Part shown: positions 1 through 64,000 of the stretch, in pieces
Layout of the letters: the number at the start of each line of letters is the position of its first letter
Position numbering within the stretch: position 1 is the first letter of the stretch
Assembly: GCA_000004985.1 (NCBI GenBank)
Contig: GG738909.1
Source of the DNA: Naegleria gruberi
Lineage: Eukaryota
Reading direction: 5' to 3' (one strand)
DNA: 64,000 nucleotides
Notes under the pieces: model-generated
What the model was told of the DNA's origin: nothing
Databases searched by the model: none
The model's input: the letters and a program-made list of their open reading frames with translations, nothing else
Made by a program: the position numbers and the translations under genes

Positions 1-60
1 TTTTATTGATTTCTGTGCCCAGTACAGTATGAGAGAATTGGCTGGTAGAGTTCACATATA

Positions 61-405
61 ATGAAAGATTTTGGACATAAACCAAATATACAACTCTTCA
101 ATATGCTAAATATGTACTTGAATGTTGGAAATTTTGAAAAAGCTCTAGAACTGTATAAAGAATTAAGAAATCAAGCCAATATTATCACTTGCAACATTCT
201 CATATCTGGATTAACTTTGAATGGGCAGGGTAAAGAAGCTATTAGGATATTCAAAGAAATGAATATAGCCCCTAATGGCACCACATTTGCTGCAGTGTTG
301 AATGCATGTAGTCATTGTGGATTAATTAAGGAAGGATTTCAAATCTATGAAAGTATGCAAACAAATCATGGTATTGAACCAGATGGTCGGACTTTTAATG
401 TTTGA
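61..405 (+). CDS. Pentatricopeptide-repeat (PPR) protein, C-terminal fragment. The gene is probably truncated by the window start, or its 5' exons lie upstream.
   Basis: The ORF translates to about three 35-aa PPR-like repeats (NIITCNILISGLTLNGQGKEAIRIFKEM...TFAAVLNACSHCGLIKEGFQIYESMQTNHGIEPD). An in-frame stop lies just upstream of the Met, so the true start or an intron is unresolved. Confidence 0.45.
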   Translation: MKDFGHKPNIQLFNMLNMYLNVGNFEKALELYKELRNQANIITCNILISGLTLNGQGKEAIRIFKEMNIAPNGTTFAAVLNACSHCGLIKEGFQIYESMQTNHGIEPDGRTFNV

Positions 406-426
406 CAACCAACCTACATTAAAAGT

Positions 427-1905
427 TATTGTAACCTTACAAAAAAACTATTATTGGAGAGATGGTGAACTTTGCTATTGTGGTAATTTCCCGCACTTTC
501 TATTTTCATTTTTCAACAACAAAAAAAACAAATCAAACAATTATTTAAATAATAATCTAAAACAATTGATAAGAAAGAAAATGTGTACTAATAATAATAA
601 TAATAATACTCTCACTGGTAAATTAATCATGAGAAAGAACAAGGAAGAAAGTATTGAAAAGGTTTTCCAATTAATTAATTTCGGAGGCTTGAATGAATCT
701 GTTAGAGAATTTGTTCAAGATTTGTCATCTGCTACTTCTTCTGATGAAGTGTTATTATCCACTTTCAAGATCAAGGCTATTGTTCCATCTTCTGAGAAGA
801 GAAAAACAATTTATATAATTAATAATGAAAATGATTTTTCTGAAATGATGAAATTAATTCAAGAAATTCCACAAGATAAACCAATTCTTTTCAGAGTAAT
901 GAAGAAGAAATTGAATCATGAAAAGAAGGAAAGAAAGGAAAAGAAAGAAAGAAAGGTCAAACTTCAATTGACTGAAGAACAATCTCAAAGTCTTTCCGAA
1001 AAGAAGCAACAAGTTGAATTATTGAAAGATGAAATTAAGATGAAGAAGGAACAAATCAAGACTATCAAATTTGAAATGAAATCTTTGAGAAAGTCATTCC
1101 ATCATGTCAATGTTAGCATTGACTCAAATGTTCCATCTACTATTAAGTCATCTCCAAACAAGGAAGAAAGACTTAAACTCAAACTTGAAAAGAAGGAAGA
1201 AAAGAAAGCTTTCAAATTGGAAAAGAAGTTACTCAAAGCTCAATACAAGCTTGAAAAGATTGCATTGAAGAAGCAAAGAAAGCAACAAGGAAATACTTCT
1301 ACTCAACCAGAAACTGTTTCAACTACCACAACTTCTAGTGAACCAACTGTTCCAATTAACGTACCTATTGTTGAACCAGTAATTGTTACTGTACCACCAG
1401 TTCAACAAGTAACAACTGAACCAGTTTCCAACAATGATGAGATTGTCACTCCAACTGTTGATGCAAGGCTCTTGTTGAAACTCCAAAAAAAGGAACAAAA
1501 GCATGCTTTGAAAATGGAAAAGAAACTTGAAAAACAAATAATCAAAGCTCAAAGAAAATTGGAGAAACAAGGTCAAAAGCAAGAGAGAAAGGAAAGAAAA
1601 TTGTTAGAAAAGCAACAAGTTACCACTCCTTCTCAAAATTAATATTAGTTTAGAATAATTTTAACAACTATCATCAGAGAACTATTCATCAATCGTAATT
1701 TCTCCCTCCACATTTGTTGTGTCTGAGAGAATGAATTGTGAAATAGATTTTACTGAGATAGTTTAATTGCACCAGTCAATCATGATATAGCTGGATTTAA
1801 GGATCATGAAACAAATCTAAACAATATCTTGTAAATAACAAAATAAATCAATGTTACACAATTGTATGGCAAGTTTTCTATTTATTGTGGGACTATTGTA
1901 AATAT
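427..1905 (+). repeat. Copy A of a roughly 1.5-kb segmental duplication. It is inverted relative to copy B at 30225-31714.
   Basis: About 95% nucleotide identity over 5' flank, CDS and roughly 260 nt of 3' flank, by eye alignment of reverse complements. The copies differ in (AAT)n length (6 vs 8 Asn codons) and a few substitutions. Confidence 0.8.
581..1642 (+). CDS. Lys/Glu-rich coiled-coil protein (about 353 aa) with a possible PB1-like N-terminal fold. This is duplicated gene copy A.
   Basis: ATG at 581 (MCTNNNNNN...) is in frame with track ORF 347..1642. The upstream extension of the track ORF is probably not coding. A near-identical paralogue lies on the minus strand at 30488..31555. 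Confidence 0.6.
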   Translation: MCTNNNNNNTLTGKLIMRKNKEESIEKVFQLINFGGLNESVREFVQDLSSATSSDEVLLSTFKIKAIVPSSEKRKTIYIINNENDFSEMMKLIQEIPQDKPILFRVMKKKLNHEKKERKEKKERKVKLQLTEEQSQSLSEKKQQVELLKDEIKMKKEQIKTIKFEMKSLRKSFHHVNVSIDSNVPSTIKSSPNKEERLKLKLEKKEEKKAFKLEKKLLKAQYKLEKIALKKQRKQQGNTSTQPETVSTTTTSSEPTVPINVPIVEPVIVTVPPVQQVTTEPVSNNDEIVTPTVDARLLLKLQKKEQKHALKMEKKLEKQIIKAQRKLEKQGQKQERKERKLLEKQQVTTPSQN

Positions 1906-1998
1906 GACAATGTACCAAAGGTTAGTTTAAAAAAAAGAAAACAAAGGTAAAGAAAAAGGAGTGAATACATTTATATTTCACACTTTAAGAAATTGAAT

Positions 1999-2116
1999 GG
2001 CTACGGCCATATCACGATGAATGCACCTCATCCCGTCCGATTTGAGAAGTTAAGCATCGTCGAGCCACATCAGTACTGAGGTTGGAGACAACTTGGGAAC
2101 CTGTGGTGCTGTAGTC
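1999..2116 (+). rRNA. 5S ribosomal RNA gene, copy 1 (118 nt)
   Basis: GGCTACGGCCATATCAC...GGTGCTGTAGTC. The 5' and 3' ends form helix I, and a TTTTTT RNA polymerase III terminator follows. Identical copies lie at 34416 and 45238. Confidence 0.85.
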
Positions 2117-2377
2117 TTTTTTCTTAAGAACAGAACTAAATGTAAGTTATCATATTCCTTCCGTTAAGTCTTGTCTTTTCACTCCTTAATTGCATATTTA
2201 TTTTGTAATGCGATCACACCGGCCAGAAATTTCATCATGAAAATTTTTTAGCCTTCAGAAAAAATTACTTGTCACCAAAACAAAAGAAAAATCAAGCAAA
2301 CTTGTTCACTCCAAGAAGAAGATCAAAGGTTAGCGATTTTGCAAGTGTAAATAAAGAGAACCAATAATAACAATAAC

Positions 2378-4228
2378 ATGAGAAAAAGAGAAGCATTGAT
2401 GGACGAGTTTTCCGATCCATCACCAAAGAAATTATTGGATGATGATGACGAGGAAACTTCTGATTTTATTGAACATAAGAAATCGACCAAGAAGAAGAGT
2501 AGTAGCAAGACAAAGAATCAACATAATAGAACATTCTCATCATCGAGTACGGGGAGTACAGGGAGTGGTGGTGGGGAAATGTAACTTTTGGATATGGAAA
2601 AAAGCAACAACACACAAGAACACAATCATCAACATCGAGTACAGGTTCTCCTGTTGGAGGAGGTTATCAATCATCGGGTATATATGATGGTGATTCCTCT
2701 CCTGTTGTTACATCAGATAATTATGATAATAATCGATTGAATTACTCTGCATCGAATAGTAATATTGATAAATACAAGGGAATAAGTTCAAGAGATATGG
2801 GAAAGGTTAATAGTATGCCATCAATTTCGGAATCATATGAAAATTCATCATCATCATCATACTCTAATGATCCACGTATTGGTACCATGAAGAATAATTA
2901 TTATGAACAGGCAAGAAAGAGACAAAACGAAGAGAGTGGTCCATACATTTTGCAAGTTATTGCCGATATGTTAAAGTATATTTATTCATCAATTACAGAA
3001 ACTGCCAATATTGGAGGATCTAGATTGACAAGTGCTGTCTCGGGAATGAATTTCAGACAGAATCAATCCAATGCAAACCCAAGAGCAGGAGGTGATTTCC
3101 CATCTCCAGAGATTTATTTAGAACCTGAAAAGAAGCAAATTTTGGAACAATTCAAAAAGTATTGCTCTAAAAAGTTCGATATTGAGAATGACAAGCATCA
3201 AAAACTGTTATTCTCACTCTACAAGTGTTGTACTCAGAAGAAGACTATTTTAACTGAGGGAGAACATTGGAAATTCTTGGGATTCCAAAACACAAAACCA
3301 GAAACTGGTAAGTAATCACTATTGTTCTTGTGTCATATTAATAATTATCTATTCAATCATGTTTCATAACTTTGCTTGTTCAATTTCATCAATAATTGGA
3401 TCGGAATAATTATTAATAACAGACTTTAGAGGAGCAGGTATTCTTGGGTTGAGAAATTTACTCTACTTCTCCAAACATTACAAGAAGAGATTCAAGAATT
3501 ACTTTGGAAAATGTACAAATGAGATTTCTGTCACTGATGATGGTACTTTCACAAGTTATCCATTTGTTATTGCTGGGTTGAATGTGACAATGTTGCTCTT
3601 GTCCTTCCTAGGTATTGGATTCCAAGCATCTAAGGTACATAATGTGACGGCCAAGAAGAATTTCATTGAACTTTTAACATCCGGAAGAGGAAAACCAGTT
3701 CTTGAAGAGGATGAAGACGAAGAGGAGGATGAAGATTCTACACCTGTAGTTACGGAAGGAACACTGCTTTCCTTTGATGACATTCCAGAACAAAAACCTA
3801 AAAAGAAGGGAATTAATATTTTGGATGATGAAATTTCACCTGTTGTGTGGGATAATAATTCTCTGTCGTGGGATGAACCAAATTCTGCCACTTCCTCGAA
3901 AAATGTTGCTGCTGGTAGTAATACTAAAAAGTCAACAGCTGGCACCAAGCTTGTTCCAGCTTCACCTGTAAAGATATCCCAAAAGACTGAAAAGAAGAAA
4001 AAGCCAAAGGCCAAGACTGAAACTCACCAATTTAATCTCGATCTTTTCAATGAAATGTATGTGGTCGGATTTACTTGCCTTCACAGAGAATGGCACAGAA
4101 CTAAGGCAACCTATTTTGATTTTGGACGTGTTCTTGATAATGCTCGTAAACATTTGGAAGATTTATTAGAATTGAGATTTAACAGTTTTGGAGATGTTAA
4201 GGAATTCAATCAATCATTGAAAAACTAA
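2378..4228 (+). CDS. ELMO/CED-12 domain protein. Model is join(2378..~2575, -1 frame change, ..3307, 3423..4228).
   Basis: ELMO signature WKFLGFQNTKPETG|DFRGAGILGLRNLLYF spans a GTAAGT...AG intron at 3308..3422 (115 nt), with phase verified. The 5' part switches frame near the G-run at 2566-2576 (see findings). Confidence 0.6.
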
Positions 4229-4341
4229 ACATTATTTTATTCTCTTCGTGATTTAACTCTTAACCACAAGCATGGACATGATTACTGACATGCTTTACAG
4301 CCTCATCATTTTGAAAGGAAATACGTTATTCGAACAAAACT

Positions 4342-4824
4342 TTATACACTCCTATTTACAGAATTTTCCAACCAATTCGAATTGGTGGAATCACAAATAC
4401 TCAACACCAAATATTCAAACTTGCTGAGCCATTTCATATTCAGGTGTTGTTTCCTTATTTTCTGAACAACATTTCGGTAGTGCAATGAACGAGCATTCTG
4501 TTTCTGTTCTTCCCTATCAACGTGCGTGTGTGAAGAATTCCTTCTCGTTGTCGTTTTTGTGGCCTTTCCTTTCGTCCAGTGCATGGCCAATAATCGTTTG
4601 ATGAGGATTTGTTCGAGTCTTGATGAGTGCTGTTGCTGTTTGATTGGCAAGTATGTTGCATCTGTTGATAATCTCCTTTCCAACTCTAAATCTTCGTCTG
4701 GATGTGATGAAAAGTTTTGTTGATGAGGACCTAGTTGAGTTGTGTGAATACTAATAGGAATTTCCATTACACTACTATCTTCCTCTTGTTGTTTAACAAT
4801 GGGACTAGTTGTTTCTATGGCCAT
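4342..4824 (-). CDS. Hypothetical protein (160 aa)
   Basis: ATG-initiated ORF with no recognisable domain. Confidence 0.3.
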   Translation of the reverse strand: MAIETTSPIVKQQEEDSSVMEIPISIHTTQLGPHQQNFSSHPDEDLELERRLSTDATYLPIKQQQHSSRLEQILIKRLLAMHWTKGKATKTTTRRNSSHTHVDREEQKQNARSLHYRNVVQKIRKQHLNMKWLSKFEYLVLSICDSTNSNWLENSVNRSV

Positions 4825-5132
4825 AAATTCGAGATTTTCTTTTTAGTAATTTAATTTTGCAAGTCTCAGCTTGTTGAGGTATTTAAGGGAATTTCCAAAT
4901 ATGAACATCCCACTTGATGCCTCAATAATTAACAAGCAATGAAATGGCCATTATCAAGGATGCCCTGATGGACCATCTACTCCCTAATGGATCCGTTGCA
5001 AAACATGATGGCATTTTAGTTATCCGTTGAACATCAGATGCATTCAATGATTGGCATTTGATTTCATTCTCTCAATTGACTAGAAAATTGATAGAATTAG
5101 ATAATTGAAAACATTAAGTAATCTGATATGCA

Positions 5133-5615
5133 TCAAAGTTTGTGTTTTTGTTTTATTGAATGAGCATGTGATGGAAATGTCGAATCAAAGAAATCTTCAA
5201 TAAAAGTGACATGTAAGGCGTCATTCTTTTCTTCATGGTTTGGATGGTTAGGAAAATGATATTTGGATAATCTATGTTGGAGAAGAGCTGTCTTGAATTC
5301 TCTCTCTATTTCTTTGAGGGTTGATTTTGACATTTGATTGAGGAAAGTGTCAAGTGATGATGTGTTGGCATCAAATCTAGTTTTGATGTAATATTGTACA
5401 GTGTAGTGTCGCCACAGGGTTGGGTTACTTCTTTCAATTTCGTCTATTAGTAAAGAGTGATGTTTCACGATGAGATTCGAACTGATTTCGTCGGCACTAT
5501 TCGAATCTGAAATGCCACCATTCTGTTCTATCGAATAGTGTCCATAATGTTTCATCAGATTGGAAATCTGTTCATTCGATTCCTCATGATGGCAGTTAAC
5601 ATGCTTATTTCCCAT
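5133..5615 (-). CDS. Hypothetical protein (160 aa) with an N-terminal MG motif, a possible myristoylation site
   Basis: ATG-initiated ORF with no recognisable domain. Confidence 0.35.
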   Translation of the reverse strand: MGNKHVNCHHEESNEQISNLMKHYGHYSIEQNGGISDSNSADEISSNLIVKHHSLLIDEIERSNPTLWRHYTVQYYIKTRFDANTSSLDTFLNQMSKSTLKEIEREFKTALLQHRLSKYHFPNHPNHEEKNDALHVTFIEDFFDSTFPSHAHSIKQKHKL

Positions 5616-7481
5616 TGTTGTTTAGTTTTTTTCTATTGGGAATTTAAAAATTTTAAACATTCAACATCTAACAAAGGAGAACGAAAGTTGATTCATTGTT
5701 AGAAATGGATTCAAACAGTATTGCTTTGGTGTATCTGGATTGAAAGAGCTACATCTCTTTGATGACTATTTTTGGAAAGAATCAATAAAAGGCAATTTTT
5801 GATAGTAGGCGAAACTTTTAAACCCTATTCGAAATGAAGTGTCACATTGAAATTCATGACAACCCCCATCTCTGCTCCAAAAACATTTTGAAATATGTTG
5901 AGAATAATAAAATTGGAAGAAAATCGACAAAAATTTCAAATAGAAATTCGAAATTGATTTCTTTTCATTCTCTAAATGGTGTGTAAAAGATTTCAAAATG
6001 CTGATGAGATTGATTGAAATGGTTGTTGAGCATTAAAAATGCTATTCATTGTTCATGAATTTGCAATCTTGTTCAATTGGCAAGTTTACAATAATTTTGA
6101 TAAGAATTTAAATAGAATTTACATACACAGAAATATTATTTATTGAATGATTCTAATCTAGTACGAGAATTGAAACTTTCCCTTACGAGTTTGCTAATTT
6201 TCTGCTCCAAATCCAAATATTGAAATTTTCACATGCACTACTGTATGAAAATCCAAAAAAATTTACAACACATGCACGCATGTGAATGATCCTATCACTG
6301 CTTTCCAATCCCTTGAAAGGTTTTACATCCACACGTCTACACTTTTCCTATCAAATTTCATCAATTCTACTCATTTTCATCATTTTCAATAAAATTCCTC
6401 TCTTGTTTGCGCATGTAAAATTCAAAAAATTCAAAAAATTGGAAAACAGCAAAAGAAAACAAAAGAAAATTAAACATTATCAACTTGGAAGGAAATTTTT
6501 ACATTGTTCGGATCGTAACGTAATTGTCCTTGCATGGTTCTCTTCTCTCTTCGATGGAGAATATAGAAAACCAAAGCACATGGACAACAAAAGATGAAGA
6601 GCAATACCCAGACCCAAAATGGAAACTTTTCAATGTGTCCAAGGAATTTTCCCCTCTGTGCATTGGTGGTGGATGAAGCCATGATGATGATGTGATTCGG
6701 TCTAGCAATTGAGTGGAAAGTGGTTTGATTTTTTTTTTACTGAATTTTTGTTATGATTGACGAGTGAAGTGATGTGAAATGTCATTATAGGCATAATGAA
6801 TGATTCGGATAACCGAACTGTTTATTGGATGACACAATGTTAGATTGTTACCATGTTTGATTCATTAAATATATAATTGCAAAGAAGAAAGTACTATATT
6901 CGTCAACTCTTTTTTGTCCATAGCAAAGATGCATCGATATTAAGCCAAATGCAGAATGAAGAAAGTTTATTCAATGGAATATCACAGCAAGGCAAACAAC
7001 AAGAAAGTGAGTTACGCAGTCGAGACTCTAAGGTTTTGTTTCATTGACATTCCAAGACTTCCTCAACTTGGCGGAGACATGCTGGTGAATCCAACAAGAA
7101 ATGCCAAACTTGGAATATTCCGCGTATTGGTGAACTTATTCTCCTTAATAACTCGACTAGTATCATTTAAGGATGTGCATATATCCAATTTTATCCATCC
7201 TTAGCCCGCCTTTTTTTGCCGCCATTTAGCATTACCAAATCAAAAAAAAACTAAGGGATTCATCCTCCGTAGAGAACAATTTGCTGAATCAAAGGACCAA
7301 ACAAACAATTAAACTTTCTCAATAAAGTATACTTTAAAAAACAAACAAAAGTTATTAAGAGCATTAATATATTAGCTTCATCACACTAATATATTACTAC
7401 GCCTCTCATTATATATATATTAATTGTAATAAGCATCATTATCAAGAAAATTAAATAATATCTTTCTATTAAGGAATAATT

Positions 7482-9043
7482 ATGAAGGTATTGAAAAGAT
7501 GGATCAAGATGATACCCTCCGAGTCTTCCAATCAATGTGAATGTTGTTGTACGTTTGATAGTAGCAAGGGAAATAGTAAGAGTGTTCTTCCGGTGATGGA
7601 AAGCACTTCCAGTGCATCTTGTTATCGAGTCTCCTTTGATGATATGTTGTGTGAAGATGTCATTGTTATAATTTGTTCCTTCTTGGGAGCAGAGGAGTTG
7701 TGGAATAATACTAGAAGGGTGAATACGAGTTTTAGAAATCAAACAATGAAGGATAGATTGTGGAAGGAACTGTATCATTTGAGGTGGGGCAATTTGAATG
7801 AATCTCTTGTTGTCAATTCATGTGTCTATCATCAGCAGATTGAGGCATCAATTCCTTGGTGGCAGATATACATGCAAAGGTTTGTACTGTTTTTCACTAT
7901 CTTGTTAACAAATTATCTTTTGATTTTTCACATAGACACAAATGGTTATCGTTCGAGTTTAATACATTGGAAAGAAAGTGTCCAACACTGAATGTGATGG
8001 AGGAACTGTTCTGCTCTGTGAATTGTCTGGAAAGTGGGATGGCATTCTATGAGAGATTACACTCACTTGGCAAAATCGCAAGCGAATGTGGTCTCCACTT
8101 GATTTCACAGCAACAAACAAAGAATACCAAGTCACAAGCTTCCACCAATCCACTGTATACAGTCCCTAAATCCAATGTTGAAGAATGCGTCATGTTTTGT
8201 AAACTATTCCTCAAGGCCTATTATGGAAAAGCAACAAGTTATGTTCAAGGTCCCAGCAGACTTTTCTCTGCCTTACTAAATTTGCAAGTGATCTTTTTAC
8301 TAGTCCAATCGTATTCTATAAGTGGAGAATACGACAAGACAATTGCCTACTCGACAGAGTGTTTGGATGGCATCCACACTATTAAGCAACAATACTCATC
8401 AGAATCGACAAGCTCTGATGAGCTTATGATGAGTAAGATTGAGGAAAAGTGCATCTTCTACAGAGGTTACTCATCCCACAAGTTGGGACTCTTCACTCAA
8501 GCAGAGAGGGATCTTGAGGTGGCAGAATCCGTGTACTCCGTTTCATCATGTGCACAAGAAGAGTACTGCTCCCCAATAAGAGAAGGTACCATTAACAATT
8601 CGAGAAAGTACTACCACCTCATGAATATTCAATTCACACTCATTAATAACCATATCAAACTGAAACAATTCCAACAATCTTTAGAGTATTTCATCAAATT
8701 GATTTCACTCATGAGAAGTGCCACAGATAGCCAGCAAATCATTGGAAAGTCTTCCATAACCATTGAATCAATGGATGAGAAATCATGGAACCTACTCAAT
8801 TTGTGGTTTCCTGGATTGCCATACTTTTTCCTTGCTGAATTTCTTTACAAACAACAGGACTACTTGTCCTCCAACATTCTCTTTGAGAAATATAGCAACT
8901 ATGAGCAAGGAAGAAAGCTTTCCGTGCATAAGCATCAAAAACAAACACCACCATCCAATCCTTCCAAAGATAAGCAATTGGTTCATGCCATGAGCAGAAT
9001 TAATCAAATAAATTCTGTCATCCAAAGTGATCAAGAATATTGA
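7482..9043 (+). CDS. F-box protein. Model is join(7482..7879,7936..9043).
   Basis: F-box motif VIVIICSFLGAEELWNNTRRVNTSFRNQTMKDRLWKELYHLRWG. A 56-nt intron (AG|GTTTGT...CATAG) joins track ORFs 7482..7991 and 7856..9043 in phase. Confidence 0.65.
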
Positions 9044-9078
9044 TCCACAGAAGTATTTATTCCAATATATAATATTAA

Positions 9079-9743
9079 TTAATGTTTTTCAGAGAGACGA
9101 CGAATAGGTTGATGCTTGGCATGTTGAGCTTGAGCAATTGATTCAATAGTTTTGGTCAAATAGTCCAAACTTGTTGTGATATTTTGTTTTTCATCATCAC
9201 TACTAGATCCATAATTATTCAATTGTGTTACATAGAAATTCAAATGATCTTGAGGTGACTTGACAAGTAAATCAACCAATTTACTTTCATCATTCTCAGT
9301 CAACCACTTTTTATAAGCATCATTTGTTTGTTTTTCTCTTTCCAAATAGGAAAGAATTTTAGGAACTGAACTATAATATTGTTTATAAGGAGCCAACAAT
9401 TGTGATGAAACAGTTGAAAATAACGATCCAAATCCTGCATAATTATTCTTATTGGAAAAATCTTCCAATCTTGTCAAGGTGAAATGATGTAATTTTGTAA
9501 TAATATTTAAACTACTAGAAATATTATGAAGATAATTTTCTTCTTGATGATGTTCTTCGGATTGATGACAAACGGAATGAACAAGAGGTGAAGATTCCTC
9601 ATCAGCGAGTGGTAATAAATATTTCTAATAATATTTAGGATAAATCTTGGTCAATTAATATTGAAACTAACCTGTATCAAAGTATTGAGTTGATCAATGT
9701 AGGACTTTTCGGCTTGAATCAAAGTTTGGACAATTTCTGACAT
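9079..9743 (-). CDS. Small Dbl-homology (RhoGEF)-like protein of about 205 aa. Model is complement(join(9079..9624,9672..9743)).
   Basis: Exon 1 (MSEIVQTLIQAEKSYIDQLNTLIQ) looks like a DH-domain start, followed by a 47-nt GTTAGT...TAG intron. A later DH-like block is LVDLLVKSPQDHLNFYVTQLNNY. Phases were checked. Confidence 0.5.
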
Positions 9744-9972
9744 TTTTTATTGGTTTTACTTTGTCATAAATCAATGTCAAATTTACAGAGCACCATTTTA
9801 GTGTTTTGGAGATAAAAATAATGCCAATAGATGTAATATCAAATTATTATTATTTTGTAATTCGTTCAACAAAAAACGTTAAATGATGAATTATTAGTTT
9901 TTTGTAACAATGCTAAAGCACAGTTGTTATGTAGACTGTATAAGTAGAGCATAGATTCAATCAACATGTATA

Positions 9973-10044
9973 TCCCGTGTAGTCCAATGGCTAGGATACC
10001 TGGCTTTCACCCAGGAGGTCCGGGTTCAATTCCCGGCATGGGAG
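9973..10044 (+). tRNA. tRNA-Glu (anticodon TTC)
   Basis: Cloverleaf: acceptor TCCCGTG/CATGGGA, anticodon loop CTTTCAC, T-arm GGTTCAATTCC. Confidence 0.85.
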
Positions 10045-10269
10045 GATAATTTTAGGTTTTGCCTTATTAATTTAAAGTGGGTTTGTCCAAACTACAGTTG
10101 TGTGTTTAAATTTTATTCAAATGAACAGAAATCCCCAGAACCTCAGAGTTCAGATATCGCAAACATGGATGATAGATAGCAAGACCAAATCTTGCCAAAA
10201 ACATTTTCACCTTAATAGGGATGTGCTCGGCAGGTCCTTATATACAAAATCCCCCTTTAGTCCATTAAA

Positions 10270-10578
10270 TTGTCCAAACTGATTCAGTTTCTGAATAACA
10301 AAAACAAAATGAGAGCATTTGTGATTGTAGACGAAACCTCTAAAACCAAAGATCGATGCAGCAACCCACTCCCAAAGACAAAAGCACCCAACAAACGAAA
10401 AGCCACCCAACAACCAGATTATTGTCACAACATCTTTCAGTGGCATTCGGCACCCTCTAACTCGATGGTAAATAATTTCAACAACAGCAGAGAATCTACC
10501 ATGATGCATTCCAAATATCTTCCCAACAATGATGATACCTATTTTGATGACTTGTGGGAAGCATTCATGAATGATTAA
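10270..10578 (+). CDS. Hypothetical small protein. An overlapping antisense ORF at 10207..10509 (-) encodes a putative TM peptide. Which strand is coding is unresolved.
   Basis: Two overlapping ORFs of about 100 codons on opposite strands, with no homology signal. Confidence 0.2.
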   Translation: MSKLIQFLNNKNKMRAFVIVDETSKTKDRCSNPLPKTKAPNKRKATQQPDYCHNIFQWHSAPSNSMVNNFNNSRESTMMHSKYLPNNDDTYFDDLWEAFMND

Positions 10579-10754
10579 TTATATTGCTTCATTCTCAATA
10601 ATAAACTTTCCAAAGTAAGCAAAGCAGTTGTTGAAATTACCCAATCTTCAAGATTCTCCGGATTACTAAACTCAATAAAAGACAACAACTCTCTTCTCCA
10701 ATTTCACAAAGTTGCGCTTTTACGAAACGAAAAAAAGTAAGAACGGAGCAAATA

Positions 10755-12988
10755 ATGAAACGAGTCTCTCGAATTGGGATTGAAGGAGAGCAGCAACAAG
10801 AACCTCAGCAACGTCGACAACAACAACCACAAACATCAACAACAGAATTAGCATCATCATGTCCGAACCTACATGTATTAGTACAGCACCAACACCAGCA
10901 CCATAATCCAGAGAAGTATCTTGCTGTTACTACATGTACTAATCTTCATACTAAAAGTCCTTCTTCTTCATCGTCATCAACATATGAACATGAGCATCAC
11001 ACACCAGTAACAAACATTGTCATGCAACAAGCAACAATATCGTTACCTTCTTCACCAGTTGTGAATAACGAATCATCTTTACCATCAACATGTTCAGCAA
11101 GGATAACATTACATCCCATCTCATGTAAACGTTGCAAAAGTAGACATACTAGATGTGATAGAGTCTTACCAGCATGTAGTTATTGTTTAAAGAACAATTT
11201 CGAATGCATGTATGAGACTCCAAAAAAGTTAAGGAAGAATTTCAATGCAGAGTTTGTCGATCTGAATGAGAAGACATCAAGTAGCATGCATGCATCAATC
11301 ACACATCCACAACAACCCAAGTCCAAGTATAAGGTCTATAAGTTCAAGTTGAATACCAAAACTAAAGCTGAAGATGAGGAACCAATGGAAGAATGTGAAA
11401 AATATTGTGTAATTGATGATAAACCAATGTCAGCAAGGAAATTAGTGGAAGAACATTCTCATGTGATGGTGATGGTGATGGTGATGGTGATTCCCATAGA
11501 GAAAATGCTACTTTTGAGTTTAGAAATGAAATCAGACTCTTTGCAAAGAACTTTCTTGAATCATCATTGGATTATTATTCGAAACATATTTCGTAAGTTG
11601 AAGTATTTGATTGGAAGAAGTAGTTACCAAGTTGTATATATGGAAGGTTTGGGAATGACATTATGACAAGGGCAGATGTGTTGACTTTGTTGGACTTGAC
11701 AAACTCGGAAAGTTTACAATTATTCCCAGATGATTTGTTAGCACTAATGTATGCCTCACAAGCATTGATTCTGTATTTTAAGGAAGAATGGCGAGAGGCA
11801 GAGGAATACTACAACAAGTGCATTCAAATATTGGAAGATGAAACCGAATCAAATAGGCTTCTTTGTCTTTCTACCACTTTTGAGAATAGGACAATGTTTT
11901 TCACATCGAATAGAATGGATTCTCAGTCTCTGTTCTTGATAGGAACTAGGTTAATATTGTGTCAGTACAAATTGTCGATGGGAGATTTGAAAGAAGCTGT
12001 AAAATTTGTTAGATTGGCAGATGTCATGCTGGATGAAAGGTTTCCTGTATTTAAGGAACAAAGTTTTTTACCAATCAATGCTAATGAAATACCTCAAAAT
12101 CTATTTGATGGAATATCAAAGGAGGAAATTCTAATTATCAAAAAGAGGATTCATTGTGGAATGCTTTTGGATGAATTGAAATTCACACTGGAAAACCTAA
12201 AAGAATACATACAACCTGAATCAATGGTTTCCTCTCCACTTTTCAATAATCAATCATTCATACTGAAAGAAAGTAGTACTTTCCAATTTTCTTCATTTGT
12301 GAATAGATTTGTCTTTGGAAATTCAATAGATATCAGAGGTAGATGTAAATATGAACTGCTGTGTTTGTTGCAGTCCCCTAATGTGATTTTTAGGAATCAG
12401 ACTAATGTACCCTTCTTAATAATAGGAATAGCTGAGAATAATGTGAAACATTTGGAAGAAGAAGCTTTGGAACAATTTGGAATTGGAAAAGTACAAGCTA
12501 TTTCACTGAATGAATCATCAAGTCTAGATTTAAACGAGTTTAATCAAGTAGTATTCGTGTTACAGAAAATATACTTGACTAGTTGCAGTCTGCTTGTTCT
12601 CCACGAAATAATAATCAACAGCTCCCAACAATTTACACAACAATGTGATAGTGAAATTGTTGAAAAGTGTAAAATATGGAGGAGTGCCTTTGCAGACGAG
12701 CTTAGTGATTATTATGCACTACTACCAACAGAAACAGTAAATATTTGCTTATTGGTTGTGGCTGTGTTCGTGGTGGCAAACATTCATGCTGACCTGATTC
12801 GAAGAGAGCTGCTCAACAAAACTCCTCCGCCCGCGTTACTTGTGCGTAGAATGAGGAATGATTTTAGATTGCTCTCACTTTTAAAGAGAAAGTTTTCCAA
12901 CTGGTTTGGAAGTTATCATAATAAGTTGTGCGAGAATATAGAAAACTTATTGAACGAAATTGCAATACTTAATAAAGAAAATTTATAA
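10755..12988 (+). CDS. Zn(II)2Cys6 binuclear-cluster transcription factor. Model is join(10755..11592,11676..12988).
   Basis: Zn2Cys6 motif CKRCKSRHTRCDRVLPACSYCLKNNFEC. An 83-nt GTAAGT...GCAG intron joins two track ORFs in phase. Includes a Gln-rich N-terminus and a (GTGATG)5 repeat coding VMVMVMVMV. Confidence 0.65.
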
Positions 12989-13043
12989 GTATTTCAGAAT
13001 GATAAGATTTCCAACATGGTGTCATACAATGTGACACACGGAT

Positions 13044-14729
13044 TTAGTATCTATGATGATCTGAATCTCTTCCTGGAGTGTTATGCTCTTGAATTGAGGC
13101 AACATTGAAAAAATCTTCATTTTTGTTTCCTTCCTGTTGACTGGTTGTCTTCAGGTAAATCTTTTTCAGTAATCTTTTGAATACACCACCAATTAAGGCA
13201 AGTAAAATACCCAACAGACCTATTCCACAAATAATAAAGAATATCAAAAAGAATTTAGAACCTGAATTTTTCAGTTTAAGATCGCCATATCCAATAGTTG
13301 TTAGTGTAATAAATACAAAGTAGAGACTATCACCAAACACCCAATCTTCAAATGCCATAAAGATGAGAGCTCCAACAATGGAATACGTTGCCACTAGGAA
13401 GAAGAAATATACAATTTGACTAAGAGGATGTTTCACAATTACAGAAACAACTCGTTCTATCCTACTAGTCTTTCTTTGAGTGGAATTGAAACTGCATGAC
13501 ATGCAGAGTTTGATGAAGAATACTATAATATTGGAAATTAAGGTGAGGAAGGATTTGGTGTTTTGCATTAACTTTTTAAATAATACTCCTGTCATGGCTC
13601 CCATCGTTGCCAATCCCAAAATACCAAATAAAACTACAAATAGTTTTCCTGCAACTGTTTGAGGAACAACATCTCCATATCCTACAGTAGTAACTATTTA
13701 GACGAAAGTTAAAAGAATTGTATGATTTGAAATTAACTTACACGTCACAGTACTAAAATACAAGCAATTAGTATAATACCAATGGTCAATATTGAATAAA
13801 TCATAGGTAATGTCTGTCTCATTAGAGGAAGTGGTAACGTTATTAATGGTAAAGTTACTGGTCATTTGATTCAGGGTTTGAGCTTCATAGGTTCCCTCAA
13901 TTAACCAAATTGGAACACTAGCAACAAGGAGGAAGATGAAAATTGATACTATCAACAATAAGGCATAGCAACAATTCTTGGAGAATTGCTTACAGGTAAT
14001 ATCTTCCACTTGGAAATATTCATCAGCTGTGTTATGTCGAGTTCTTTCACTACGTTTGTGATATCTGGATTGGTAATATTCATGATCTACTTTCTTTTCC
14101 TTCCTAAAGCTTTGATTGGACAAAGCCATATACTCATACCTAGCATTTAGACTTTCAAATAAAAAGTCTGAAACATGACACATTGCCATGCAGGTTTCTC
14201 TTTCATCCAATTCATTGTACTGTCCTGTTGTCTTTTTCCACATTAATGATTCAATATCTGAAACATCTGCCAACACTGTTTGAAAAACATCAAAATTCGA
14301 TATCGTTACTTGATAGTCCTTTTTGAAATAATCTTTAGACAGGTATTGTCTCGCCACTACACAATATCTTCCATCAGGGTATTTAGCTCTAGCCACTAAA
14401 AAGTCATCCTGTTCGTCCACATAATTTATTTTCATCCTCCTTGGTGAAATTAGCCTCCTATTGTTACTACTAGTTCCATCTGTATTATCGGTATACAATG
14501 AATTCTTATCAATTTTGACACTAGACAATTCATAATTTCCTGTCATCATTGATGGGTCTTCCGACAATCGTATAGGCACAGAAAGTTCTGGTAACTCTCT
14601 TCTCGATGATGATATTGATGGTGGTAAAAGTCCATCTTCACTATAACTTGAATTCATCACCTGAATATCTGGCACTTCATACGAATCTTTATCTAACAAA
14701 CTTTCCGTTAATTCTTTTCTTGATGACAT
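13044..14729 (-). CDS. Two-pore-domain (4TM/2P) potassium channel. Model is complement(join(13044..13693,13742..14729)).
   Basis: Two selectivity filters: TFTTVGYGD (spanning a 48-nt intron) and TLTTIGYGD. Each lies between hydrophobic helices. There is a long cytoplasmic N-terminus. Confidence 0.75.
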
Positions 14730-15309
14730 GATGTTTTTCTAGAACTATTACCCATGATGTGTCAAAAACAATGACTATTTGGTGTTGAAATAATGACACA
14801 GAGGGTGTGTTTCTAATTTTTTGTTTGGTGTGCTGATGGATAATCTAGAACGAATCATGAGGTGGCAAAAGTGAATGAACCCATTTTGGAGGAATAAAGG
14901 TCCGCAAAATATCTTCTTTACATGGAAGAATCCTTTGATTACCAAGCCATGATAATTTGCTTATAATCTTGCTAGCCTACTACAACAATTTTTTAATTCC
15001 GAACAATAATAAGGCTGTGATTCAAATATTGAGGAAGCCACTCTGGAAGTGACCGTTAAGAAGTTTTCTATTTGGCGCTATTTTTTTAAAAAATATTTAA
15101 AATAAAAAAGTGATACAATGTTTCACCATCACAACAACAGAACAAGGTTGACTCTTCGTATCCTTGTTTTGACCAACGTTTAAAAATGTCTACACAACAG
15201 GGTCAGTTTGTCTATGCGTGTGTCTATCGTAAATTGATCAAACACAAAGGAACAGCAGCAAATATTAGTAATGTTAATCATCACGAGGAAGAAATAATAA
15301 TTTTGGAAG

Positions 15310-15582
15310 ATGAACAGAACAAACCAGAGTATTCCATTGAACCGTAATGCCAGTGCTAATGCTCAGTCAGAATTCAAATCAATTTCTAATGAACCAATAC
15401 TAGAAGAAGAGAGAGTGAAGAATAATGGAATAGTAAGCAAAATCTTGACGTATTTTAATACAGAATATGTTGATCCACTAATCAAGCTTCAACAAGAGAT
15501 AGAAAGGGCAAGAGCTAACTGTCCAGATCGTGTGCTTATGTACAACCGTATAATTGGTACCGATAACAGATATGGTGACTGA
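15310..15582 (+). CDS. Small hypothetical ORF (90 aa) upstream of the cyclase gene. It could be a separate gene or non-coding.
   Basis: ATG ORF with no recognisable domain. Confidence 0.2.
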   Translation: MNRTNQSIPLNRNASANAQSEFKSISNEPILEEERVKNNGIVSKILTYFNTEYVDPLIKLQQEIERARANCPDRVLMYNRIIGTDNRYGD

Positions 15583-15985
15583 TTATTGTCCATATTCAGT
15601 TTCATACAAAACATCAGAGGACATTTCAGTGACAGAACAATTGACAAATGTGGATGATTAGTTGTTAATTGAGTATTTTATTGGCCTATAATGACATCAC
15701 CATAATAAGAGTAAGACCGCATGCAAGAATATTCTTCCTACAAAATACCACTATTTAATTAGAAAAACTACGAATAAGGTTGTGATGCTCCATAACGTTT
15801 TCCATAAGTTCATAAGTATTTTGTACCTGACTTCCTGAAAAGAAATATAATTTCATTTTACTACATCCTTATTAGTTTTATATGATTCCCGCCATACAAA
15901 TCTCATTGGTTATGATTTTGTTATTGAGCAAGGTATTTGATTATTTCATCAACTCAGCCAGTTCAATTTTAAAAAAACCAGAATA

Positions 15986-18900
15986 ATGACATCTCTCAAT
16001 GTTAATGTGTTTGACGATAGAGGTTCAAACAGTTCTCAAAGTAATTCGAGGGTGCTGCTCTCTCCACCTCAGGGAGCCAACAATTACTTACTAATTCCAA
16101 CCAGTAACTATGCAGGATCATCAGTATGTTCCTCTGACAGACATTCCAAAACTGACATTTCAGGTTCTGAAGTTAATGCGGTAACAAAACTGAAGAACTC
16201 GACTTTGGAGTTTGTACTCTTCATACAAGACAACCAAGTGAAGGAGGGAATCTATGGTTATGTGATAACCTTGTTGATTCACTTGTACATGTTTTGGATT
16301 GGAATTTTTCTACCAAATCTTGGACCAGAAATGATGTACGGAGATTGGGGAACATGGATTTTCTCAGTACTCAACTATGCTATTACTCTCTCATTTGAAA
16401 GGATCCCTTATAAGGGAGGTATTGTATTGGCTTTTATTGGAGTAGGTATTGTATTGGTATTTGTAATTCTATTGATCTGGACAATCTTTGCCTACAAGAC
16501 AACCTCCCAACATTTAAAGAACTCGAGAAGAGCTATTGCCATCTTTTCCAAAGTATTTCCATTCATATCAGTACCTCTCTTGTACTTGATGACATTCTCT
16601 CTTGATTGTAATTATACAGTAAGCTCATCAAATCTGAATAGATTTGAATTCTATTCCCATGAGGTGATCCAATGCCACGATACTAGCAATATTATATTTG
16701 TGGTGGTAATGATCTTGGCCATCCTGTTATTGATTATACTCAATGTATTCTCCATGCTCATTGTACCAAACTGCCATCCTCAAAATATAGCTCCATTTGT
16801 GACCGATAATCCAGTTTTCATGAGCTTGTTAGTTGCCTTCAATCTGTGGCAACTCTTTTTACACTTTATCATTCCAACACAATACTCTTTTATGAGAGCT
16901 ATTGTTCATAGTGTTGGATCTATTATTTTAATTATAATTTTTGCCAAGCTGATTCCATTCATTAGAAGAATTGAGAATAGTATTGTATTTGGTTGCCTGT
17001 TGGCTAGATTAGCTTCGAGTATTGGAGCTATTGTAACTTCTATTGTAAATAACCCATCCCTATCAAAGATACTGCCATCGGTGGATAATACACTTGGTGT
17101 TGGACTTGCAGGTCTAACTATTGGTTTGATTATTATTGGTTTTGTGCTTGGTTTCTCCCTTATGGAATTGTATACGAGATTTATTGTGAGATCTATTAGA
17201 AACTTTGTTCTGGAATGTATTCAATCAGATAATGATGAAACAAATCTAGATTCCAAAGAAACTGAAAAATACATTGAGAAAGAAGCACAAATTATTTATC
17301 AACAGTTGGTTGAGTCAAGAAAATTAAGGCACCTTAGAATATTCTTTAAATTTTCTATGAAATTCAAAGAAAAATATCCAACGGAAAAATCAGAAACGCC
17401 CACACAGCACAATCTACTCGATATTTATATTTGTATTGCTCTGATTAAGGGGTTCTCTTCCAATAACCAATTAGATAATGAGATTATCCTTCTCTCTAGT
17501 ATGATTATTGCAAATTATTTGCCAAACGAGGTCAATTCTACAACATTTGCTCAAGGACTTTTGAAGAAAGCTTTTAAAAGAAGACCATCCACTTACTATA
17601 ATTTATTAATTAGTCTAGCTCAAAAACAAGTAGAAGCAACGGTCTATCAAACCAATCCAGAGAGCAGAAACAATGTTGAAATGGCCAAGCTTATTGGTCA
17701 CTTAGAAAGAAGACAGGATGAATTACGAGCACTTCACAGAGCTTTCTGGAAGGAAATCATGCAAGAAAATATCAATCATGAAAAATGTGAATCTATTATT
17801 GTAAGGATTGGGATATTGTCTCATGAATGTGAAACTAAATTCAAGAATTTAATGCACATTTACAAAAACGACAAGACAGTTCTTCGATGTGTTGCTAAAT
17901 ATGTAGAATCTTTTAAATTCAATAAGGAAGCTGCTCAGGAATTATATTCTGAAGCAACAACAATTGAAGAAGAGGATTCCAAACGAATGAATGCCTCCTC
18001 TAAAAGAAGAATTAAAAAGAACCAAAAGAACAGAGTGCATCCTCAACAAATCAGTCACGCTTTTGAGACGTTATCTTATGGTGATGCTAATCATCATGAG
18101 GTAGAGTCCACTGTTGTAGGAGATTTGAATAACGATTTTGGTGGTGTTGAGAATAATCCAGAATTGAAGAAGGAGCTTCTGTTCAGGAATGCATTGGCCA
18201 TCTCACATAAGAATCATTCACATCTCACAATGTTTTTCATTTTCATTGTGCTATCCTTGCTAATTTTGGTTTCAACATTAGTAATGAGCTTGATGTTTTC
18301 GAATTATGTTACTGAGAGCGTACTTGTTGTGGATACTGCCTGTACACCGATTGCATCTGCTATTCGAATTGTTAGTGGAACAAGAAGTTATCAGAGCTCT
18401 CTATTGTTGTACAGTTCCAATTCATCAGCTTGGCCTTCATTATTGGCAGAATATGGCTACTCGAGCCTTTCTGAATTCAAGAAAGCTCACAAGAAAGAGC
18501 TAAGGGATAATATTGATTACTTAATTCTATTGAAAGAGCTAGCACAAACAGCCAAGTTTACCACTGATATGTACTCTGAATTTCATGAATACTACTATAG
18601 CTTTAATCAACCAAAGGCAAATACTAATGGTTTGGAAAAGATTTACAACTCTACCACAGCTATCAATATTACCATTGCAGATATTACTAATTTGGCTATA
18701 ACCTATTCAGAGCAGATTTACAAATTTGAAGATGAGGATTATCTACATACTTTCAGCAGTTATCCTTTCATGATACTATTCAACAATAGGAATATTATGA
18801 CAGCAGCTTATTCTTCATTCTGTTACAAATTTGTTGAGGAATCCAAGAGCTATACCAAGACGATTTCCAATACTTTTATTATTTACTACTCTTGCTCAAT

Positions 18901-21257
18901 TGTTGTTTATTTTACTTACACTGCTATTTATTTGTGCTTTGCAAGATTGGATTTGTCTTTTTTGAAAAAGCTTATTGTTTTATTGGAAAAGAATGTGTCA
19001 AAGCATGAAGCAGGAAAAATGTATCACAATTTGGGCAAGCTAGTCCAAGATGACAGCTCTGTAAGACCGGCCAAGAACTCTGCTTTATACCCTAGGAATG
19101 TTGTGGTAGGATTGGGAATTGTGACAGCAATCTGTGTTGCACTCTGTGCTGGTTTGTTCCTAGCTCAAACTCTCAGCAATTCTCAATACAGCTTTGAGTC
19201 CTATGTCACCATGAGGGATGCTTTCAATGCATTAGAAAACTCCCAATATATTGCAGAAGCGATAACTGAGGAATTCATTAATTTAAAAATTGCTGACAAA
19301 ACATTTATTAATGGATTGGTTTCATCTAATACTGAGCGTTCTGAATCTATTCAAGCATCAATTAAGAAATTAAGATTCTATTGGAATATGTGCATGTATG
19401 GGTCTAATTATTACCCAGATGAGACTCTTGTGATTGGTCTTTTCGAAAAGACTGATTTGATGATAAAGGGAGAAGCTAATTGTACATTTGAAAAGATGAT
19501 TTCACATAATTGCAGCATTGGTGTTGATAAATTGATCACAACTTACACGACTAAAGCCACACAACTCACAGAAGATATTGATCTCAAATCAACAACATTT
19601 GAATCATTATTTGATGACTATTTGGTAGTTAGTTTTTTCTCTACCTATGTAAGCAATTCATTACTGTCATTTTCAGATGTATTTGCTATGGCTGCCTCTG
19701 TTCCATCAGACAAGTTGGTGATTCCATTTGCCATTCTTGGATTTTTGACTTTGTTTATATTCTCGATTGGTATTTACATGTCAATGGGAAAGTATTTCAA
19801 TTCAGTCCAACAACTGCGTCTTCTTTTCAATTATCTACCTCTAGACTTGATGGACTCAAACGAAAATATTAAGAATTATATTGTACATCATCATCTTCCT
19901 GACTCATTCTCAAACATTTTTAGAAGAAAGAAAGGTTCTTCATCAGAGGGCGACTCAAAAGTTCGAAGCATTTTGAACGCATCTGTAGATGGAGCAGTGA
20001 TGTGCAGTGGAGAGAAGGTTGATATTGAAATATTCAATCCAGCAGCTCAAAAGATATTTGGATATAATCAAACAGAAACGATTGGCAGATCATTGTATCA
20101 ATTATTTGAAAAGAATGAGCAATCGAAAATTAAAAACCTCATTGATGAAATGTTAGTGAATGCAGCAAGAGGTGATTCGAAAGGAGATTCTATTGAATTG
20201 GAATGTATCAGAAAGAATCAAACAAGCTTCCCATCACGTGTCAATATTTTTGCCACTCTTCACAATTCTCAAAGTGTTGTCACTTGTTTCATTAAGGATA
20301 TTACAACAGAGAAGAAGCATAATTCATTATTGACAGAAGAAAAGAAACATTCTGAAGAATTATTATTGAATATTTTACCAAGTGCAGTGGCAAGTAAATT
20401 GAAATCAGGAGAAACTTATATTGCAGAGAAATTCAATGATGTTTCATGTTTTTTTAGTGACATGGTTGGATTTACAAAATTAAGTACTGGAATTCAAGCA
20501 TCTGAATTGGTTCAAATGTTGAATGAAATTGTAATTGGATTTGATGATTTGACAGACAAATATAATTTGGAAAAGATTAAAACGATTGGAGATTCATATT
20601 TTTGTGTGGGTGGATTACATGGATTAAATGCACAATCAGATCATCCTGAAAGAATTTTGAGATTTTCCATTGATACATTTGATGTTTTACAAAGATTTAA
20701 TTCAAAATCAGGAAAACAACCATCTGAACAAATTAATATTCGTGTTGGTATTAATACTGGAAGTGTTATTGCAGGTGTTATTGGGAGGAAGAAATTTGCC
20801 TATGTATGTTTTTAATTTCAACATTTTAACATTTTATTGTGTAAATTGTACATTTTCAATATTTCATATTAATATATTAATTAAATAGGATTTATGGGGA
20901 GATACAATTAATACAGCTTCAAGAATGGAATCTAATTCAATTCCAGGAAGAATTCAAATTTCCAGATCAACCTATGAAAGAGTTTATGATTTGGGTTTCA
21001 CTTTTGAAGAAAGACATTTAAATGTGAAAGGAAAGGGTGAATGTATTGCTTACATGTTGCATGAGAAACATCACACTCCAGCTCTTGTTCCATCCTTCAC
21101 TGACATGTTGAGAACAAGTTTAAACATTTTACAAAAGAAAAATTCTGCAAATCTTGAAACATTGAATGAACCCAAAACACCAACAAGAAACAATGATAAT
21201 ATTACCTTGACAATCAATCAAGAAGCCTACCTATCTCCAAATAATACTTTGGAGTAA
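15986..21257 (+). CDS. Polytopic PAS-domain class III adenylyl cyclase of about 1730 aa. Model is join(15986..20803,20889..21257).
   Basis: A 1609-codon exon encodes a multi-TM N-terminal block, further TM helices and a PAS-like segment. The cyclase core FFSDMVGFTKLS...KIKTIGDSYFCVGGL...GVIGRKKFAY|DLWGDTINTASRMES spans an 85-nt GTATGT...AG intron. Both metal Asp, the specificity Lys and Asp, and the transition-state Asn/Arg are present. Confidence 0.8.
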
Positions 21258-21840
21258 TTTATTTTGAGCTCTGTTATGAACAAAGATGAGTTCTAAATGA
21301 AAGACCTCCAGTGAATAGGCTTGCCAAACGAGGTGCAAGATTAAGCAACAAATCCCAAAATGAGAATTGATTGTGTTTACACTCCGTAATTCACATCAGC
21401 GGTGTTGCTCAGTTTGGAAGAAATTCAAATGGTTCATATTGAGATATTTCACTTTGATAGTTTGATAGGGATGAGTATATTCTGTATTGACTTAATAAAT
21501 TGTAGTTAACCATCAGTTTACTTCACAATAAAGATGTGTAAGTGTATTAATGTCTCTTGTATCAAAAACGACCTGAGAGACCACACTTTTCGGCATTTAA
21601 GGACTCTGTGCAACATTTGAATGATTTGGGTTAAGATTGAGTGCCTAAAGTAGGCAGTTTACTTCACATAATACGCACTTCTAGTTGCTTTCATGTGTTT
21701 CAGAGTAATAAGACGGTGCCATTTTCTGTTGTTCCAACTAAAGAATTTTTCACCACTGTCACATGCAAACCGCCCTCTATGAGAAAACTAATCTTATCAT
21801 ACGTAATTAGTCAACCAATTACTTTCCATCTCATAAAAAA

Positions 21841-22570
21841 ATGGTTAAAGGTTTACTTTTGACTCTTTTAGCAGTCCTTGTTGTCATTGTTGCTGTTGTA
21901 CATGCACAACAATCAACATGTGGTTCCTTGTCAAACAATTCTCGTTACATTAACCTTGTCGGTTCTTGGAGAGAAACTTCGAGTGGTAAGATTTGGACCA
22001 GTGTTCAACAGGGAAATCATTTCACTTGGACACAACAAGGTACCAATAGAAAGGCAACTGGTTTTGTTGGTAAGTAAACTATAGTTTCGAATGAACATGT
22101 CATTTGTGTTTGTGAAAATAGTTGCTCCATGTCAAATTTCTACTGCAGTTGCATATATTACATTTGATGGAAGTACTCATTGGAAAGTTAGTATTTCCTC
22201 CGATGGAGAAATTATTCGTGGACCTTCAGAAACTTTTACTAGAGTGAATGCTACTCAACCAGTTGCTCAACCAAGAGGTCAATATAAGGAAAAGTCAGGA
22301 AAGATTTGGACTGTCACTGGCTCTACTTGTCATGCTTTTACTTTGCGTAATCAAGGTAAGTTTCGAATAGTTTCAGATAATTAAAAATTCTTAATTGAAA
22401 CAGATGGAAGAACTGCTGAAGGTTTCTACTCAAATGATGAATCTACTGGATTGACTACTATCTATATTACATTCCATGATCCTACTGGAGATACTATTTT
22501 GAGATCAACTACTCCTAATATGGATATTTGGCAATTATCGAATGGTGATGTTTTCAGAAGAGTTGTTTAA
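21841..22570 (+). CDS. Small secreted protein with two internal repeats. Model is join(21841..22069,22122..22355,22404..22570).
   Basis: Signal peptide MVKGLLLTLLAVLVVIVAVVHA. Two GTAAGT...AG introns of 52 and 48 nt have consistent phase. The repeat SGKIWT..G occurs twice. Confidence 0.6.
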
Positions 22571-22579
22571 GGAAATAAA

Positions 22580-24305
22580 TTAATTTCCCACCAAAGAATA
22601 GTTCAATATTTTCAATTTTTTAGAAATATTAGAATTGACTATTTGGGAAATATCCAAATTAGAATGAATCACATTCAATTCAGTTAAAGTATTTCCAAGA
22701 TTGTCCACCAATTTGGATAGATCAGAAATATTCAAGTTTTTAACTCCATTCAGTGAAAGGCTTTGCAATTTTGGAGGAAATTTACAATCAGAAATCGCTG
22801 AAAGATTGCTGAAATTACAAAAATCCATTTTGAGAATTTTCAAATTTCTAAATTGTTGATTCTCAAAGAAATATTCAAAGTCCTCTTCTTTGAGAAGGTA
22901 ATTATTGCTCAAATCTAAATATTCCAAACTTTTAAATCTGTCATCCTTAACTAGATGTTGAAAAATATCGCTTGTCAAGAAACATGATTGTAAATCAATA
23001 AATTTCACATATTTGAAGGGAGTTTTCATAAACAGTTCAAGATTGGGTTTCTTGACCCTAATTCCGCCTTCATTCATAATTCCATTAAATTCACGGCAAA
23101 CTAATCTCATGTTCAGAATGTCATCCAAATCAAAGAATTCTGAAACAGAAAGAATTTCGTCTCGTTTCAAAGGTCTTGCTGTCCAGATAATTTCAATTTC
23201 TGGTTTGGAAAGAATTGCATCCATTAAATTGGTGAATCGAGTGGTTGGAATATTGACTTTCCAATTTGGATCAACTTTATCCAACCATTTGTCCACTTCT
23301 GAAGGTGTTGGAATGAAATTCAGATCGATCATATCAAATGCTGGTCTTCCAACAACTTCATTAAACATTCCAACTAGAGATTCTCTATGGAAACAACAAT
23401 CAACAACAAAGTGCTTGGCAATTTTAGATTCTCGATCCAAATTAAGAAACTTTTCAATGATAAAGTCTTTCACCTCATTTGGATCTGAATCATTTCCCTT
23501 AAAATCCTTAAAGAATGATGAAAGCTTGTATCCTCTCCTAATCTTTTCTCTCAACACTTCAAATTTTGTGAAAATTACATAAAGTCTCTTGATTTCCTTT
23601 CTTTCCAAAACACTCTGAAAAAGTCTATACGAATCGTCAAATCTATTCAAATCCGAAAGTTCATAACACAATTCATTGCACTGAGATAGAGAAATTACAA
23701 AGCAATGTTTACATTCTGAGCTCGTAATTAAATCTTCCCATCTACTTCTCTCACATCTCTGTCCGCCAGTATCGAAACATGTAACTCCACAAACAGTTCT
23801 TTCAACTATTCCAACAGTTTTCATATAGATTCTAGCATAATCCTTTGGTATTAATCTCTGTTTCATATACCTTTCTAATACATTTCTTTGATTGAAATAC
23901 GAAACTGTTTCACTAATTTCTGAAATACAATTTCCTTCAATTTCCTTTTCATGAATACATTTCTGAAATCCAGAATCGTGATACATTAAATAGAAATATT
24001 CATGTATTTCATCATCCAATTTCTTATTAGGTATTCTATTCTTTACCAGTGCAGAATCTTGAACTTTATCAAATGCTTGTCCAAATTTAGTAAAATCATT
24101 CCTGGATGGATTTATATCGGATAGGAATAGTTTAAAACACCAGGGAAGATGATTATATTTTGTGGTGTTGCAACGGGAAATTGTAGGGTTGTTCAATCCA
24201 AGCAAGGTATTAAACAATGTTGCTAAAATATAGAATATTCGAATCCTTTAGAATATTGTAATTTAATTTCTTACTTTTTCCTGATCCACCACTTCCCAAG
24301 AAAAC
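22580..24305 (-). CDS. G-protein alpha-like GTPase domain fused to a C-terminal F-box plus leucine-rich repeats. Model is complement(join(22580..24222,24275..24305)), with the 5' end uncertain.
   Basis: G-alpha motifs: P-loop FLGSGGSGKT (on the upstream exon across a 52-nt intron), switch I ARIYMKTVGIVERTV, and switch II/G3 CFDTGGQRCERSRW. The C-terminal helix region resembles G-alpha. The same ORF continues through an F-box-like EILSVSEFFDLDDILNMRLVCREFNGI into LRRs. A one-codon ATG first exon at 24349-24351 is possible. Confidence 0.55.
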
Positions 24306-24550
24306 CTTTGCAAAATAACTATGATTGTTAAATTGTGATTTTACTTACCATCTTGTCGTGTGATGCAAAATCTTCTCCCTCATTATGTGTTCATTTTTTT
24401 TGTGAAGTTTCGTCCAAGTTCTTAGAATGTTCCAAACTGACCAGTGGTGGCTACCGTCAATTATTAACAATAGTTCCATTGTTGACCTGATGTTTACTTT
24501 ACAAAAATTTCACAATAAATTGACTTGAGAAATTCAACAAATATTTATCC

Positions 24551-26872
24551 TTATTCAATTGTAGTCTTCATGGTGCTTTCCATAAATTTCAAGTAGATTT
24601 GAGTTGTAATCTCAGTCAATTCATCAAATATATCTTCAAAAGTTGGTCTCTCTTTTGGATCAATGTGTGTACATTTCATTCCCAATAAATGAATCTTTTG
24701 AGCTTGTTCTTGAGTGAGGAAATTGAACCTCTCCACCAATTGAACTACTGAAATAAAACTTCCAAAAACATCTGCCATATTGGCAGGTCTATATCCAGAA
24801 ATGAGTGTGTGCATTGTGACTCCAAAACTGAAAATATCCAAAGCTCTAAACACAAACACTGTGTCTTGTTGCTTATTTCTCAATTCTGGTGCCATGTAAT
24901 ATAATGTGCCAGCAGTGGTGCAGGAATAGGTTTCAGGTTTGTCCACTGTGAGAGAAACATCAAAATCTGACAATTTGACATTATCAATAATCTCAACTCC
25001 ATCAATTCTCATCTTTTTCACCAAAATATTATTTGGTTTAATGTCATAATGAATCACATTCTTGGAATGTAAATATTTCATTGTATCTGAAACCTTGACA
25101 AGGGAGAATAATATTTGAACAAGTTCAATAATTGTTGGTTCAGTTATTGAAAATGAAGATAATGAATCATCCATCTTTTCCATGAATAAATGTTCGATTC
25201 CATCTTGATTATAGTGATGTAACAATTTTACAACACCATCATGTTCACAAATTCCATTCATAATTTCAATCTCACTCGTTCCAATATTATTAGAAATTTT
25301 CTCTGCAACAGGAACATTATTCATCAACACTGAATATACAGCTCCATTTGCCCCATTTCCAAGATATGTTCTATTGGCTCTGTTAATGACAGCCCCTTCA
25401 ATGACTGTGGCTCTATTTAAAGTGATAGTTGAAAGAGTTTCTCTTTTCTTCAATCTGCAAGATAAAATATATGACATATTATATGAAAAATATTCTCCAA
25501 GAGACTTGAACTCATCCAATTTCCTATTCAGCATTAAATCAGCTTGTGGAGCCAACATATATTTGAGAATGCTATTATTTGTGATGATTTCTGATTGATT
25601 GTCCACAAGTTTTGGCAAAGTGTAAATGTTAATGAAATATCTGAATGGCTCAATCTCCCCTTCTGACAATAATTCAACCAATGATTCTGCTTCAACACCT
25701 GAACTGAGTAATATTCTGACATCATGGTGATTTCTCTAATTGTAGATGCGAGTTTTTATAAGTATTGGAAATTTTTACAAATAACAAACCTTAATTAGGT
25801 GATGAGCAATTAATAATCTCATAATTTTTGTAAAATTATTAGTTTTGGCAATTTCAAATGGTGTTTCTCCCTTTCTTGGTGTGAATATTGATTTTTTAGC
25901 AAACAAACTTACACACTAATAACCATAAATGGTATTCCAAATAATTTACACTCAAAAACTTACTGACTATTCAAAAAGTTAGTTGGTTATCTTTAATAAA
26001 TACATACACACTGTGAAATGGTTGAGAAATGATCGATTACGAAATCAACTTACATTCTTTTAATTGTTAATGCTTCATTGTGGAAATGAAATTAAACTTA
26101 CATGCTTTAAAATAATTAATTTGAAAAGTAATTGAAATACTTACACACTATAAAAACGTCAGTAAACTCCAATAGATCACTATCAACTTACACACTAATC
26201 AAATTATTCCTCTGCAAAACAACTAATAAGCATACTTACTCCCTAAAATCTCTTATTCGAAACTGTATATGCTAAACTTTACTTACTCCCTAAAACCATT
26301 CAAAATCTCAAATCTACAAATCTACTTACTCCATTCTTATAATCAACCAATGGCATACTCTTCAGTAAATATTTCACAACTTTAACTTGTCCATATTTGC
26401 AAGCAATGTACAACAAAGTTCTCGCTGGAGGATAGTTCTTATTCTTCTCTGGAATTAAAACATCAAGAAGTGATGGTAAATCTTTCATTCGACTCAATTC
26501 TTTCACATTTCCTTGTTTCACCCAATAGGCAGCCAATAATGCATTGTACATTTGTGGAAACAATCGAATAGTTGTTAGTGCTGGACTCCATTGGGATGGC
26601 TGCACCAATAGTTGGAAAATAGGATGAGATGGTTGTCGGAAAGGATAATTGGAAGGAAAAGAAAAAGTGAAAACAAATGGCTCCTCCTTTCAAATTCCAA
26701 TAATTCATTCATCATTGATCAATAAATTGATAAATCTATTCGAAATAAACTCACATCAACAATTTTAAAAGTTACTGTCCATTCCGAAAGTTCATTGTCA
26801 TTCTTAGGTTCGACAGTAAAGCCAGGATGTGTCAGTTGTTTAATATCTCGCAATTCTCTCTGTACTCTCTTC
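24551..26872 (-). CDS. UBC-like (non-catalytic) N-terminal domain, ankyrin repeats and a Ser/Thr protein kinase, about 582 aa. Model is complement(join(24551..25735,25790..25870,26330..26686,26750..26872)).
   Basis: Kinase motifs: LGNGANGAVY, VAEK, HYDIKPNNILV, DFD and YMAPE. Upstream exons encode MLKRVQRELRDI...SEWTVTFKIVD and ...QWSPALTT (an E2-like fold lacking the catalytic Cys) plus ankyrin-like repeats. Introns of 54, 459 and 63 nt have consistent phase. Single-gene linkage is inferred. Confidence 0.5.
25871..26329 (-). repeat. Intronic array of about 9-10 tandem units of roughly 45-50 bp. Each unit begins with a consensus 5' splice site (GTAAGT, read on the minus strand) and ends in AG.
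   Basis: On the plus strand, ACTTAC recurs every 45-50 nt (25908, 25958, 26049, 26098, 26140, 26187, 26234, 26282, 26324). The units are separated by 3-4 nt spacers (GGAG, TGT, TCA, CAT, AAT). Confidence 0.5.
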
Positions 26873-27786
26873 AACATTCTCACAAATTTTTTTTGATTTA
26901 TTTTGTTTGATTGGTGAATATTAATAGAAAGGAAAGAAACTGTATCAATTTTGATCTACCAATTGAACTAGCGAAACACATCTATTTAAACGAAGAGAAT
27001 TGTTAACTTTTCAGCAGCAACAACTTTATATTCAATCAAAAAGCAATAAAAAAAATAAAGAAACACTCGAGCAAAACCAACACGTGAAAGATGTCATTCA
27101 TTCTTTGTGATTAATCTTGTTGGTGGTACAAAACTTTTTGATGAGTTTCTTAATCAAGTTGACAAAGAGAAACATTCTCCAACAGATTTAGTTTCTCTAT
27201 TTGCATTGACTATTAATATTAATGTCAGTACTTTGGTTGATAAGATTCCCTCCATTACTCCAATTGACTTTCAACAGTAACATCACCACTTAATTCAAAC
27301 CTTACCAAATCAAAACAGATTTGTTAGGAATAATGGAGATTTATTGCTAACAGAAATTTTCCTGAAACTAGTGGACCATTACAACGAGAATGATTGGAAT
27401 TGTAGATTGGACCGAATGAATGATTTTTTCGACCAGAAATTGAAAGATCAACATGTCAAGATAGGGTTTTCTTTCGATGAAGCTCACCTATTATTCAAAC
27501 ATGCCCAACAAAAGGTGTAAGTCAATGGCCAACTAAAGGGGGGTCTCTTCCATGCTGTTTATGAACAAAATCGACAATTTAACAATCCTGTTTTTCTTGG
27601 CTCAACATTTAACATATCAGATGCCAATCTTGATGTCAGTCGAGAAGGAAGACAATTGGTTAGACGTGTTATTGGAACTCTTCAACCATGGCTGTTGCCA
27701 GGAGTTAACACAGCATTGACTCACTTGTTTCTGGTTCACCTCAAAACGTAACCATTTTACATAGAGAATTATTACAAAAATCATAT

Positions 27787-28700
27787 GTGAATTCAAATGA
27801 CAAATTTTCCATTATTAGAGATGCTCTAGATGTTGTTATTCAATACAAGAGAATGAAAAGTTTATCCAGACTGACATCCTTCCTTAATGAAACTAAATTG
27901 ATTGATATAAAAACACACCTATTACGATTATTATTCAACAAGAATCGCGTGTTTGATTTTCGAGAAATAGACTCTGAGTTGGAAAGCACCAATCATTCCT
28001 ATACTTATTCACAAGCATTCATTGAACACTCAATTGCCCATGTTTCGAAATTATGGTTGATGATATGTGGCAATTCATGTCATATGAGTTTAAAGGAACT
28101 GGTGAGGAATTTGAATTGTTCATGGGTATGCTTCTCCTACACGAAAGTACATCATTGAAAGGACAATCCTTTACAAAAAGTCCACTATTTAAAAGTATAA
28201 CAAACTCAACGTTGAACCTAGAATTGGAAGAATGGTCAATCAACATAAAAAGCTTGCTACATGATAGAAATCTCTCAAAGATAACACTTCAAATCACAGT
28301 TGGTAATAGGTTCACTCAATTGGCAAACAATTATTTTAGAAATTCTTTTATAAAACCATATGATGAAGCATGTCCAGATGGAATGTTTTATTTAAAACAT
28401 CATCAAGAAGAAAAGTATCAATTGGTAATATGTGCCATGACCTTAATTGCTGATCCTGTTACTGACAGGCTACAACCAGATAAGGCTCTCAATTTGCTCA
28501 AAACATTAGTTCTCTACTCTGGAAAAGATGAATCAGAAATTCACACAGAAAACTCTGCTATTGGATGGATTATTGCTCCAAATATGGATGCAAATACGAT
28601 CAGTCTAACAAATTTGCGAAATTTAAAGCAAACACCAACATCTCAAGCTCTATCTTCACTTGAAAATGGTTCTTTGAAATTAATGGTTACAGAGCTCTAG
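27787..28700 (+). CDS. Hypothetical protein, 3' portion of a multi-exon gene that starts near 27100. It contains an unresolved -1 frame change around 28026-28060.
   Basis: Track ORFs 27787..28158 and 28053..28700 overlap in different frames. Upstream candidate exons end in GTGTAAGT (~27530) and GTAACC (~27748). No domain was recognised. Confidence 0.35.
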
Positions 28701-28743
28701 TAACAATACAATTACCTTGTATTATGTTTCGAATAATCAAATT

Positions 28744-30048
28744 TTATTTAGTTTTTAAAGATTGTGAAAATGATTTGGTGTCTTCGGTTGAAATAACAGT
28801 CAATCTTCTATCAGTAGCAAACACTTGTGTTCCAGCATTAATAGGAATCTTGAATTCAACTCTAGGACTTACTGAACTATCGCCTGTTTTGAAGATGACC
28901 ATCCCAGTATCACACACCACAGCAAACTTTTCATCATCTACCAAACTAATGTGATTCGAACAATTTTTTGCATTATTTCCAGTAACATAGCTCAAATTAA
29001 TTTCATAAGATTTTGAAATATGAATTCCCTTAATAGAATAACTATATACGAATGGTGGTGAGTTTCTTGCTTTACACATAAAACTAAACGTCTGCGGGGT
29101 AGAAACAATGTTGGAACAATCATTCAAATCAATTGGAACTCCAAATTGATCTATTAAGGCAATAGATGAAGACTTGCCACCTGTATCCATAACACGACGT
29201 GCACTATAATTGACAATCATGTAAGATTTTGGTCCTTTTTGAATAGTAGCAACCAGAGTATTGTCGTAATAAGTTAAGGCAAAGTATTCTTGTCTTCCCT
29301 CAACATGGAACGTATCATTAACCGAATACCACAGGGATCCAGTTGCAGCACTAAATTGATAACCAAAAGCTTTACAAAATACGTGAATGTAATCCTCAAA
29401 AAGGAAGAGTTTAACATGTCCATTAAAATCTCTGTAATGTTCCCAAAGTTGTACACCTGTATCAGAGTTGTAACATATGAGAAGATTATTATTTACGACA
29501 GCAATTCCATTTCTTCCAGATTTAACAAGAATCATTCCATAGATAGTGGAATAACTTCTAGAGGTTGTGAAACTAAAGTGAGTACCATTCAATACGGAAG
29601 TTCTCAAAATAAAGTCCATATTTGTCTTGGGATTTCTTCTCACTGTGAAATAGTAATTGCCCTCTTGTTGATACAGTGGTGAGATCTCCTTAACTAATTC
29701 TCCTTCCTCTGAAGATGGAAATTGAACGATTGGTAACAAGGTTCCATTTACAAGATCAATAGCAATCAAGAAATCCATTCCAGTGGCAATATTATTGGCC
29801 ATTCCATATAGTTGCTTGCTTAATGGATCCATCACGACAGAACGTGGGAGAATTCTCCAACCGAGATGAGCAGTTTGATAGACAGTAGATGTTGCATCAT
29901 CTCTAACATATCGACTTCTCCACATGTTTCCATCAGGCATGGCCCAACTATCATCTAAACTAGCACCATAATCAAGGCACCAAATTCCCTCAATCAAGAC
30001 GAAAAAGCTAAGCAAACAAATAGTGAATGAAAACGGTGAGTTTTTCAT
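28744..30048 (-). CDS. Secreted protein of 434 aa with a signal peptide, possibly a beta-propeller or lectin-like fold
   Basis: Single ATG ORF with N-terminal hydrophobic signal MKNSPFSFTICLLSFFVLIEG. Confidence 0.55.
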   Translation of the reverse strand: MKNSPFSFTICLLSFFVLIEGIWCLDYGASLDDSWAMPDGNMWRSRYVRDDATSTVYQTAHLGWRILPRSVVMDPLSKQLYGMANNIATGMDFLIAIDLVNGTLLPIVQFPSSEEGELVKEISPLYQQEGNYYFTVRRNPKTNMDFILRTSVLNGTHFSFTTSRSYSTIYGMILVKSGRNGIAVVNNNLLICYNSDTGVQLWEHYRDFNGHVKLFLFEDYIHVFCKAFGYQFSAATGSLWYSVNDTFHVEGRQEYFALTYYDNTLVATIQKGPKSYMIVNYSARRVMDTGGKSSSIALIDQFGVPIDLNDCSNIVSTPQTFSFMCKARNSPPFVYSYSIKGIHISKSYEINLSYVTGNNAKNCSNHISLVDDEKFAVVCDTGMVIFKTGDSSVSPRVEFKIPINAGTQVFATDRRLTVISTEDTKSFSQSLKTK

Positions 30049-30224
30049 CGTCGATACACTTTGAAATATTTGTTTTTGTGTTTTGATGGTGCCCCTGTTT
30101 ATATTAACTGCGAGATGATTGTTTGTACGATGCTACAAGCTTACTAATATCTCATAAATCTGCTACCGTATTGAACGTTTACGGTTGTGATACAGTATTT
30201 GAATACAAAATACAATCTAACATG

Positions 30225-31714
30225 TGCAATAGTCTCACAATAAATAGAAAACTTGCCATACAATTGTGTAACATTGATTTATTTTGTTATTTACAAGATA
30301 TTGTTTAGATTTGTTTCATGATCCTTAAATCCAGCTATATCATGATTGACTGGTGCAATTAAAATATCTCAGTAAAATCTATTTCACAATTCATTCTCTC
30401 AGACACTACACAACAAATGTGGAGGGAGAAATTATGATTGATGAATACTTCTCTGATGATAGTTGTTAAAATTATTCTAAACTAATATTAATTTTGAGAA
30501 GGAGTGGCAACTTGTTGCTTTTCCAACAATTTTCTTTCCTTTCTCTCTTGCTTTTGAGCTTGTTTTTCCAATTTTCTTTGAGCTTTGATTATTTGCTTTT
30601 CAAGTTTCTTTTCCATTTTCCAAGCATGCTTTTGTTCCTTCTTTTGGAGTTTCAACAAGAGCTTTTCATCAACAGTTGGTGTGACAATATCAGCATTGTT
30701 GGAAACTGGTTCAGTTGATACTTGTTGAACTGGTGGTACAGTAACAATTACTGGTTCAACAATAGGTACGTTAATTGGAACAGTTGGTTCACTATAAGTT
30801 GTGGTAGTTGAAACAGTTTCTGGTTGAGTAGAAGTATTTCCTTGTTGCTTTCTTTGCTTCTTCAATGCAATCTTTTCAAGCTTGTATTGAGCTTTGATCA
30901 ACTTCTTTTCCAATTTAAATGCTTTCTTTTCTTCCTTCTTTTCAAGTTTGAGTTTAAGTCTTTCTTCCTTGTTTGGAGATGACTTAATAGTAGATGGAAC
31001 ATTTGAGTCAATGCTAACATTGACAGGATGGAATGACTTTCTCAAAGATTTCATTTCAAATTTTAGAGTCATGATTTGTTCCTTCTTCATCTTAATTTCA
31101 TCTTTCAATAATTCAATTTGTTGCTTCTTTTCGGAAAGACTTTGAGATTGTTCTTCAGTCAATTGAAGTTTGACCTTTCTTTCTTTCTTTTCCTTTCTTT
31201 CCTTCTTTTCATGATTCAATTTCTTCTTCATTACTCTGAAAAGAATTGGTTTATCTTGTGGAATTTCTTGAATTAATTTCATCATTTCAGAAAAATCATT
31301 TTCATTATTAATTATATAAATTGTTTTTCTCTTCTCAGAAGATGGAACAATAGCCTTGATCTTGAAAGTGGATAATAACACTTCATCAGAAGAAGTAGCA
31401 GATGGTAAATCTTGAACAAATTCTCTAACAGATTCATTCAAGCCTCCGAAATTAATTAATTGGAAAACCTTTTCAATACTTTCTTCCTTGTTCTTTCTCA
31501 TGATTAATTTACCAGTGAGAGTATTATTATTATTATTATTATTATTAGTACACATTTTCTTATCAATTGTTTTAGATTATTTAAATAATTGTTTGATTTG
31601 TTTTTTTTGTTGGTTGAAAAATGAAAATAGAAAGGGTGGGAAATTTTATTTCATTCCACAACAGCAAAGTTCACCATCTCTCCAAAAATAGTTTTTTTGT
31701 AAGGTTACAACAAC
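30225..31714 (-). repeat. Copy B of the roughly 1.5-kb segmental duplication, inverted relative to copy A at 427-1905
   Basis: Its reverse complement aligns with 427-1905, including the UTR-like flanks. Confidence 0.8.
30488..31555 (-). CDS. Lys/Glu-rich coiled-coil protein, duplicated gene copy B (355 aa)
   Basis: Near-identical to 581..1642. It has 8 Asn codons rather than 6 and a few substitutions (for example ADIVTPTVDEK vs DEIVTPTVDAR). Confidence 0.6.
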   Translation of the reverse strand: MCTNNNNNNNNTLTGKLIMRKNKEESIEKVFQLINFGGLNESVREFVQDLPSATSSDEVLLSTFKIKAIVPSSEKRKTIYIINNENDFSEMMKLIQEIPQDKPILFRVMKKKLNHEKKERKEKKERKVKLQLTEEQSQSLSEKKQQIELLKDEIKMKKEQIMTLKFEMKSLRKSFHPVNVSIDSNVPSTIKSSPNKEERLKLKLEKKEEKKAFKLEKKLIKAQYKLEKIALKKQRKQQGNTSTQPETVSTTTTYSEPTVPINVPIVEPVIVTVPPVQQVSTEPVSNNADIVTPTVDEKLLLKLQKKEQKHAWKMEKKLEKQIIKAQRKLEKQAQKQERKERKLLEKQQVATPSQN

Positions 31715-31786
31715 TTAATTAACGCCAATCTTGCTTCACCTTTAATAAAAACAAGAACAAATTTCCAATACTCAACTCTTTCAACT

Positions 31787-33321
31787 TTACAATGAATATT
31801 TACAAGGAACAGATTTGCAAATTTGTGCTAATTTAGAAAGTATGGTTGAGCAAAAAATTGGCTCTTCATAATAATCTTCCAATTGTTCTGCCCATTTACT
31901 TGCTTCCTCCTCATTTGTAAATTCAACTTTTTCAGTGCAATATTCAATCAAATCATTTAGTCCATGTTCGTGAGCTTTCTTCATGACGTTTAAGAGATTT
32001 CGATTGGGAATTTCCAAATGTTCCTTTCCGTAAATGTATTCAATAATGAAAAGAGTTTCGTATGGAAAGATTTCACTAGAATTCCAAGTACCATTCTCAC
32101 TTGAGAGAAATGCTTCAAAAAATAAGCTTTTTGACATGAGAATTGTTTTGTGACATTTCACGGTGAATGAAGTGAGGCCATCTTCTGATGTAATTGAAAT
32201 GTCAATGTCAGAATCACATTCTTTGGTGAATAATTCCCATAGTGGATTAGAAATGTCCTCTTTTTCTGTAATATCCAATTCAGTTATTGAGTTATTGGAA
32301 ACTAGAAGATTGTGTAAATTATTCAAATAAATTCCACATTCGAAATTTTCAATATAATACGCAACTTTTTGTTTTGCCTTTTCAGTAAAACCAAAACTTT
32401 CCAAATATCCCAAATTAACACCTTCGAATAAAATTTTCTTCCAATAAGTCAACTCATTCTCATCAGCTTTATCCAATAGAAAGAGTAATGCAAGTTTCCT
32501 CTCCAAAATAATCGACTCCTCCTCATCCAAATCATCAGGCAACACTTCAATACTATCATACATTAGCACATCCACAATAACTTGCAATTCTTCTCTTTCC
32601 AATTTTGACAATTGACTCAACAATTTCTCATTCAGAAAGACATTTTCAAAAAATGTTGGAAACATTACTTTCAATAAGGGAATAAAGGCAGTAATTTGAT
32701 TATTCGAATCATGATTGAACTTTTTCAATGAAATTCCAGATGTATAGTTTAGTATTTCGTAATGTTTTCTTTCGGATAGTTCATCATCATGAGGATCGAA
32801 ACTAGGATGCAGAGAAATGAGTTTGATGATCAATGGATTGTCGGCTATTCCAATTGGATACAAATAATCCCACTATTGATTATTGAGCTTCTTTGAAAGA
32901 ATCGAATACTTACTGTGTACTATTAATTGATGATAAATATTATTCGAAACAAAAACTTACTGGCTAATATCATGTTTTCCAATTTCCGATTTTTTAAAAT
33001 TTACTTACAACTACAACCTAGATTACAATTTACCAATTAATTAAATTTTCACAATTAAAATTATTCGAAACTTACACCAACATTAACATTCACATTCGGA
33101 ACACTTGCCAAAACTTTTGCCATTTCAAAATCATCCGAAACACAAGCATGCATAAATAATGGACAATAGGAAAAGTATGAATTTTCACAGGTGAAGGAAC
33201 GAATTTCTTTGTTAATTATTTCTTTGGAAAGTTTAGTTTTGAGCCATCTGAGTCCTTCTACATTCTTCTCACTAATAAAATTGACGCCTTTTAGTAAAAT
33301 CTCATCAAAGTTTGTTGACAT
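31787..33321 (-). CDS. Ankyrin-repeat / BTB(POZ)-domain protein. Model is complement(join(31787..32872,33076..33321)).
   Basis: Ankyrin-like first exon (MSTNFDEILLKGVNF...LFMHACVSDDFEMAKVL). The BTB-like region is FTVKCHKTILMSKSLFFEAFLSS. The intervening 203 nt carries a GTAAGT-repeat array, which is assumed to be one intron. Phase 0 at both junctions. Confidence 0.5.
32873..33075 (-). repeat. Second intronic array of tandem splice-donor-like units (4 x GTAAGT...AG of about 40-50 nt)
   Basis: On the plus strand, ACTTAC occurs at ~32910, 32958, 33010 and 33070. The units share the TTCGAATAA motif with the 25871-26329 array. Confidence 0.4.
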
Positions 33322-33552
33322 TTTTTTTTGATTTTAACAAACAGTTGACATTTGTTGGGTTAGTACCAACATTTACAACATTTGCAAATTGTTCAGATAT
33401 AATAAAATATTCACATTTCGAAAAATCGAATAAGGACGAGAAAATTCTTACAAATTTCAACACTTTTATTCTCTCAAGAAATATATTAAAACACTAAAAA
33501 AATTAACACCAAATTAAGGAGATATGGATGAAAACATCTGAACTTGGATCCT

Positions 33553-33960
33553 TTAACACCATCTAACACCTCCAACACAACCCAATCCACCACCATAACC
33601 AAAACCACCACCGTATCCAAAACCACCTCCATAACCACCATAAAATGGAATTCCATATCCTCCGTATCCACCATAGAATGGCATTGAATAAGCACTTCCA
33701 TAATTAGTTCCATAACTACTTGGTCCAGTATATGAAGATCCATAACTTGAGTATGGTTGTGAATTGACTGCATTCACTTGATTCAAATAGGATTGAGAAT
33801 TTTGTCCATATTGATTGTAATTTCCTCCAGTGACTCCATAGTTAGAACCAGCGCCTCCTGATGTACCATAATTAGTACCGTAATTGTTGCTATATTGACA
33901 GTTGACCAAGCAAGAAGCCAAAAGTAAGGTTGCCACGAGAGCAATGATGAATTTGTTCAT
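33553..33960 (-). CDS. Secreted Gly/Tyr/Ser-rich low-complexity protein (135 aa)
   Basis: Signal peptide MNKFIIALVATLLLASCLVNC followed by (GYGG)n/(SYG)n-type repeats. Confidence 0.5.
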   Translation of the reverse strand: MNKFIIALVATLLLASCLVNCQYSNNYGTNYGTSGGAGSNYGVTGGNYNQYGQNSQSYLNQVNAVNSQPYSSYGSSYTGPSSYGTNYGSAYSMPFYGGYGGYGIPFYGGYGGGFGYGGGFGYGGGLGCVGGVRWC

Positions 33961-34385
33961 TGTTTTTGAGATGTTTTTTATGTTTGAATTGAATTTGAAT
34001 GAGGATGTTGTTAGGTGGTTATTTATATGTTTGAAAGATTGTGTTTTGAGTACTAATAGTTTGTTTCCAAATGTAAAATTGACAAAAAAGGAGTGTCTGG
34101 TTAATTTGGAAAGGTTGTTGAGTAAAAATGGAGTTGACTAAAATGTAACATTTCATTTATGTTTAATAATGGAATAAGAGGTTTGTTAATCATTTTTTAT
34201 ATTGTTTGATGAAATATTTAAGGATAATAGCGAAAATGCCTCTTATTTAGCCAAGTATAGTGAAAATCTTAAATATGGAATCTCAATAAATTTGGATAAA
34301 AGAAGGGTTGGATTTGAATTCTTGGAGAGATGATACCTTTCGGATAGGTATCGATTTAAATAATAACCAGCACAATGGGGAAATA

Positions 34386-34415
34386 GTACATATTTCACAT
34401 TTTAAGTAATTGAAT
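34386..34415 (+). promoter_or_regulatory. Conserved roughly 30-nt element immediately upstream of each 5S gene, a putative RNA polymerase III upstream promoter element
   Basis: CATATTTCACATT(T/G)TAAGTAA(T/C)TGAAT is conserved at 34386-34415 and 45208-45237. A diverged version lies at 1968-1998. Downstream flanks are not conserved. Confidence 0.4.
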
Positions 34416-34533
34416 GGCTACGGCCATATCACGATGAATGCACCTCATCCCGTCCGATTTGAGAAGTTAAGCATCGTCGAGCCACATCAGTACTGAGGTT
34501 GGAGACAACTTGGGAACCTGTGGTGCTGTAGTC
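34416..34533 (+). rRNA. 5S ribosomal RNA gene, copy 2
   Basis: 118/118 identical to copy 1, followed by a TTTTTT terminator. Confidence 0.85.
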
Positions 34534-35128
34534 TTTTTTACTTTAACAGGTTTTTCAACATTAGCTGATTTTATGTTACGGTAGTCTTTTTGTCAACAAT
34601 GAAGTATTTGGTTATACCTAATTAGATGTTTTTGATGGTGATGATGCTGAAAGTCGCTTTTGAGTTTGAACTTTGTTAAACTCTTGAATGGAACCAGGCT
34701 TGAAATTTATTGAAATTAATCATTTCAACAGTTTGCATTTGAAATTTGCTTTGAATTATAATCAAGATTCTTTAATTTGTTGCTCCACAACTTGTCCATA
34801 TAATGAAATATCATGATTTGGTTGATATCAATATTTCAAGGAGATTGAGTGGCTCTTTTATAACATTCAATGATTTAAGGTTGGGAAATTTAAAACTGAA
34901 TTAATTCAGTGAACAAAGATAACGTTTGATGTCATCCTCGTTAACAAAACAAATTACAATAATAAATAATAATTGCACCACGTTACCCTTATTACTCTTC
35001 TTCCTCAAGGAGTTTTTCTATCCAATCGCGTAGAATATAGTCGGCATTCGGATACGATCGGTTTTAAGTCCCGCTCTAAGCAAGAACGTTCTATCATCAA
35101 AAAACTTCAATTTTTAAATTTAAAAAAA

Positions 35129-35512
35129 ATGTCCAGAATTATCACCAAGAAGGAATTGGAAGAACACGACGAAAATCACAAGGATCAATGGATTGCTGTT
35201 GATGGAAAGGTTTACACAATCACTGAATATAAACATGAACATCCAGGTGGTGAAGATATTTTGCTCGAACACGCTGGTGCTGATGCCAGTGAAGCTTTTG
35301 AAAATGTCGGACACAGCAAGGATGCCAGAAATAAGTTAAAGTCATTGCTTGTTGGTGAATTGGAAGGATACAAATCATCAGGAGCCAAGGATGAAGTTTC
35401 ATCATCAACAACAACTTCTGCATCATCAGGATCATCAGTTATGCCAATTATTGTTGGTCTTGTTGCTGTTGTTATTGCAGCTGGCGTTTACTTTACTAAA
35501 ATTGCACAATAA
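35129..35512 (+). CDS. Cytochrome b5 with a C-terminal membrane anchor
   Basis: Heme-binding HPGGEDIL...FENVGHS motifs and a C-terminal TM segment PIIVGLVAVVIAAGVYF. ATG at 35129. Confidence 0.85.
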   Translation: MSRIITKKELEEHDENHKDQWIAVDGKVYTITEYKHEHPGGEDILLEHAGADASEAFENVGHSKDARNKLKSLLVGELEGYKSSGAKDEVSSSTTTSASSGSSVMPIIVGLVAVVIAAGVYFTKIAQ

Positions 35513-35671
35513 ATTAATAAACAATTAAATATTTAAAATCTCCTAAAATTTATCTCCATTTGTTAAAATTGTTTGAATTGCTCAACAACAAGCTTTTTCA
35601 ATCTAAATAAATTTAAAATTCACTTTTTTTTAATACAAAAAACCTTGGAAGAATATGTGTCCTAAGTTAAA

Positions 35672-36478
35672 TTATTCCCTGAAAATAACAGTTCTATTCT
35701 TAATAGTACTCCACTTGAATCTCTTGTGAACCCATGAGAGAGCAATAACAAGTGACAATGAAGCCAAAACCTTCAAACCCATCTTCTTTCTTGGTTCAGT
35801 ATCTGGAGCAGCACAGTAAGTCAAATATGTACTGACGTCCTTAGCCATTTGTGAAACTGAAGCTGGAGTACCATCATCGAATTCAATAGCACCATCAGAG
35901 AGTGGAGGAGCCATACCAATAGCACCACCTGGGAAGTAAGCATTCCAATAGAGACCTTCTCTCAAAGAAACACCAGCAGGAGCATCCTCATAACCAGTCA
36001 ACAATGAGAAAATATAATCTTCATTATGTGGACGACCCTTGACAATGACTGACAAATCTGGTGGCAAAGCACCTCCGTTCATAGATCTAGCAGCTTGTTC
36101 GTTTTTGTATGGTGATTGCATGTAATCGAAAGCCTTGGCCTTACGAGTTGTTGGTTCTCCTTGGGAGTCTGGTTCACCTTCAACATCAACAGCAGCAGCC
36201 AAAACTTTGATTTCAGCATCAGTGAAAGCAACATTGAGATTACGGAAAGCAATTTCATTCATACCGTGGCAAGCACTACAGATTTCTCTATAAACTTTAT
36301 AACCTCTTCTAATGGAGGCAGCATCGAAAGAACCAGCGAGTTCCTTGTGTGGCCATGGTTGGGCTGGAGGAATAGCAGTACCATCAGAAGCTTCAACACT
36401 ATTCACATTGTTAAAGACGAGGAAACTACCAGCTGATAATCCAGTAGCAGCCATAAGGAGCTTTGGATTAGTGGCAAA
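35672..36478 (-). CDS. Cytochrome c1 (mitochondrial complex III). A probable 18-nt first exon lies at 36783..36800, spliced via a 304-nt intron.
   Basis: CSACHG heme-binding site, PPDLS and further cytochrome c1 signatures, and a C-terminal TM anchor. The upstream exon ATGTTCGCTTTCAAGAAG|GTTAGT...CAG| is in phase (inference). Confidence 0.8.
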   Translation of the reverse strand, partial: FATNPKLLMAATGLSAGSFLVFNNVNSVEASDGTAIPPAQPWPHKELAGSFDAASIRRGYKVYREICSACHGMNEIAFRNLNVAFTDAEIKVLAAAVDVEGEPDSQGEPTTRKAKAFDYMQSPYKNEQAARSMNGGALPPDLSVIVKGRPHNEDYIFSLLTGYEDAPAGVSLREGLYWNAYFPGGAIGMAPPLSDGAIEFDDGTPASVSQMAKDVSTYLTYCAAPDTEPRKKMGLKVLASLSLVIALSWVHKRFKWSTIKNRTVIFRE

Positions 36479-37303
36479 CTGTAGTTTAAAATTCCAATGT
36501 ATTAGTTATATCAACATTAATATTTGTCGTTAAACAAGACAAGAAGGAATAATATTATCGTTAACAAATATGATATCATTTAAAAGAGCAAATTGTTGTT
36601 TCATCATAATAAAAATTTGGAGCGTATTACATGTTGATGAGAATGTAGAGAGAGATGAAGAGATGAGTACAAGATGATGAAAAAGTATGTTATCATTCGC
36701 ACCGAGACCAAAACGAGACAATAGAGAATTTTAAAACAATAACAAGAGTTTAAACACACAACGCGGCAAATAGGCTACTAACCTTCTTGAAAGCGAACAT
36801 TTTTTCTGGTTAATTTTTTTATGTATTACAAAGTTGCAATCACAGGCACTTGCTGGTGTTTTTCTTCTCACCAAAAATGCCTTTAGATGAGCAAAAGGAG
36901 AATTATGATCATCAATTCAAAAGGACACACTGCTTTTAATTCTACCTTCTCAAGAAAATTGTCATGAAATATTAACAGAATGATCAAACTTTTATCATCA
37001 CCTTCATCATGTAAATTAACCCATTCAAGATATGATTTAAATTTTTAAAAATTAATTTGATATTGAATTAAAGTTTACGATTGGTGATGAGGTTTCAGAC
37101 TAACTGCACTACCTTTCAAACATTAATTTATTGTTCGTTAGAGACATTTAACGACAGTTGTCATACTCAATTATTCTCTATTGTCTCTCAATGCATTACC
37201 GCCAATATTTGAATGGCGCCAATAACAACTAGAAAAAAAAATTCATCATCTTACTTTGTGCTAGTAAGGAGGACGTTATAAAAAGAGAAAACTTTGATGA
37301 CTT

Positions 37304-38757
37304 ATGCCTTCTAATAGGGATTATAAACCATCTAAACTTGATCAGAGTATTAATTCATCCGTAATTAATAATATTAGTACAATACCAATCGATACTACCA
37401 ACAAGAATAATATTTCAGCTACTTTCCTTAATAGCCTTACATTTGATTTTTTTCCAACAGCTACAACAACCACAACATCCACATCAACAAGAAAACCTAT
37501 GAGTAAAACATCCGTAAAAGATGCAGTGGCTGCTCATGTCATTGAAACCAAAGTTCAGGAGATGGAATCAGAGCGAAGAAAGCTCTCACTAGAATGTGAT
37601 ACTTTGCGATCCGAAAATAAGTGGTATAGAAAGAAGCTCACCGAGACTGAACATAGCTTAAAAACAACTGAGGAGAAATTTGAAACGATTAAGAGTAGGT
37701 TTTTACTAATTTTCAAACATCATATTGATGATCAAAATATTTAGAATCATTCGATGAACAGCAAGTAATACTCTCAAGTTTGGAAAAGACTCTTTGTGAT
37801 ACGAAAAAGAAGGAGAAGAAGAGACAACAAAAACAAGAACAAAAGAAATTATTACTTCAACAAACATCAGATGAAGTGATCACACTCAGAGAAAAGGTAT
37901 GTTCATCCTTAATTAGTTATTCGCTTATTATGTCATTATTCAAATAATAGCTCGAAAGGAAAGAAACTAGAGCAAAAGCATTGGAAATTGAAGCTGAATA
38001 TCTTCAAAAACAATTAGGGGAGATACGAGACAAGAATTTGGATGATAAGCTAAGACAATATGAAAGTGATTTGTACAATGAAAGATTGGAGAAGGATATG
38101 GCTCAGGATCGAGTAAAGACTTTAGAGAAGGAAAAGGAAAAAGTTGAACACGAATTATTCGAGCTGAAAATAAGAGTTGAAAAGAGCTATGGTGATCTCG
38201 AATTTTGTAAAAAGAGAGAAACTGATCACAATTCTCAAATCAATATTCTAACAGTAGAGAACTCATCGTTCAAGGAAAAGATATCCTTCTTGGAACAAAA
38301 ACTGTTAAAATACAAACGAAATGCTAAGCAACAATCTCAAACAATTGAAAAGTTACAACAAAAACAGAAAGACCCCCTAAGTTTTAATGCCTGGGTTCAG
38401 ACAGAAGAATCATTCCCTTCGTTTGAACATTTAAAGACAAGAGACGAAACAATAACGTCACTAAATTCTGAACTTGATTCACTAGAAGATAAGAATAGAC
38501 AACTAAGAGCTCAATTAGAATATTATGCATCACATGCTCACAATCATTCCGAATACAATGAGGAACTGTTGAGAGAAAACCAAAATTTAAAGAATATCCT
38601 AAGTGAAATGAACAGAGGTAGAGCCAAAGATGAACAAAGAGTCCGAATGTTAGAAAGAGAATTGGAAATTAGAGATGTAGAAATTGAGAAGAGAAACAAA
38701 TTCATCAGGAAAATGAACGAATCATCAATGCATTATGTCAGAAACGAGTATGATTGA
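37304..38757 (+). CDS. Coiled-coil protein of about 450 aa. Model is join(37304..37694,37745..37896,37951..38757).
   Basis: Two introns, GTAGGT...TAG (50 nt) and GTATGT...TAG (54 nt), with phases checked. Heptad-rich Glu/Lys/Leu sequence. Confidence 0.6.
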
Positions 38758-38929
38758 ATGATGCAAAAATACCAATAAAATTTTTTGTAAAGTGTAACGG
38801 TTGGAAAGTGGATCCAAATTTTTTATGGCCGAGTTTTAAAAGTTGAGCCGTTGCGTTTATTTAAATGAAAAAGGACTGATCCAACACATTTCCAATAATA
38901 ACATTAACAAAAAAAACAACTCAACAACA

Positions 38930-39549
38930 ATGACTGCCAGAAAAGCCTCTTCTTCCTCTAAGAAAGATTCTTATGATCACCCAAAGTACACTGACATGGT
39001 TCTTGAAGCCATTATTCAATTGAGAAAGAGAAATGGTGCCAGTTTACCAGCTATTAAGAAGTACATGGAAGAAAAGTATGAACTTCCAGAAACCTACAAT
39101 ACTCACTTGAAGTTAGCCATCAAAAAGTTGGTCGAATCTGAAAAGTTGGTCAAGGTCAAGGGTTCTTACAAGGTTGAAGCTGATTACAAGAAGTCTTACA
39201 TGAAGGAAAATAAGATTGTCCTCGAAAAGAAGGAAAGTGATGATGAAGATGAAAAGGAAGATAAGAAGGACAAGAAATCCAAGAAATCGAAGAAGGAAGA
39301 ATCCGATGAATCATCTAAGAAGAAGAAGAAGATAAAAAGAAGAAGTCTACCAAGAAGACCGAAAAGAAAAAGTCCAAGAAGGATGAAAAGACTGCTCCAA
39401 GAGTTTCCAAGCCAAAGAAGACTACCAAGAAGAACTTGAAGGAATCTGCAAAGGTTGATGGTCCAAGAACTGAATCAAGAGTCAAGAAAGCCGCTTCTGC
39501 TACTAGAACTGCTAGATCCAAGGCTAAGCAAGCTGCCAGAGATGAATAA
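38930..39549 (+). CDS. Linker histone H1, with an apparent -1 frameshift inside an (AAG)5/A-rich run at ~39317-39333
   Basis: Globular domain YTDMVLEAIIQLRKRNGASLPAIKKYMEEKY. The frame-shifted continuation encodes a typical H1 tail (KKSTKKTEKKKSKKDEKTAPRVSKPKK...AKQAARDE*) with strong codon bias. Confidence 0.7.
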
Positions 39550-39901
39550 TTCTACTTCCGATATGATATGAACAACAAATACCTGTGTGAATGCAAATTG
39601 CAACACAACCCTAGGCACAATAGCATTGTAAATATTCCTCTAAGTACAACTCCTAATCATCACAAACAAACAACAATAAATATTTATTATCATCATTAAA
39701 TTAAAATTCACTGAGGGTTTTGAAAAGCATGTATCACAATATCATTTGTTTCTCTATTGTATCAATCAAATCATCAAAACTTATCAACCAACTTGTTCCG
39801 AAGAACAGACCTTGATTAATCAAGCATCAAATGTTCCCGCCTTATTATTAAAATAAATTTACGTTAAAAAAACATCTTTCGTACTTTAAATAACTGAAAA
39901 A

Positions 39902-41711
39902 ATGTCTATACGGGCCATGTCTACAAATGAGTTTGGCTCTCCAAGCAATATGAAGATGGTAGAGCCATCTTTAGGTTCTGTTAATAAGAGAACCTCAACA
40001 GCAAAACAAGGAGCACTTATTAAGAATGTCTCTGGCCGAAGATTACCTCACTCTTTTAATCAAATGAATATTCAACATCAACTCAATGTTCATACAGCAA
40101 AATTTGGAGTTATTGATGATGACGATGAAGAGGAACAGGAAAAGAAGGTTGTAAAGAAAAAGTCTAAACTGAAAAAAGAAGTACCTAGATTGCCTTCCGA
40201 AGAGTTAGCTTCTTCAAGTTACCTCAAATCACGATTAAGTCCAATCAATCACGAGTCGGAACAATTAAGTGGAAGAAGTAGTGCTTCTTCTGTCAGTTCT
40301 AGGTCTCACATTAATCCTCTATTGACTCCAATTTTAGATGAAGATTTTAAAAGAGAGAGATTTGAGGAAACATTAAACAAATCACTTAAAGAAAAGAGTT
40401 TTGAAGGTGAGCGAAAATCAGGACTCAGTTCTTTGAGGAGCAGTAATGATATGGATCTTGCTCCAATGTCGACAAGAAAGAGGGATGAAGAGTTACAGAG
40501 ATCTACATTGGAACCAATCAAGAGACCTCTTTCCAGAACATCGGATTCAAAATTGTTGGGAGCAAGCGTAACAACTACCCATTCTAATAGAGCCAAACTG
40601 TGCATTCAATCGTTGGCTGAGGGATATGTAGATGCTTTTGAGGAATTATTCTTATTGGCCCATAGAGATCCAGTGGTAAGTTTTCTAAAATATTGAATGG
40701 GGTGAATATTCTAATACTATACAATTAGCTTGTGGATGATATTACAGATACCTATTTTACGTTAACGGACGATAGACTCAGATCTATTAAGGAAATGCTT
40801 GTGAAGGCAGAATCTTATAAGAGAAGAGGAAAATTCGAAAAGGTTTATGATATTTTCAAACAAATTGCAGACTATTTTGAATCAGAAAGAGATTATAATA
40901 CAATGTACTATTTCTATGAATTGGGTGAAAATACAGCAAGGAGAGTAAGTTGTCAAACCTAATTGAATCATAACATTTTTCAAAGTCTTCAAATTCACAA
41001 TTAGAAGGACTATCAAAGGAAAATGCTGGTAAAATGTATGAAAGAATGGGGAAGGTCAACATGGCTGTTAAATATCACGAAGCTCATATGAGTTTAGCTC
41101 ACTCAGCAGGCGATCAAGTCCAAGAGGAGAGAGCAATCAATCAATTGTGGAGAGTGTACATGAAGATGGGAGAGGATTCAGAAAATCAATCGGATCTTCA
41201 TAACGCTTGTCTTTTCTATGAAAAGAGTTTAAAGAATGCAAAAATGCTGAAAGATAAGGAAATGATTTCCAATTCTTTATTCAAATTGGGAAATGTATAT
41301 AAATCTCTACAGGACTTTGAGAAGGCAATTGAGTACCAACAAATGTATACTACCGTATGTGAAGACATTGAGGATAAGAAGGGAAAGTCAGATTCATTTT
41401 GTGCTTTGGGAGAGCTTTATGAACAAACAAACGAAATCGATAAGGCAATCGAAACATATAATCAATTTTTATCTAGTGCAGAAGAAGCACAGGATGATGA
41501 CAGAATTGGTACAGCATGTATTAAACTTGGTATGGCCTTGGGGAGTAAGGGCCAACATGACGAAAGTATCGCCTTTTTTGAGAGAAGTTTTGAACTTGCC
41601 AAGAAAACCAAAGATAATGCCAAGATTGGTGAAGCCAAAGTGAGATTGGGTTTTGCAAAAGGTAACGCCTCGATGCAAAAACACATGATGTCTCTGAATA
41701 AAAACTTTTAA
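39902..41711 (+). CDS. TPR-repeat protein. Model is join(39902..40675,40729..40944,40986..41711).
   Basis: Introns GTAAGT...TTAG (53 nt) and GTAAGT...CAAAG (41 nt, tentative) restore a continuous frame. The C-terminal half has TPR-like repeats (AIEYQQMY..., AIETYNQFL..., SIAFFERSFELA). Confidence 0.55.
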
Positions 41712-42697
41712 TTATTATGTACATTATTTTGACCTGTTTCTTGCATGGCCTGATTCATTAAGCCAGCAACAATTTTTTCCAACATTGGATTTCCTCCATT
41801 GATATCTTGAATTAATTTTACAAGTTCTATATGTACAAGCTTTAGCTTTTCTACTGTTACAGAGAAACTGTTGGTTTCTGTCATCAGTTCCAAAGCATAA
41901 TCCTTTAAAATTTTGTCTGATGATTTTTGTTTCAAAATGTTGAGAAGACGAGTGTCACCTGATTTGAATTGTTCCAAAATACAGTGAATAATTGGGTAAG
42001 AGAACTTTCCCTCTGTTAAATCTTCACAATAACTCTTATTTGTATGATAAATATCACTTTGCAAGTTCAGATAGTCATCCAAAATTTGGAAGAGAACTGA
42101 CAATGAATTAACAAGTGGAGTAAAATCATATGTTTTGCTATCCTTCTGGGTTGAACTTGCTTTCATCAATCCAACTCCAAGTCTAAACAATCCACCAGTC
42201 TTATTTTGCACCATTACAAGATAATCTTGTTCCGAAGGACAAATTCCATTGTCTCTCCAATAAATATCACAACCTTGACCTTCATGTAATAAGAGCAATT
42301 CATCCATAAAGACAGTGATTGCCTCGGAAAATGATTGTTGGTCACTAAAGCTTGAATTTAACTTTTGAATATCCTTCAAAGCTTCAAAATATACATAATT
42401 TGCACAATTGATGGTTGCAGGAGTGCCATAGATGAGGTGAGCACATGGTTTTCCTCTTCTCAATTTACTATTATCTTCAATATCATCAACTAGTAAACTG
42501 GCATTGTGCAATTTATCAATAATACTCTTAATTACATTCAATTCATCTTCGGAAAGTTTAAACCACTCATTAAAAGCATCAATTAACTTGGAACGAAAAC
42601 CCTTTCCATTAGTATTATTAATCAAATAAGAATATGGATCCAAATGAGGCTTTACAGTTCCATTCTTTAATTTCTCATGATGGTCATTCGAATTCAT
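41708..42697 (-). CDS. Geranylgeranyl diphosphate synthase (trans-prenyltransferase)
   Basis: First Asp-rich motif LLVDDIEDNSKLRRG, second Asp-rich motif ILDDYLN, and a GKPCAHLIYG-type segment. Single exon. Confidence 0.85.
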   Translation of the reverse strand: MNSNDHHEKLKNGTVKPHLDPYSYLINNTNGKGFRSKLIDAFNEWFKLSEDELNVIKSIIDKLHNASLLVDDIEDNSKLRRGKPCAHLIYGTPATINCANYVYFEALKDIQKLNSSFSDQQSFSEAITVFMDELLLLHEGQGCDIYWRDNGICPSEQDYLVMVQNKTGGLFRLGVGLMKASSTQKDSKTYDFTPLVNSLSVLFQILDDYLNLQSDIYHTNKSYCEDLTEGKFSYPIIHCILEQFKSGDTRLLNILKQKSSDKILKDYALELMTETNSFSVTVEKLKLVHIELVKLIQDINGGNPMLEKIVAGLMNQAMQETGQNNVHNN

Positions 42698-43219
42698 TCT
42701 TTTCTCTATACACTATATTTTACACTTCCGATAATTGTTGTGAAAAATTCTCTCTCTTCTATTTACAAAGCCACACACGTAAAACAAAGACTAAATCTCC
42801 CCTTTACGTTTTGATGTTTTTTTTTTAATTTTTAATTAAATAAATTGGTGGTTCCTTGTTCACTCGTCCAAATAGTTAATTTTTGACGTGATTGAAAAAT
42901 TGAAAACACAAGTTGTTGCAACACGTTGGATGGAAACGTTGAACAATGTTCGAACGTACTTCTTTTTTTAATGGTTGGCTAGATGACGTTTTAGATTCAA
43001 TGGAAAATGTTTACAATGGATAATAGAATAATACTTAAATGTATTATATTAAAATAGACCTATTTTGGTGCTTGCAAATTTGCAATGATGTTTAATTAGG
43101 ACCTTGTAGTGCTCCATATTCACTCAGATTGATTCTGTTTCTTGCAAGAAAAGTAATTTACCTGCTCTATCGTGTTGGGCCTTTCTTATTCTTTTTACAA
43201 TGAATAATTTCTCTTTTGG

Positions 43220-44704
43220 TCACTCAATAAAACCATAATTTTTCTTTTTCAGTTGCTTTTTCATACGTTTCAGATACTTGTTTCCATTGTCTATTCCATT
43301 ATCATATACATTTAAATGTTTTAATTTCTTCATTTTGGATAGGTATTTCACTCCTGAATCTTCAATAAAATTCTCAGAAATATCCAGACGTGTTAAGTGT
43401 TTCAATTTAGATAAGGATTTAGCACCTTCAGTTTCAATACTATTTCTATGAACATCAAGTTCAGTCAATTTTTCCAGCTTGCTTATAGATTCAGCTCCTT
43501 CATTTCCAATTGAAATTTCAGAAATCCAAAGTTTAATCAATTGATTCAATCCACTTATTAGTTTTGCCCCCTCATCTCCTAAATTATTAGCTGATATATC
43601 TAAAAAAGTTAAATTTGTCATTTCACTAATTGATTTGGTGCCATCTATTCCTATTAAAGTTGAGTGCATATAAAGTGTTTTCAATTGTTTCATTTCACTT
43701 ATTACCTTTGCACCAGCGTCACCAATCCAGTTGTCACCAATATTCAGACTGATCAGTTGTTTCAAAGAGGTTATTGATTGGACTCCATCAACTGAAACAA
43801 TTTGTATTGCATGAGCTGACAAATTAGTTAATTGTTTCAATTCACATATAAACTTAATTCCTTCCTCATCAATTCCATTTAATCCAACACTCAGATCAGT
43901 CAAATTTTTCATTTGACTAATACATTTGCATCCTTCTGTCCTTATTTCGTTATGATCTATGTCAAGTTTTGTTAGTTGACTTAGTTCTATCAAAGATTTT
44001 ACACCACTATCATCAATACCATTTTCACTTATTTCAAGGCTTGTCAATTGTTTCATTCCAATCATTGATTCAATACCCAAGTTTGTGATCTTACACTTAC
44101 TAATATTTAGAATAGTCAGTTTTTCAAGTTTTGATAAATATTCAACAGCCTTATAACCAATATCATTATAGCCAATACTCAATTCCGTAAGATTAATCAA
44201 ATTACCAATTGATTGAGTTGCTTCCGAACTAATCACATTACTTATCAGATCAAGTTTCTTCAATTGGTCCATCTTACTAATAATTTTAGCACCATCATCA
44301 TCAATTAAATAGGAATCAAATACCAGAGTTTGCAAATTCTTAAACTTCCCAAATACCTTTAAACTTTCATTACATATTTTCGATTCCTCCGTAAAGTGCA
44401 CTCCACAAATACATTCCAAAAATTGGCTCCTTTCCATTAATTTAATTCTTTCCTCATCAATGGGCTGTTTAAATTTCAAATAAATTTCCGAACGTTCCTT
44501 GATTACTCTCATCCATTGTCTTGATATACGAGTGTAATTTTTCAAAACAAACCAATTTGAATATTTACCTCCTATAAGAAAGGAAATAATTTCAAAACAA
44601 ATGTCATCGGGAAATTCTTTAATTTCATGCTGATGACTGATTATTACTTGGTTATTCTCTTCTGTGAAGTTGGGATCAATTCCTGTTTCTCGTAATCGTT
44701 TCAT
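43220..44704 (-). CDS. Leucine-rich-repeat protein (RNI/RanGAP-like LRRs), about 495 aa
   Basis: Many 28-aa LRRs (LxxLxxLxLxxNxIgdeGak). The start is inferred at the internal Met (MKRLRETG). The longer track ORF to 44911 runs antisense through tRNA-Gln and is not credible as coding. Confidence 0.55.
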   Translation of the reverse strand: MKRLRETGIDPNFTEENNQVIISHQHEIKEFPDDICFEIISFLIGGKYSNWFVLKNYTRISRQWMRVIKERSEIYLKFKQPIDEERIKLMERSQFLECICGVHFTEESKICNESLKVFGKFKNLQTLVFDSYLIDDDGAKIISKMDQLKKLDLISNVISSEATQSIGNLINLTELSIGYNDIGYKAVEYLSKLEKLTILNISKCKITNLGIESMIGMKQLTSLEISENGIDDSGVKSLIELSQLTKLDIDHNEIRTEGCKCISQMKNLTDLSVGLNGIDEEGIKFICELKQLTNLSAHAIQIVSVDGVQSITSLKQLISLNIGDNWIGDAGAKVISEMKQLKTLYMHSTLIGIDGTKSISEMTNLTFLDISANNLGDEGAKLISGLNQLIKLWISEISIGNEGAESISKLEKLTELDVHRNSIETEGAKSLSKLKHLTRLDISENFIEDSGVKYLSKMKKLKHLNVYDNGIDNGNKYLKRMKKQLKKKNYGFIE

Positions 44705-44810
44705 TTTTTTTATTGTAAAAACAAATCGACTCTTTCGCAATAGCAGCGAGCCAAAACCAAGCCTAACCTTAATTGATGTAAGATTTACTGCCTTTTTACA
44801 ATAATGTGCT

Positions 44811-44881
44811 CGTCTCGTGGTGTAATGGTAGCATAGTGGACTTTGAATCCATTGACGGAGGTTCGATTCCTCCCGAGACGG
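44811..44881 (+). tRNA. tRNA-Gln (anticodon TTG)
   Basis: Acceptor CGTCTCG/CGAGACG, anticodon loop CTTTGAA, T-arm GGAGGTTCGATTCCTCC. Confidence 0.8.
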
Positions 44882-45237
44882 TAAACGTGGCGAGCCATAC
44901 GAATTTTGCATGTGGACGATAACTATTTTTTTACTTTCCTGGTATAGCCATTTCTTGAAATACCATTAGAATCGAAAATATTAATTGGGTTTTTTGAAAT
45001 TGTTCAGATATTTATGTAATGTACAAAAGGAATTCAAAGAAGAGGAATATTAACTTTCTATTGGAATTCTAGTGATATTTTTGAGACTTTGCATATTTCT
45101 ATTGGGAATACTATTTTGGACGCTTTTCAGTTTAACAATATCTTTAGAAATTCGTTCCTATTGCGATAAAGGAATATTCTTTATATTCATTGTATTAAGG
45201 GAAAATTGTTCATATTTCACATTGTAAGTAACTGAAT

Positions 45238-45355
45238 GGCTACGGCCATATCACGATGAATGCACCTCATCCCGTCCGATTTGAGAAGTTAAGCATCGTC
45301 GAGCCACATCAGTACTGAGGTTGGAGACAACTTGGGAACCTGTGGTGCTCTAGTC
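45238..45355 (+). rRNA. 5S ribosomal RNA gene, copy 3
   Basis: One substitution relative to copies 1 and 2 (GCTCTAGTC vs GCTGTAGTC near the 3' end), followed by a T-run. Confidence 0.85.
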
Positions 45356-45505
45356 TTTTTATATTCATTTTGACTTTTGTGAAATTAGTCTTGGTTTTTA
45401 TTCATTTAATACTTGAATTAATACTATTGATAGCTATGTAAAAAATATTTTAAAATAATTTCCTGAAACATTCATGAATAGTGTATATTTACTTTGAATA
45501 TAATG

Positions 45506-45578
45506 GGGATGTAGCTCACATGGTAGAGCGCTTCTTTAGCATGGAAGAGGTACGGGGATCGATACCCCGCATCTCCAC
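45506..45578 (+). tRNA. tRNA-Ala (anticodon AGC)
   Basis: GGGGATGTAGCTCA...TTAGCAT...GGGATCGATACCCC...CATCTCCA. It has the G3:U70 Ala identity pair, and a T-run follows. Confidence 0.85.
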
Positions 45579-45890
45579 TTCTATCTTTTTTGTACTTTTT
45601 ACAGCACATTAATTATTTACTGTTCTTTGCATGTTCCTTGACCACATGAAACTCTACACAAAAACTATTTATTCGATTGAAAACCAATAAACTACCACAT
45701 TAAACTCTAAAAAAATGCAAGTATTTGAATTTAAGAAATCCATTAAGAACAATCCATTCGCCCTTACAACCGATTCCTTAACAATTTTGTTGAACAAGAT
45801 TATTTAGCAGAGGCGTTATTTGCTTTATACTTTTTAATAGAGAATGAAAGTTCATTTCCTATCACTATTACTTTCTTAAAGTTCCATGAA

Positions 45891-46688
45891 TTGAATAGGG
45901 AAGAAATGGATTATCTAAATGAGCACTGTCCTAGATTTGGAATTACTGACGAACACATTAGCATGTATTCAGATATTGCAGAGAGATACATTTCCTTTGA
46001 TAAGTATAGTACATGCCCAATTGTTTCTGTATTGCAAAAAGAACTTCCTTTCGTTCATAGTGTTTCAGCAAGTCCAAATCAATTTTCACATGGAAAGACA
46101 GATTTGGTTATTAAGAAATATTCCTTTGAGAAAAGTTATGAGTATGTGATTAATGAGCTAGAATTTCATAGAAAGTATAGTCATCCAAATATATAGTACC
46201 ATATTAGTTTAAAAAAGGATGAAATTACTCTGGTCATGGAATACAAGAATGGAACTGGTTATACACCAAAGAATTTTAAAGATATTCAAAGTTACATGAG
46301 TCAATTATTGAATGCATGTGCCTACATGAGACATAATTTTGTAACTCATCACAATTTGAAACCTGATAATATCGTTTATGATAGAAATGATTCAGTGCTG
46401 AAAATAATTGATGTTGAATATTGTAGACATGTTGCTGGACGATTTAATATTGGAAATCCATTTTACAAAGCTCCTGAAAAAGAGAATTACGGCACTGTAG
46501 GACCATCCTCTGATATGTACAGTGTTGGAATTATTTTTCGAAATATTGTTAAATCTAATTATTATGAAAAGACAAGAGAATCAGGTCAATTAGCAGATGC
46601 TTTGATTTTGAAAATGCTTTCGAAATATAAGGAGGTCAGAATTGATCCATTAAGAGCACTTGAACATGAATTTTTTACAATAAATTAA
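45891..46688 (+). pseudogene. Protein-kinase-like gene with degenerate catalytic motifs and an in-frame TAG at 46194-46196. It is either a pseudokinase pseudogene or a base-call error.
   Basis: Kinase subdomains in one frame: ...YSHPNI*YHISLKKDEITLVMEY...HHNLKPDNIV (HRD replaced by HHN)...IIDVEY (DFG replaced by DVE)...APEKENYGT...DMYSVGII. The stop interrupts a conserved block. Confidence 0.5.
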
Positions 46689-47129
46689 TTTGATTGAAGA
46701 CCAATCAGAGCAGCTGCAGATTGTTATACGAGAAGGAGTTCTTCGGGATGTTCTGTTGACTGTGCTTGTTTTATGTGGAAAGGAGTGAGTGAATTCAATT
46801 TGAATCATGATTTGAAGATTTACACAACAAGTCATAATCATGAAGGTATTGGTTTTGTTGGTGGATTCATGTTAATGTTAGATAAGTATCAATTCACTCA
46901 AATTGGAACCTTGTCTAGAAGTGAATTTCCCTGCAGGAGGAACTAGTGCAATAATTCCATCTGGTGCGAATATTCTCAAGAATGATTATACACTTACTGC
47001 ATTACTATTTGGAAAATTGATTTATTTGTTTGAATTGAATGAGAAAAAGTTTGTGAATCTCCATAAATATGAAGATTGCCAAATCGAAAAAGATGTAAAT
47101 TAAAAAGTGTAAACTATTCTAAGAAGAAT

Positions 47130-48176
47130 TTATTGCTTTACAAAAAGTGCCCAATCAACTCTTGGAATGATGCTGTCATTTGAGTTATTGTGCAATCTGG
47201 CACACATATGTCCTGCATACAATTCAGTCTTGTAAATTGTTCCATTATCATCAACAGTTACAGGAACAGATACGTAACCTCTTGAAATATCTTGCATGTC
47301 CATGATTGGCCACTCACTTTTAACATCTTTAGCTGATTTTACATCTCCTCTCCAAACACCAGCATCAGAAAATGCAGAAAAAACTCCAATCCATCCACTG
47401 ATATAGGTTGGTCCTGATCCTCCTCCAAATACATGAGCAATTCTGTTCCACCACTTGGTATCTGGATTACCAGAGGCACTTTTAACAAATTGCTCCAAAA
47501 CAGGAAGCAACATGTCAGACCACTTTTTCATAAGTTTGGCCTTTGTATCAAATTCAATTAATCTCTTTGCCCTTTCGTACAAATTTTGCCAATCTTCTTT
47601 CTCTCCCAATAAGGTTACACTTGGTAAGCCACAACGCAAAACATACTTGTAATCAAAGTAGTTCTTGGTTGTTGACATTAACACAACAGCACCAACCATT
47701 TTTTCCAAATTTGTTGTGGTAGAAAAATCTGGCATGATCCAATCTCTCACTGATGGATCTTTGATATTCTTTGCAATTTGTTCAGTCATTCTCAAAGTTA
47801 AATCCGCACAATCGGCAGTGAAGAGAGTTCCACCTCCCACAACAACCAATTCCTTTTTACCATCAAAGTCAACAAATTTGCTTCTCAATTCTTCTGATTT
47901 TGAGTTGACATAATTAGCAAATTGAGTTGCAATTGCAATCCAAACATCATCAGGTCTAATGACTAAATTATGATGTTCTGAATATGCCAAAATTGCTGAG
48001 TGAATAAATGAATTATTTCCAACTGTCAGGAAATCAGGACTTGAGCTACAGCTTGATTTTACCAAGGTGAATTTTTCCTTGGTTTTTGTTGGATCGGGAA
48101 GAATCTGCTTGATCTCAAAAGCTGGAAGGGAAACTTCGTTTGGTTTCTTTGTGGAGACAGTAAATGTGATGGGCAT
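47130..48176 (-). CDS. Hypothetical conserved protein (348 aa), single exon
   Basis: ATG ORF with balanced composition and no motif I can name. Confidence 0.5.
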
Positions 48177-48373
48177 ATTTTTTTTCAGTGTGTTGTTTAA
48201 CCAAGTTCCAAATCACAAGTCAACCAAAAATTGACATTCAAAATTGAAATGTTACTGAATTGACATTACAAAGACAAAGGAAGAAGAAGTATTGATAAAA
48301 GTTATTAAAAGGTACTACTTCCATTCATATTGTTATTTAATTTTGTGAGGAATTTACATGAATTTATTTACAA

Positions 48374-49552
48374 CTAATTAGTGAGTGAAAAAGTGCAAAA
48401 TTTGCAGATCGAGTAAGCAAATGAGTCCAATATGCATGAAAAGGAGGATTTCTTCATGGAATTTTCAATATCATCAAGATAGGTGAGCATATCATTATCA
48501 GACCAAGGTTTGAGGAATGGCATTAACACAGTTTCAATCATTGTCTTGATTACTGATTTCTTGGAGTGGTATTCAGGAAGGAGGTGGTTGGAATGTTGAA
48601 ATCTCTTTGAAATGATGCACCAAGTACAATATCCATTCATTACTTCATCGATGGATTCAAATTGTTTGGAATTGTCTGGGTTGGAAGATTTGATTGTTTC
48701 CATTCGCTGCAATTTCTCTTTGATTAATTCCAATACTTCATTGAGGGATGACTCAAAATCTTCAACTGGGAGTTCTTTTAGTTGGCTGTATGACAAGCCC
48801 TCCTTGAATCCCTTATTCAAAATGATAAAATTGTTAACTACCTTCTTGGCATCTTTAGCGATTGAGGCAACATCATTGAACAAACTGATAATGTCACAAG
48901 CCAAGTGGTTATATTCGATTACATGATCACATGTGTCGATTTCTGGAATGCCTTTAAAGAAATTATTAATTGTAAAGAAAAGAGAGGACATTGAGTCGAC
49001 TCTTCTCTCTTCCAAAAAGGCAAGTAAGGTTTCTTCTGAGACTAGTCCATTATTTTCACATTCATTCTTTGCCTTCTCTATGAGATTGGTTCCAATAGTC
49101 AAGAATTCCAAAACCTTTCCTCTGATACCATCGAATCTACTGTCTTTGATCAGATTATAGACGAGCGTCCCCATCTTATGAGCAGGATTTGTTGCTTGTA
49201 CTGATTCACCTCTGAATATCTTGCAATGTGATTTCATCTCTTCAATAGAAATGTCTGTAATCTTCTCGTCACATGCATCATCAACAATGGAAATGTATGC
49301 AACCAAAGGAATTACAATCTCTGCAAATAACTTTTCGTCTTCTTTGACCATAGTATTAAAGCAGAGAACCAACCACTGTGAAAGATCATATGATCCACAG
49401 TATGTGTACTTGTTGTCTCTGAATTGTAAATCGTTACCAATTAGATTGCTGAAAAGGAGAGAACAATGTTGATCAGATTTCTTCTTATCCAAAGGAACGA
49501 AAATTGCTGACTTGATTTGATTAAAATTGACTTGGGCTTGCATTTTGGTTGT
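48374..49552 (-). CDS. Microbial-type (class I) terpene synthase, about 392 aa
   Basis: Asp-rich DDxxD motif IVDDACDE and a downstream NSE/DTE-like NDVASIAKD motif, in an all-helical-looking protein. The start is inferred at the internal Met MQAQVNF. Confidence 0.55.
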   Translation of the reverse strand, partial: TTKMQAQVNFNQIKSAIFVPLDKKKSDQHCSLLFSNLIGNDLQFRDNKYTYCGSYDLSQWLVLCFNTMVKEDEKLFAEIVIPLVAYISIVDDACDEKITDISIEEMKSHCKIFRGESVQATNPAHKMGTLVYNLIKDSRFDGIRGKVLEFLTIGTNLIEKAKNECENNGLVSEETLLAFLEERRVDSMSSLFFTINNFFKGIPEIDTCDHVIEYNHLACDIISLFNDVASIAKDAKKVVNNFIILNKGFKEGLSYSQLKELPVEDFESSLNEVLELIKEKLQRMETIKSSNPDNSKQFESIDEVMNGYCTWCIISKRFQHSNHLLPEYHSKKSVIKTMIETVLMPFLKPWSDNDMLTYLDDIENSMKKSSFSCILDSFAYSICKFCTFSLTN

Positions 49553-49768
49553 TGTTGTGTGAAATATATTATTGTTTGGTTGTTTTTTTTTGTTGTGAAA
49601 TACAGCTATCTGATCGTGTGTTAATAATAGCTTAATGCAAAATATTTTCACCCACTTTTGCTTGAAGCAAGTTTTTTTGCGACGGATGGTATCTTGCTAC
49701 AAATATCTTTGCTTCAAAACCACCCGAAAATATTCAATCATATGTTGTTTAAATTTTATTAACCAGAT

Positions 49769-49859
49769 GGTGAGTTGGTCGAGTGGTCTAAGACGACACG
49801 TTAAGGTATGCCTAATACCGTGTTCCGCAAGGGCGTGGGTTCAAATCCCACACTCATCA
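49769..49859 (+). tRNA. tRNA-Leu (class II, anticodon AAG) with a probable 11-nt intron at 49807-49817
   Basis: Acceptor GGTGAGT/ACTCATC, D-arm GTCGAGTGGTCTAAGAC, anticodon stem ACACG/CGTGT enclosing TTAAGG plus insert, long variable arm, T-arm GTGGGTTCAAATCCCAC. Confidence 0.7.
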
Positions 49860-50035
49860 ATTTTTTATCTCATCTCAAGCTGATCAATTTGAAAAGTGAA
49901 GTATTCAGAATATTGTATTTTATAGAGCAACTGAACTGAATGAAGAATAATGATATTAGTGTTCGTAGGTGATTGGTTTCAAAGATTAAGAAAGGTGAAA
50001 TATTCCAAAATGAAAAAACTTAAATACTTTTTACT

Positions 50036-51709
50036 CTACTTTTTCTTGTAGTTTTGCATCAACTTTGTCTGTATTTTGTTACAACCATCCTTTTCACACT
50101 TTTCACATTCACAAACAAAAATATAGGGAAGAATAGACTCTGCTCTCTTCTGGGCACTCAGTGAAGGATTCACATAGGAAATAAACAATTGTTCACCTTT
50201 CTTAATCTTTCTCAAAGCTACCAAAGAGCATTTTCCATTTTCGTATCTATATTCCACATTTGGAACACAACTGTGATTCGTGTATACAATTGTTTTTGGA
50301 AGTGTTGAACTAAGAGCAACACCATTAGACATTGCATCACCATATTTAAAACTGTTATTTCCAATCTTATCCAATGATACATGATAGCTCAGTTTTCCAA
50401 TTAAATCATTTAAAATATTTGGCCAAGCAATTAAGCATTTAAAACTTGAATTATTTTCTTCTAATTTTTCAATAAACTGAACATATCTAATCTCTTGTTG
50501 TTTTAATTCACCTTGTGGATAAACTATCTGCAATAACATCCCCAAAAACTTGATAGCATACAAATGATTCTTTGCTGAATTAGTGCTGCCACTGACAATC
50601 ATCTTGTTTATATTCCTCATATCAAAGCCACACAATTTTCTATGATATTTATCCCATGCTTCACTTCTACATTCCATTGAACAATAATATTCCATTCCAC
50701 AATTGTTTTTGCATGGTATTTTCTTTTTAAGCTTATTCAAGCAATTATTGCAAGTATTTTCAGTGTCCAATGTAACACATAGAAATGGTTTCTCAGAAAG
50801 AACTACTTGCCCAGATTTCAATTCACTCGATGCATACATGCCTCTGCCATATTGTTCAGTAGTTATAACATGTGCATGGAGGGGTGAGCACTCTTTCAAT
50901 AGACCTTGTACAACTTGGTCGTCTGTTTCAGTTCGATTGCCAAGAATGTTTTCTAATTTTCTTTTGAAAGTTGGAATTGGAAATTTAAAATCAAGAGGTT
51001 GAGATGGTGTTTGATCATTTTGATTTGTTTTAATTTCATTGAGTATCCAATCTTTCTTTTCGTTCAATTGTTTTGTTTTTTCATTCTCAATCGATTGGAT
51101 TTGATAATTTTGAATTTGAACATTGATGTTTTGAAGAGCAAGTGTATAATTTTTCATTGCTATAAAGGCATTAATCATTCCATCAACTGCATCATCACCT
51201 TGTTCCAAACTTTGTGGGAATTCCAGCTTTTCCAAAACAAAAAACGAATCCAAAAGTGCCATTGCTGGATATCCTAAAGCAATTAATATTTTGGCTCTAC
51301 AATTTAAGGCCATCTTTAAATGTTCATAGACATAATGTGGACCAATCGAATCATTAGTATTGGAAGAATCACTTGGACTATCTGTTGATTGTAATTCTCT
51401 GTATAGAAATTTACTATATTTAACAATTCTTCGTTGAAAGAATGTTTGTTGTTGATTGACCCTCTTGAGAGTTAAATCGGTTGTTTCTTCCTCTTCTTTG
51501 ATCATGGTTTTCATGGCTTTGGATTGAGCTTGTTCTACGAGTATTTGGATTGCCTTTTCAATTTCCTCATAGGCTTCAGGAAAAGATCCACTTTCAAATA
51601 GAGTATTCCCTTTAGTGAAGAAGGTCATGTAATTATTTTCTTCATCTTGTTGTTGTTGATTGGAAGGTTCAGTTGGAGGCAGATTTGTTATTGTTTCCAT
51701 TCCTTCCAT
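50036..51709 (-). CDS. SET and MYND domain (SMYD-like) protein-lysine methyltransferase with N-terminal TPR-like region
   Basis: MYND zinc finger CNNCLNKLKKKIPCKNNCGMEYYCSMECRSEAWDKYHRKLC. SET motifs NHSCVPNVEY and ELFISY. Single exon. Confidence 0.8.
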   Translation of the reverse strand: MEGMETITNLPPTEPSNQQQQDEENNYMTFFTKGNTLFESGSFPEAYEEIEKAIQILVEQAQSKAMKTMIKEEEETTDLTLKRVNQQQTFFQRRIVKYSKFLYRELQSTDSPSDSSNTNDSIGPHYVYEHLKMALNCRAKILIALGYPAMALLDSFFVLEKLEFPQSLEQGDDAVDGMINAFIAMKNYTLALQNINVQIQNYQIQSIENEKTKQLNEKKDWILNEIKTNQNDQTPSQPLDFKFPIPTFKRKLENILGNRTETDDQVVQGLLKECSPLHAHVITTEQYGRGMYASSELKSGQVVLSEKPFLCVTLDTENTCNNCLNKLKKKIPCKNNCGMEYYCSMECRSEAWDKYHRKLCGFDMRNINKMIVSGSTNSAKNHLYAIKFLGMLLQIVYPQGELKQQEIRYVQFIEKLEENNSSFKCLIAWPNILNDLIGKLSYHVSLDKIGNNSFKYGDAMSNGVALSSTLPKTIVYTNHSCVPNVEYRYENGKCSLVALRKIKKGEQLFISYVNPSLSAQKRAESILPYIFVCECEKCEKDGCNKIQTKLMQNYKKK

Positions 51710-53361
51710 ATTTGTGAAGATTTGGTTGTTATTGTAAAGGTATTTTGTTGTTATGGTTGTTCAGACACAAAGATTGAAATATTATTGATCAATTGTTGAT
51801 GACGGTATTTATTTGCGTTGGAAATGATCTATTTCACGGGTGGATTTGTTTATAGTGTTTTTTTTGGAAAAACAAGCAAGACTTTGTTCTTCAAGATTGA
51901 ATCTAAAATACGTGGTTAATTGTTAAAAGGAATCTTTTTGTTTGAATCTTTTTAGCGCCCAATCTCAAATATTTGAGAATATTGGAATAAACAGTTAAGT
52001 GAGTTTTTTGTTGTTATTTTAATTTTTCATCACGAAATTTTGCATCGCCAACCATGATTCGTTATTCTACTATTCTAATAGTGTTAATTTTTCTAACAGA
52101 ATTGTTTTATCCGCCTAAATGTTGCCTGTTTGTTTTGTTGGATTAGGAAAAGGAAATGGTCTACTGCACAACCAAGCCACAGGTTGAGTAACTGTAAATC
52201 GAGTTCAATATACCTTAGTCATAAAAACATCATATCAAAATCAACAAGAGGGAAAACTTGATTGTAAAATCACAATTAATCAATATTCCAGGTTAATTCT
52301 ATGTAAAAAAGCTGTGGCCTCATTCAAGATTAATTCGTGTAGTGCGCATAAGAATCCCACAAAATTCTTAACAATGTGGATTCTCGAAACAAAAAAACAA
52401 ATCAATAGTATTGGTTGTGCTGCCGACATTCACAATCATTATCAAATTCATTATCTTTTGATCATCCTCGGATTTGTGTTTTTTACATTCCCATTATTAT
52501 ATAAATAGTATTATCCTAATAGTATTTAAATAGTATTATTAATCTAGTGATAGTATTTTGCCTCTAAATTGTTCATCAACCTAAATATTAATATTAATTG
52601 TTATTACACAACATCAATAATATTGCCTGGCAGCACAATCAATCATATTCTAACCAATATAATTATTTGCCTCATATTCCTCCATTGTACCAACACTACA
52701 AAGAATCAAATCCAAAGCCTAATATTATTATCTAACAGACAATATTAATTCAATTTCTAATCCTCCCTCAATCCAACCCAATCTAATAACCAACCCAAAT
52801 CTCAAAAGCTTTTTGGTCATCCTCCAGAGTATTGATTTTGATCTTTCATTCAATCAAAATCCTGCACCTCAGTCAAAATCCCATACAACCTCATTTTGTG
52901 AGTTTTCTTTTTGATTGAACCGATTCCAACACCGCTACTTGGCGCCAATTTTTTTTGTCCAAATAAGTTGTGGTTCGTCCCTTATTATCCAGCCTGTTTT
53001 TCTACACTACCATAGAAGAGCAAAACAAAACTTGTTCTAGAATATTCATCCGGTCTATTCTGATATCAATATTTGTGTAATTTTACCTCCTCGCTCACTT
53101 TTAAACACTGAACAAAAATCAGAGTTCATTTGGCAAAACTTGGCTTCTCCTCTCTTACTTGTTCATAACTCGATTGGTGTTTTTTCATTCAGATATATAA
53201 TCCACTCACCAAGACACACAGAGATTTTGAACATTCCCCATTATTACTTCCCTATCCTTTCTTTAAAATCCAATCAAAAACCACTATCCGATCCAATTGA
53301 CGATAGAAACTTTTCCATAGCAAACCAACACAAGCTATTCTTAAATTCAGCAAACAAAAAA

Positions 53362-54786
53362 ATGGATCAGCGCAGAAACGTCCAACCTTGCGGAAGTTTT
53401 ACATCAACTTCTTCCCATCTTTCCTCTGCTCCCCTGATGCCATCATCAACCAGCAGCTGTTCAGGTATTGCTTCGAGTAGTAGCAGTATGGGAAACAGCC
53501 AAGGTTTAACGAGTTGCCGTGTCAATAATTCTTCTGGTAATACCGATGCTAATAACATGATGATGAATATGCCTTTAGGATTGGCCCAACGATCAATGCA
53601 ATTTGTTCAACAAAAGAATGACAATATACGTAAAGATTCAATGAAGAGTGTCATTACAAAGCAAAGGAAGACAAAGGATTTGAATTTAGGTGGTTCCTCC
53701 TCCTCTTCAGAACTTAAAAACAGATTATCACCTTCTAAACATTCAGATTCTTCTATCAACATTTTGAATTATCAATATAGAACACCCTTCTCTCTCTTAC
53801 AACTTGATGAAGACATTAGGAGTCGATTGGTGGTTAAGAAGGCTAGTACGCCACCAATTTTTGACTTTATCAGGGGATTAAACAATTCCCTGTTTGAAGA
53901 ACAACAAGCAGATGTAATGATGATGGATGATGAATTTCGTTCAGTTGATATGATTGATACACTTTCTCCTTCTGTTACTTCCTCTTCTCCTGTAAATTAT
54001 CCAACTTCCACTAAACCATCAAGTCCTTCCTCCTCGACACCAATAACTTCTGGTATTATCCTAAGTGATGATGAAGAAGAGTCGTCTTATTCTCTCCTCC
54101 CTCTCAAGAAGATGATTAACCACCAACAAGATGTACATAATGAGAATAAGAAGGTTGACCCAACCGAAGAGAAGGATAAAAAGTTGTATCTTTCCATTGA
54201 ACAAAATCTTCCTGCAATGGTTGATATTTTCACGTTAGATCACCACCATTTACTTGATAGTAGCATTGTTTTCTCCATTCAAAATGTATGCAATAGAAAT
54301 TCAATCAGAATTGATCCATGCTTTAATATTCCAAGTTTAGTGAGAGGAGAACAATTTGCTCTCAATGTACAAAACAGACATTCAAAGTCTGTTAGATTTT
54401 GCATAATGTTTAGAGATCCTTCAGGTACTCATATTTCAGTCTATCCAAAGAAATTAAAAGTTTTGCAATCAGAGAATGACTTGGAATTACTCCCTTCCAA
54501 AGAACAAACCTGCCAAGTATTCGATAGTGCTATGCTACCAAATGTTAACGAAGTAGATGGAGCTTGTAGAGTTTCTCTTATTTTAATGGCCACAACTCAT
54601 GTAAAGTTCAATAATGCAATCGCTGAAATATGCTCAAGAATTCAAGGTATTGAGAAGAATCCAAACTCTTTGAAGGCTTCAATTATGGACAGAGACTTAC
54701 ATCAAAATCATCCTCTGCTTGAAACATCTTCTTCATTCAAAAGAGTTTCTCTCAAATCAATCGAGCTAATGATAAGGAATAGGTAA
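53362..54786 (+). CDS. Ser/Thr-rich hypothetical protein, about 474 aa
   Basis: First ATG of the long track ORF 53140..54786, which itself starts at a TTG. Low-complexity N-terminal half. Confidence 0.45.
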   Translation: MDQRRNVQPCGSFTSTSSHLSSAPLMPSSTSSCSGIASSSSSMGNSQGLTSCRVNNSSGNTDANNMMMNMPLGLAQRSMQFVQQKNDNIRKDSMKSVITKQRKTKDLNLGGSSSSSELKNRLSPSKHSDSSINILNYQYRTPFSLLQLDEDIRSRLVVKKASTPPIFDFIRGLNNSLFEEQQADVMMMDDEFRSVDMIDTLSPSVTSSSPVNYPTSTKPSSPSSSTPITSGIILSDDEEESSYSLLPLKKMINHQQDVHNENKKVDPTEEKDKKLYLSIEQNLPAMVDIFTLDHHHLLDSSIVFSIQNVCNRNSIRIDPCFNIPSLVRGEQFALNVQNRHSKSVRFCIMFRDPSGTHISVYPKKLKVLQSENDLELLPSKEQTCQVFDSAMLPNVNEVDGACRVSLILMATTHVKFNNAIAEICSRIQGIEKNPNSLKASIMDRDLHQNHPLLETSSSFKRVSLKSIELMIRNR

Positions 54787-54841
54787 ACCAAAAGTCACAG
54801 GGAAATTACAGACTGGGTACAAATAAAATTCCTTAGATTTA

Positions 54842-57800
54842 TTACTCTTGAATACTTCTTAGTTGTTTGATACTAGATTTCATTTCCTTGATTATTTCTT
54901 CACACTTTGTGAATTTGCTTACTGTATCCTTTTGTTGTTTGACTGAAGGAACAGCACACTTCCATAATTCTAATTCTTGTTCAAGTAATTTGCAAGTCTT
55001 CTTGTAATGATACTTTTCTTGCTTTGCCTTCTCAATAGCATAGATTAATGTTTGAATATGGGATAGAATCTTGTCCTTTGATGGTTTGACACCAATATCA
55101 GAAATAATTTGATTCTTCTTCTTTTCTTGTTGCAATTCATTGAGCTTTTCTCTGAGGTCAGAAATTTCTGCCTTACCCATTTCGAGTTCATTCTTCATCA
55201 TTGAAACTTCGATTGAAGGTGTTTCACTTGCAGCTGGGGCTTCCGTCAATTCCTTAACTTGTTGTTCTAAGGTTTCCTTCTCCTTTTGTAATCGTTTTAC
55301 AAGTTCGTTATCTATTGCAGGCTCTTGCTTAGCTGTTTTTTCTAATAAAGCAATTGTCTTCTTTTCCAATTCCTTCTTCAGTTTAATAATTTCCTTATCT
55401 TTTTCTTGAGATGTAACCTCCCAAGATTTACACTTTTTAGAGAGATCAATTGCATCCCTCTTGATTTCCTTCAACTCGGCTTCCTTTTCCTTGAGTGTTT
55501 TAAGAGACTTTTCAAGAGTATCTTTCTTTTCTTGGGATTCCTTTTCTAGAGATTTGTGTTGTTTTTGCAAGTCGTGGAGTTCCTTTTCAATAGAGCTTCT
55601 CCTGGAAATTTCCTTCTCAATACTATCCTTACTCTTCCTCAGATCTTCAGATAATTGTTTAATCTTGGATGATTGATTACTTGTTTGAGAGTTTAGTTGT
55701 GAAATTTCCTCTTCAGATTTTTCTTTTAGAATATTAAGCTCAGTTTCACAACTTTCCTTCATTACTCCAATTTCATCTTGATAGGATTTTTTAACACTTT
55801 CCATTTCTCTTTCATATCTCGTTTTTAGTTCATTCAAATCAAATTCGTATTTTTCCTTTTGATTAATGATTTCTGTTTTGCTTGCTTCTTGGAGTTTCTT
55901 GATTTCACTTTCATATATTTCCTTAAGTTTTTGAATTTCACTTCTTTGTTCTAATGTTGTTTTATCCAAGTTTGAAAGCAAGGTGTTTTCCAACTGAGAT
56001 TTGTTTTCCATTTCTGTATGTAATTGTTCATGCAAATTATCTTTTTCTTCAGTTAGGGAATTAACAGTATTATTCAAGTTATATACAATTTTAAGAGTAT
56101 TTTCCAATTCTGATCTTGTAGAATCCCTATCTTGTGTTGTGTTTTGTAATTCCTCTTTTAATTTAGAAAGTTCTTGATTGGTGGTATTCAATTTCTCGTT
56201 CAATTTTTTGCTTTCTTCCTCTAAAGTAATTTGGGCCTCTTTCTCCTTATTATATTCAGCCAATTCTTTGGTCATATCATCAGTCTTTTGCAAAAGAGTT
56301 TTCAAGAGACTTTCTTTATCTGTTAACTGTTGAGTAAGATCGGACTTGGTTTCTTGTAAAGTTTTGGATACATCTTCGAACTTTTCTTGCAAATCATTGA
56401 ATTTTGAATTGAGGGAAGAGTGTTCTTTTTGTTTTGCCTCTAATTGAAGTTGCAGGGAAATCACAGTTTCATTCGAGTTTCTCAACTCATCTTGAATTTT
56501 CTTGATGGTTTCTAGAGCTTGTTGGTAATTGTTGTCAAGTCTATTCTTCTCTTCTTCAAGCTTGTTATTTTCAACAACCAAAGTCTCGTGGTTGGAGGAG
56601 GCATCATGCTTCATTTTCTCCAAAAGAGATTCAACATTATTCTTTTTTTGTGTTAAATGAGAGATTTGATCATCTTTTGTTGTAATTACTTCATCTTTAG
56701 ATGTAATAATTGATCTCAAGTCTTCAAGCTCTTTAATTCTCTCCTCCAATTGATTCTTATGTTCATTTAGCGCAAGTTTAAGTTCTTCTATTTGTTTTTC
56801 TGAAGACATGTAATTGGATTCAATCAATTTTTTAAGATTAGCAACAGTTTCATTTTCAGAATGCAATTCGTTAGTGAGGTCCAAAATAGTATTACTTCTT
56901 TCTGAAAGTGTGGATTGCAATTCAGCAAACTGTGAGGATATCTTTTCATACTTCTCTTCAGATTCTTTAACCATTTGTTGCACGTCATTGGAGCTCTTGT
57001 TCATATCTATTTGATTTTGATTGACAATATTTGTCAATCGGTCAATTTCTGATGTTAATTTTAAGGATTTTTCTCTTTCTGAATGCAAATCTTGGGAAAT
57101 TTCATGAATTGAAACCTTCAATTCAGACTCTGAAATTGAAAGTTGTTGAATTTGGGATTCCTTTCCCTCAACTTCTTTTTCCTTCGTCTTAATTCGATCT
57201 TCAACCTCTGCCAATTTCTTATTATGTTCTAATTCTGTTTGCTGGAGTTGTTTTTCAATTTCTGTCAATCTTTGTTTAAGGTCTTCTTCAGAAGCTGTTG
57301 ATTTTTCTTTAAAGATATTGAATTCATTTTGGAAAGATTGTTTCAATGATCTTTCTTCCTCTATTTGAGATAAAAGTTTTGTTTCTGTTTGCTCGTGGTT
57401 TAGAGAAAATGTGTTTTTAAGATCGGCTATTTTAGACTTGTAATTTTCTCTTTCGAGAGAAAAAGTTTGATTATATTGAGCCATCTCTTTCTTCAAACTT
57501 TCGATTTGATGCTCCAAATCATCCTTTGTTCTTACCATTTTCTTTTCTAACAGTTCTTTTTCTTTTTGAGAATTCAGCAACTTTGTTTGATCCTCTTTCA
57601 AAGTTTCTTTGAGGGTAATGATTGAATCTTGTAATTGCATATTTTGATTATTTGTTTCTTTTAGTTTTTCTAATGTTGCATCTTCATTGTTCTTTGATTC
57701 AATTAGAGTTTGTTCAAGAAGAGAAATTTGCTCTCTCATTAAATTGTTATGCTCTCCAAGTTCTGACTTTCCTGAATGTTCAACCTTTAACTTATCAGCT

Positions 57801-59598
57801 AAATCTTTGCATTCCTTTTCCAAGGAATGTTGCTTTTCTAATGTCTGCTCGAGTAAGGTTTGTTTTTCAGCCATTATGTTGTTAGTATTTTGTAATTGTG
57901 ATTCGAAAGAGGCCTTTTCATCCTGTAAGTGGTGTACTTCTTTTTGAAGTTTACGCTCCAAATCCGCTCTCTTTTTCTTTTCAACCTCGATACTATCTAA
58001 AAGCTCTTCCATTTGGCTAGCATGTTTAATGGTTAGATCTTCAATGATTTTTTGATATTCCTCTTCTGAAGATTTAAGAACCTCTTCAGATTTAACCATA
58101 TCATTCTTCTCCTTTTCGTGTTGATCACGTAAGTTTTCTAAATCTTGTTTTAATTGTTTCTCTCTTTCTGTTGTTACATTCAAACTGGTTTGAAGGGTTT
58201 CCATTTGATGCATCTTTTCATTTAATTGTGATTTAAACTCAGTAACAATCTTATTTCTTTCCTCAATCAAATGTGATGATATTTTTCCAATTTCTGTGGA
58301 AGTGAACGATCCTAAGGTAGATCCAGTCTTTTGAATTTGTTCCAAATATTCCGTTCTGATGTCTACTTGATTTTTCTTCAAGTCTTTGAATTCCTTGGAT
58401 ACTTTTAACAGCTTTGATTTAACAGATTCATTATTGGATTTAAGCTTGAAAATTATTGTTTCATAGGCTTGTTTCAACTTCTCAATCTCTTGTGTGTCAA
58501 TTTGGGGTTGCTGGACTGGAGGAACCTCTGATGGTTTTGATGGTTGTGGTGTGACAGTTGCTGGTTGTTGTGGTTGTTGAACTAGTTGGGCGGTTGTTTG
58601 TGATTTTGGTTGAGGAATCTTTTTCAAAATACAAGACGAAGTTTGTTCCATTGTTTTCTTGGCTGCTTCTGCTGCCGAAACATGTGGAGAACAGTTGGCA
58701 AGTATGATTGCTCTAAAGTCATCAGTTAATAATTGAGAAAATACTGTCGAGAATAAGGTATTGGCATCATTTCTGATTCCCTTTAAATAATCTGATAATG
58801 GAACCATTTCTTCCAATCCAACATCTACAAAAGACAAGTTTGAAGTGATAACTCCTTCTAATCTGAAAGTATAAATTAGTGTTCCTGGAGAGGCATCTTG
58901 TTGGTCTTCTTTCAAAACAATTTTCATTGCTTCATTCAGGTCCTTCATATTACGAATAACACTATTATCTGATATTGTGTTCATATCCCAAATCCTTATT
59001 AAAACTTACTCTTTGATAATTCCACCAAACCATTTTGTTTTACTTTAATGACTAAAAGTCTCAAAGTTGTTCCTAGCATCACTTGGTCAATAATATGTTT
59101 GAAACACCTGTAGAGGAGAGCATCATTTGGTCCAATTTCTTCCGAATCCCAATTTCTCGTTCCAATAATTGAGAATGATTTTCCACTGTATTTTGCACCA
59201 CAACTCACAACTACATTGCTGCATCCGGATAGAATATCTATATTGTTCGATAACATTAAGTGTTAAGGTAACTTAGTACTTACCTGCAACAATTGAAGAT
59301 CCAATGGCATCAAATATTTGTTCTGGAGTTGTACTCATTGGGAAAACCTTATCAAAATCAAACTTTACAGGTTTATCCACTCCGTACTTTACATTTGATT
59401 AACAATTAGCCTTAATTTCCAACTCACCTTCAAGAGAACATTCTTCAAAGACTTGTGGAAGGCTACACTACATTGGGCCTTTTTATCAGTTTCATCACTC
59501 ATTTCAAACTTAATAAAAGGCCTAAATCTACAATATTTGACCAAGTCAGCCCTTGGTTCGTCGACTGCAGAAGTAACCTCACTTTCAGTAACAGACAT
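54842..59598 (-). CDS. Kinesin-like protein with a divergent motor domain and a roughly 1300-aa coiled-coil tail, about 1542 aa. Model is complement(join(54842..58968,59010..59237,59284..59386,59428..59598)).
   Basis: Motor landmarks: KYCRFRPF, FDFDKVF, and P-loop GAKYSGKS. The switch I-like DASPGTLIYTF and switch II-like SNLSFVDVGLEE are both degenerate. Three short GT-AG introns (41, 46 and 41 nt) have verified phases. The rest is continuous heptad repeats. Confidence 0.7.
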
Positions 59599-59936
59599 TT
59601 TTTTAAAGGTGAGGGCAATTTGCTTTCTGAAACTGGCGCTGCCGTAAACTCACTGTTTTTTGCAGTGAAGAATCAGAACTAATAATATTTTTCTAATAAT
59701 GATGAATATTGTATGGCACAGAGTATTTGTTCCATCTTTCTGCTGTGTTGTTGCTATTAGTGTAATCTAATTATTATTATTTGTTGTCATAGCAATTTCT
59801 TTCGGATGCCAGCAAAATCCATCAAGAAGAAAAATTAAAATATTTATCAACCGCCAAAAAATCATCAACTTGGCGAAATTTTTTGATAACGGCAACCTAG
59901 GTTAAATAACACTTCTTATATCGTCATCATATAATT

Positions 59937-61577
59937 ATGAAACGAAAACATCAAGCAACTATTGTAACACCAACCCCAGTTGAAGATGATGGTCATCGTG
60001 TTCCTGATCAACATGTAACAAACTATGATATTTTCGAACACTATTCAAAGAAAGCTAAAAATTCAATTTTTCAGAAGGACGACCTGGAGACAGATCGTTT
60101 CCACTGCGATTATTGCAAGAAGGACATTTCATCATCGTTGAGAATACGTTGTGCTGAGTGTGATGAATTTGATTTGTGTGCTGATTGCTTTTTTGTTGGT
60201 GTAGAAACAAAAGAACATAAGAATGATCATGCCTATCGGGTGATGGAATATTTGCAAGCTCCTCTCCTATCTACAACATGGACAGCTGATGAAGAATTAC
60301 AACTCCTTGAAGGAATCTCCCAGAAGGGTCTAGGAAATTGGTTAGATATTGCCGAACACATAGGCAAGCAAAAATCAAAATATGAATGTGAATATCACTA
60401 TTGGACACTCTATGTAGATAGGCCAATTGCAAAGAGAAGAGCCTTATTGGAGAAGATTAAAACTCAGAAAGTTGTTGATGATTCAACGGGTTCATCAAGT
60501 GAAGACACTGAAATTTATGTACCTGTTCCAGATACTAAAGCTCCAATTCAAAATGAAAAGATGAACATTTCCAAGAAGGATCTGAAAAAAGATGATGATG
60601 GTATCATTTGGTCTGTAAGAAAGGAGTTATCCCTTCCACCAGTGAATATGCAAACTATTTTCAATGAGAATGTAAAGGCGCATCCAGAATGTGCCAAGTT
60701 TGTGATGGGAACTCTCCTTTCTAGGGAGCCAATTATTGTTGGTAATAGAAAGAATGTTCAGCAATTGGGTCAAGATATAGGTTATCTGCCTCTGAGAGCA
60801 GATTTTGAGACAGATTTCGATTACTGTGCTGAAGATATCATTGCAGAGTTGGAAATTCTCCCTACTGACACACCTGAAGAAAAGGAAAAGAAACTAGATT
60901 ATTTGAGATTATACGAATTTAGATTAAGTGAAAGAGAACGAAGAAAAAAGTTTGCTGTTGAAAGGGGTTTATTCGATTGGAAGAGAATCAGTGCTGTTGA
61001 AAAGAAGAGAAACAAGATGGAAAAAGAATTGTATCAACGATATAGACCATTTGCCAGATTCCTGGACGATCAAGATGAGTTTGACTCTTTCATGGCTGGG
61101 GTTATTCAAGAGACTAAGATAAGAAATAGAATTCAACAACTTAAAGAATATAGAGCTAATGGTTTAACATCTTTGGAACAATGTGACTTGTTTGAATCTG
61201 AAAACAAAAAGAGAGAAGCAGATTTTGACCTGAAGAAAGCTAGAGAGGGTAATATCAAATCTCCTTCAATTAAGAGAAATGCAGAGGTAATTACTGGTAC
61301 ACCAAAAGATCCAAACATGGTTGGTATTGAAATGTTGTCAAAGAGGGAACGTAGTTTCTGTGTTGGTTTACAACTCTATCCAAAGCATTACATACTTATT
61401 AAGGATGTTTTGATAAGAGAATCGGTGCAATTAGGATTTGTCTCAAAGGCAACAGCTTGTAAATTATTTACTGATTTTGAAAAGGACGTTATTTCAAAAA
61501 TTCACGACTTTTTTGTTTCAAATAATTGGATTCTTGGTGCTCCACAAGCTACACAAGAAGGCAGTTCAGGTAAATAA
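59937..61577 (+). CDS. Transcriptional adaptor ADA2 (ZZ zinc finger + SANT + SWIRM)
   Basis: ZZ finger CDYCKKDISSSLRIRCAECDEFDLCADCF...H, SANT domain WTADEELQLLEGISQKGLGNWLDIAEHIG, and a C-terminal SWIRM-like region. Single exon. Confidence 0.85.
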   Translation: MKRKHQATIVTPTPVEDDGHRVPDQHVTNYDIFEHYSKKAKNSIFQKDDLETDRFHCDYCKKDISSSLRIRCAECDEFDLCADCFFVGVETKEHKNDHAYRVMEYLQAPLLSTTWTADEELQLLEGISQKGLGNWLDIAEHIGKQKSKYECEYHYWTLYVDRPIAKRRALLEKIKTQKVVDDSTGSSSEDTEIYVPVPDTKAPIQNEKMNISKKDLKKDDDGIIWSVRKELSLPPVNMQTIFNENVKAHPECAKFVMGTLLSREPIIVGNRKNVQQLGQDIGYLPLRADFETDFDYCAEDIIAELEILPTDTPEEKEKKLDYLRLYEFRLSERERRKKFAVERGLFDWKRISAVEKKRNKMEKELYQRYRPFARFLDDQDEFDSFMAGVIQETKIRNRIQQLKEYRANGLTSLEQCDLFESENKKREADFDLKKAREGNIKSPSIKRNAEVITGTPKDPNMVGIEMLSKRERSFCVGLQLYPKHYILIKDVLIRESVQLGFVSKATACKLFTDFEKDVISKIHDFFVSNNWILGAPQATQEGSSGK

Positions 61578-62284
61578 ACCTTGATTTCATGGTCAACATT
61601 ATCCCACCAAATTTTATTTTAAAAAAAATAATTGAAAATATTTTTAGAGAAATTAATGGAAGTGCCTCCTTTTAGAATAAGGGTAGAGTATGAGCAACAC
61701 GAAATAGTATCTCATCCATTGGTGCAATCTATTTACCAACGAGTGGATAGAAAAATTCGTATTTTAAGGCTTGGCCAATCTCGTATGTGATCTACCATTA
61801 AAATTGTCAAAATCATGACTGACACTATGAACATTATTCCAATCAAATGGAAAAGGCCTGTATGTAAGGTCAATTTACTGTGACCTATTGAATCCATCTC
61901 TATTTTGGTGAAATGGGAATCATGAGACTCAATACCTTGCTAAAATTAAAGATCTTTGAATCGTATACTGCTTTCGTATTAGTTGACTACTTGGATATGG
62001 AAAGCCCTTGTTAGATTCATTTTAAATGAATCAACATTAGACTGTAGTTTGAACATGAATCAATTTTGGACTTCGCTCAACATTCCAATTATGGTTTTTG
62101 TTAAATCAATTAATTTCCCAAAACAACATAATACACTCTCAAACTCATTGGCGGATTAATAAAAGGAATTTTAAACACACTTTCATTTCATTTATCAATC
62201 CATTCAAGTCACATCGACCAATAATGGTTCATACCATAAAACCATCAATAGAAATTGATCTGTGTTCAACAAGAACACTAAAAA

Positions 62285-63517
62285 ATGTCGCAATTCAAAG
62301 CACTTGTTTCAAACATTGCTGTTTTATTGATTCTTTCATTGAGCAGTGTTTTGATTCTTGCTCACAATGGTGAAGATCATTCACTCCCAAAACCAAATCT
62401 ACCTGCAGAGAATAATCTTCCTTCCAAGTATTTCCATTTCAAGCCAACTCGTATTAGACGTTACTATATTCAAGCTGAGAAGGTTGAGTGGAATTATGGA
62501 CCTTATGGAAAGGACATGTTCATGGGAATGGATTTTTCAGCAGACAATCGTCCATCCAACACTACCATTGGTCTCAAATATCTCAAAGCAAAGTATATCG
62601 AATATACTGACAAGACTTTCTCCACAAAGAAAGCTCAAGCTCCACATTTGGGAATTGTTGGTCCAATTATAAGAGCTGAAGTTGGTGAACAAATTAGAAT
62701 TCTCTTCAAGAATGCTTTGGAATTCCCAGCAGGTATCCATCCACACGGAGTTCATTATGATAAACAATCTGAAGGAGCTGCCTATGTAGATAACGATAAG
62801 GACATGTCATTTGCAACTCCTGGAAGTGGTGATGCTGTAGCTGCCGGAGCAACTTTCGAATATATTTTCAATGTACCAGATCGTGCAGGTCCTCTTGATA
62901 ATAGTCCATTAAGCTCCATTCCGTGGATGTATCACTCCCATGCTTTGGATGAACCAGCAGAAACTCAAGCTGGCTTGATTGGTTTCATTGTCATTACTAG
63001 AAAGGGATTTGCTAGAAAGAATGGTTCTCCAAAGGATGTTGACAGAGAATTCTTTGTCATGCCTAAAATATTTGATGAACAAACAAGTTTCTTTTTAGAT
63101 CAAAACATTCAAAAGTATTTGAATGCAAGTGGTCAATTGACTGAAGCTCAATATAAGGCATTTAAGGCAGGTGGTTTAACTGCTAGTAATCAAAAGGATT
63201 CCATCAATGGCTACATGAGTGTCAATAATATTGGAGGATTTGACATGTGTCAAGGTGAAAGAGTTAGATGGTATGTTGGTACAATTGGTAATGTTGATTT
63301 GCATCCTGTCCATTGGCATGGTAACGTTGGACTCGAAGATGGCATCAGATTGGTCGACACTGTCTTTGTAGGCCCTGGAATTGCAAGAGCTTTGGATATG
63401 GATGTTGATAATCCTGGAAATTGGTTATTCCACTGTCACATTGATAACCATCATATGGATGGTATGGTTGATATTTTCAAAGTATATCACAAACATTCTG
63501 ATTTCTGTAAAAAGTAA
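62285..63517 (+). CDS. Secreted multicopper oxidase, ceruloplasmin/hephaestin-like cupredoxin domains (410 aa)
   Basis: Signal peptide, then copper ligand motifs HPHGVHY, WMYHSHA, HPVHWHG and HCHIDNHHMDGM. Confidence 0.75.
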   Translation: MSQFKALVSNIAVLLILSLSSVLILAHNGEDHSLPKPNLPAENNLPSKYFHFKPTRIRRYYIQAEKVEWNYGPYGKDMFMGMDFSADNRPSNTTIGLKYLKAKYIEYTDKTFSTKKAQAPHLGIVGPIIRAEVGEQIRILFKNALEFPAGIHPHGVHYDKQSEGAAYVDNDKDMSFATPGSGDAVAAGATFEYIFNVPDRAGPLDNSPLSSIPWMYHSHALDEPAETQAGLIGFIVITRKGFARKNGSPKDVDREFFVMPKIFDEQTSFFLDQNIQKYLNASGQLTEAQYKAFKAGGLTASNQKDSINGYMSVNNIGGFDMCQGERVRWYVGTIGNVDLHPVHWHGNVGLEDGIRLVDTVFVGPGIARALDMDVDNPGNWLFHCHIDNHHMDGMVDIFKVYHKHSDFCKK

Positions 63518-63691
63518 ATTCTCCAAATATTCTAATCCAAGAAGAATGAAAATTCATCTTATTGTTTGATTTGAATTGCTACTAAGCACTGTACAATTTC
63601 GTATTGTAAAGAATGCAAGAAGCGATGGAATTGATACATTTTCAATTTACAAGCAAATTAGTGTGATTTAGCTTTATATTATTACAAAAAA

Positions 63692-64000
63692 ATGGAATCA
63701 CAAGAAAGTGCAATTTCGGAGCAGAAGCAGAAAATCGAATCAATATCATCAGAAATAACATTGATATCAACACCATTTCCATACCGTGATGTCACCTTGA
63801 AAATATTTAGTTATTGCTCTCTGGAAAGTATTCTCTTGGGAGTACAATTATTGAATAAGGATATGCAGAGTGTAGTATTGAATCAATCCGAGATTATCTG
63901 GCAAGAGAATTTAGATCGATTGGAGGAGAGAGAGAAAATTAAATATAAAAACAAGGCCTTTGAAAAGGTTGAAAAAGGCTCGGAATTGAGAAGTCAGATC
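63692..64000 (+). CDS. F-box protein, N-terminal fragment (runs off the window end)
   Basis: ATG at 63692. F-box-like FPYRDVTLKIFSYCSLESILLGVQLLNKDM. The ORF is open to 64000. Confidence 0.45.
   Translation, partial: MESQESAISEQKQKIESISSEITLISTPFPYRDVTLKIFSYCSLESILLGVQLLNKDMQSVVLNQSEIIWQENLDRLEEREKIKYKNKAFEKVEKGSELRSQI

What the first reader, a model, noticed from the sequence alone, without database searches (positions are those of the whole stretch)
427..1905. About 1.5-kb inverted segmental duplication of a complete gene, 28 kb apart
Region 427-1905 and the reverse complement of 30225-31714 are roughly 95% identical across the promoter-proximal flank, the CDS and about 260 nt of 3' flank. 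They differ by an (AAT)6 vs (AAT)8 tract and a few codons. Both copies keep intact ORFs. This is either a recent duplication or ongoing gene conversion. An assembly artefact must also be excluded.
Basis: seen in the sequence. Interest (0 to 1): 0.55.

Follow-up and report, generated by a model that had tools for sequence, protein, structure and literature searches.

The report
Young inverted gene duplicate in Naegleria
A 1.5-kb stretch holding one complete gene of unknown function occurs twice, in opposite orientation and 28 kb apart, on a Naegleria gruberi chromosome; it is a real, fairly recent gene duplication of an ordinary kind.

Summary
Window 423-1914 (+) and 30211-31716 (-) form an inverted repeat: 95.9% identity with gaps counted, 40 substitutions, 7 indel events. 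The window is the Naegleria gruberi NEG-M reference scaffold and has no gaps.

Each copy is a single-gene cassette: about 160 nt of 5' flank, an intronless ORF of 353 or 355 codons, and about 270 nt of 3' flank. Flanks outside the repeat are unrelated. I found no terminal repeats, target-site duplication, poly(A) tail or transposase.

Both ORFs look like working genes. Codon usage matches the host in frame, dN/dS is 0.36, and the only CDS indel is the in-frame (AAT)6/(AAT)8 difference, against 6 indels in 430 nt of flank.

Divergence is patchy. CDS 581-1012 and the 3' flank are nearly identical, while CDS 1013-1642 has dS of about 0.07. This suggests gene conversion between the arms.

An independent metagenome contig, 97.9% identical, spans the 3' junction of copy B, so a plain assembly artefact is unlikely.

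The protein has no detectable homologue. It has a small N-terminal alpha/beta domain followed by three long Lys/Glu-rich helices.

How the duplication arose is unresolved. It could be a simple DNA-level inverted duplication or a by-product of a 28-kb inversion. Interest is low.

The parts
423..1914 (+). Copy A of the duplicated 1.5-kb single-gene cassette
   Evidence: Inverted-repeat arms I1-I3; BLASTN 95.9% over 1497 columns; alignment A1.
423..580 (+). Copy A 5' flank, presumed promoter and 5' UTR. It starts 18 nt after the stop codon of the upstream PPR gene.
   Evidence: 5 substitutions and 5 indel events of 9, 1, 3, 4 and 6 nt, most not multiples of three. In-frame codon-usage score is about 0, so it is non-coding. 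PPR ORF 61-405.
581..1642 (+). Copy A ORF: 353 aa, intronless, homologue-less basic protein (pI 9.8)
   Evidence: ORF (taken from the ATG at 581). Codon-usage score +0.43 bits/codon in frame and negative in the other frames. dN/dS 0.36. No Pfam family and no homologue.
590..607 (+). (AAT)6 tract encoding Asn6 if translation starts at ATG 581. Copy B has (AAT)8 at 31523-31546.
   Evidence: Sequence read directly; alignment.
1643..1914 (+). Copy A 3' flank, presumed 3' UTR and terminator. It ends 85 nt before a 5S rRNA gene.
   Evidence: 3 substitutions and one 5-nt indel in 1643-1889. No Rfam match at E <= 1 in the 3' flank (the one match in the unit, SNORD20 at 826-894, lies in the CDS, is below gathering score, and I take it as chance) and no unusual folding energy.
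30211..31716 (-). Copy B of the cassette, in inverted orientation
30488..31555 (-). Copy B ORF, 355 aa
   Evidence: ORF list; tblastn 95.2% identity to copy A; codon-usage score +0.44 bits/codon.
30211..30487 (-). Copy B 3' flank. Its junction with the unique spacer and the EFC38297 gene is confirmed in an independent metagenome contig.
   Evidence: L001 (ENA ERZ929261, 788 bp) aligns to 30335->29676 at 97.9% and carries the copy-B-specific variants across the junction.
31556..31716 (-). Copy B 5' flank. It starts 71 nt after the stop codon of the upstream BTB-domain gene (31787-32863, minus strand).
1915..30210 (.). The 28.3-kb unique interval bracketed by the two inverted copies; a candidate inverted or invertible segment.
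   Evidence: It holds ordinary single-copy genes: 5S rRNA, ELMO, Zn2Cys6, PAS-adenylate/guanylate cyclase, G-alpha, protein kinase and EFC38297. tblastx of 1915-12000 against the rest of the window found only the 5S genes, and the repeat finder found no other long repeat in the window.

Best explanation
This is a genuine, evolutionarily young, DNA-level inverted duplication of a 1.5-kb single-gene cassette in the nuclear genome of Naegleria gruberi NEG-M. The cassette consists of about 160 nt of upstream flank, an intronless ORF of 353/355 codons and about 270 nt of downstream flank. Both copies sit in intergenic spacers between unrelated genes. Both are still protein-coding and under moderately relaxed purifying selection. 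Since the duplication, patches of the two inverted arms (roughly CDS 589-1012 and the 3' flank 1643-1889) have probably been homogenised by gene conversion. The encoded protein is a basic protein with no detectable homologue: a small N-terminal alpha/beta domain followed by three long Lys/Glu-rich helices, the last two being an internal repeat. I infer, with low confidence, a structural or scaffolding role, possibly binding nucleic acid. Shown here: the repeat, its boundaries, the coding signal, selection on both copies, the mosaic divergence, and the reality of one junction of copy B. Inferred: gene conversion, a DNA-mediated origin, and the protein's function.
For: Repeat and boundaries.
Organism and assembly: six ORFs in the window are identical to N. 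gruberi proteins on a 250,472-bp scaffold, and there are no Ns.
Unique flanks: tblastx of the flanks of copy A against the rest of the window finds only the 5S genes.
Coding status: a 353-codon open frame at 33% GC has a chance probability of about 3e-7 for the whole window. Codon usage in frame scores +0.43 bits/codon, against 0.11-0.38 for annotated neighbours. NG86 gives dN 0.018, dS 0.050, omega 0.36, with a binomial p = 0.015 against neutrality. There are 6 indels in 430 nt of flank but only one, in-frame, in 1062 nt of CDS (Poisson 6e-6).
Mosaic divergence.
Independent junction support.
Against transposition or retroposition: the best terminal alignment scores 9 over 37 nt. The 5' flank with its indels is shared. 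No poly(A) tract abuts the end of homology. There are no transposase or RT domains.
Protein architecture.
Against: With only two sequences, gene conversion cannot be told apart from regional differences in constraint or mutation rate; the test on synonymous sites alone is weak (p = 0.09). Neither junction of copy A has independent support. I could not search the rest of the N. gruberi genome, so the copy number genome-wide is unknown. No expression evidence was available. dN/dS of 0.36 rests on only 25 substitutions.
Confidence: 0.78

Rival explanations
1. Inversion-coupled duplication. The 28.3-kb interval was inverted through staggered breaks at one breakpoint. Fill-in and end joining then left the 1.5 kb between the staggered nicks as inverted copies at both ends of the inverted segment (model of Ranz et al. 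2007). This is an alternative account of how the duplication arose, not of what it is. The two arms could now also flip the interval by homologous recombination.
For: There are exactly two copies, in inverted orientation, bracketing one contiguous block of unique genes. The sequence is non-repetitive within the window. The 1.5-kb size lies inside the 46 bp to 1.9 kb range reported for Drosophila breakpoint duplications. In that study 59% of fixed inversions carried such duplications, and in 12 of 18 only one breakpoint region was duplicated (PMC1885836). There are no transposon or retrocopy signatures.
Against: No outgroup gene order was available, so an inversion has not been demonstrated. 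Any inverted dispersed duplicate brackets some interval. The mechanism has not been documented in Heterolobosea. The copy-B 3' junction seen in L001 fits both this model and a plain duplication.
Confidence: 0.3
2. An old duplication kept similar by continuing gene conversion between the inverted arms. On this view the 4% divergence understates its age.
For: Mosaic divergence with a 288-nt identical run (permutation p = 0.002) and silent-site heterogeneity (p = 0.004-0.008). The edges are more diverged than the core: 7 of the last 25 nt differ, and the 5' flank is indel-rich.
Against: Homology ends abruptly at both edges, with no gradient of decayed similarity in the outer flanks. Even the most diverged block has dS of only 0.07.
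Confidence: 0.2
3. The unit belongs to a multicopy repeat or mobile-element family that carries its own ORF, and the window happens to contain two members.
For: The unit is compact and fills intergenic spacers as a self-contained cassette. Neither ORF was retrievable from the protein collections, which could mean it was repeat-masked before annotation.
Against: There are no terminal inverted or direct repeats, no target-site duplication, and no transposase, integrase or RT domain. No third copy or fragment is in the 64 kb. The neighbouring PPR and BTB genes also lacked a 100% hit in the protein collection, so absence from it is uninformative.
Confidence: 0.06
4. One copy is a processed retrocopy of the other's mRNA.
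For: The gene has no introns. An A-rich tract (1925-1957) lies about 10-25 nt beyond the end of homology in copy A.
Against: 158 nt upstream of the ATG is shared, including promoter-like AT-rich sequence. The A-rich tract does not abut the homology end. No target-site duplication was seen.
Confidence: 0.04
5. Assembly artefact: a divergent allele or chimeric clone inserted at a second place.
For: Not directly excluded for copy A, because no reads were available.
Against: The window has no gaps. The copies differ by 4% and 7 indels, with distinct unique flanks on both sides of each. The copy-B junction was recovered independently from a metagenome of a strain 97-98% identical.
Confidence: 0.03

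Closest known systems
Inverted duplications at inversion breakpoints (staggered-break model; Ranz et al. 2007, PLoS Biol 5:e152, PMC1885836)
   Same: Two inverted copies of an otherwise unique, gene-containing sequence bracket a chromosomal segment. The 1.5-kb size is within the reported range of up to 1.9 kb. No transposable element is present at the junctions.
   Different: No outgroup shows that the 28-kb interval is actually inverted. The organism is a heterolobosean amoeba, not Drosophila. Here both copies remain intact, whereas many Drosophila copies have degenerated (mean identity about 88%).
Inverted paralogue pairs homogenised by intrachromosomal gene conversion, such as the palindrome arms of the human Y chromosome or inverted repeats in yeast (from my own knowledge)
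   Same: Inverted arms on one chromosome with long identical tracts interrupted by diverged blocks.
   Different: The arms are only 1.5 kb and 28 kb apart. Identity is 96-98% rather than above 99.9%. Conversion is inferred from mosaicism only.
Taxonomically restricted (orphan) genes of Naegleria
   Same: No homologue in 5.8 billion or 1.84 billion protein sets or in JGI metagenomes, and no Pfam domain. Pangenome work reports many species-specific Naegleria genes of unknown function (PMC9928731).
   Different: Here the gene is present as a young pair with measurable purifying selection, which supports its being a real gene rather than a spurious ORF.
Gene-carrying DNA transposons, Helitron captures and processed retrogenes
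   Same: A compact, self-contained one-gene unit copied to a second intergenic site.
   Different: The defining features (TIRs, TSD, Helitron termini, poly(A) tail, transposase or RT) were looked for and not found.

Membership tests
Dispersed (segmental) inverted gene duplication | Two copies with statistically significant similarity over the whole gene and its flanks, in opposite orientation | tested here: met
   BLASTN 95.9% over 1497 columns, E = 0; arms on opposite strands.
Dispersed (segmental) inverted gene duplication | Each copy embedded in unrelated unique sequence on both sides | tested here: met
   Homology stops within a few nt at 423/31716 and at about 1898-1914/30211-30227. tblastx of the outer flanks finds only 5S genes.
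Dispersed (segmental) inverted gene duplication | Both loci supported by data independent of this assembly | tested here: inconclusive
   The copy-B 3' junction is present in ENA metagenome contig L001. The copy-B 5' junction was missed by 147 nt in L002. Nothing was found for the junctions of copy A.
Inversion-associated inverted duplication (staggered breaks) | Inverted copies of ancestrally unique sequence lying at the two ends of one segment | tested here: met
   The copies bracket 1915-30210, and the unit is not otherwise repeated in the window.
Inversion-associated inverted duplication (staggered breaks) | An outgroup or ancestral arrangement has a single copy and the interval in the opposite orientation | not testable with these tools
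   No other N. gruberi strain genome is searchable here. N. fowleri shows little synteny with N. gruberi (PMC6125883).
Transposable element (DNA transposon, Helitron or LTR) | Terminal inverted or direct repeats and a target-site duplication | tested here: not met
   The best local alignment of the two termini scores 9 over 37 nt with many mismatches. Junction sequences read directly show no duplicated target.
Transposable element (DNA transposon, Helitron or LTR) | Encodes a transposase, integrase, RT or Rep-helicase | tested here: not met
   No Pfam family reaches its threshold. There is only a weak sub-threshold DUF6474 hit in the Lys/Glu-rich region.
Transposable element (DNA transposon, Helitron or LTR) | Multiple copies across the genome | not testable with these tools
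   Only two copies occur in the 64-kb window.
Processed retrogene | Homology limited to the transcript, ending in a poly(A) tract and flanked by a target-site duplication | tested here: not met
   158-161 nt upstream of the ATG is shared. No A-tract directly abuts the end of homology in either copy, and no TSD was seen. The transcript limits are unknown, so this is not absolute.
Gene conversion between paralogues | Tracts of identity significantly longer than expected from the overall divergence, including at silent sites | tested here: inconclusive
   A 288-nt identical run (permutation p = 0.002). Pooled silent-site blocks differ (p = 0.008). But synonymous sites alone give p = 0.09, and there are only two sequences.
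Any described protein family (Pfam, PDB) | Significant sequence or fold match | tested here: not met
   Pfam: nothing above threshold. PDB sequence search: best E = 0.27. Foldseek against PDB: best E = 0.88, on a low-confidence model.

The most novel reading that the evidence does not exclude
The two copies are the molecular footprint of a recent 28-kb chromosomal inversion generated by staggered breaks. They now form a recombination substrate that can flip this gene block (cyclase, G-alpha, kinase and others) between orientations in N. gruberi populations. At the same time they doubled the dose of a lineage-restricted basic coiled-coil protein. This would be the first breakpoint-level description of an inversion mechanism in a heterolobosean.
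Probability: 0.25. Interest if true: 0.35.

Novelty: new member of a known kind. Interest (0 to 1): 0.17.

Why it matters
The biological importance is modest. The pair is a clean, datable example of how a free-living amoeba gains a second copy of a lineage-specific gene. It also gives evidence of purifying selection on an ORF with no detectable homologue, which supports treating that ORF as a real gene. The arms are 1.5 kb at 96-98% identity, which is long and similar enough to mediate gene conversion or inversion of the 28 kb between them. Anyone assembling or comparing N. gruberi strains should therefore expect orientation polymorphism or short-read assembly breaks at this locus. If the pair marks an inversion breakpoint, the staggered-break mechanism would extend well beyond Drosophila.

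Tried and rejected
1. Homology of the protein. Two word-indexed searches of 5.8 billion proteins (full length and the 97-aa N-terminal domain) found nothing. Neither did an exhaustive phmmer of 1.84 billion representatives, a JGI metagenome scan, Pfam at E <= 10 or PDB sequences.
2. Exact look-ups of five start-codon variants of the two ORFs found none in the collection. I first read this as 'unannotated, perhaps repeat-masked'. I dropped that inference after the neighbouring PPR and BTB genes also failed to return a 100% hit.
3. Structure. AF2 on the full protein and on the N-terminal domain gave pLDDT of about 61-62. Foldseek against PDB returned only E > 0.8. The beta-alpha-beta-beta-alpha-beta topology is therefore only a lead.
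4. A hidden RNA gene or structure in the well-conserved 3' flank. Rfam at E <= 1 gave one sub-threshold SNORD20 hit, inside the CDS. Folding z-scores were -0.7 and -1.3. Rejected.
5. A larger ancient inverted block with decayed paralogous neighbours. tblastx of the flanks found only 5S genes. Rejected.
6. Terminal inverted repeats, TSD, piggyBac-type TTAA or Helitron ends: nothing convincing.
7. Independent contigs for the other three junctions. L002 ends 147 nt before the copy-B 5' junction. The PPR hit P0014/L003 is only 41% identical and is irrelevant.
8. The N. gruberi genome paper (Cell 2010) is not held in the library.

Full report
**What the window is.** Six ORFs in the window are identical, residue for residue, to Naegleria gruberi proteins: EFC38291, EFC38292, EFC38254, EFC38297, EFC38303 and EFC38264. 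All are recorded on one 250,472-bp contig. The window is 33% GC and has no N. It carries three dispersed 5S rRNA genes and four tRNA genes. This is therefore nuclear DNA of the amoeboflagellate N. gruberi NEG-M, not a prokaryote. The bacterial-style ORF lists were read with that in mind.

**The observation.** The repeat finder reports three collinear inverted arm pairs:
- 423-483 / 31656-31716
- 586-1722 / 30408-31544 (1137 nt, 98%)
- 1715-1914 / 30211-30410

BLASTN merges them into one alignment of 1497 columns with 95.86% identity, 34 mismatches and 7 gap openings. A global alignment gives 40 substitutions and 28 gap columns. Homology starts abruptly at 423/31716. It ends cleanly at about 1898/30227, followed by about 16 nt of weak similarity. 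The only other repeats of at least 60 nt in the window are the three 5S genes. A protein-level search found no third copy.

**Anatomy.** Each copy is a complete one-gene cassette.
- Copy A: 5' flank 423-580, ORF 581-1642 (353 aa), 3' flank 1643-1914.
- Copy B, on the minus strand: 5' flank 31716-31556, ORF 31555-30488 (355 aa), 3' flank 30487-30211.

The cassette nearly fills the intergenic spacer at both sites. Copy A begins 18 nt after the stop codon of a PPR-repeat gene and ends 85 nt before a 5S rRNA gene. Copy B begins 71 nt after the stop codon of a BTB-domain gene and ends 163 nt before the start of EFC38297. The outer flanks are unrelated. The 28.3 kb between the copies holds ordinary single-copy genes: ELMO, Zn2Cys6, a PAS-cyclase, G-alpha and a kinase.

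**Is it a gene?** Several lines of evidence say yes.
- A 353-codon open frame at this base composition is expected about 3e-7 times in the window.
- In-frame codon usage scores +0.43/+0.44 bits per codon against a model built from the six annotated genes. Those genes themselves score 0.11-0.38, and the other five frames are zero or negative.
- The upstream in-frame extension that exists only in copy A (347-580) scores about 0, and copy B has stops there. The start is therefore ATG 581, or possibly ATG 629.
- Between the copies there are 15 non-synonymous and 10 synonymous differences: NG86 dN 0.018, dS 0.050, omega 0.36, with an excess of synonymous change at p = 0.015.
- Indels are informative. 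There are 6 events in 430 nt of flank, most not multiples of three. There is only one in 1062 nt of CDS, the in-frame (AAT)2 difference. The Poisson probability at the flank rate is 6e-6, or 0.02 using the 3' flank alone.

Both copies have thus been kept open by selection since they diverged.

**The protein.** It has no Pfam family. Nothing scored E <= 0.001 in 5.8 billion proteins, either for the full length or for the N-terminal 97 aa. The same was true of 1.84 billion representatives read exhaustively. JGI metagenomes held no relative, and PDB sequences gave nothing significant.

AlphaFold without an alignment predicts three long helices with pLDDT near 90: residues 112-178, 194-236 and 295-347. 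They are separated by disordered Ser/Thr/Pro/Val-rich linkers. The second and third 'linker + helix' modules are an internal repeat (z = 14 against shuffles). The N-terminal ~100 residues fold as beta-alpha-beta-beta-alpha-beta, but at pLDDT 62. Foldseek finds nothing better than E = 0.88.

The protein is basic (pI 9.8; 75 K+R against 48 D+E). A structural, scaffolding or nucleic-acid-associated role is my inference only.

One caution applies. Exact look-ups did not find either ORF in the protein collection. However, a query made from the neighbouring PPR and BTB genes also returned no 100% hit. I therefore cannot say whether GenBank carries a gene model here.

**Age and mosaic divergence.** Differences are unevenly spread.

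| Block | Substitutions | Note |
|---|---|---|
| CDS 581-1012 | 2 in 432 nt (adjacent pair) | dS 0.013 |
| CDS 1013-1642 | 23 in 630 nt | dS 0.074; Fisher p = 6e-4 against the first block |
| 3' flank 1643-1889 | 3 in 247 nt | less than adjacent synonymous sites (9 in 127), p = 0.004 |
| 5' flank | 5 in 158 nt | plus five indels |
| last 25 nt of the unit | 7 in 25 nt | |

The longest identical run is 288 nt (permutation p = 0.002). Pooling the 'silent' blocks gives p = 0.008. This is the pattern expected from patchy gene conversion between the arms after a duplication at dS of about 0.07. With only two sequences, regional constraint cannot be excluded, and synonymous sites alone give p = 0.09.

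**Artefact?** Several facts make an artefact unlikely.
- The window is gap-free.
- The copies differ by about 4% and by seven indels.
- Each copy is joined to different unique genes on both sides.
- The exact-sequence cluster of EFC38297 contained a 90-aa protein from an ENA metagenome. Its 788-bp contig (L001; ERZ929261 / ERR1078381 / PRJEB11402) aligns to window 30335->29676 at 97.9%. It runs from inside the 3' flank of copy B, through the copy-B-specific end of homology, into the unique spacer and the EFC38297 gene.

So this junction exists in an independently sequenced, slightly different strain.

A second contig from the same sample (L002, 97.2%) covers the BTB gene but stops 147 nt short of the copy-B 5' junction. 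The junctions of copy A could not be checked.

**How it arose.** Transposition is not supported. There are no terminal repeats, no target-site duplication and no transposase-like domain. Retroposition is not supported either. About 160 nt of upstream sequence is shared, no poly(A) tract abuts the homology end, and the A-rich tract near copy A lies 10-25 nt further on. A DNA-level break-repair event is therefore the most likely origin.

One specific version deserves mention. Two inverted copies of an otherwise unique 1.5-kb sequence bracketing one block is the footprint left by inversions made through staggered breaks. In Drosophila, 17 of 29 fixed inversions carry such duplications, up to about 1.9 kb, often from one breakpoint only (PMC1885836). 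Under that model one junction of each copy is ancestral and the other is new. That cannot be tested without the gene order of a close relative. N. fowleri is too rearranged to serve (PMC6125883). I give this version about 0.25-0.3.

**Verdict.** It is nevertheless an ordinary kind of event: a young, small, inverted gene duplicate in a eukaryotic genome, with probable gene conversion. The duplicated gene has no detectable homologue and an unknown function. Recent paralogy seems unexceptional in this genome. Another gene of the window (FM149, 62285-63517) has an 86%-identical paralogue on another scaffold. Interest is low.

Noticed in passing
window 1999-2117, 34416-34534, 45238-45356 (all + strand): Three dispersed 5S rRNA genes (Rfam 98-105 bits). 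They share about 25-39 nt of conserved upstream sequence (ATATTTCACAyTTTAAGwAAyTGAAT) and a T-run terminator, but have otherwise unrelated flanks. One lies 85 nt downstream of copy A.
   Followed up: partly
window 44810-45578: A small cluster of Pol III genes: tRNA-Gln(TTG) at 44810-44882, 5S rRNA at 45238-45356 and tRNA-Ala(AGC) at 45505-45578, all on the + strand. The tRNA-Gln overlaps the 5' end of a mechanical ORF (43220-44911, minus strand).
   Followed up: no
window 49768-49860: A 91-93-nt tRNA-like gene (Rfam tRNA, 47 bits) to which ARAGORN could not assign an anticodon ('tRNA-???'). It is probably a long-variable-arm or intron-containing tRNA such as Leu or Ser.
   Followed up: no
L001 (ENA ERZ929261 k127_427496) and L002 (k127_589738): A public metagenome (run ERR1078381, project PRJEB11402) contains contigs 97-98% identical to this N. 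gruberi scaffold, so a close N. gruberi-clade strain was present in that sample. It is a possible source for strain comparison of this locus.
   Followed up: partly
L001:664-788: The last ~125 nt of the metagenome contig do not align with the window. The EFC38297 orthologue there runs into a stop after 90 called residues. This may be a chimeric contig end or a structural difference.
   Followed up: no
window 61-405 (PPR gene end) and 31787-32863 (BTB gene): A query built from the C-termini of these two genes returned no 100%-identical N. gruberi protein from the 5.8-billion collection. It returned only an 89% ENA hit and a 41% JGI hit. Either these genes are not in the public N. gruberi protein set or the collection is incomplete for this genome.
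   Followed up: partly
window 62285-63517: The gene for protein FM149 (EFC38264) has a paralogue, FM148 (EFC45731), on another scaffold of 502 kb. They are 86% identical over 400 aa. This is another fairly recent duplicate, here between scaffolds.
   Followed up: partly
window 2737-3315 and 3449-4228: Two adjacent + strand ORFs hit consecutive parts of the ELMO/CED-12 domain (profile positions 3-60 and 70-124). This is probably one gene split by an intron, just downstream of copy A and the 5S gene.
   Followed up: no
window 908-940 / 1175-1207 and protein residues 178-240 / 238-353: The duplicated gene itself contains an older internal duplication: a Ser/Thr/Pro-rich linker plus a 'RLxLKLxKKExKxAxKxEKKL...KAQxKLEK' helix, present twice (z = 14).
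   Followed up: yes

What the first reader, a model, noticed from the sequence alone, without database searches (positions are those of the whole stretch)
1968..2116. Dispersed, co-oriented 5S rRNA genes with a conserved upstream box
Three 118-nt 5S genes sit at 2.0, 34.4 and 45.2 kb. They are all on the + strand, each with a T6 terminator. Each is preceded by the element CATATTTCACATTNTAAGTAANTGAAT, while the 3' flanks are unrelated. Copy 3 carries a G-to-C change in helix I. Solitary chromosomal 5S genes with a private upstream promoter-like box are worth noting. Some dictyostelids carry 5S on extrachromosomal rDNA.
Basis: partly seen in the sequence, partly recalled or inferred. Interest (0 to 1): 0.5.

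Follow-up and report, generated by a model that had tools for sequence, protein, structure and literature searches.

The report
Naegleria gruberi dispersed 5S rRNA genes

Summary
Rfam finds three full-length 5S rRNA genes on the + strand (1999-2117, 34416-34534, 45238-45356). Each has a 26-27-nt upstream box and a T-run terminator, and the flanks beyond are unrelated. The window is Naegleria gruberi scaffold_65, not a dictyostelid. Feng et al. 2012 (PMC3369914, Table S1) already list these three loci among 279 putative 5S genes. They also report an internal control region, an upstream TATA box, no linkage to the rDNA unit, and no detectable TFIIIA. Their coordinates show a dispersed family (117 scaffolds, median gap 34 kb). 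The box is not part of a larger repeat or LTR: the shared unit is about 162 nt, and no solo boxes occur. Conservation is asymmetric: 23/30 invariant columns upstream, chance level after the T-run. This favours a Pol III upstream promoter element, with ATATTT at -26..-21. A second, unidentified lineage shows a TATA-like consensus at the same position. The rest of the box is lineage-specific: it is absent from an N. fowleri copy and degenerate in a relative whose 5S is 99% identical. 5S positions are not syntenic between species. Copy 3 carries a helix I mismatch (C6·C113) and a 12-nt flanking direct repeat that hints at insertion. Interest is low.

The parts
1999..2117 (+). 5S rRNA gene, copy 1 (identical to copy 2)
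   Evidence: Rfam RF00001 scores 105.4 bits over model positions 1-120. The canonical three-helix fold has MFE -41.5 kcal/mol. It corresponds to scaffold_65:98002 in Feng 2012 Table S1.
1960..1998 (+). Upstream box of copy 1. The core is 1973-1998 (ATATTTCACACTTTAAGAAATTGAAT), with a TATA-like TATATTT at -27..-21. A 4-nt insertion relative to copies 2 and 3 lies at about -24.
2118..2122 (+). Remainder of the T-run Pol III terminator of copy 1. The T6 run follows ...GTAGTC and starts at 2117, the last gene nucleotide by Rfam.
   Evidence: Sequence read directly.
34416..34534 (+). 5S rRNA gene, copy 2
   Evidence: Rfam scores 105.4 bits. It corresponds to scaffold_65:130419 in Table S1.
34377..34415 (+). 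Upstream box of copy 2. The core is 34390-34415 (ATATTTCACATTTTAAGTAATTGAAT). A weaker conserved stretch, GGGGAAATAGTAC, reaches about -40.
45238..45356 (+). 5S rRNA gene, copy 3. This is a variant with G113->C (window 45350), giving a C6·C113 mismatch in helix I.
   Evidence: Rfam scores 98.5 bits and flags the non-canonical pair. The MFE drops to -36.0 kcal/mol and helix I is lost from the MFE structure. It is the only one of 10 sequences that breaks pair 6-113. It corresponds to scaffold_65:141241 in Table S1.
45199..45237 (+). Upstream box of copy 3. The core is 45212-45237 (ATATTTCACATTGTAAGTAACTGAAT).
45180..45191 (+). Upstream member of an exact 12-nt direct repeat, TTTATATTCATT, flanking the copy-3 cassette. 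It may be a target-site duplication.
   Evidence: 0/300 shuffles reach 12 nt. The empirical null from real sequence gives P(>=12) = 0.0026 overall and 0.013 in AT-rich contexts.
45358..45369 (+). Downstream member of the 12-nt direct repeat. It starts inside the T5 terminator of copy 3.

Best explanation
The three elements are functional members of the dispersed nuclear 5S rRNA gene family of Naegleria gruberi. Each is a self-contained RNA polymerase III unit of about 165 bp, made of an upstream region of about 27-40 bp, the 119-nt gene with its internal control region, and a T5-T6 terminator.

The upstream box is most likely the gene-external part of the Pol III promoter. A TATA-like element (ATATTT/TATATTT at -26..-21) would place TBP/TFIIIB about 25-30 bp upstream of +1. 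The remaining proximal sequence down to -1 would be a species-specific start-site-proximal context. Selection would retain it in every active copy while all other flanking DNA drifts.

What is shown:
- the identity and structure of the genes;
- the extent and asymmetry of the conserved unit;
- the species specificity of the box;
- the genome-wide dispersal.

What is inferred:
- that TBP/TFIIIB binds the box;
- that the box is required for transcription.

Copy 3 is a slightly damaged variant with a helix I C·C mismatch. It may be expressed but is probably sub-optimal.
For: Gene identity:
- Rfam scores are far above threshold for all three copies.
- The canonical fold is predicted, and 13/39 pairs show compensatory changes across Naegleria-type 5S sequences.

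Organism and prior catalogue:
- The ADA2-like ORF is a 100% protein match to N. gruberi.
- The 5S spacings of 32417 and 10822 equal those of scaffold_65 entries 98002/130419/141241 in Feng 2012 Table S1.
- That paper reports an ICR, an upstream TATA box, TFIIIB and TFIIIC subunits present, and TFIIIA not found.

Box specificity:
- The box gives 3 matches against 0 expected.
- The repeat unit is only 162 nt.
- There are no solo boxes or relics.

Asymmetry:
- 23/30 invariant columns at -30..-1, against chance (0.083 per column) beyond the T-run on the 3' side and beyond about -40 on the 5' side.
- Passive spill-over of gene conversion would be expected on both sides.
- The box varies at 4/26 positions against 1/119 in the gene. 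That is intermediate constraint, as expected for a promoter.

Independent lineage: nine dispersed copies from an unidentified eukaryote share almost nothing upstream except an A-T-A-T-A consensus at -27..-23 and T/C near -6..-1. This is a TATA-like motif at the same position.

Precedent: TATA elements at -30/-24 assist TFIIIB recruitment on Pol III genes of S. pombe and plants (PMC7279448).

Demand: the CERE rDNA circle is present at about 4000 copies and lacks 5S. A few hundred chromosomal 5S genes must therefore be efficiently transcribed (inference).
Against: - ATATTT is a weak, non-canonical TATA in a 67% A+T genome, so a match at about -25 is not rare.
- The single N. fowleri copy retrieved has no TATA-like motif and only about 35% identity to the box.
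- A relative with a 99% identical 5S (L008) has an indel-ridden version of the box. The long box is therefore not under deep conservation.
- Only three N. gruberi copies could be examined.
- There are no expression or transcription data.
- Shared ancestry of a recently amplified cassette could by itself explain the similarity to -40.
Confidence: 0.62

Rival explanations
1. The box is a passive by-product of common descent or concerted evolution. The ~165-bp cassette was amplified recently from a master copy, or is homogenised by gene conversion whose tracts include about 40 bp upstream. The box has no promoter role, and transcription depends only on the internal control region.
For: - The box is species-specific. 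It is absent in the N. fowleri copy and degenerate in L008, even though the 5S genes are 96-99% identical.
- The genes are almost identical within the genome at 118/119 positions, which implies homogenisation or recent origin.
- 5S positions are not syntenic between species, so copies turn over quickly.
Against: - Conservation is strongly one-sided: 23/30 invariant columns upstream against chance immediately after the T-run. Conversion tracts or arbitrary duplication end-points should leave similarity on both sides and ragged boundaries.
- An unrelated lineage keeps a TATA-like consensus at the same distance.
Confidence: 0.2
2. The 5S genes spread as discrete mobile cassettes of box, gene and terminator, through an insertion mechanism that duplicates about 12 bp of target. 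The mechanism could be retroposition of a 5'-extended transcript or DNA-mediated capture. The box is conserved because it is part of the inserted unit. This is compatible with the box also being a promoter.
For: - Copy 3 is flanked by an exact 12-nt direct repeat whose inner edges (-46 and the T-run) coincide with the limits of the conserved unit.
- The empirical chance of a repeat of 12 nt or more in this geometry is 0.003-0.013.
- One environmental copy (L007) has a 9-nt repeat with the same geometry.
- 5S positions differ between Naegleria species at two tested loci.
- 279 copies lie on 117 scaffolds with irregular spacing.
Against: - Only 1 of 3 N. gruberi copies, and 1-2 of 14 copies overall, shows a flanking repeat. 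The L007 repeat is not significant after multiple testing.
- A third, imperfect copy of the same motif lies 43 nt downstream, so the site is locally repetitive.
- There is no A-rich tail and no LINE- or SINE-like body.
- The unit includes sequence upstream of the normal Pol III start site, which a retroposed canonical transcript would lack.
Confidence: 0.22
3. The long box is the binding site of a lineage-specific 5S transcription factor that replaces TFIIIA. That would make the N. gruberi 5S promoter essentially gene-external, like a type 3 promoter.
For: - Feng et al. 2012 found no TFIIIA in N. gruberi although TFIIIB and TFIIIC subunits are present.
- The box is much longer (26-40 nt) than a TATA element.
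- It is 5S-specific. The four tRNA genes in the window share only scattered 6-7-mers with it.
Against: - TFIIIA is notoriously divergent, and a BLAST-based absence is weak evidence.
- The 5S sequence retains ICR-like boxes.
- The box is not conserved in N. fowleri or in L008, which a dedicated factor-site pair would predict unless the pair co-evolves rapidly.
Confidence: 0.1

Closest known systems
Naegleria gruberi 5S rRNA gene family as catalogued by Feng et al. 2012 (PLoS One 7:e36878, PMC3369914)
   Same: These are the same genes. Table S1 lists scaffold_65 98002, 130419 and 141241, which are the three window copies. The paper also reports an ICR, an upstream TATA box, T-run terminators, and no linkage to the rDNA unit.
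   Different: The text of the paper mentions only a TATA box. It does not describe the 26-40-nt conserved box, its species specificity, or the sharp cassette boundaries. Its Table 1 scores the arrangement as 'tandem', whereas its own coordinates show dispersal, with a median gap of 34 kb and no repeated period.
Dispersed 5S rRNA genes of fungi, namely Schizosaccharomyces pombe (~30 copies), Yarrowia lipolytica (108 copies) and Neurospora crassa
   Same: In these fungi the 5S genes are unlinked to the rDNA and scattered through the genome as individual Pol III units (PMC2566860). S. pombe Pol III genes use a TATA element at -30/-24 (PMC7279448). From my own knowledge, not checked here: N. crassa 5S genes share a short conserved 5' region with a TATA box needed for transcription (Selker et al. 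1981; Tyler 1987).
   Different: This is a different eukaryotic supergroup (Heterolobosea, Discoba). The box here is longer and runs right up to +1. There are no tRNA-5S dicistronic fusions of the Yarrowia type: the nearest tRNA gene ends 355 nt upstream of copy 3, and each 5S has its own box.
Type 1 Pol III promoter (internal control region bound by TFIIIA) of Xenopus and yeast 5S genes
   Same: The gene keeps box A / IE / box C-like sequences (Feng 2012) and ends in a T-run.
   Different: A conserved gene-external element is present, and TFIIIA has not been found in N. gruberi. How much the promoter depends on the ICR versus the upstream box is unknown.
Retroposed 5S copies and 5S-derived SINEs of vertebrates
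   Same: The copies are dispersed, and one is flanked by a short direct repeat.
   Different: There is no A-tail and no LINE-derived 3' part. The copies are full-length and structurally intact, and they include about 40 nt upstream of the transcription start. They are bona fide genes rather than pseudogenes.

Membership tests
Eukaryotic nuclear 5S rRNA gene (Rfam RF00001) | Covariance-model score above the curated gathering threshold over the full model | tested here: met
   Scores are 105.4, 105.4 and 98.5 bits against a threshold of 38, over model positions 1-120 with no truncation.
Eukaryotic nuclear 5S rRNA gene (Rfam RF00001) | Three-way-junction secondary structure (helices I-V) supported by covariation | tested here: met
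   The MFE structure equals the canonical fold for copies 1/2 and for N. fowleri. 13 of 39 pairs show compensatory changes in 10 sequences. Copy 3 breaks one helix I pair.
Eukaryotic nuclear 5S rRNA gene (Rfam RF00001) | Pol III terminator (run of 4 or more T) immediately 3' of the gene | tested here: met
   The runs are T6, T6 and T5 directly after ...GTAGTC.
Eukaryotic nuclear 5S rRNA gene (Rfam RF00001) | Expression and incorporation into ribosomes | not testable with these tools
   No RNA data are available. Small-RNA-seq distinguishing G113 from C113 would test copy 3.
Pol III gene with an upstream TATA-type core element (S. pombe / plant / N. crassa style) | TATA-like motif centred about -30 to -24 relative to the start site | tested here: met
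   ATATTT lies at -26..-21 in 3/3 copies, and copy 1 has TATATTT. The motif is non-canonical. An A-T-A-T-A consensus at -27..-23 appears in 9 copies of another lineage.
Pol III gene with an upstream TATA-type core element (S. pombe / plant / N. crassa style) | Element conserved among dispersed copies while the surrounding flanks diverge | tested here: met
   23/30 invariant columns at -30..-1, against chance beyond -40 and beyond the T-run.
Pol III gene with an upstream TATA-type core element (S. pombe / plant / N. crassa style) | Element conserved in related species | tested here: inconclusive
   The N. fowleri copy has no TATA-like motif and 35% identity to the box. L008 has ATTATAG at about -22 and 53% identity. 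There is only one copy per species.
Pol III gene with an upstream TATA-type core element (S. pombe / plant / N. crassa style) | Element required for accurate or efficient transcription (TBP/TFIIIB binding) | not testable with these tools
   This needs in vitro transcription or ChIP.
Tandem 5S rDNA array | Head-to-tail repeats with a constant unit length including the spacer | tested here: not met
   Spacings in the window are 32417 and 10822 nt, with unrelated spacers that contain protein genes. Genome-wide there are 162 gaps with a median of 33.9 kb, and no gap length recurs.
5S linked to the rDNA unit (dictyostelid palindrome / Naegleria CERE / yeast rDNA repeat) | 5S located within the 18S-5.8S-28S repeat or on the extrachromosomal rDNA element | tested here: not met
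   Rfam finds no other rRNA in the window. The window is chromosomal DNA with protein genes. The CERE papers list only 18S, 5.8S and 28S.
Transposon LTR or larger repeat carrying the box | Box occurs inside a longer repeated unit, or without an adjacent 5S gene | tested here: not met
   The only repeat family is 162 nt. There are no solo boxes at up to 6 substitutions and no relics.
Retroposed Pol III transcript / SINE-like element | Target-site duplications flanking the copies | tested here: inconclusive
   A 12-nt exact repeat flanks copy 3 only. None of 7 nt or more flanks copies 1 or 2.
Retroposed Pol III transcript / SINE-like element | 5' end at the transcription start, and an A-rich or LINE-derived 3' tail | tested here: not met
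   The unit includes about 40-46 nt upstream of +1 and ends in the T-run with no A-tail.

The most novel reading that the evidence does not exclude
N. gruberi 5S genes may propagate as autonomous ~165-bp promoter-gene-terminator cassettes, through an insertion mechanism that leaves ~12-bp target-site duplications. Copy 3 would be a recent insertion. The unusually long, rapidly evolving upstream box would then be the dominant promoter, compensating for a missing or highly divergent TFIIIA in Heterolobosea.
Probability: 0.12. Interest if true: 0.55.

Novelty: already known. Interest (0 to 1): 0.18.

Why it matters
It matters little beyond annotation. The finding correctly flags real Pol III genes that automated protein-centred annotation ignores. 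It also illustrates that Naegleria, whose large rRNAs sit on a ~4000-copy extrachromosomal circle, keeps 5S as a few hundred scattered chromosomal genes. That arrangement poses a dosage-coordination problem between Pol I and Pol III templates.

Two modestly useful points go beyond the 2012 catalogue. First, the family is dispersed, not tandem as that paper's summary table states. Second, the conserved upstream element is a 26-40-nt, species-specific box rather than just a TATA box.

If the cassette-insertion or TFIIIA-replacement reading were confirmed, it would bear on how 5S families disperse and on Pol III promoter evolution in Discoba. The present evidence for either is thin.

Tried and rejected
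1. Dictyostelid origin: rejected. There is a 100% protein match to N. gruberi, and the 5S coordinates match scaffold_65.
2. Box as part of an LTR or larger repeat: rejected.
3. Tandem array: rejected.
4. Fetching more N. gruberi 5S copies: the N. gruberi assembly is not in the gene-position index. Scans of bacterial/archaeal genomes and of viral contigs with an internal 5S pattern found nothing.
5. Synteny of 5S positions:
   - The N. fowleri 5S at L001:4447-4565 has no counterpart next to the orthologous gene in the window.
   - The 5S next to the ABHD11-like gene in L008 is absent from the orthologous loci of N. lovaniensis, Willaertia magna and N. fowleri-type assemblies.
6. Identifying the second environmental lineage (VFQM/VFQO contigs): uninformative. 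The best hits are about 40% identical across mixed taxa, so I do not claim it is a heterolobosean.
7. Shared motif with tRNA upstream regions: only scattered 6-7-mers (TAAGTA, TATATTT, TCATAT) at varying distances. With four tRNAs in AT-rich DNA this is not evidence.
8. Target-site duplications as a general feature: found convincingly for copy 3 only.
9. Co-orientation: three 5S genes on one strand has P = 0.25. All seven Pol III genes on one strand has P = 0.016 uncorrected. I treat this as a passing observation.

Full report
**Observation**

Rfam (RF00001) finds three full-length 5S rRNA genes, all on the + strand:
- 1999-2117, 105.4 bits
- 34416-34534, 105.4 bits
- 45238-45356, 98.5 bits

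Copies 1 and 2 are identical. Copy 3 differs by one G->C change (position 113, window 45350), which Rfam marks as a non-canonical helix I pair.

Each gene is followed directly by a T-run: T6, T6 and T5. Each is preceded at -26..-1 by ATATTTCACAYTKTAAGWAAYTGAAT. Allowing 3 mismatches, this pattern occurs only at these three places in 64 kb, with none expected from shuffles.

The only direct-repeat family in the window is a 162-nt unit running from about -39 to +123. Beyond it the flanks do not align.

- The genes are 119 nt by Rfam, not 118.
- Copy 3 has T5.

**Where the window comes from**

The window encodes eukaryotic proteins, including a PAS/TPR adenylate cyclase, LRR proteins, a SET-MYND protein and ADA2, at about 33% G+C. 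The ADA2-like ORF (59937-61577) is 100% identical over its full length to an NCBI Naegleria gruberi protein on a 250,472-bp contig. The N. fowleri orthologue is 57% identical.

The start-to-start spacings of the three 5S genes are 32,417 and 10,822 nt. These are exactly the spacings of the entries scaffold_65 98002, 130419 and 141241 in Table S1 of Feng et al. 2012 (PMC3369914). The window is thus N. gruberi scaffold_65, roughly 96001-160000. The dictyostelid framing is wrong.

**What was already known**

Feng et al. 2012 searched the N. gruberi genome and reported the following:
- 279 putative 5S genes;
- an internal control region;
- an upstream TATA box and T-run terminators;
- no linkage to the rDNA unit;
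- TFIIIB and TFIIIC subunits present;
- no detectable TFIIIA.

Their Table 1 scores the arrangement as tandem. When I analysed their coordinates, the 279 entries fell on 117 scaffolds. The 162 within-scaffold gaps have a median of 33.9 kb, only 9 are under 2 kb, and no gap length recurs. The family is therefore dispersed with loose clusters.

Naegleria's 18S, 5.8S and 28S genes lie on a circular extrachromosomal element (CERE) of about 14-16 kb, present at about 4000 copies. The CERE papers list no 5S on it. Chromosomal 5S is thus expected, and these exact loci were already catalogued.

**Is the box part of something larger?**

No. There are no additional copies of the box, even at up to 6 substitutions. 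There are no 5S relics in the window. No box-like sequence occurs in any of the loci fetched from other species.

**Shape of the conservation**

Anchored at +1, the counts of invariant columns among the three copies are:

| Region | Invariant columns |
|---|---|
| -10..-1 | 8/10 |
| -20..-11 | 8/10 |
| -30..-21 | 7/10 |
| -40..-31 | 3/10 |
| further upstream | chance (0.083 per column) |
| gene | 118/119 |
| first 10 nt downstream (the T-run) | 5/10 |
| further downstream | chance |

Constraint on the box is therefore intermediate, with 4 variable sites in 26. The conservation is strongly one-sided. Passive spill-over of gene conversion, or arbitrary duplication end-points, should leave similarity on both sides. 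A one-sided block ending exactly at +1 is what a gene-external promoter element looks like.

**Comparison with relatives**

A fetched N. fowleri locus contains a 5S gene (L001:4447-4565) that is 95.8% identical to the N. gruberi gene. Its differences are compensatory: CCACA...TGTGG becomes CTGCA...TGCAG, and a G·U becomes G-C.

A metagenome scan with an internal 5S pattern returned 13 contigs:
- One contig, L008, has a 5S 99.2% identical to N. gruberi. It comes from a different vahlkampfiid: its neighbouring ABHD11-like protein is only 52-58% identical to the Willaertia and N. lovaniensis proteins.
- The others belong to an unidentified eukaryote with a 5S about 80% identical, present as at least nine dispersed copies.

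Across 10 of these sequences, 13 of 39 predicted base pairs show compensatory changes. These are real, constrained genes.

The upstream regions tell a different story. Identity to the N. gruberi box is 35% for the N. fowleri copy, which has no TATA-like motif. It is 53% for L008, which has ATTATAG at about -22 and retains TAAGTA and GAT, but with indels. Background identity is about 27-30%.

Within the unidentified lineage, the nine copies share only 40% identity at -27..-1. Their column consensus is nevertheless A-T-A-T-A at -27..-23, plus T at -6 and -2 and C at -1. This puts a TATA-like motif at the same distance as N. gruberi's ATATTT (-26..-21).

The element that recurs across lineages is therefore a TATA-like motif at about -25. 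The remainder of the N. gruberi box is lineage-specific and evolves quickly.

**Mechanism proposed**

Each locus is an autonomous Pol III transcription unit. The upstream box supplies a TATA-like site that positions TBP/TFIIIB about 25-30 bp upstream of +1. TATA elements at -30/-24 do this on Pol III genes of S. pombe and plants (PMC7279448). The ICR, the start-site-proximal sequence and the T-run complete the unit.

The genes, their limits, the asymmetry and the species specificity are shown. Factor binding and a functional requirement for the box are inferred.

With about 4000 CERE copies and only a few hundred 5S genes, efficient promoters on each 5S copy would be advantageous. This too is inference.

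**Copy 3**

The G113->C change converts the C6-G113 pair into C·C. Copy 3 is the only one of ten sequences to break this pair. The predicted MFE rises from -41.5 to -36.0 kcal/mol, and helix I disappears from the MFE structure. The box and the terminator (T5) are intact. It is probably an expressed but sub-optimal variant, or a young copy on the way to decay. An analogous helix I mismatch (G7·A112) occurs in one environmental copy, L009.

**An unexpected detail**

Copy 3 is flanked by an exact 12-nt direct repeat, TTTATATTCATT, at 45180-45191 and 45358-45369. The inner edges of the repeat, at -46 and inside the T-run, coincide with the limits of the conserved unit.

No mononucleotide shuffle reaches 12 nt (0/300). 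An empirical null from real window sequence with the same geometry gives P = 0.0026 overall and 0.013 in equally AT-rich contexts.

This looks like a target-site duplication. Together with the lack of synteny of 5S positions between species, it hints that the box-gene-terminator cassette inserts as a unit.

Several points weaken this reading:
- Copies 1 and 2, the N. fowleri copy and L008 show nothing comparable.
- The 9-nt repeat around L007 is not significant after 14 tests.
- A third, imperfect copy of the motif lies 43 nt downstream.
- There is no A-tail.
- The unit includes sequence upstream of the normal start site.

I treat it as a lead with a probability of about 0.2, not a finding.

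**Comparison with known systems**

The closest match is the N. gruberi 5S family itself as published in 2012. In kind, it resembles the dispersed 5S families of S. pombe, Y. lipolytica (PMC2566860) and Neurospora, together with TATA-assisted Pol III promoters.

It is not a tandem 5S array, not rDNA-linked, not a Yarrowia-type tRNA-5S fusion, and not a SINE or retropseudogene.

**Verdict**

The finding is real, correctly described in its essentials, and correctly judged not to be part of a transposon. It is, however, an already catalogued and ordinary feature of this genome.

The incremental points are:
- the length and species specificity of the box;
- the dispersed rather than tandem arrangement;
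- one possible insertion signature.

Interest is about 0.18. The most novel reading not excluded is mobile promoter-gene cassettes with a dominant upstream promoter in a TFIIIA-poor lineage. I give it about 0.12 probability, and it would be moderately interesting if true.

Noticed in passing
window 423-1914 and 30211-31716: An inverted segmental duplication of about 1.5 kb at 96-98% identity. It carries paralogous ORFs, 347-1642 (+) and 30488-31555 (-), with no Pfam match. One arm ends 85 nt upstream of 5S copy 1, but the other arm has no 5S next to it.
   Followed up: partly
window 1999-49860 (3 5S genes and 4 tRNA genes): All seven Pol III genes in the window are on the + strand: 5S x3, tRNA-Glu 9973-10044, tRNA-Gln 44810-44882, tRNA-Ala 45505-45578, and an intron-containing tRNA at 49768-49860. 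The uncorrected probability is 2*(1/2)^7 = 0.016. Feng 2012 Table S1 gives no strands, so this could not be tested genome-wide.
   Followed up: no
window 44810-45578: A compact Pol III cluster, tRNA-Gln - 5S (copy 3) - tRNA-Ala, lies within 770 bp, all co-oriented. The 5S has its own box and is separated from the tRNAs by 355 and 148 nt, so it is not a Yarrowia-type dicistronic fusion.
   Followed up: partly
window 49768-49860: A 93-nt tRNA gene, presumably intron-containing, is recognised by Rfam (47.4 bits). ARAGORN cannot assign its anticodon.
   Followed up: no
window 43220-44911 (-): The mechanical LRR-protein ORF extends over tRNA-Gln on the opposite strand. Its true start is probably a downstream ATG.
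   Followed up: no
Feng et al. 2012 (PMC3369914), Table 1 versus Table S1: The paper's summary table scores N. gruberi 5S genes as 'tandem'. Its own coordinates show 279 entries on 117 scaffolds with a median gap of 34 kb and no recurring period. Several CERE papers also state that all Naegleria rDNA is extrachromosomal, which overlooks the chromosomal 5S.
   Followed up: yes
L002 (position 1) and L003:1-110: Two short-read N. fowleri-type assemblies break at, or next to, the 5S gene that is intact in the long-read assembly (L001:4447-4565). This is consistent with 5S being a dispersed repeat in N. fowleri too.
   Followed up: partly
L004-L015 (VFQM/VFQO metagenome contigs): An unidentified eukaryote has at least nine dispersed 5S copies. 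Helix II differs between copies by fully compensatory changes (GCATAG/CTGTGC, GTGTAG/CTGCAC, GCGTAG/CTGCGC, GCTGAG/CTCAGC). These are either several related species or within-genome 5S variants.
   Followed up: partly
window 15986-20815: A large ORF (1609 aa) combines TmcB-like TPR repeats, a PAS domain and an adenylate/guanylate cyclase catalytic domain. This is typical of the expanded cyclase repertoire of Naegleria.
   Followed up: no

What the first reader, a model, noticed from the sequence alone, without database searches (positions are those of the whole stretch)
15986..21257. Unusual polytopic PAS-adenylyl cyclase with a single catalytic domain
The N-terminal half has a block of about 8 TM helices. 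Up to four more TM segments are dispersed through the middle, separated by large loops. A PAS-like module follows, then one class III cyclase domain. The catalytic residues read as adenylyl cyclase, not guanylyl cyclase: a Lys precedes TIGD in KIKTIGD, and an Asp sits in Y|DLWGD. Both metal-binding Asp, the Asn and the Arg are intact. A single catalytic domain implies it works as a homodimer. This architecture matches none of the classic 12-TM or single-TM cyclase layouts I know. It could be a new receptor-type AC.
Basis: partly seen in the sequence, partly recalled or inferred. Interest (0 to 1): 0.75.

Follow-up and report, generated by a model that had tools for sequence, protein, structure and literature searches.

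The report
Naegleria 12-TM PAS adenylyl cyclase
This is a real two-exon gene of the amoeba Naegleria gruberi for a 1728-residue membrane adenylyl cyclase, one member of a large, untested gene family found across Naegleria and its relatives, so it is unusual next to textbook cyclases but not unique.

Summary
Window 15986-20803 plus 20889-21257 (+), joined across an 85-nt phase-0 GT..AG intron, encodes 1728 aa. The order of parts is: cytosolic tail, 8-TM block, cytosolic TPR_TmcB helical repeats, two TM-helical bundle-TM modules (12 TM in all), PAS, cyclase-transducer helix, one class IIIa catalytic domain. All catalytic residues are present: D1492, D1536, K1532, D1607, N1614 and R1618. K1532/D1607 is the adenylyl cyclase pair.

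The window is Naegleria gruberi. The deposited model at this locus (1609 aa) reads through the intron and loses the last catalytic residues.

The gene is not a one-off. An exhaustive search found 129 relatives, about 30 of them full length with the same layout, in N. gruberi, N. fowleri, N. lovaniensis, Acrasis and Pharyngomonas. All are annotated as hypothetical. Genome papers already report 80-100 or more cyclases with varied TM/PAS topologies in Naegleria.

The 8-TM block folds confidently (pTM 0.87) but matches no solved structure. The only named link for the N-terminal half is Dictyostelium TmcB, a genetic regulator of cAMP signalling.

Best reading: a homodimeric receptor-type adenylyl cyclase with an unknown ligand. 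It is a new variant of a known kind, of moderate interest.

In passing: a paralog shares an almost identical output cassette but has a very different sensor half.

The parts
15986..20803 (+). Exon 1 (codons 1-1606), from the ATG to the GT donor
20804..20888 (+). Intron, 85 nt, GTATGT...TAG, phase 0, between Y1606 and D1607. If retained, the frame stops at 20815 and the enzyme lacks D1607, N1614 and R1618.
   Evidence: The spliced junction is present in P0012. L002 has an intron at the same site. Paralog models are truncated here.
20889..21257 (+). Exon 2 (codons 1607-1728 plus the TAA stop)
15986..16261 (+). N-terminal Ser/Asn-rich tail (aa 1-92), predicted cytosolic
16262..17161 (+). 8-TM membrane block (aa 93-392). 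The TM3-TM4 outer loop has a conserved Cys pair (C208, C230) and an N-glycosylation sequon.
17252..18019 (+). Cytosolic helical-repeat region (aa 423-678). It contains the Pfam TPR_TmcB match at aa 564-666 (nt 17675-17983).
   Evidence: 55.6 bits against a cutoff of 27
18005..18166 (+). Charged linker (aa 674-727), predicted disordered
   Evidence: pLDDT 30-45
18230..18940 (+). Sensor module 1: TM9 (aa 749-767), a mainly helical outer bundle with a beta hairpin (aa 768-966; conserved C786 and C946, and N894 sequon), then TM10 (aa 967-985)
18941..19102 (+). Short basic cytosolic loop (aa 986-1039)
19103..19771 (+). Sensor module 2: TM11 (aa 1040-1058), an all-helical outer bundle (aa 1059-1243; conserved C1166), then TM12 (aa 1244-1262). 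There is weak profile similarity to module 1.
   Evidence: hhalign probability 83%, E 9e-6
19814..19840 (+). Juxtamembrane motif LRLLFNYLP (aa 1277-1285), conserved across the family. It lies next to the breakpoint of the mosaic paralog.
19961..20305 (+). PAS domain (aa 1326-1440). It is closest to the FixL PAS but has Ile where FixL has its haem-ligating His.
20339..20422 (+). Helix before the catalytic domain, the cyclase-transducer element (aa 1452-1479, ...EELLLNILPSAVASKLKSGE...)
   Evidence: It aligns with the pre-C2 helix of AC8 and AC9. CTE concept: PMC9552081.
20423..21062 (+). Class IIIa cyclase catalytic domain (aa 1480-1664), interrupted by the intron. Catalytic residues: D1492, K1532, D1536, R1586, D1607, N1614, R1618.
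21063..21254 (+). C-terminal tail (aa 1665-1728), low complexity

Best explanation
This is a two-exon Naegleria gruberi gene for a 1728-aa integral-membrane class IIIa adenylyl cyclase. It belongs to a multigene family found across Heterolobosea.

Shown:
- The domain order is an 8-TM block, cytosolic TmcB-type TPR repeats, two tandem TM / outer helical bundle / TM modules, a conserved juxtamembrane motif, PAS, a cyclase-transducer helix, and one complete catalytic domain.
- The catalytic domain has the Lys/Asp (ATP) specificity pair.

Inferred:
- Two chains pair through their catalytic domains and form two symmetric active sites, as in mycobacterial Rv1625c.
- The outer helical bundles, and possibly the 8-TM block, sense a signal. 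The signal passes through TM12, the juxtamembrane motif, PAS and the transducer helix, and changes how the catalytic dimer packs and so how much cAMP is made.
- PAS acts either as a relay or as a second, cytosolic input. It cannot hold haem in the FixL manner.
- The ligand is unknown.
For: - Gene structure and intron.
- Organism and deposited model. P0001 is 100% identical and is named an N. gruberi predicted protein.
- Domains.
- Catalytic domain class: the closest solved structures are the C2/C1 domains of AC8, AC9 and AC5 and the mycobacterial Cya/Rv1625c enzymes, with E values from 1e-66 to 1e-45. The alignment runs through the pre-catalytic helix.
- Catalytic residues are conserved in nearly all members with a complete catalytic domain.
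- Topology: 12 hydrophobic segments are conserved across the family. Conserved Cys residues and glycosylation sequons sit in the loops predicted to face outward. Short inner loops are more basic.
- Family: 129 relatives, 64 of them below 1e-30. Of 31 long members, 29 have TPR_TmcB, 29 have PAS and 26 have the cyclase domain. Species are N. gruberi, N. fowleri, N. lovaniensis, Acrasis kona and Pharyngomonas kirbyi.
- Selection: a paralog's output region is 94.8% identical in DNA but 98-100% identical in protein, which indicates purifying selection.
Against: - No enzyme activity, dimer state, topology or expression was measured.
- The inter-domain packing in the large model is uncertain (pTM 0.52).
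- No ligand-binding residues were identified in the PAS domain or the outer bundles.
- The link to TmcB is tested only for the TPR segment.
Confidence: 0.8

Rival explanations
1. The 8-TM block is a transporter or channel and the protein is bifunctional, like the P4-ATPase-guanylyl cyclases of alveolates or the Paramecium channel-cyclase. cAMP synthesis would then be coupled to flux of a substrate or ion rather than to binding of a ligand on the outside.
For: The block is a compact, confidently predicted polytopic domain (pTM 0.87) and is conserved in the family. The full-length search also returned P-type ATPase-cyclase fusions through the cyclase domain (P0003, P0004), so such fusions exist in protists.
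Confidence: 0.1
2. The membrane half is mainly an anchor and scaffold. The TPR repeats recruit partners, and regulation comes from inside the cell through PAS or bound proteins (for example G proteins), not from an outside ligand.
For: TPR repeats are protein-binding modules. PAS domains often sense cytosolic cues, and the nearest solved PAS is the FixL sensor. Dictyostelium TmcB is described only genetically, as a regulator of cAMP signalling (PMC8516963, PMC12750705). A G-alpha gene lies 1.3 kb downstream.
Against: About 385 residues of outer loops carry family-conserved Cys residues and a glycosylation sequon and adopt sensor-like helical bundles. That is costly for a mere anchor. The sensor half differs greatly between paralogs that share an almost identical output. 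This pattern is expected if the sensor half sets input specificity. The G-alpha adjacency is a single observation.
Confidence: 0.2
3. It is a guanylyl cyclase or a dual-specificity cyclase. Several relatives are named 'Guanylate cyclase domain-containing protein' or 'guanylate cyclase 2F'.
For: Automatic names in the databases. The Pfam family covers both enzyme types.
Against: The two specificity positions are Lys (K1532, where guanylyl cyclases have Glu) and Asp (D1607, where guanylyl cyclases have Cys). They are conserved in most family members with a complete catalytic domain. The best solved matches are adenylyl cyclases.
Confidence: 0.05
4. It is an annotation or assembly artefact: two neighbouring genes fused by chance, or a decaying pseudogene.
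For: The deposited model is truncated (1609 aa). Many relatives are split or truncated in the databases.
Against: There is a 4818-nt uninterrupted frame and a canonical in-phase intron. The same contiguous layout is seen in about 30 long relatives from five species. All catalytic residues are intact. The split models coincide with introns.
Confidence: 0.02

Closest known systems
Heterolobosean TPR_TmcB-PAS-cyclase paralogs and orthologs, e.g. N. fowleri FDP41_001627 (P0259, 1714 aa), N. gruberi NAEGRDRAFT_72081 (P0267, 1736 aa), Acrasis kona 'adenylate cyclase' KAL0483827 (P0253), Pharyngomonas kirbyi P0229
   Same: The same full-length layout, the same pattern of 12 hydrophobic segments, the conserved juxtamembrane motif, PAS, the transducer helix and, in most members, the same catalytic residues.
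   Different: The sensor half is only 22-47% identical. All are annotated as hypothetical and I found no report that any has been tested.
Mycobacterial Rv1625c / M. intracellulare Cya (6-TM, single catalytic domain, class IIIa, homodimeric)
   Same: A single catalytic domain with both metal-binding Asp, the Lys/Asp adenine pair, and Asn/Arg. A transducer helix lies before the domain. Activity requires a homodimer (PMC9552081, PMC4821796).
   Different: Rv1625c has a six-helix anchor joined directly to the transducer helix. This protein has 12 TM, a cytosolic TPR region, two large outer bundles and a PAS domain in between.
Cyanobacterial PAS-cyclases and receiver-cyclases (e.g. Coleofasciculaceae, Microcoleus, Tychonema; P0021, P0043)
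   Same: These are the closest non-Naegleria relatives of the PAS-catalytic cassette, with 37-54% identity over 48-80% of the query.
   Different: They are soluble or have other sensor modules (receiver, GAF, MASE1, CHASE). None of those listed has TPR_TmcB or this membrane half.
Dictyostelium TmcB/TmcC ('tiny macrocysts' proteins; Pfam PF25474)
   Same: The cytosolic TPR segment matches the TmcB profile above its curated cutoff. TmcB is reported as a regulator of the cAMP pathway (Muramoto 2005, as cited in PMC8516963 and PMC12750705).
   Different: I know of no cyclase domain in TmcB (from memory, not checked). I could not obtain the Dictyostelium sequence to test whether it shares the 8-TM block and the outer bundles.
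Mammalian and Dictyostelium 12-TM adenylyl cyclases (AC1-9, ACA)
   Same: Class IIIa catalytic chemistry, about 12 TM in total and a transducer helix.
   Different: Those enzymes have a 6TM-C1-6TM-C2 pseudo-heterodimer in one chain. This protein has 8+4 TM and one catalytic domain at the C-terminus, so two chains are needed.

Membership tests
Class III nucleotidyl cyclase (Pfam PF00211), subclass IIIa | The catalytic-domain profile match exceeds the curated cutoff | tested here: met
   182.5 bits against a cutoff of 21.9, aa 1480-1664
Class III nucleotidyl cyclase (Pfam PF00211), subclass IIIa | Two metal-binding Asp plus the transition-state Asn and Arg | tested here: met
   D1492, D1536, N1614 and R1618 align with the AC8/AC9 catalytic residues and are conserved in the family
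Class III nucleotidyl cyclase (Pfam PF00211), subclass IIIa | Adenine-specifying Lys/Asp pair (guanylyl cyclases have Glu/Cys) | tested here: met
   K1532 in KTIGD and D1607 in YDLWGD
Class III nucleotidyl cyclase (Pfam PF00211), subclass IIIa | A cyclase-transducer helix directly before the catalytic domain | tested here: met
   aa 1452-1479 align with the pre-C2 helix of AC8 and AC9. Definition from PMC9552081.
Class III nucleotidyl cyclase (Pfam PF00211), subclass IIIa | Makes cAMP and is active as a dimer | not testable with these tools
   Needs an enzyme assay and measurement of oligomeric state
PAS domain | Profile match exceeds the cutoff | tested here: met
   PAS_9 55.2 bits (cutoff 27) and PAS 33.6 bits (cutoff 22.6)
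Haem-binding FixL/DosP-type PAS | Proximal His on the F-alpha helix (FixL His200) | tested here: not met
   In the alignment with BjFixL the '...RSRHDSY...' His aligns with Ile. The family consensus has Ile at this position.
TmcB/TmcC family (Pfam PF25474 TPR_TmcB) | TPR_TmcB profile match exceeds the cutoff | tested here: met
   55.6 bits against a cutoff of 27, aa 564-666, profile positions 22-124 of 125
TmcB/TmcC family (Pfam PF25474 TPR_TmcB) | Membrane regions homologous to those of Dictyostelium TmcB | not tested
   No Dictyostelium sequence could be retrieved. The afdb50 library was unavailable and the word-index profile search was unproductive.
Classical eukaryotic tmAC (6TM-C1-6TM-C2) | Two catalytic domains separated by a second six-helix domain | tested here: not met
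   One catalytic domain. TM pattern is 8+4 with no catalytic domain between the blocks.
Kinetoplastid receptor AC / Dictyostelium ACG type | A single TM between one large extracellular domain and the catalytic domain | tested here: not met
   12 TM segments
Rv1625c-type 6-TM homodimeric AC | A six-helix anchor joined directly to the transducer helix and catalytic domain | tested here: not met
   12 TM, with about 180 residues including a PAS domain between TM12 and the transducer helix
Alveolate P4-ATPase-guanylyl cyclase | N-terminal P-type ATPase domain and two catalytic domains | tested here: not met
   No P-type ATPase family in the Pfam scan. The hits P0003 and P0004 match the cyclase domain only.

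The most novel reading that the evidence does not exclude
The TmcB-type membrane module (8-TM block plus TPR repeats, with the paired outer bundles) is a previously unrecognised receptor domain that controls a class III cyclase directly. The covalent fusion in Heterolobosea would then work as a Rosetta stone: it would predict that free-standing Dictyostelium TmcB, known only genetically as a regulator of cAMP signalling, acts by binding and regulating an adenylyl cyclase in trans. Paralogs that keep one output cassette and swap sensor halves would point to modular evolution of input specificity.
Probability: 0.25. Interest if true: 0.6.

Novelty: new variant of a known kind. Interest (0 to 1): 0.4.

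Why it matters
Naegleria species carry 80-100 or more cyclase genes. These include the brain-eating N. fowleri, where 62 of 80 cyclase genes are reported as expressed in trophozoites (PMC9283941). I found no report that any of them has been tested.

This gene gives a clean, corrected model of one major architectural class, with a complete catalytic site, a defined 12-TM topology and domain boundaries suitable for expression constructs.

The 8-TM block is a confidently folded membrane domain with no solved relative. Its only named relative, Dictyostelium TmcB, is a genetic regulator of cAMP signalling, so the fusion offers a testable mechanistic hint for TmcB.

In practice, the truncated deposited model shows that some cyclase models in these genomes are cut off at, or just after, a conserved intron. 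Four of the models examined end there: P0001, P0141, P0143 and P0151. Some models could therefore wrongly look catalytically dead.

None of this overturns current understanding. It extends the known principle that a membrane sensor drives a class III cyclase.

Tried and rejected
- **Full-length word-index search.** It returned only 11 hits and missed the paralogs. The exhaustive search was needed.
- **Word-index profile search with the N-terminal alignment.** It returned only the protein itself. The search was wasted.
- **Foldseek against AFDB50.** The library was unavailable, so I could not compare the fold with Dictyostelium TmcB.
- **Foldseek of the 1200-aa model against the PDB.** Nothing was significant. 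The best E was 0.095, to TPR subunits of APC/C.
- **PDB sequence search with aa 1-1279.** No hit.
- **Look-up of the contig for P0012.** Not on record, so the N. gruberi copy of the mosaic paralog could not be read as DNA.
- **Papers not held.** Fritz-Laylin 2010 and Muramoto 2005. Their content is cited second-hand.
- **Readings rejected.** LOV-type flavin PAS: no Cys at the position of the LOV motif, by my reading of the sequence. FixL-type haem PAS: the His is absent. Tandem paralogs in the window: none. Cyanobacterial origin of the PAS-cyclase cassette: suggested by the hit list, but not tested by phylogeny and not claimed.


Full report
**Observation.** The window has about 33% GC. The protein matches a GenBank 'predicted protein [Naegleria gruberi]' at 100% identity (P0001), so the source is that amoeboflagellate. 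ORF 15986..20815 (+) is 1609 aa. At 20804 the sequence reads GTATGT and at 20886-20888 it reads TAG. Removing these 85 nt joins ...KKFAY to DLWGDTINTASRMES... in frame. The result is a 1728-aa product that ends at TAA 21255-21257. By my estimate a 1606-codon open frame in DNA of this composition has a chance probability near 1e-53.

**Support for the intron.** There are three lines of support.
- A second N. gruberi model, P0012 (390 aa, on a 14-kb scaffold), contains the spliced junction.
- Contig L002 has an intron at the same codon boundary.
- Several paralog models in the databases end at '...KKFAYD' or just after it.

The deposited model for this locus reads into the intron and lacks D1607, N1614 and R1618. 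As annotated it would look catalytically dead.

**Anatomy.**
- *Membrane spans.* Hydropathy averaged over 27 family members gives 12 conserved hydrophobic segments. Eight lie at 93-392 and the others at 749-767, 967-985, 1040-1058 and 1244-1262.
- *Topology.* The cyclase must be cytosolic. It follows that the N-terminus, the TPR region and loop 986-1039 are cytosolic, and that loops 768-966 and 1059-1243 face outward. This fits the conserved Cys residues (C208 and C230 in the TM3-4 loop; C786, C946, C1166) and the conserved N894 sequon in the outward loops. It also fits the more basic short inner loops.
- *Large model.* An AF2 model of aa 80-1279 has pLDDT 76 and pTM 0.52. It shows a well-packed 8-TM block, cytosolic helical repeats, a disordered charged linker at 674-727, and two outer bundles formed by long extensions of TM9/TM10 and TM11/TM12 plus extra helices. 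The first bundle also carries a beta hairpin.
- *8-TM block alone.* It models at pLDDT 89.8 and pTM 0.87.
- *Internal repeat.* Profile comparison of the two TM-bundle-TM modules gives probability 83% and E 9e-6 over 168 columns. This suggests an internal duplication but does not prove it.

**Catalytic domain.** The closest solved sequences are mammalian AC8, AC9 and AC5 (both halves) and the mycobacterial Cya/Rv1625c enzymes. The domain is therefore class IIIa. The alignments place the residues as follows:
- D1492 and D1536 at the metal-binding positions;
- K1532 and D1607 at the adenine-specifying positions, where guanylyl cyclases have Glu and Cys;
- N1614 and R1618 at the transition-state positions.

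The helix ...EELLLNILPSAVASKL... aligns with the pre-C2 helix, the cyclase-transducer element of PMC9552081. These residues are conserved in nearly all family members with a complete domain. One chain holds a single, complete domain, so activity should need a homodimer with two symmetric sites, as established for Rv1625c (PMC9552081). This step is inferred.

**PAS domain.** The nearest solved PAS is the haem-binding FixL domain (E 4e-7). The FixL proximal His aligns with Ile here and in the family consensus, so FixL-type haem binding is excluded. What the PAS domain senses, if anything, is unknown.

**Membrane half compared with known structures.**
- No PDB sequence matches aa 1-1279.
- Foldseek finds nothing significant.

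**Family.** An exhaustive phmmer search with aa 80-1279 against 1.84 billion cluster representatives found 129 proteins. Of these, 93 were below 1e-10 and 64 below 1e-30. About 30 are 1400-1800 aa long and align over the whole query.

Of 31 long members, 29 carry TPR_TmcB, 29 carry PAS_9 and 26 carry Guanylate_cyc. Their consensus keeps the whole layout. Named members come from N. gruberi, N. fowleri, N. lovaniensis, Acrasis kona and Pharyngomonas kirbyi, so the family spans Heterolobosea. Many shorter hits are split or partial models of the same genes.

One distant relative, P0005 (1550 aa), comes from an unidentified intron-poor eukaryote. It has the same plan but a degenerate catalytic site.

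All named members are annotated 'hypothetical', 'uncharacterized' or by domain name only.

**Literature.**
- Naegleria is reported to have at least 81 cyclases (PMC9928731).
- I found no paper that describes this particular architecture or tests any member.
- TmcB is the Dictyostelium 'tiny macrocysts' gene. It is described as acting in the cAMP signalling pathway of sexual development (Muramoto 2005, cited in PMC8516963 and PMC12750705). The primary paper was not available.

**Mechanism.** The best-supported reading is a homodimeric receptor-type adenylyl cyclase.
- Shown: the domain order, the complete ATP-type catalytic site, and conservation of both.
- Inferred: the dimer; outward-facing bundles that act as sensors; signal passage through TM12, the conserved LRxxxNYxP motif, PAS and the transducer helix to the catalytic dimer.

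Three rivals remain.
- The 8-TM block could be a transporter or channel. Nothing supports this.
- The membrane half could be mainly an anchor or scaffold, with regulation from inside the cell. This is possible, but the large conserved outer loops argue against it.
- The protein could be a guanylyl cyclase. The Lys/Asp pair contradicts this.

An artefact or pseudogene is excluded by conservation.

**Mosaic paralog (noticed in passing).** Metagenome contig L002 carries a gene whose DNA is 94.8% identical to window 19798-21083, including the intron. Its first ~1270 residues are only 25-58% identical in protein. Identity jumps to 98-100% from about aa 1290, just after TM12 and next to the conserved juxtamembrane motif.

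P0012 in N. gruberi itself carries the same output cassette with one amino-acid difference. Two paralogs therefore share one PAS-transducer-catalytic cassette joined to very different sensor halves. This points to gene conversion or recombination at the domain boundary. It also fits the view that the sensor half sets input specificity. Another paralog, L003, shows ordinary divergence throughout.

**Verdict.** The layout is non-classical and untested, but it is one member of a large family already in the databases, in organisms known for cyclase expansions. The design principle, a membrane sensor coupled through PAS to a class III cyclase, is familiar from bacteria. I rate it a new variant of a known kind, with interest 0.4.

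Noticed in passing
window 19798-21083 compared with L002 4823-6104; also P0012: A paralog shares an almost identical PAS-transducer-cyclase cassette (94.8% DNA identity, 98-100% protein identity, same intron site). Its N-terminal ~1270 residues are only 25-58% identical. The breakpoint lies just after TM12, at the conserved LRxxxNYxP motif. This suggests gene conversion or cassette exchange between cyclase paralogs.
   Followed up: partly
window 20804-20888 and the deposited model P0001: The GenBank model for this locus (1609 aa) reads through the intron and loses three catalytic residues. Three paralog models (P0141, P0143, P0151) end at or just after the same spot, so some Naegleria cyclase models are truncated at a conserved intron.
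   Followed up: partly
window 22580-24217 (-): A 545-aa ORF with a G-protein alpha subunit domain (Pfam G-alpha, E 1e-34). It is convergent with the cyclase gene and about 1.3 kb downstream of it. The match covers only part of the profile, so an upstream exon is likely.
   Followed up: no
window 24551-25681 (-), 43220-44911 (-), 50036-51709 (-): Neighbouring ORFs encode a protein kinase, a leucine-rich-repeat protein and a SET + zf-MYND protein. Together with the G-alpha and cyclase genes, this is a stretch rich in signalling genes.
   Followed up: no
window 54842-58984 (-): A 1380-aa ORF with no Pfam match at E<=1e-5. Four other ORFs of 343-441 aa also had no match: 347-1642, 7856-9043, 11663-12988 and 13698-14729.
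   Followed up: no
L001 3001-7653 (P0005, Logan SRR29449381): A 1550-aa protein from an unidentified intron-poor eukaryote (contig GC 44%). It has the same TmcB-TPR and multi-TM plan, but key catalytic positions of its cyclase domain are replaced (KTIGD is VMCER, WGD is VGP, ASRM is AKLM). It may be a pseudo-cyclase. It suggests the fusion may extend beyond Heterolobosea.
   Followed up: partly
aa 1265-1728 (window 19778-21254): Outside Naegleria, the closest relatives of the PAS-cyclase cassette in the hit list are cyanobacterial PAS-cyclases and receiver-cyclases (37-54% identity). This raises the question of a bacterial origin. No phylogeny was done.
   Followed up: no

What the first reader, a model, noticed from the sequence alone, without database searches (positions are those of the whole stretch)
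22580..24351. G-alpha-like GTPase fused in one ORF to an F-box and leucine-rich repeats
A single uninterrupted minus-strand ORF carries G-alpha hallmarks: P-loop GSGGSGKT, switch I RIYMKTVGIVER, and G3 FDTGGQRCERSRW. It also has a G-alpha-like C-terminal helix region. The NKxD motif is degraded to TKFE. The ORF then continues about 230 aa through an F-box-like motif and LRRs. The P-loop sits on a tiny upstream exon with almost no N-terminal helix. A G-alpha domain wired to an SCF-type substrate adaptor is not an architecture I know.
Basis: partly seen in the sequence, partly recalled or inferred. Interest (0 to 1): 0.8.

Follow-up and report, generated by a model that had tools for sequence, protein, structure and literature searches.

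The report
G-alpha fused to F-box/LRR adaptor
This Naegleria gruberi gene really does encode one protein that joins a heterotrimeric-G-protein alpha-type GTPase domain to an F-box plus leucine-rich-repeat module of the kind that feeds substrates to SCF ubiquitin ligases, an undescribed architecture shared by a small amoeba-specific gene family.

Summary
The window is Naegleria gruberi, and the public model of this gene is truncated: 468 aa, starting at an internal Met. The minus-strand ORF 22580..24222, plus a 44-nt P-loop exon (24318..24275), scores as a near full-length G-alpha domain (Pfam 139 bits, cut-off 48.8). After a roughly 55-aa low-confidence linker it continues into a three-helix F-box-like motif and about six LRRs. 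The best structural matches of that part are FBXL17, SKP2, FBXL2, KDM2B and TIR1. Two N. gruberi paralogues and one environmental homologue share the fusion. The three N. gruberi genes share the intron right after the GSGK codons, and their G-alpha domains form one clade. The G-alpha part is atypical. The switch-I arginine finger is lost (Tyr here, Met in both paralogues). NKxD is TKFE in this copy. There is no N-terminal helix or lipidation motif, and the receptor-coupling C-terminal tail is replaced by the linker. The start is ATG 24383 (or 24479), joined through a 30-nt intron. The most likely function, which is inferred, is an SCF substrate receptor carrying a G-alpha-type switch or binding module. 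Expression and biochemistry are untested.

The parts
24349..24383 (-). Proposed exon 1: ATG AGG ... AGA TG (MREKILHHTTR + 2 bases). The same frame is open back to an alternative ATG at 24479.
   Evidence: The phase matches exon 2 only if this ORF, not a lone ATG, is joined. The 44-aa ORF 24345..24479 is listed. No transcript evidence.
24319..24348 (-). Proposed intron 1, 30 nt, GTAAGT...TTTAAC..CATAG. It contains the only stop (TAA) between the upstream ORF and the P-loop exon.
   Evidence: It is shorter than the other introns seen here: 40, 52, 67 and 85 nt. This is the least certain part of the model.
24275..24318 (-). Exon 2, 44 nt: (C)YFAKVFLGSGGSGK, that is beta1 plus the P-loop (G1).
   Evidence: The Pfam G-alpha alignment starts here.
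24223..24274 (-). Intron 2, 52 nt, GTAAGA...TTTTAG, phase 1, immediately after the GSGK codons.
   Evidence: Both N. gruberi paralogues have an intron at the identical codon position and phase (40 nt in L001, 67 nt in L003). The public model P0005 of paralogue C splices exactly there.
22580..24222 (-). Exon 3: the rest of G-alpha, the linker, the F-box-like motif, the LRRs and the stop TAA (22582..22580).
23354..24302 (-). G-alpha domain (model residues 18-316, interrupted by intron 2): Ras-like domain plus inserted helical domain.
   Evidence: Pfam PF00503, 139 bits. PDB sequence hits to G-alpha. AF2 model with Foldseek top hits all G-alpha.
23798..23833 (-). Switch I, RIYMKTVGIVER. The Mg-binding Thr is kept. 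The arginine finger (G-alpha-i1 R178) is replaced by Tyr159 (23827..23825).
23738..23776 (-). G3 / switch II, FDTGGQRCERSRW, with Asp and the catalytic Gln retained.
23558..23569 (-). Degenerate G4 motif TKFE in place of NKxD. The G5 motif (T)CA(T) is DCCF at 23404..23390.
   Evidence: The paralogues have TKYE, NKMD and SKHQ at G4, and SA at G5.
23177..23347 (-). Linker (about residues 319-375), poorly conserved and predicted disordered. It replaces the receptor-contacting C-terminal tail of G-alpha.
   Evidence: pLDDT below 50 over ORF residues 319-355. The alignment is gappy here.
23066..23176 (-). F-box-like motif RPLKRDEILSVSEFFDLDDILNMRLVCREFNGIMNEG, predicted as three helices.
   Evidence: Pfam F-box 23.1 bits (cut-off 20.5) on the C-terminal part alone; weak hits at the same position in all paralogues. 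The profile aligns to the F-boxes of SKP2 and FBXL3. Three helices in the model. FBXL top hits.
22583..23062 (-). About six leucine-rich repeats (residues 414-573).

Best explanation
What it is (shown). This is a real, single protein-coding gene of Naegleria gruberi of about 573 aa (605 aa if the upstream ATG is used). It is one of a small heterolobosean family. Its order is: short N-terminus, G-alpha domain (Ras-like plus helical), disordered linker, F-box, about six LRRs. The fusion arose once and was then duplicated.

How it works (inferred from what the two modules are known to do). The F-box docks the protein onto Skp1-Cul1-Rbx1, so the protein acts as an FBXL-type substrate receptor of an SCF ubiquitin ligase. 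The G-alpha module sits N-terminal to the F-box, which is where FBXL5 carries its hemerythrin sensor. There it serves as a nucleotide-state switch and/or docking surface for G-alpha partners such as RGS-domain proteins and effectors. In this way it gates or directs ubiquitylation and ties G-protein signalling to protein turnover.

The protein is not expected to act as a receptor-coupled heterotrimer subunit. It has lost the arginine finger, the Gβγ/membrane-binding N-terminal helix and the receptor-binding C-terminal tail. If it binds GTP it should hydrolyse it slowly. This copy, with TKFE at G4 and CC at G5, may bind guanine nucleotide poorly.
For: Identity and truncated public model.

G-alpha domain: Pfam 139 bits. 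Best solved relative is N. fowleri G-alpha7. Predicted fold matches G-alpha only.

Continuous ORF beyond chance.

F-box/LRR.

Conservation of the whole architecture at 28-38% identity in paralogues B (NAEGRDRAFT_49587) and C (NAEGRDRAFT_66027 locus), and at 49% identity between C and environmental homologue D.

Shared intron position after GSGK.

Monophyly of the fused G-alpha domains.

Catalytic-site changes. Switch II (GGQRxERxxW) and the P-loop stay conserved in all copies where they can be read, as expected if the switch or partner surface still matters.

Precedent for a GTPase and an F-box in one Discoba protein: TbFRP, FYVE-F-box-GTPase (PMC3593210).

Background: Naegleria has very large RGS and cyclase families and self-activating G-alpha subunits (PMC9283941).
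Against: - There is no transcript, protein or biochemical evidence for any family member.
- The F-box is below Pfam's threshold in the full-length scans and lacks the canonical Leu-Pro (LK here; LL and LI in the homologues). Skp1 binding is unproven.
- The 30-nt first intron is unusually short. If it is not spliced, an in-frame TAA precedes the P-loop exon.
- Degenerate G4 and G5 motifs in this copy argue against normal guanine-nucleotide binding.
- The AF2 model gives no confident contact between the two halves (pTM 0.52).
- The public model of paralogue C splices out part of the linker and ends in a frame-shifted tail. A G-alpha-only isoform therefore cannot be excluded for that gene.
Confidence: 0.6

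Rival explanations
1. Pseudo-GTPase version. The G-alpha domain no longer cycles nucleotide and is only a static protein-binding domain, acting as a second substrate or regulator receptor on the SCF adaptor. This may apply to this copy in particular.
For: In the window copy NKxD is TKFE and the G5 motif CA is CC. The arginine finger and its P-loop partner Glu43 are lost in all N. gruberi copies. The environmental homologue has SKHQ at G4.
Against: The P-loop GxxxSGK[ST], the Mg-binding Thr and DxGGQ with the catalytic Gln are intact in every copy where they can be read. Paralogue C keeps canonical NKMD and SA.
Confidence: 0.3
2. The F-box-like helices are only an N-terminal cap of the LRR domain and do not bind Skp1. 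The LRRs would then act in cis on the GTPase or as an effector-binding domain, as in LRR-Roc (ROCO) proteins or the RanGAP LRR domain, with no link to ubiquitylation.
Confidence: 0.15
3. The window copy is a decaying or N-terminally truncated paralogue. The TAA at 24345..24343 is a real stop, the P-loop exon is not translated, and the product (if any) starts at Met106, as in the public 468-aa model.
For: The 30-nt intron would be the shortest seen here. This copy has the most degenerate G4 and G5 motifs. The public annotation starts at the internal Met.
Against: The P-loop exon is intact and flanked by consensus splice sites. Its downstream intron sits at the family-conserved position. Seventy-six stop-free in-frame codons upstream of Met106 match the G-alpha profile. 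The 546-codon exon has no stop in a 32% GC genome, against 39 and 68 stops in the other two frames.
Confidence: 0.12
4. Annotation or assembly artefact: two separate genes (a G-alpha gene and an F-box/LRR gene) only look fused.
For: None beyond the absence of transcript data. The public model of paralogue C ends after the G-alpha part.
Against: There is no stop codon and no donor-like site between the halves. The same continuous ORF is present in independent assemblies of two paralogues from a metagenome and in a 49%-identical environmental homologue. The tail of the paralogue C model is the out-of-frame reading of the conserved F-box.
Confidence: 0.04

Closest known systems
Canonical heterotrimeric G-alpha subunits (closest solved: Naegleria fowleri G-alpha7, PDB 6NE6; also G-alpha-q/i/t)
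   Same: Ras-like domain plus helical-domain insertion. P-loop, switch-I Thr and DxGGQ switch II are conserved. The domain belongs to the Naegleria-specific G-alpha expansion.
   Different: There is no N-terminal helix or MG lipidation motif. The arginine finger is replaced (Y or M). NKxD and G5 are degenerate in this copy. The receptor-binding C-terminal tail is replaced by a linker leading into F-box/LRR.
FBXL-type SCF substrate receptors (SKP2, FBXL17, FBXL2, FBXL5, KDM2A/B, TIR1)
   Same: A three-helix F-box directly followed by a curved LRR domain, and these are the best structural matches. As in FBXL5 (hemerythrin) or KDM2 (JmjC/CXXC), an extra domain sits N-terminal to the F-box (general knowledge of those proteins).
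   Different: The N-terminal accessory domain is a G-alpha GTPase, which I found described nowhere. The F-box lacks the Leu-Pro and is borderline by profile. There are only about six LRRs.
TbFRP of Euglenozoa (FYVE - F-box - Ras-like GTPase; PMC3593210)
   Same: A GTPase domain and an F-box in one polypeptide, in the sister lineage of Heterolobosea within Discoba. Its authors propose a link to SCF and rapid turnover.
   Different: The GTPase there is Rab-like and lies C-terminal to the F-box. It has FYVE and no LRR. The authors found no N. gruberi orthologue. The origin is independent.
Plant extra-large G proteins (XLG1-3)
   Same: A G-alpha-like domain with degenerate catalytic residues, embedded in a larger protein (PMC8584482 for atypical plant G-alpha; the rest from general knowledge).
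   Different: The XLG extension is N-terminal (Cys-rich, NLS). XLGs still pair with Gβγ and have no F-box or LRR. There is no sequence relationship beyond the G-alpha domain.
ROCO proteins (LRR-Roc-COR, e.g. LRRK2)
   Same: A GTPase domain combined with LRRs in one chain (general knowledge).
   Different: Roc is Ras-like, not G-alpha. In ROCO proteins the LRRs precede the GTPase, a COR domain is obligatory, and there is no F-box.

Membership tests
G-alpha (Pfam PF00503) | Profile match above the curated threshold over most of the domain | tested here: met
   139.1 bits against a cut-off of 48.8, profile positions 26-329 of 333. Paralogues score 164 and 235 bits.
G-alpha (Pfam PF00503) | All-helical domain inserted between G1 and switch I | tested here: met
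   About 130 aa lie between the P-loop and switch I, with the LWxDxGxQ-type hallmark (LMYHDSGFQ). The AF2 model has helices throughout this stretch, and Foldseek hits cover 230-306 alignment columns against G-alpha structures.
G-alpha (Pfam PF00503) | Intact G1, G2 (Thr) and G3 (DxGGQ) boxes | tested here: met
   GSGGSGKT, KT(V)G and DTGGQ.
G-alpha (Pfam PF00503) | Built-in arginine finger in switch I (G-alpha-i1 R178) | tested here: not met
   Tyr159 here and Met in both paralogues. Its partner Glu43 is Gly in all three.
G-alpha (Pfam PF00503) | G4 NKxD and G5 (T)CA(T) guanine-recognition motifs | tested here: not met
   TKFE and DCCF in this copy. Paralogue C keeps NKMD and SA.
G-alpha (functional heterotrimer subunit) | N-terminal helix with lipidation for Gβγ and membrane binding, and a C-terminal alpha5 tail for receptor coupling | tested here: not met
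   Only 12 residues (or 44 with the upstream ATG) precede beta1, and there is no Met-Gly start. Alpha5 runs into a disordered linker instead of a free C-terminus.
G-alpha (functional) | GTP binding and hydrolysis | not testable with these tools
   Needs recombinant protein.
F-box proteins / FBXL class | F-box sequence motif (Pfam PF00646 / PF12937) | tested here: inconclusive
   14.6 bits in the full-length scan. The C-terminal part alone scores 23.1 bits against a cut-off of 20.5. Homologues score 13.9-19.6 bits at the same position. The VxKxW signature is present in the paralogues, and the Leu-Pro is absent.
F-box proteins / FBXL class | Three-helix F-box fold immediately followed by an LRR solenoid | tested here: met
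   [not shown]
F-box proteins / FBXL class | Binding to Skp1 and assembly into an SCF complex | not testable with these tools
   No multimer prediction or experiment was available.
Plant XLG | N-terminal Cys-rich/NLS extension preceding the G-alpha-like domain | tested here: not met
   The N-terminus is 12-44 aa, and the extension here is C-terminal.
ROCO | Roc-COR tandem | tested here: not met
   Pfam finds G-alpha and reports no Roc or COR match.

The most novel reading that the evidence does not exclude
A nucleotide-gated SCF substrate receptor. The GTP/GDP state of a built-in G-alpha switch decides which proteins the attached F-box/LRR adaptor hands to the ubiquitin ligase. Alternatively, the switch recruits G-alpha partners such as RGS or 7TM-RGS proteins or cyclases for ubiquitylation. 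Either way this would be a direct, single-polypeptide link between G-protein signalling and regulated proteolysis, in a lineage where G-alpha subunits self-activate.
Probability: 0.3. Interest if true: 0.75.

Novelty: new variant of a known kind. Interest (0 to 1): 0.55.

Why it matters
G-alpha subunits almost always occur as stand-alone proteins that work through Gβγ, receptors, RGS proteins and effectors. A conserved family in which G-alpha is welded to an SCF-type adaptor would be a new output for this switch. It would also be a natural experiment on what a G-alpha domain can do without a receptor, Gβγ or its own arginine finger.

It is also a concrete annotation fix. The three public N. 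gruberi models are all truncated or mis-spliced, which hides the architecture from domain databases.

The family is small and lineage-restricted, and nothing is known about its expression. The immediate impact is therefore moderate.

Tried and rejected
- The one-codon ATG exon (24351..24349) is rejected on reading-frame phase.
- Skipping exon 2 is rejected: joining 24349 to 24222 gives TGC AAC ATT GTT TAA (read from the sequence).
I used the 544-aa ORF translation instead. A look-up of P0001 found no contig, so no transcript-derived contigs were obtained.
- The search for homologous proteins was used three times. It returned only P0001 in two searches, and P0004 plus one generic LRR protein (P0153) in the third. 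It missed P0002 and P0003, which the exhaustive search found. Its negatives are therefore uninformative.
- The metagenome scan with the C-terminal profile gave only two weak tblastn matches (29-31% identity over ~100 residues). The one I opened (L005) is a 1021-aa bacterial-type LRR protein; L006 was not opened.
- The afdb50 fold library was unavailable, so I could not look for the fusion among predicted structures of other species.
- Anantharaman et al. 2011 (Gene 475:63), the survey of G-alpha architectures, is not held. Four other literature searches found no G-alpha/F-box fusion.
- The supplement of the N. fowleri G-alpha paper gives no domain information for G-alpha9-13.
- tblastn of the protein against the window found no tandem paralogue.

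Full report
**Source and gene model**

The window is Naegleria gruberi. The ORF product is 100% identical to a 468-aa 'predicted protein [Naegleria gruberi]' (P0001). That public model starts at the first ATG inside the long ORF (MYHDSGF...), so it lacks the P-loop and part of the helical domain.

Reading the minus strand gives the following model:
- Exon 1, 24383..24349: ATG...AGA TG.
- Intron 1, 24348..24319: 30 nt, GTAAGT..CATAG.
- Exon 2, 24318..24275: 44 nt, YFAKVFLGSGGSGK.
- Intron 2, 24274..24223: 52 nt, GTAAGA..TTTTAG, phase 1.
- Exon 3, 24222..22580.

The product is 573 aa. The same frame is open upstream to a second ATG at 24479, which would add 32 residues.

Its 'ATG' is the end of codon AGA plus the TG that pairs with the first T of exon 2.

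Intron 2 is well supported. Both N. gruberi paralogues have an intron at exactly the same codon and phase (40 nt and 67 nt), and the public model of paralogue C (P0005) splices there.

Intron 1 is the weak point. It has consensus ends and a TTTAAC branch-like motif, but it is shorter than any other intron I could verify (40-85 nt). If it is not removed, a TAA separates the start codon from the P-loop exon.

**Is the ORF more than chance?**

Yes. The other two frames of exon 3 hold 39 and 68 stops. Base composition gives a probability of about 3e-9 for 257 stop-free codons after the G-alpha domain. None of 200,000 shuffles of that stretch was stop-free.

**The N-terminal half is a G-alpha domain**

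- Pfam G-alpha scores 139 bits against a cut-off of 48.8, over profile positions 26-329 of 333.
- The best solved relative by sequence is N. fowleri G-alpha7 (6NE6), followed by Gq, G11, Gi and Gt.
- In the AF2 model of the 544-aa ORF, block-mean pLDDT is 79-97 over most of the Ras-like domain (residues ~170-290) and mostly 58-77 over the helical domain. Its top PDB matches are all G-alpha.

Alignment with human G-alpha-i1, whose sequence I supplied from memory, and with the HMMER alignments to 6NE6 and Gq(R183C), shows the following:
- P-loop intact, with Glu43 replaced by Gly.
- Switch-I Thr kept.
- Arginine finger replaced by Tyr here and by Met in both paralogues.
- DxGGQ and the rest of switch II conserved.
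- NKxD is TKFE here; the homologues have TKYE, NKMD and SKHQ.
- G5 is CC here and SA in the others.

There is no N-terminal amphipathic helix or Met-Gly start. Helix alpha5 runs into a linker instead of the free receptor-binding tail.

**The C-terminal half is F-box plus LRR**

In the full-length scan the F-box signal is weak (E 0.03). Scanned alone, the last 204 residues score 23.1 bits for PF00646 (cut-off 20.5, E 6e-5), plus LRR_4 and LRR_1. Each homologue has a weak F-box or F-box-like hit at the homologous position.

The family alignment shows WTARPL.EDEIL.I..F..LDDLLN...VCK.W, then RPNLDLF and LEYLDLSNNY. A profile of this region aligns to the F-boxes of SKP2 and FBXL3 and to SKP2's LRRs, but only weakly (E 0.02-0.05).

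An AF2 model of residues 368-573 has mean pLDDT 79 and pTM 0.76. It shows three short helices followed by about six strand/helix repeats.
- Foldseek against the PDB puts FBXL17, SKP2 (several entries), FBXL2, KDM2B, TIR1 and KDM2A among the 14 hits with E<=0.001. Ten of those 14 are F-box/LRR proteins.

I therefore regard the LRR domain as established. The F-box is probable at about 0.8. The missing Leu-Pro and the untested Skp1 binding are the open points.

The linker (about residues 319-375) is poorly conserved and of low confidence.

**The fusion is a conserved family trait**

The exhaustive HMMER search of 1.84 billion cluster representatives found 1149 G-alpha-type hits. Among the 150 listed, only three besides the query's own public model extend into the C-terminal module:
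- P0002 is N. gruberi NAEGRDRAFT_49587, 38% identical over query residues 71-514.
- P0003 comes from a metagenome contig and is identical, where they overlap, to N. gruberi NAEGRDRAFT_66027.
- P0004 is a partial gene from a JGI metagenome (sources).

Genomic contigs for these (L001, L003, L004) show the same single large exon running from G-alpha into F-box/LRR.

P0004 is 49% identical to paralogue C across both halves. It carries an extra intron inside the switch-II codons, so it comes from a different species.

A neighbour-joining tree of the G-alpha columns groups the three N. gruberi fusion genes in one clade. Stand-alone G-alpha proteins of Willaertia and N. lovaniensis are the nearest neighbours. 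That fits one fusion event followed by duplication.

All three public N. gruberi models hide the architecture:
- P0001 and P0002 start at internal Mets.
- P0005 (paralogue C) uses a GTGAGT..TATAG intron in the linker. That splice shifts the frame and ends in a 31-aa tail, which is the out-of-frame reading of the conserved F-box.

The window gene has no donor-like site in its linker.

I did not see the fusion in N. fowleri, N. lovaniensis or Willaertia proteins. The library collapses relatives above 50% identity, and gene models may be split, so absence is not proven.

**Mechanism**

Shown: the domain order, the conservation and the catalytic-site changes.

Inferred: the protein is an FBXL-type substrate receptor that docks on Skp1-Cul1 through its F-box. 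The G-alpha module occupies the position N-terminal to the F-box, where other FBXL proteins carry sensor or targeting domains (hemerythrin in FBXL5, JmjC/CXXC in KDM2; general knowledge). It would act as a nucleotide-dependent switch and/or a docking site for G-alpha partners.

Loss of the arginine finger predicts slow hydrolysis. Loss of the N-terminal helix and the C-terminal tail predicts independence from Gβγ and receptors. N. fowleri G-alpha subunits are reported to self-activate and to engage very large RGS families (PMC9283941), which makes RGS-type partners plausible. This copy's TKFE and CC motifs leave open that it is a pseudo-GTPase.

The rivals are, in order: pseudo-GTPase scaffold, an LRR domain acting without SCF, a decaying or truncated copy, and an artefact.

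**Comparison with the known**

By profile and fold this is a member of the G-alpha family, but it fails several features of a working heterotrimer subunit. By predicted fold it resembles FBXL proteins, with borderline sequence support.

A GTPase combined with an F-box has one precedent that I could find. This is TbFRP (FYVE-F-box-Rab-like GTPase) in Euglenozoa, whose authors found no N. gruberi orthologue (PMC3593210). Its domain order and GTPase class differ, so it is an independent invention.

No paper in the searchable library describes a G-alpha/F-box fusion. The main comparative survey of G-alpha architectures (Anantharaman et al. 2011) could not be read.

**Verdict**

This is a new variant of known kinds: a lineage-specific domain fusion. 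Interest is moderate to high for G-protein and ubiquitin specialists, and is limited by the complete lack of expression or functional data.

Noticed in passing
L001:487-2195 (paralogue C, NAEGRDRAFT_66027 locus from metagenome ERR1078381): The public 384-aa model P0005 splices a ~116-nt GTGAGT..TATAG 'intron' out of the linker. It ends in a 31-aa tail that is the out-of-frame reading of the conserved F-box. The unspliced ORF continues in frame through F-box/LRR. This is either a mis-prediction or a G-alpha-only isoform.
   Followed up: partly
L004:1-1113 (JGI metagenome 3300028027): This environmental homologue is 49% identical to paralogue C. It has an extra 50-nt GTATGT..TTACAG intron inside the DTGGQ codons that none of the N. 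gruberi genes has, and SKHQ in place of NKxD.
   Followed up: partly
window 15986..21257 (+): A very large multi-pass membrane PAS plus adenylate/guanylate cyclase gene. Its cyclase domain is split by an 85-nt GTATGT..AAATAG intron (20804..20888), verified by the conserved KFAY|DLWGDTINTASRMES junction. It served as a size reference for introns here.
   Followed up: partly
window 24551..25681 (-): A protein kinase gene (Pkinase 113 bits) ends only 72-167 nt upstream of the possible start codons of the G-alpha/F-box gene, on the same strand. That leaves very little room for a promoter and 5' UTR.
   Followed up: no
window 21841..22384 (+): Two adjacent ORFs encode a signal-peptide-like start (MVKGLLLTLLAVLVVIVAVVHA) and repeated 'SGKIWT...' units. 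They are probably exons of one small secreted repeat protein that converges on the 3' end of the G-alpha/F-box gene.
   Followed up: no
window 43220..44911 (-), 31787..32863 (-), 50036..51709 (-), 59937..61577 (+): Other neighbours are an LRR_6/LRR_8-rich protein, a BTB-domain protein, a SET plus MYND protein and an ADA2-like ZZ/Myb protein. Several long ORFs have no Pfam match: 54842..58984, 53140..54786, 28744..30048, 30488..31555 and 13698..14729.
   Followed up: no
[not shown]
   Followed up: no
tool behaviour: The word-indexed protein search did not return P0002 or P0003, although both are in its collection and score 164-250 bits by HMMER. Negative results from it should not be used for this family.
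   Followed up: yes

What the first reader, a model, noticed from the sequence alone, without database searches (positions are those of the whole stretch)
25871..26329. Intron carrying about 10 tandem units, each a mini 'GTAAGT...AG' splice-site module
Between the exon ending ...DYKNG and the exon GETPFEIAK, the minus strand reads as repeated GTAAGT-(about 40 nt)-TTTTAG units. These are separated by 3-4 nt spacers: GGAG, which equals the first 4 nt of the downstream exon, and TGT/TCA/CAT/AAT. The array looks like stuttered duplication of the exon/intron boundary. It could act as decoy or recursive splice sites, or encode serial 3-nt micro-exons.
Basis: seen in the sequence. Interest (0 to 1): 0.7.

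Follow-up and report, generated by a model that had tools for sequence, protein, structure and literature searches.

The report
Intron ladder with single-codon exons
A Naegleria gruberi gene carries ten minimum-size introns in a row, separated by exons of exactly one codon each; related amoebae keep such ladders and their codons, gene annotators handle them inconsistently, and no searched paper describes them.

Summary
On the minus strand, 26329-25871 holds ten units of 40-48 nt. Each starts GTAAGT (one GTATGT) and ends AG. All nine spacers are exactly 3 nt: GGA GGA TGT TGT CAT AAT TGT TCA TGT.

It is not a minisatellite: unit interiors are no more alike than shuffled sequence. Each unit matches the window's ordinary introns in size (41-115 nt) and composition.

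The window is N. gruberi NEG-M. The gene (NAEGRDRAFT_73958) encodes an E2-like domain, ankyrin repeats and a kinase. The array lies in the ankyrin hairpin loop.

A second ladder (4 units; spacers 9, 3, 6 nt) lies at 33075-32873, in an ankyrin-BTB gene.

The N. fowleri and N. lovaniensis orthologues of a homologous ankyrin-BTB gene each carry 7 units and six 3-nt spacers. Interiors are 37% identical and exons 74-79%. The spacers encode DEGLIS versus DDGLIV, with Leu as TTG versus CTT, so they evolve like coding sequence.

An unrelated AT-rich metagenome contig needs four such codons to complete a 33-residue ankyrin repeat.

Best reading: a chain of independent mini-introns with translated single-codon micro-exons. 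No RNA data were available. The three public annotations disagree.

The parts
26755..26877 (-). Gene 1 exon 1 (ATG at 26877; start of an E2/UEV-like domain)
   Evidence: Pfam UQ_con matches residues 4-61, E 7.5e-6, just below the curated cut-off.
26687..26754 (-). Gene 1 ordinary intron, 68 nt, GTGAGT...AAG, with TTTCGAATA just after the donor
26330..26686 (-). Gene 1 exon 2, ending ...LVDYKNG (first ankyrin repeat)
   Evidence: Pfam Ank_2 covers residues 113-183.
26290..26329 (-). Ladder 1 unit 1, 40 nt, GTAAGT...TAG
26287..26289 (-). Single-codon micro-exon 1, GGA (Gly)
26243..26286 (-). Unit 2, 44 nt, GTAAGT...TAG (contains TTTCGAATAAG)
26240..26242 (-). Micro-exon 2, GGA (Gly)
26195..26239 (-). 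Unit 3, 45 nt, GTAAGT...TAG
26192..26194 (-). Micro-exon 3, TGT (Cys)
26148..26191 (-). Unit 4, 44 nt, GTAAGT...TAG
26145..26147 (-). Micro-exon 4, TGT (Cys)
26105..26144 (-). Unit 5, 40 nt, GTAAGT...AAG
26102..26104 (-). Micro-exon 5, CAT (His)
   Evidence: Used in the public model.
26057..26101 (-). Unit 6, 45 nt, GTAAGT...AAG
26054..26056 (-). Micro-exon 6, AAT (Asn)
   Evidence: Used in the public model.
26011..26053 (-). Unit 7, 43 nt, GTAAGT...CAG
   Evidence: Conserved in L001.
26008..26010 (-). Micro-exon 7, TGT (Cys)
25967..26007 (-). Unit 8, 41 nt, GTATGT...TAG (contains ACTAAC)
25964..25966 (-). Micro-exon 8, TCA (Ser)
   Evidence: Used in the public model.
25916..25963 (-). Unit 9, 48 nt, GTAAGT...TAG (donor is GTAGGT in strain L001)
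25913..25915 (-). Micro-exon 9, TGT (Cys)
   Evidence: Used in the public model.
25871..25912 (-). Unit 10, 42 nt, GTAAGT...AAG
25790..25870 (-). Gene 1 exon 3, 81 nt, GETPFEIAKTNNFTKIMRLLIAHHLIK (second ankyrin repeat)
25736..25789 (-). Gene 1 ordinary intron, 54 nt, GTTTGT...TAG
24551..25735 (-). Gene 1 exon 4 (protein kinase domain, stop at 24551)
   Evidence: Pfam Pkinase E 4e-32.
33076..33321 (-). Gene 2 exon 1 (82 codons, ends ...VPNVNVNVG; ankyrin-like)
33018..33075 (-). Ladder 2 unit 1, 58 nt, GTAAGTTTCGAATA...TAG
   Evidence: The donor is GTGAGT in strain L176.
33009..33017 (-). Micro-exon GTTGTAGTT (Val-Val-Val). An alternative AG inside it would give a 2-nt spacer instead.
   Evidence: GTT is GTC (synonymous) in L176.
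32964..33008 (-). Ladder 2 unit 2, 45 nt
32961..32963 (-). Micro-exon CCA (Pro)
32920..32960 (-). Ladder 2 unit 3, 41 nt (contains TTTCGAATA)
32914..32919 (-). Micro-exon TACACA (Tyr-Thr)
32873..32913 (-). Ladder 2 unit 4, 41 nt
31787..32872 (-). Gene 2 last exon (WDYLYPIGIA...; BTB domain; stop at 31787)
   Evidence: Pfam BTB E 4.6e-7.

Best explanation
The 459-nt stretch is a ladder of ten separate, minimum-size U2-type (GT-AG) spliceosomal introns, not one intron containing a repeat.

Nine exons of exactly one codon each separate the introns. The ladder lies in the beta-hairpin loop between two ankyrin repeats of N. gruberi gene NAEGRDRAFT_73958 (E2-like domain, ankyrin repeats, kinase).

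Proposed mechanism:
- Each unit carries its own donor and acceptor, and has the length and composition of the genome's ordinary introns.
- The spliceosome therefore pairs each donor with the nearest downstream acceptor (intron definition) and removes the units one at a time.
- A codon that has been ligated in cannot be removed later. The nine codons (Gly Gly Cys Cys His Asn Cys Ser Cys) therefore enter the mRNA, all or in part, and lengthen the hairpin loop.
- Every spacer is a multiple of 3, so any donor-acceptor pairing stays in frame.
- Retaining a unit gives a stop codon or a frameshift in 9 of 10 cases.

What is shown:
- the anatomy and its non-randomness;
- the intron-like size and composition of the units;
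- persistence in a sister strain;
- a second ladder in the window;
- conservation of a homologous ladder between N. fowleri and N. lovaniensis, with spacers that evolve like codons.

What is inferred:
- the actual splicing pattern and inclusion level in this N. gruberi gene;
- the origin. The likeliest route is repeated duplication of an 'intron plus codon' module, or splitting of an older intron, at a loop position that tolerates extra residues.
For: 1. Anatomy. Ten units with 9 GTAAGT and 1 GTATGT donors, 10 of 10 AG acceptors, and 9 of 9 spacers of exactly 3 nt. Poisson P about 1e-15 for the donor cluster. No shuffle reproduces even three units.

2. Unit size. Units of 40-48 nt match the short end of the 15 ordinary introns inferred in the window (41, 41, 41, 46, 48, 48, 52...115 nt). 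A single 459-nt intron would be about four times longer than any of those 15.

3. Composition. The k-mers most enriched in ordinary intron interiors (TAATT, TTAAT, AATTA, ATTAA, about 4-fold) are the same ones enriched in unit interiors. TTCGAATA is intron-specific: 5 observed against 0.18 expected.

4. No interior similarity. Unit interiors score 11.4 on average against 12.2 for shuffles, and TRF finds nothing. Yet 59 of the 60 donor-hexamer positions match GTAAGT, which implies selection on each donor.

5. Second ladder. It lies at 33075-32873 at the same ankyrin hairpin position, with spacers of 9, 3 and 6 nt. The only spacer change in strain L176 is synonymous, GTT to GTC.

6. Cross-species conservation. 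The orthologous ankyrin-BTB genes of N. fowleri (L178 10214-10740) and N. lovaniensis (L180 2214-2683) each have 7 units and 6 spacers of exactly 3 nt. Exons are 74-79% identical. Interiors are 37% identical, with unit lengths such as 166 against 68 nt. The spacers read DEGLIS against DDGLIV, with Leu encoded TTG against CTT.

7. Contig L009. Five mini-introns are separated by AAA TGG AAT AGT. With these four codons the ankyrin repeat is 33 residues and aligns without gaps to homologues. Without them a 4-residue gap is needed.

8. Precedent. A 1-nt exon inside a 139-nt intronic region in Fusarium is confirmed by transcript reads (PMC12940212).

9. Public annotation. The N. gruberi model already contains six of the nine 3-nt exons (...KNG-G-C-H-N-S-C-R...).
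Against: - No transcript evidence could be reached for any of these genes.
- For both N. gruberi genes the ankyrin repeat has near-canonical length without the extra codons. Pfam Ank_2 aligns 71 residues to 72 profile positions straight across the junction. The nine codons would therefore be a loop insertion, not a required part of the fold.
- The N. fowleri annotation treats its ladder as one 527-nt intron. This is an automated model, and it disagrees with the N. gruberi and N. lovaniensis models.
- A 3-nt exon leaves no room for a 3' splice-site complex and a U1 snRNP to sit side by side. Removal would have to be strictly sequential.
- A branch-point motif test could not tell units from shuffled sequence.
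- The coding-like conservation was shown for a homologous gene family, not for gene 1 itself. Gene 1 could only be compared with a strain 1-2% diverged.
Confidence: 0.68

Rival explanations
1. One composite 459-nt intron. The mature mRNA joins exon 2 directly to exon 3 (first donor to last acceptor). The internal GTAAGT and AG sites are bound but unproductive. They might be U1 landing sites that aid splicing or suppress premature polyadenylation in an AT-rich intron, or they might be used only in discarded intermediates.
For: - Skipping everything gives a near-canonical ankyrin repeat in both N. gruberi genes.
- The N. fowleri annotation models a single 527-nt intron.
- The total length of 459 nt keeps the reading frame.
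Against: - It does not explain why each internal donor sits exactly 3 nt (or 6 or 9 nt) after an AG in 28 of 28 cases.
- It does not explain why spacer codons keep their amino acids between N. fowleri and N. lovaniensis while interiors drop to 37% identity.
- It does not explain why L009 needs the codons.
- The intron would be about four times longer than any of the 15 ordinary introns catalogued in the window.
Confidence: 0.15
2. Combinatorial splicing device. Donors pair with variable downstream acceptors, so a population of in-frame isoforms with 0-9 extra loop residues is made. This would diversify or tune the binding surface of the ankyrin hairpin.
For: - All spacers are multiples of 3, so all 2^9 subsets are in frame.
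- The hairpin loop is generally described as part of the ankyrin binding surface and as tolerant of insertions (general knowledge, not tested here).
- The public N. gruberi model uses a subset of six of the nine codons.
- Ladder length differs between paralogues: 4, 7 and 10 units.
Against: - The review read reports intron retention as more frequent than exon skipping in all but one of the species surveyed, N. gruberi among them (PMC6142364).
- Conservation of individual codons between N. fowleri and N. lovaniensis fits constitutive inclusion at least as well.
- There are no isoform data.
Confidence: 0.12
3. An intronic minisatellite. A recent slippage or tandem duplication of the exon/intron boundary, with no individual function for the copies.
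For: - Two junction types recur over 15-16 nt (TTTTAGGGAGTAAGTA twice, ATTAGTGTGTAAGTT twice).
- GGA equals both flanking exon codons.
Against: - TRF finds no array.
- Unit interiors are indistinguishable from shuffles.
- All direct repeats found are centred on the junctions.
- A homologous ladder keeps its unit number between two species whose interiors are almost unalignable.
Confidence: 0.03
4. Recursive (ratchet-point) splicing, or a nested 'stwintron'. The long intron is removed in steps that leave nothing behind.
For: Each internal site combines an acceptor with a strong GTAAGT donor, as ratchet points do.
Against: - Ratchet points have the AG abutting the GT (a zero-length exon) and lie in very long introns. 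Here 3 nt intervene and the segments are 40-48 nt.
- After any single excision no new donor or acceptor is re-formed that could remove the spacer, as shown directly by the sequence.
- No unit interrupts another unit's donor, branch site or acceptor.
Confidence: 0.02

Closest known systems
Isolated ultra-short micro-exons: the 1-nt exon in Fusarium CYP621A (PMC12940212), the 1-nt exon of Arabidopsis APC11 cited there, the 3-nt exon of Drosophila homothorax (PMC7392893), and the three consecutive RPS24 micro-exons of 3, 18 and 22 bp (PMC12207440)
   Same: Exons of 1-3 nt bounded by ordinary GT-AG introns, kept in frame, and often missed or mis-modelled by annotation pipelines. The Fusarium case shows that a spliceosome working on short introns can handle them.
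   Different: Those cases are single micro-exons or at most three, mostly with ordinary or long flanking introns. Here nine (or six, four, three) single-codon exons follow one another, each separated by an intron of about the minimum length for the genome.
Schistosome-type micro-exon genes (MEGs; from my own knowledge, DeMarco et al. 2010, not read here)
   Same: Runs of symmetric micro-exons (multiples of 3) between conventional exons, so that any combination remains in frame.
   Different: MEG micro-exons are 6-36 nt, make up most of the coding sequence of secreted proteins, and are separated by long introns. Here the exons are 3 nt, add at most 9 residues to one loop of an intracellular multidomain protein, and the introns are minimal.
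Recursive splicing at zero-nucleotide ratchet points (Drosophila Ubx and others; bioRxiv 10.1101/006163, PMC6110456)
   Same: An acceptor juxtaposed to a strong GTAAGT donor inside what looks like one long intron, with stepwise removal.
   Different: Ratchet points leave no exon sequence and serve very long introns. Here 3 nt remain after every step and the segments are 40-48 nt.
Complex intervening sequences and stwintrons in fungi (PMC7138796, PMC9024468)
   Same: Several U2 introns occupy one 'intron position' and are removed by consecutive reactions. The proposed origin is new splice sites, or a duplicated donor, arising within an existing intron.
   Different: Stwintron units are nested: one splits the splice signal of another. 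The ladder units are strictly side by side and each is complete.
Intron gain by tandem duplication (PMC4974935) and introner elements (PMC9860276)
   Same: Both are candidate ways of multiplying introns locally.
   Different: Duplicated introns and introners are recognisably similar in sequence. Ladder units share only their junctions.

Membership tests
U2-type GT-AG short spliceosomal intron of this genome (each unit) | 5' GT within the genome's extended donor consensus (GTAAGT) | tested here: met
   Nine GTAAGT and one GTATGT. Of the 15 ordinary introns, 10 have GTAAGT, 2 GTATGT, 2 GTGAGT and 1 GTTTGT.
U2-type GT-AG short spliceosomal intron of this genome (each unit) | 3' AG | tested here: met
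   10 of 10 units end in AG.
U2-type GT-AG short spliceosomal intron of this genome (each unit) | Length within the range of ordinary introns | tested here: met
   Units are 40-48 nt. Ordinary introns are 41-115 nt, and three of them are 41 nt.
U2-type GT-AG short spliceosomal intron of this genome (each unit) | Interior composition like ordinary introns | tested here: met
   The same four k-mers are about 4-fold enriched in both sets. TTCGAATA is intron-specific.
U2-type GT-AG short spliceosomal intron of this genome (each unit) | Branch-point motif at a suitable distance from the AG | tested here: inconclusive
   yTnAy at -8..-30 occurs in 60% of units, 60% of ordinary introns and 66% of shuffled units.
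U2-type GT-AG short spliceosomal intron of this genome (each unit) | Excision observed in RNA | not testable with these tools
   No transcript-derived sequence for the gene appeared in the protein collection.
Coding micro-exon (each spacer) | Length keeps the reading frame | tested here: met
   28 of 28 spacers in five ladders are multiples of 3, and 26 are exactly 3 nt.
Coding micro-exon (each spacer) | Evolves like coding sequence between species | tested here: met
   Met for the N. fowleri / N. lovaniensis ladder: 4 of 6 amino acids identical, including a synonymous Leu (TTG against CTT), while interiors are 37% identical. For the window's own ladders only a strain 1-2% diverged was available. 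Its one spacer change is synonymous.
Coding micro-exon (each spacer) | Residues required by the protein fold | tested here: inconclusive
   Required in L009: 33-residue repeat with the codons, 29 without. Not required in the two N. gruberi genes.
Coding micro-exon (each spacer) | Present in mature mRNA or protein | not testable with these tools
   No RNA or peptide data were accessible.
Tandem repeat / minisatellite | Adjacent units alignable to a consensus | tested here: not met
   TRF finds only an 8-nt micro-repeat at 26303-26325. Interiors equal shuffles. Direct repeats occur only at junctions.
Recursive-splicing ratchet point | AG directly abutting GTAAGT (zero-length exon) inside a very long intron | tested here: not met
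   There are 3 nt between the AG and the GT at all 9 sites, and the segments are 40-48 nt.
Stwintron (nested twin intron) | An internal intron interrupts the donor, branch site or acceptor of an external intron | tested here: not met
   Units are side by side. Removing any unit re-forms no splice signal (sequence).
Introner / introner-like element | Many near-identical intron copies in different genes | tested here: not met
   No unit resembles another unit or any of the 15 ordinary introns beyond shuffled expectation. The genome-wide test could not be done.
Schistosome-type micro-exon gene | Most of the coding sequence is built from symmetric 6-36 nt micro-exons, and the product is secreted | tested here: not met
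   Only 9 of about 590 codons come from micro-exons. The product has E2-like, ankyrin and kinase domains. Symmetry (multiples of 3) is shared.

The most novel reading that the evidence does not exclude
Codon-by-codon intron ladders may be a heritable device, not an accident. Placing every codon of an ankyrin hairpin loop between its own pair of splice sites would let the cell produce up to 2^9 in-frame loop variants of a signalling protein from one gene. This would be a protist counterpart of schistosome micro-exon genes.

The ladders would grow by a so-far undescribed mode of intron multiplication: duplication of an 'intron plus codon' module, or fission of an intron. That mode would operate at loop-coding positions in several eukaryote lineages.
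Probability: 0.12. Interest if true: 0.9.

Novelty: new variant of a known kind. Interest (0 to 1): 0.75.

Why it matters
1. Limits of splice-site recognition. If spliced as inferred, this is the densest packing of introns and the longest run of single-codon exons I could find any record of. It tests how close a 3' and a 5' splice site can lie, and whether splicing order must be strictly sequential.

2. Intron gain. Several ladders at equivalent ankyrin-hairpin positions, conserved between two species, give a tractable system for asking how introns multiply locally and why loop-coding positions are favoured.

3. Annotation. The same structure is modelled in three incompatible ways in three Naegleria genomes: six of nine micro-exons plus a skipped exon in N. 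gruberi, one 527-nt intron in N. fowleri, and pseudo-exons giving a 36-residue insert in N. lovaniensis. Standard spliced aligners are not expected to place reads across a series of 3-nt exons (my inference), so such genes are probably mis-annotated wherever they occur.

4. Easy to settle. Public RNA-seq exists for N. gruberi and probably for N. fowleri, so the question can be answered with a string search of raw reads.

Tried and rejected
- **Metagenome scan (the only one allowed).** Nearly all were (GTAA)n microsatellites or true 42-nt minisatellites. Only L009 was a real analogue. A pattern requiring TAG would have been the better first choice.
- **Viral contigs.** One tandem repeat and one probable chance match.
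- **Prokaryote contigs.** Useful only as a null.
- **Branch-point motif test.** Uninformative in this AT-rich sequence.
- **RNA fold of the array.** z = +0.49, so no special structure. Rfam found nothing in 24-34 kb above chance.
- **Divergence by category against strain L001.** It is 1.2-2.4% everywhere, too little to separate constrained from neutral sites.
- **Identifying the organism of L009 by protein search.** Only generic ankyrin proteins, 64% identity at best over most of the query (67% over about half of it).
- **Exact look-ups of my two full-length readings of gene 1 and gene 2.** Not in the collection. N. gruberi contigs are not indexed for locus retrieval, so N. gruberi could not be scanned beyond the window.
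- **About 106 kb of other Naegleria and Willaertia sequence fetched around unrelated or homologous genes (L123, L124, L177, L178).** The only further ladder there is the one in the N. fowleri homologue; its N. lovaniensis orthologue (L180) has one too.
- **Literature.** Ten full-text searches found no description of runs of single-codon exons or of these genes. The N. gruberi genome paper is not held.
- **Dropped idea.** G at donor position -1 is absent from all 14 N. gruberi ladder donors but present in 8 of 15 ordinary introns. N. fowleri ladder donors have it in 3 of 7, so this is not a general rule.
Full report
**What is there**

Read on the minus strand, 26329-25871 follows an exon ending ...GAT TAT AAG AAT GGA (DYKNG). 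It precedes an exon starting GGA GAA ACA CCA (GETP...). The 459 nt parse without remainder into ten units of 40, 44, 45, 44, 40, 45, 43, 41, 48 and 42 nt.

- Nine units begin GTAAGT and one begins GTATGT. All ten end in AG.
- The nine gaps between units are each exactly three bases: GGA GGA TGT TGT CAT AAT TGT TCA TGT.
- Only two units end TTTTAG, and TTCGAATAA occurs in unit 2 only.

**Chance**

- Outside the two arrays, GTAAGT occurs 25 times in 128 kb of both strands. Nine in 459 nt has a Poisson probability of about 1e-15.
- A pattern asking for just three consecutive units matched five times in the window and never in 100 dinucleotide-preserving shuffles.
- A slightly stricter version (TAG acceptors) in 596 Gb of prokaryotic contigs gave three non-repetitive matches, none extending further.
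- A metagenome contig from a strain 1-2% diverged (L001) carries the last four and a half units with no indels. Assembly error is therefore excluded.

**Not a tandem repeat**

- Tandem Repeats Finder reports nothing here except an 8-nt micro-repeat inside unit 1.
- Local alignment scores between unit interiors average 11.4, against 12.2 for shuffled interiors.
- Every direct repeat found in the region is centred on a junction. TTTTAG-GGA-GTAAGTA occurs twice and ATTAG-TGT-GTAAGTT occurs twice.
- There is thus a trace of junction duplication, but the units are not copies of one another.
- The RNA has no unusual fold (z = +0.49) and matches no Rfam family.

**Each unit looks like an ordinary intron of this genome**

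- Joining long open reading frames across GT...AG gaps gives 15 ordinary introns in the window. Their lengths are 41, 41, 41, 46, 48, 48, 52, 53, 54, 54, 68, 83, 85, 103 and 115 nt, and ten of them start GTAAGT.
- The units fall at the short end of this range. A single 459-nt intron would be about four times longer than any of these 15.
- The pentamers most enriched in ordinary intron interiors (TAATT, TTAAT, AATTA, ATTAA, about four-fold) are the same ones enriched in unit interiors.
- TTCGAATA, usually placed just after the donor, is an intron-specific motif: 5 of its 15 window occurrences fall in 1.5 kb of introns (P 1.4e-6).
- A simple branch-point motif test was uninformative.

**Organism and gene**

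- Four open reading frames of the window are exact matches to N. gruberi proteins NAEGRDRAFT_73977, 73972, 73960 and 81671 on one 250-kb scaffold. This fits the 33.5% G+C and cytochrome c1 being 86% identical to N. lovaniensis.
- My model of gene 1 has four conventional exons: 26877-26755, 26686-26330, 25870-25790 and 25735-24551. It encodes an E2/UEV-like N-terminus, two ankyrin repeats and a protein kinase.
- The ladder lies in the loop between the two ankyrin repeats, in phase 0.
- The public model of this gene (NAEGRDRAFT_73958, 474 aa) starts inside exon 2 and reads ...DYKNG-G-C-H-N-S-C-RNHHD.... This is explained only by using six of the nine 3-nt spacers as exons and skipping exon 3. 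Single-codon exons are thus already, partly and silently, in the public annotation.

**A second ladder in the window**

- At 33075-32873 (minus strand) four units of 58, 45, 41 and 41 nt are separated by 9, 3 and 6 nt: GTTGTAGTT, CCA, TACACA.
- They lie between ...VPNVNVNVG and WDYLYPIGIA... of an ankyrin-BTB gene, again at the hairpin and in phase 0.
- The sister strain (L176) keeps it entirely. Its only changes are donor 1 GTAAGT to GTGAGT and, in the first spacer, GTT to GTC, which is synonymous in frame.

**Comparative evidence**

A profile-free search with the ankyrin-BTB protein led to homologues in N. fowleri (FDP41_012859) and N. lovaniensis, which are orthologues of each other (same neighbours: DCP2, a hairpin protein and mTOR).

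- N. fowleri has, at the same hairpin, seven units of 64, 166, 65, 55, 47, 51 and 61 nt. The six spacers are GAT GAA GGA TTG ATC TCG.
- N. lovaniensis has seven units of 93, 68, 59, 59, 49, 58 and 66 nt. The six spacers are GAT GAT GGA CTT ATC GTT.
- Flanking exons are 74-79% identical at the DNA level. Unit interiors are 37% identical and differ freely in length.
- Even so, the number of units, every GT, every AG and every 3-nt spacing are conserved.
- The spacers translate to D-E-G-L-I-S and D-D-G-L-I-V. Four of six amino acids are identical, and Leu is kept through two base changes (TTG against CTT).
- This is how coding sequence evolves, not how intron sequence evolves.
- The annotations differ again. 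N. fowleri has one 527-nt intron. N. lovaniensis has a 36-residue insert read out of intron sequence. A further homologue, P0268, has a similar 39-residue insert at the same place.

**An independent case**

The one real analogue from the metagenome scan is L009 (17% G+C, organism unknown).

- It has five mini-introns separated by AAA TGG AAT AGT, between ...GADVNAKN and TPLHFASENGH....
- With the four codons the repeat is 33 residues, and K-W-N-S aligns to the hairpin residues of homologues. Without them a four-residue gap is required.
- In that gene the single-codon exons must be translated.

**Mechanism**

Putting this together, the most likely account is as follows.

- Every unit is a self-sufficient minimal intron, recognised across the intron.
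- Units are removed one by one. The order is presumably sequential, because a 3-nt exon cannot hold both neighbouring splice-site complexes at once.
- A ligated codon cannot be removed afterwards, because no splice site is re-formed.
- The mRNA of gene 1 therefore gains up to nine codons (GGCCHNCSC) in the hairpin loop.
- Because all spacers are multiples of three, any mis-pairing stays in frame. Retaining a unit gives a stop or a frameshift in 9 of 10 cases.

A validated 1-nt exon inside a 139-nt intronic region in Fusarium shows that exons this small can be spliced (PMC12940212).

The main caveat is that both N. gruberi ankyrin repeats already have near-canonical length without the extra codons. 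The codons are a loop extension there, and how often they are included is unknown. No transcript data were within reach.

**Origin (inference)**

The recurring junctions, and GGA at both exon edges, point to duplication of 'intron plus codon' modules followed by long divergence under selection on splice signals and codons. Splitting of an older intron by new internal sites, as proposed for fungal complex introns (PMC7138796), would explain the dissimilar interiors equally well. Either route adds residues, which may be why ladders sit in a loop that tolerates insertions.

**Comparison with known systems**

- Isolated micro-exons of 1-3 nt, RPS24's three micro-exons, schistosome micro-exon genes, recursive splicing and stwintrons each share one aspect.
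- The defining features of minisatellites, ratchet points, stwintrons, introners and MEGs were tested and not met (see the membership table).
- Ten literature searches found no description of such ladders or of these genes.
- I therefore class it as a new variant of a known kind: ordinary spliceosomal introns and micro-exons in an arrangement not described before.

**Verdict**

The 'serial micro-exon' reading is favoured at about two in three for this gene, and higher for the family. It can be settled with existing RNA-seq by searching raw reads for the predicted junction strings.

Noticed in passing
window 1999-2117, 34416-34534, 45238-45356 (+): Three dispersed 5S rRNA genes (Rfam 98-105 bits). 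They are 94-96% identical over 162 nt including upstream sequence, and each is followed by a T run. They are scattered among protein genes and not in a tandem array.
   Followed up: partly
window 423-1914 and 30211-31716: A 1.5-kb inverted duplication (96-98% identical). It carries a Lys/Glu-rich coiled-coil ORF (347-1642 on + and 30488-31555 on -). The stretch between the arms, about 21-34 kb of the window and holding both ladders, has no counterpart in the syntenic N. lovaniensis region around cytochrome c1 (L123).
   Followed up: partly
window introns, e.g. 22356 (+), 22070 (+), 26754 (-), 33075 (-), 32960 (-), 26261 (-): TTTCGAATA, usually directly after the donor (GTAAGTTTCGAATA), is strongly enriched in sense-strand introns: 5 observed against 0.18 expected, P 1.4e-6. 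Its role is unknown. It may be an extended 5' splice-site or intronic signal of Naegleria.
   Followed up: partly
window 24551-26877 (-): The public N. gruberi model NAEGRDRAFT_73958 (474 aa) lacks the E2-like first exon and the start of exon 2. It skips the 81-nt exon 3 (second ankyrin repeat) and uses six of the nine 3-nt spacers. The E2-like domain lacks the segment that normally carries the catalytic Cys, so it resembles a UEV.
   Followed up: partly
L009 1-1425 (JGI contig Ga0207864_1037532): An unidentified eukaryote with 17% G+C. Each 87-nt ankyrin-repeat exon appears to be followed by its own ladder: a second ladder starts at the contig end with an almost identical first unit. The upstream reading frame has no ATG before an in-frame TAA.
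   Followed up: partly
L178 10281-10446 (N. fowleri): Unit 2 of the N. fowleri ladder has swollen to 166 nt through an AT-rich (TTATATTATTATTTAA)n microsatellite. The N. lovaniensis counterpart is 68 nt. A Logan contig (L179) breaks inside this repeat.
   Followed up: no
protein P0268 (535 aa, source not identified): Another ankyrin-BTB homologue has a 39-residue insert (STTVSGYHHQQRKKYCKVFTESKWSYNFTSRVYKDEQAK) exactly between GIDVNK and SPLQIACE. It is probably another ladder translated by mistake.
   Followed up: no
window 49768-49860 (+) and 44810-44882 (+): A 93-nt tRNA-like gene that probably contains an intron (ARAGORN could not name the anticodon). Separately, a tRNA-Gln lies inside the 5' part of the long minus-strand ORF 43220-44911, so that ORF's N-terminus is probably not coding.
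   Followed up: no
window ladder donors (14 sites) versus 15 ordinary introns: The base before the donor is never G in the two N. gruberi ladders but is G in 8 of 15 ordinary introns. N. fowleri ladder donors have G in 3 of 7, so this may be chance or specific to N. gruberi.
   Followed up: partly
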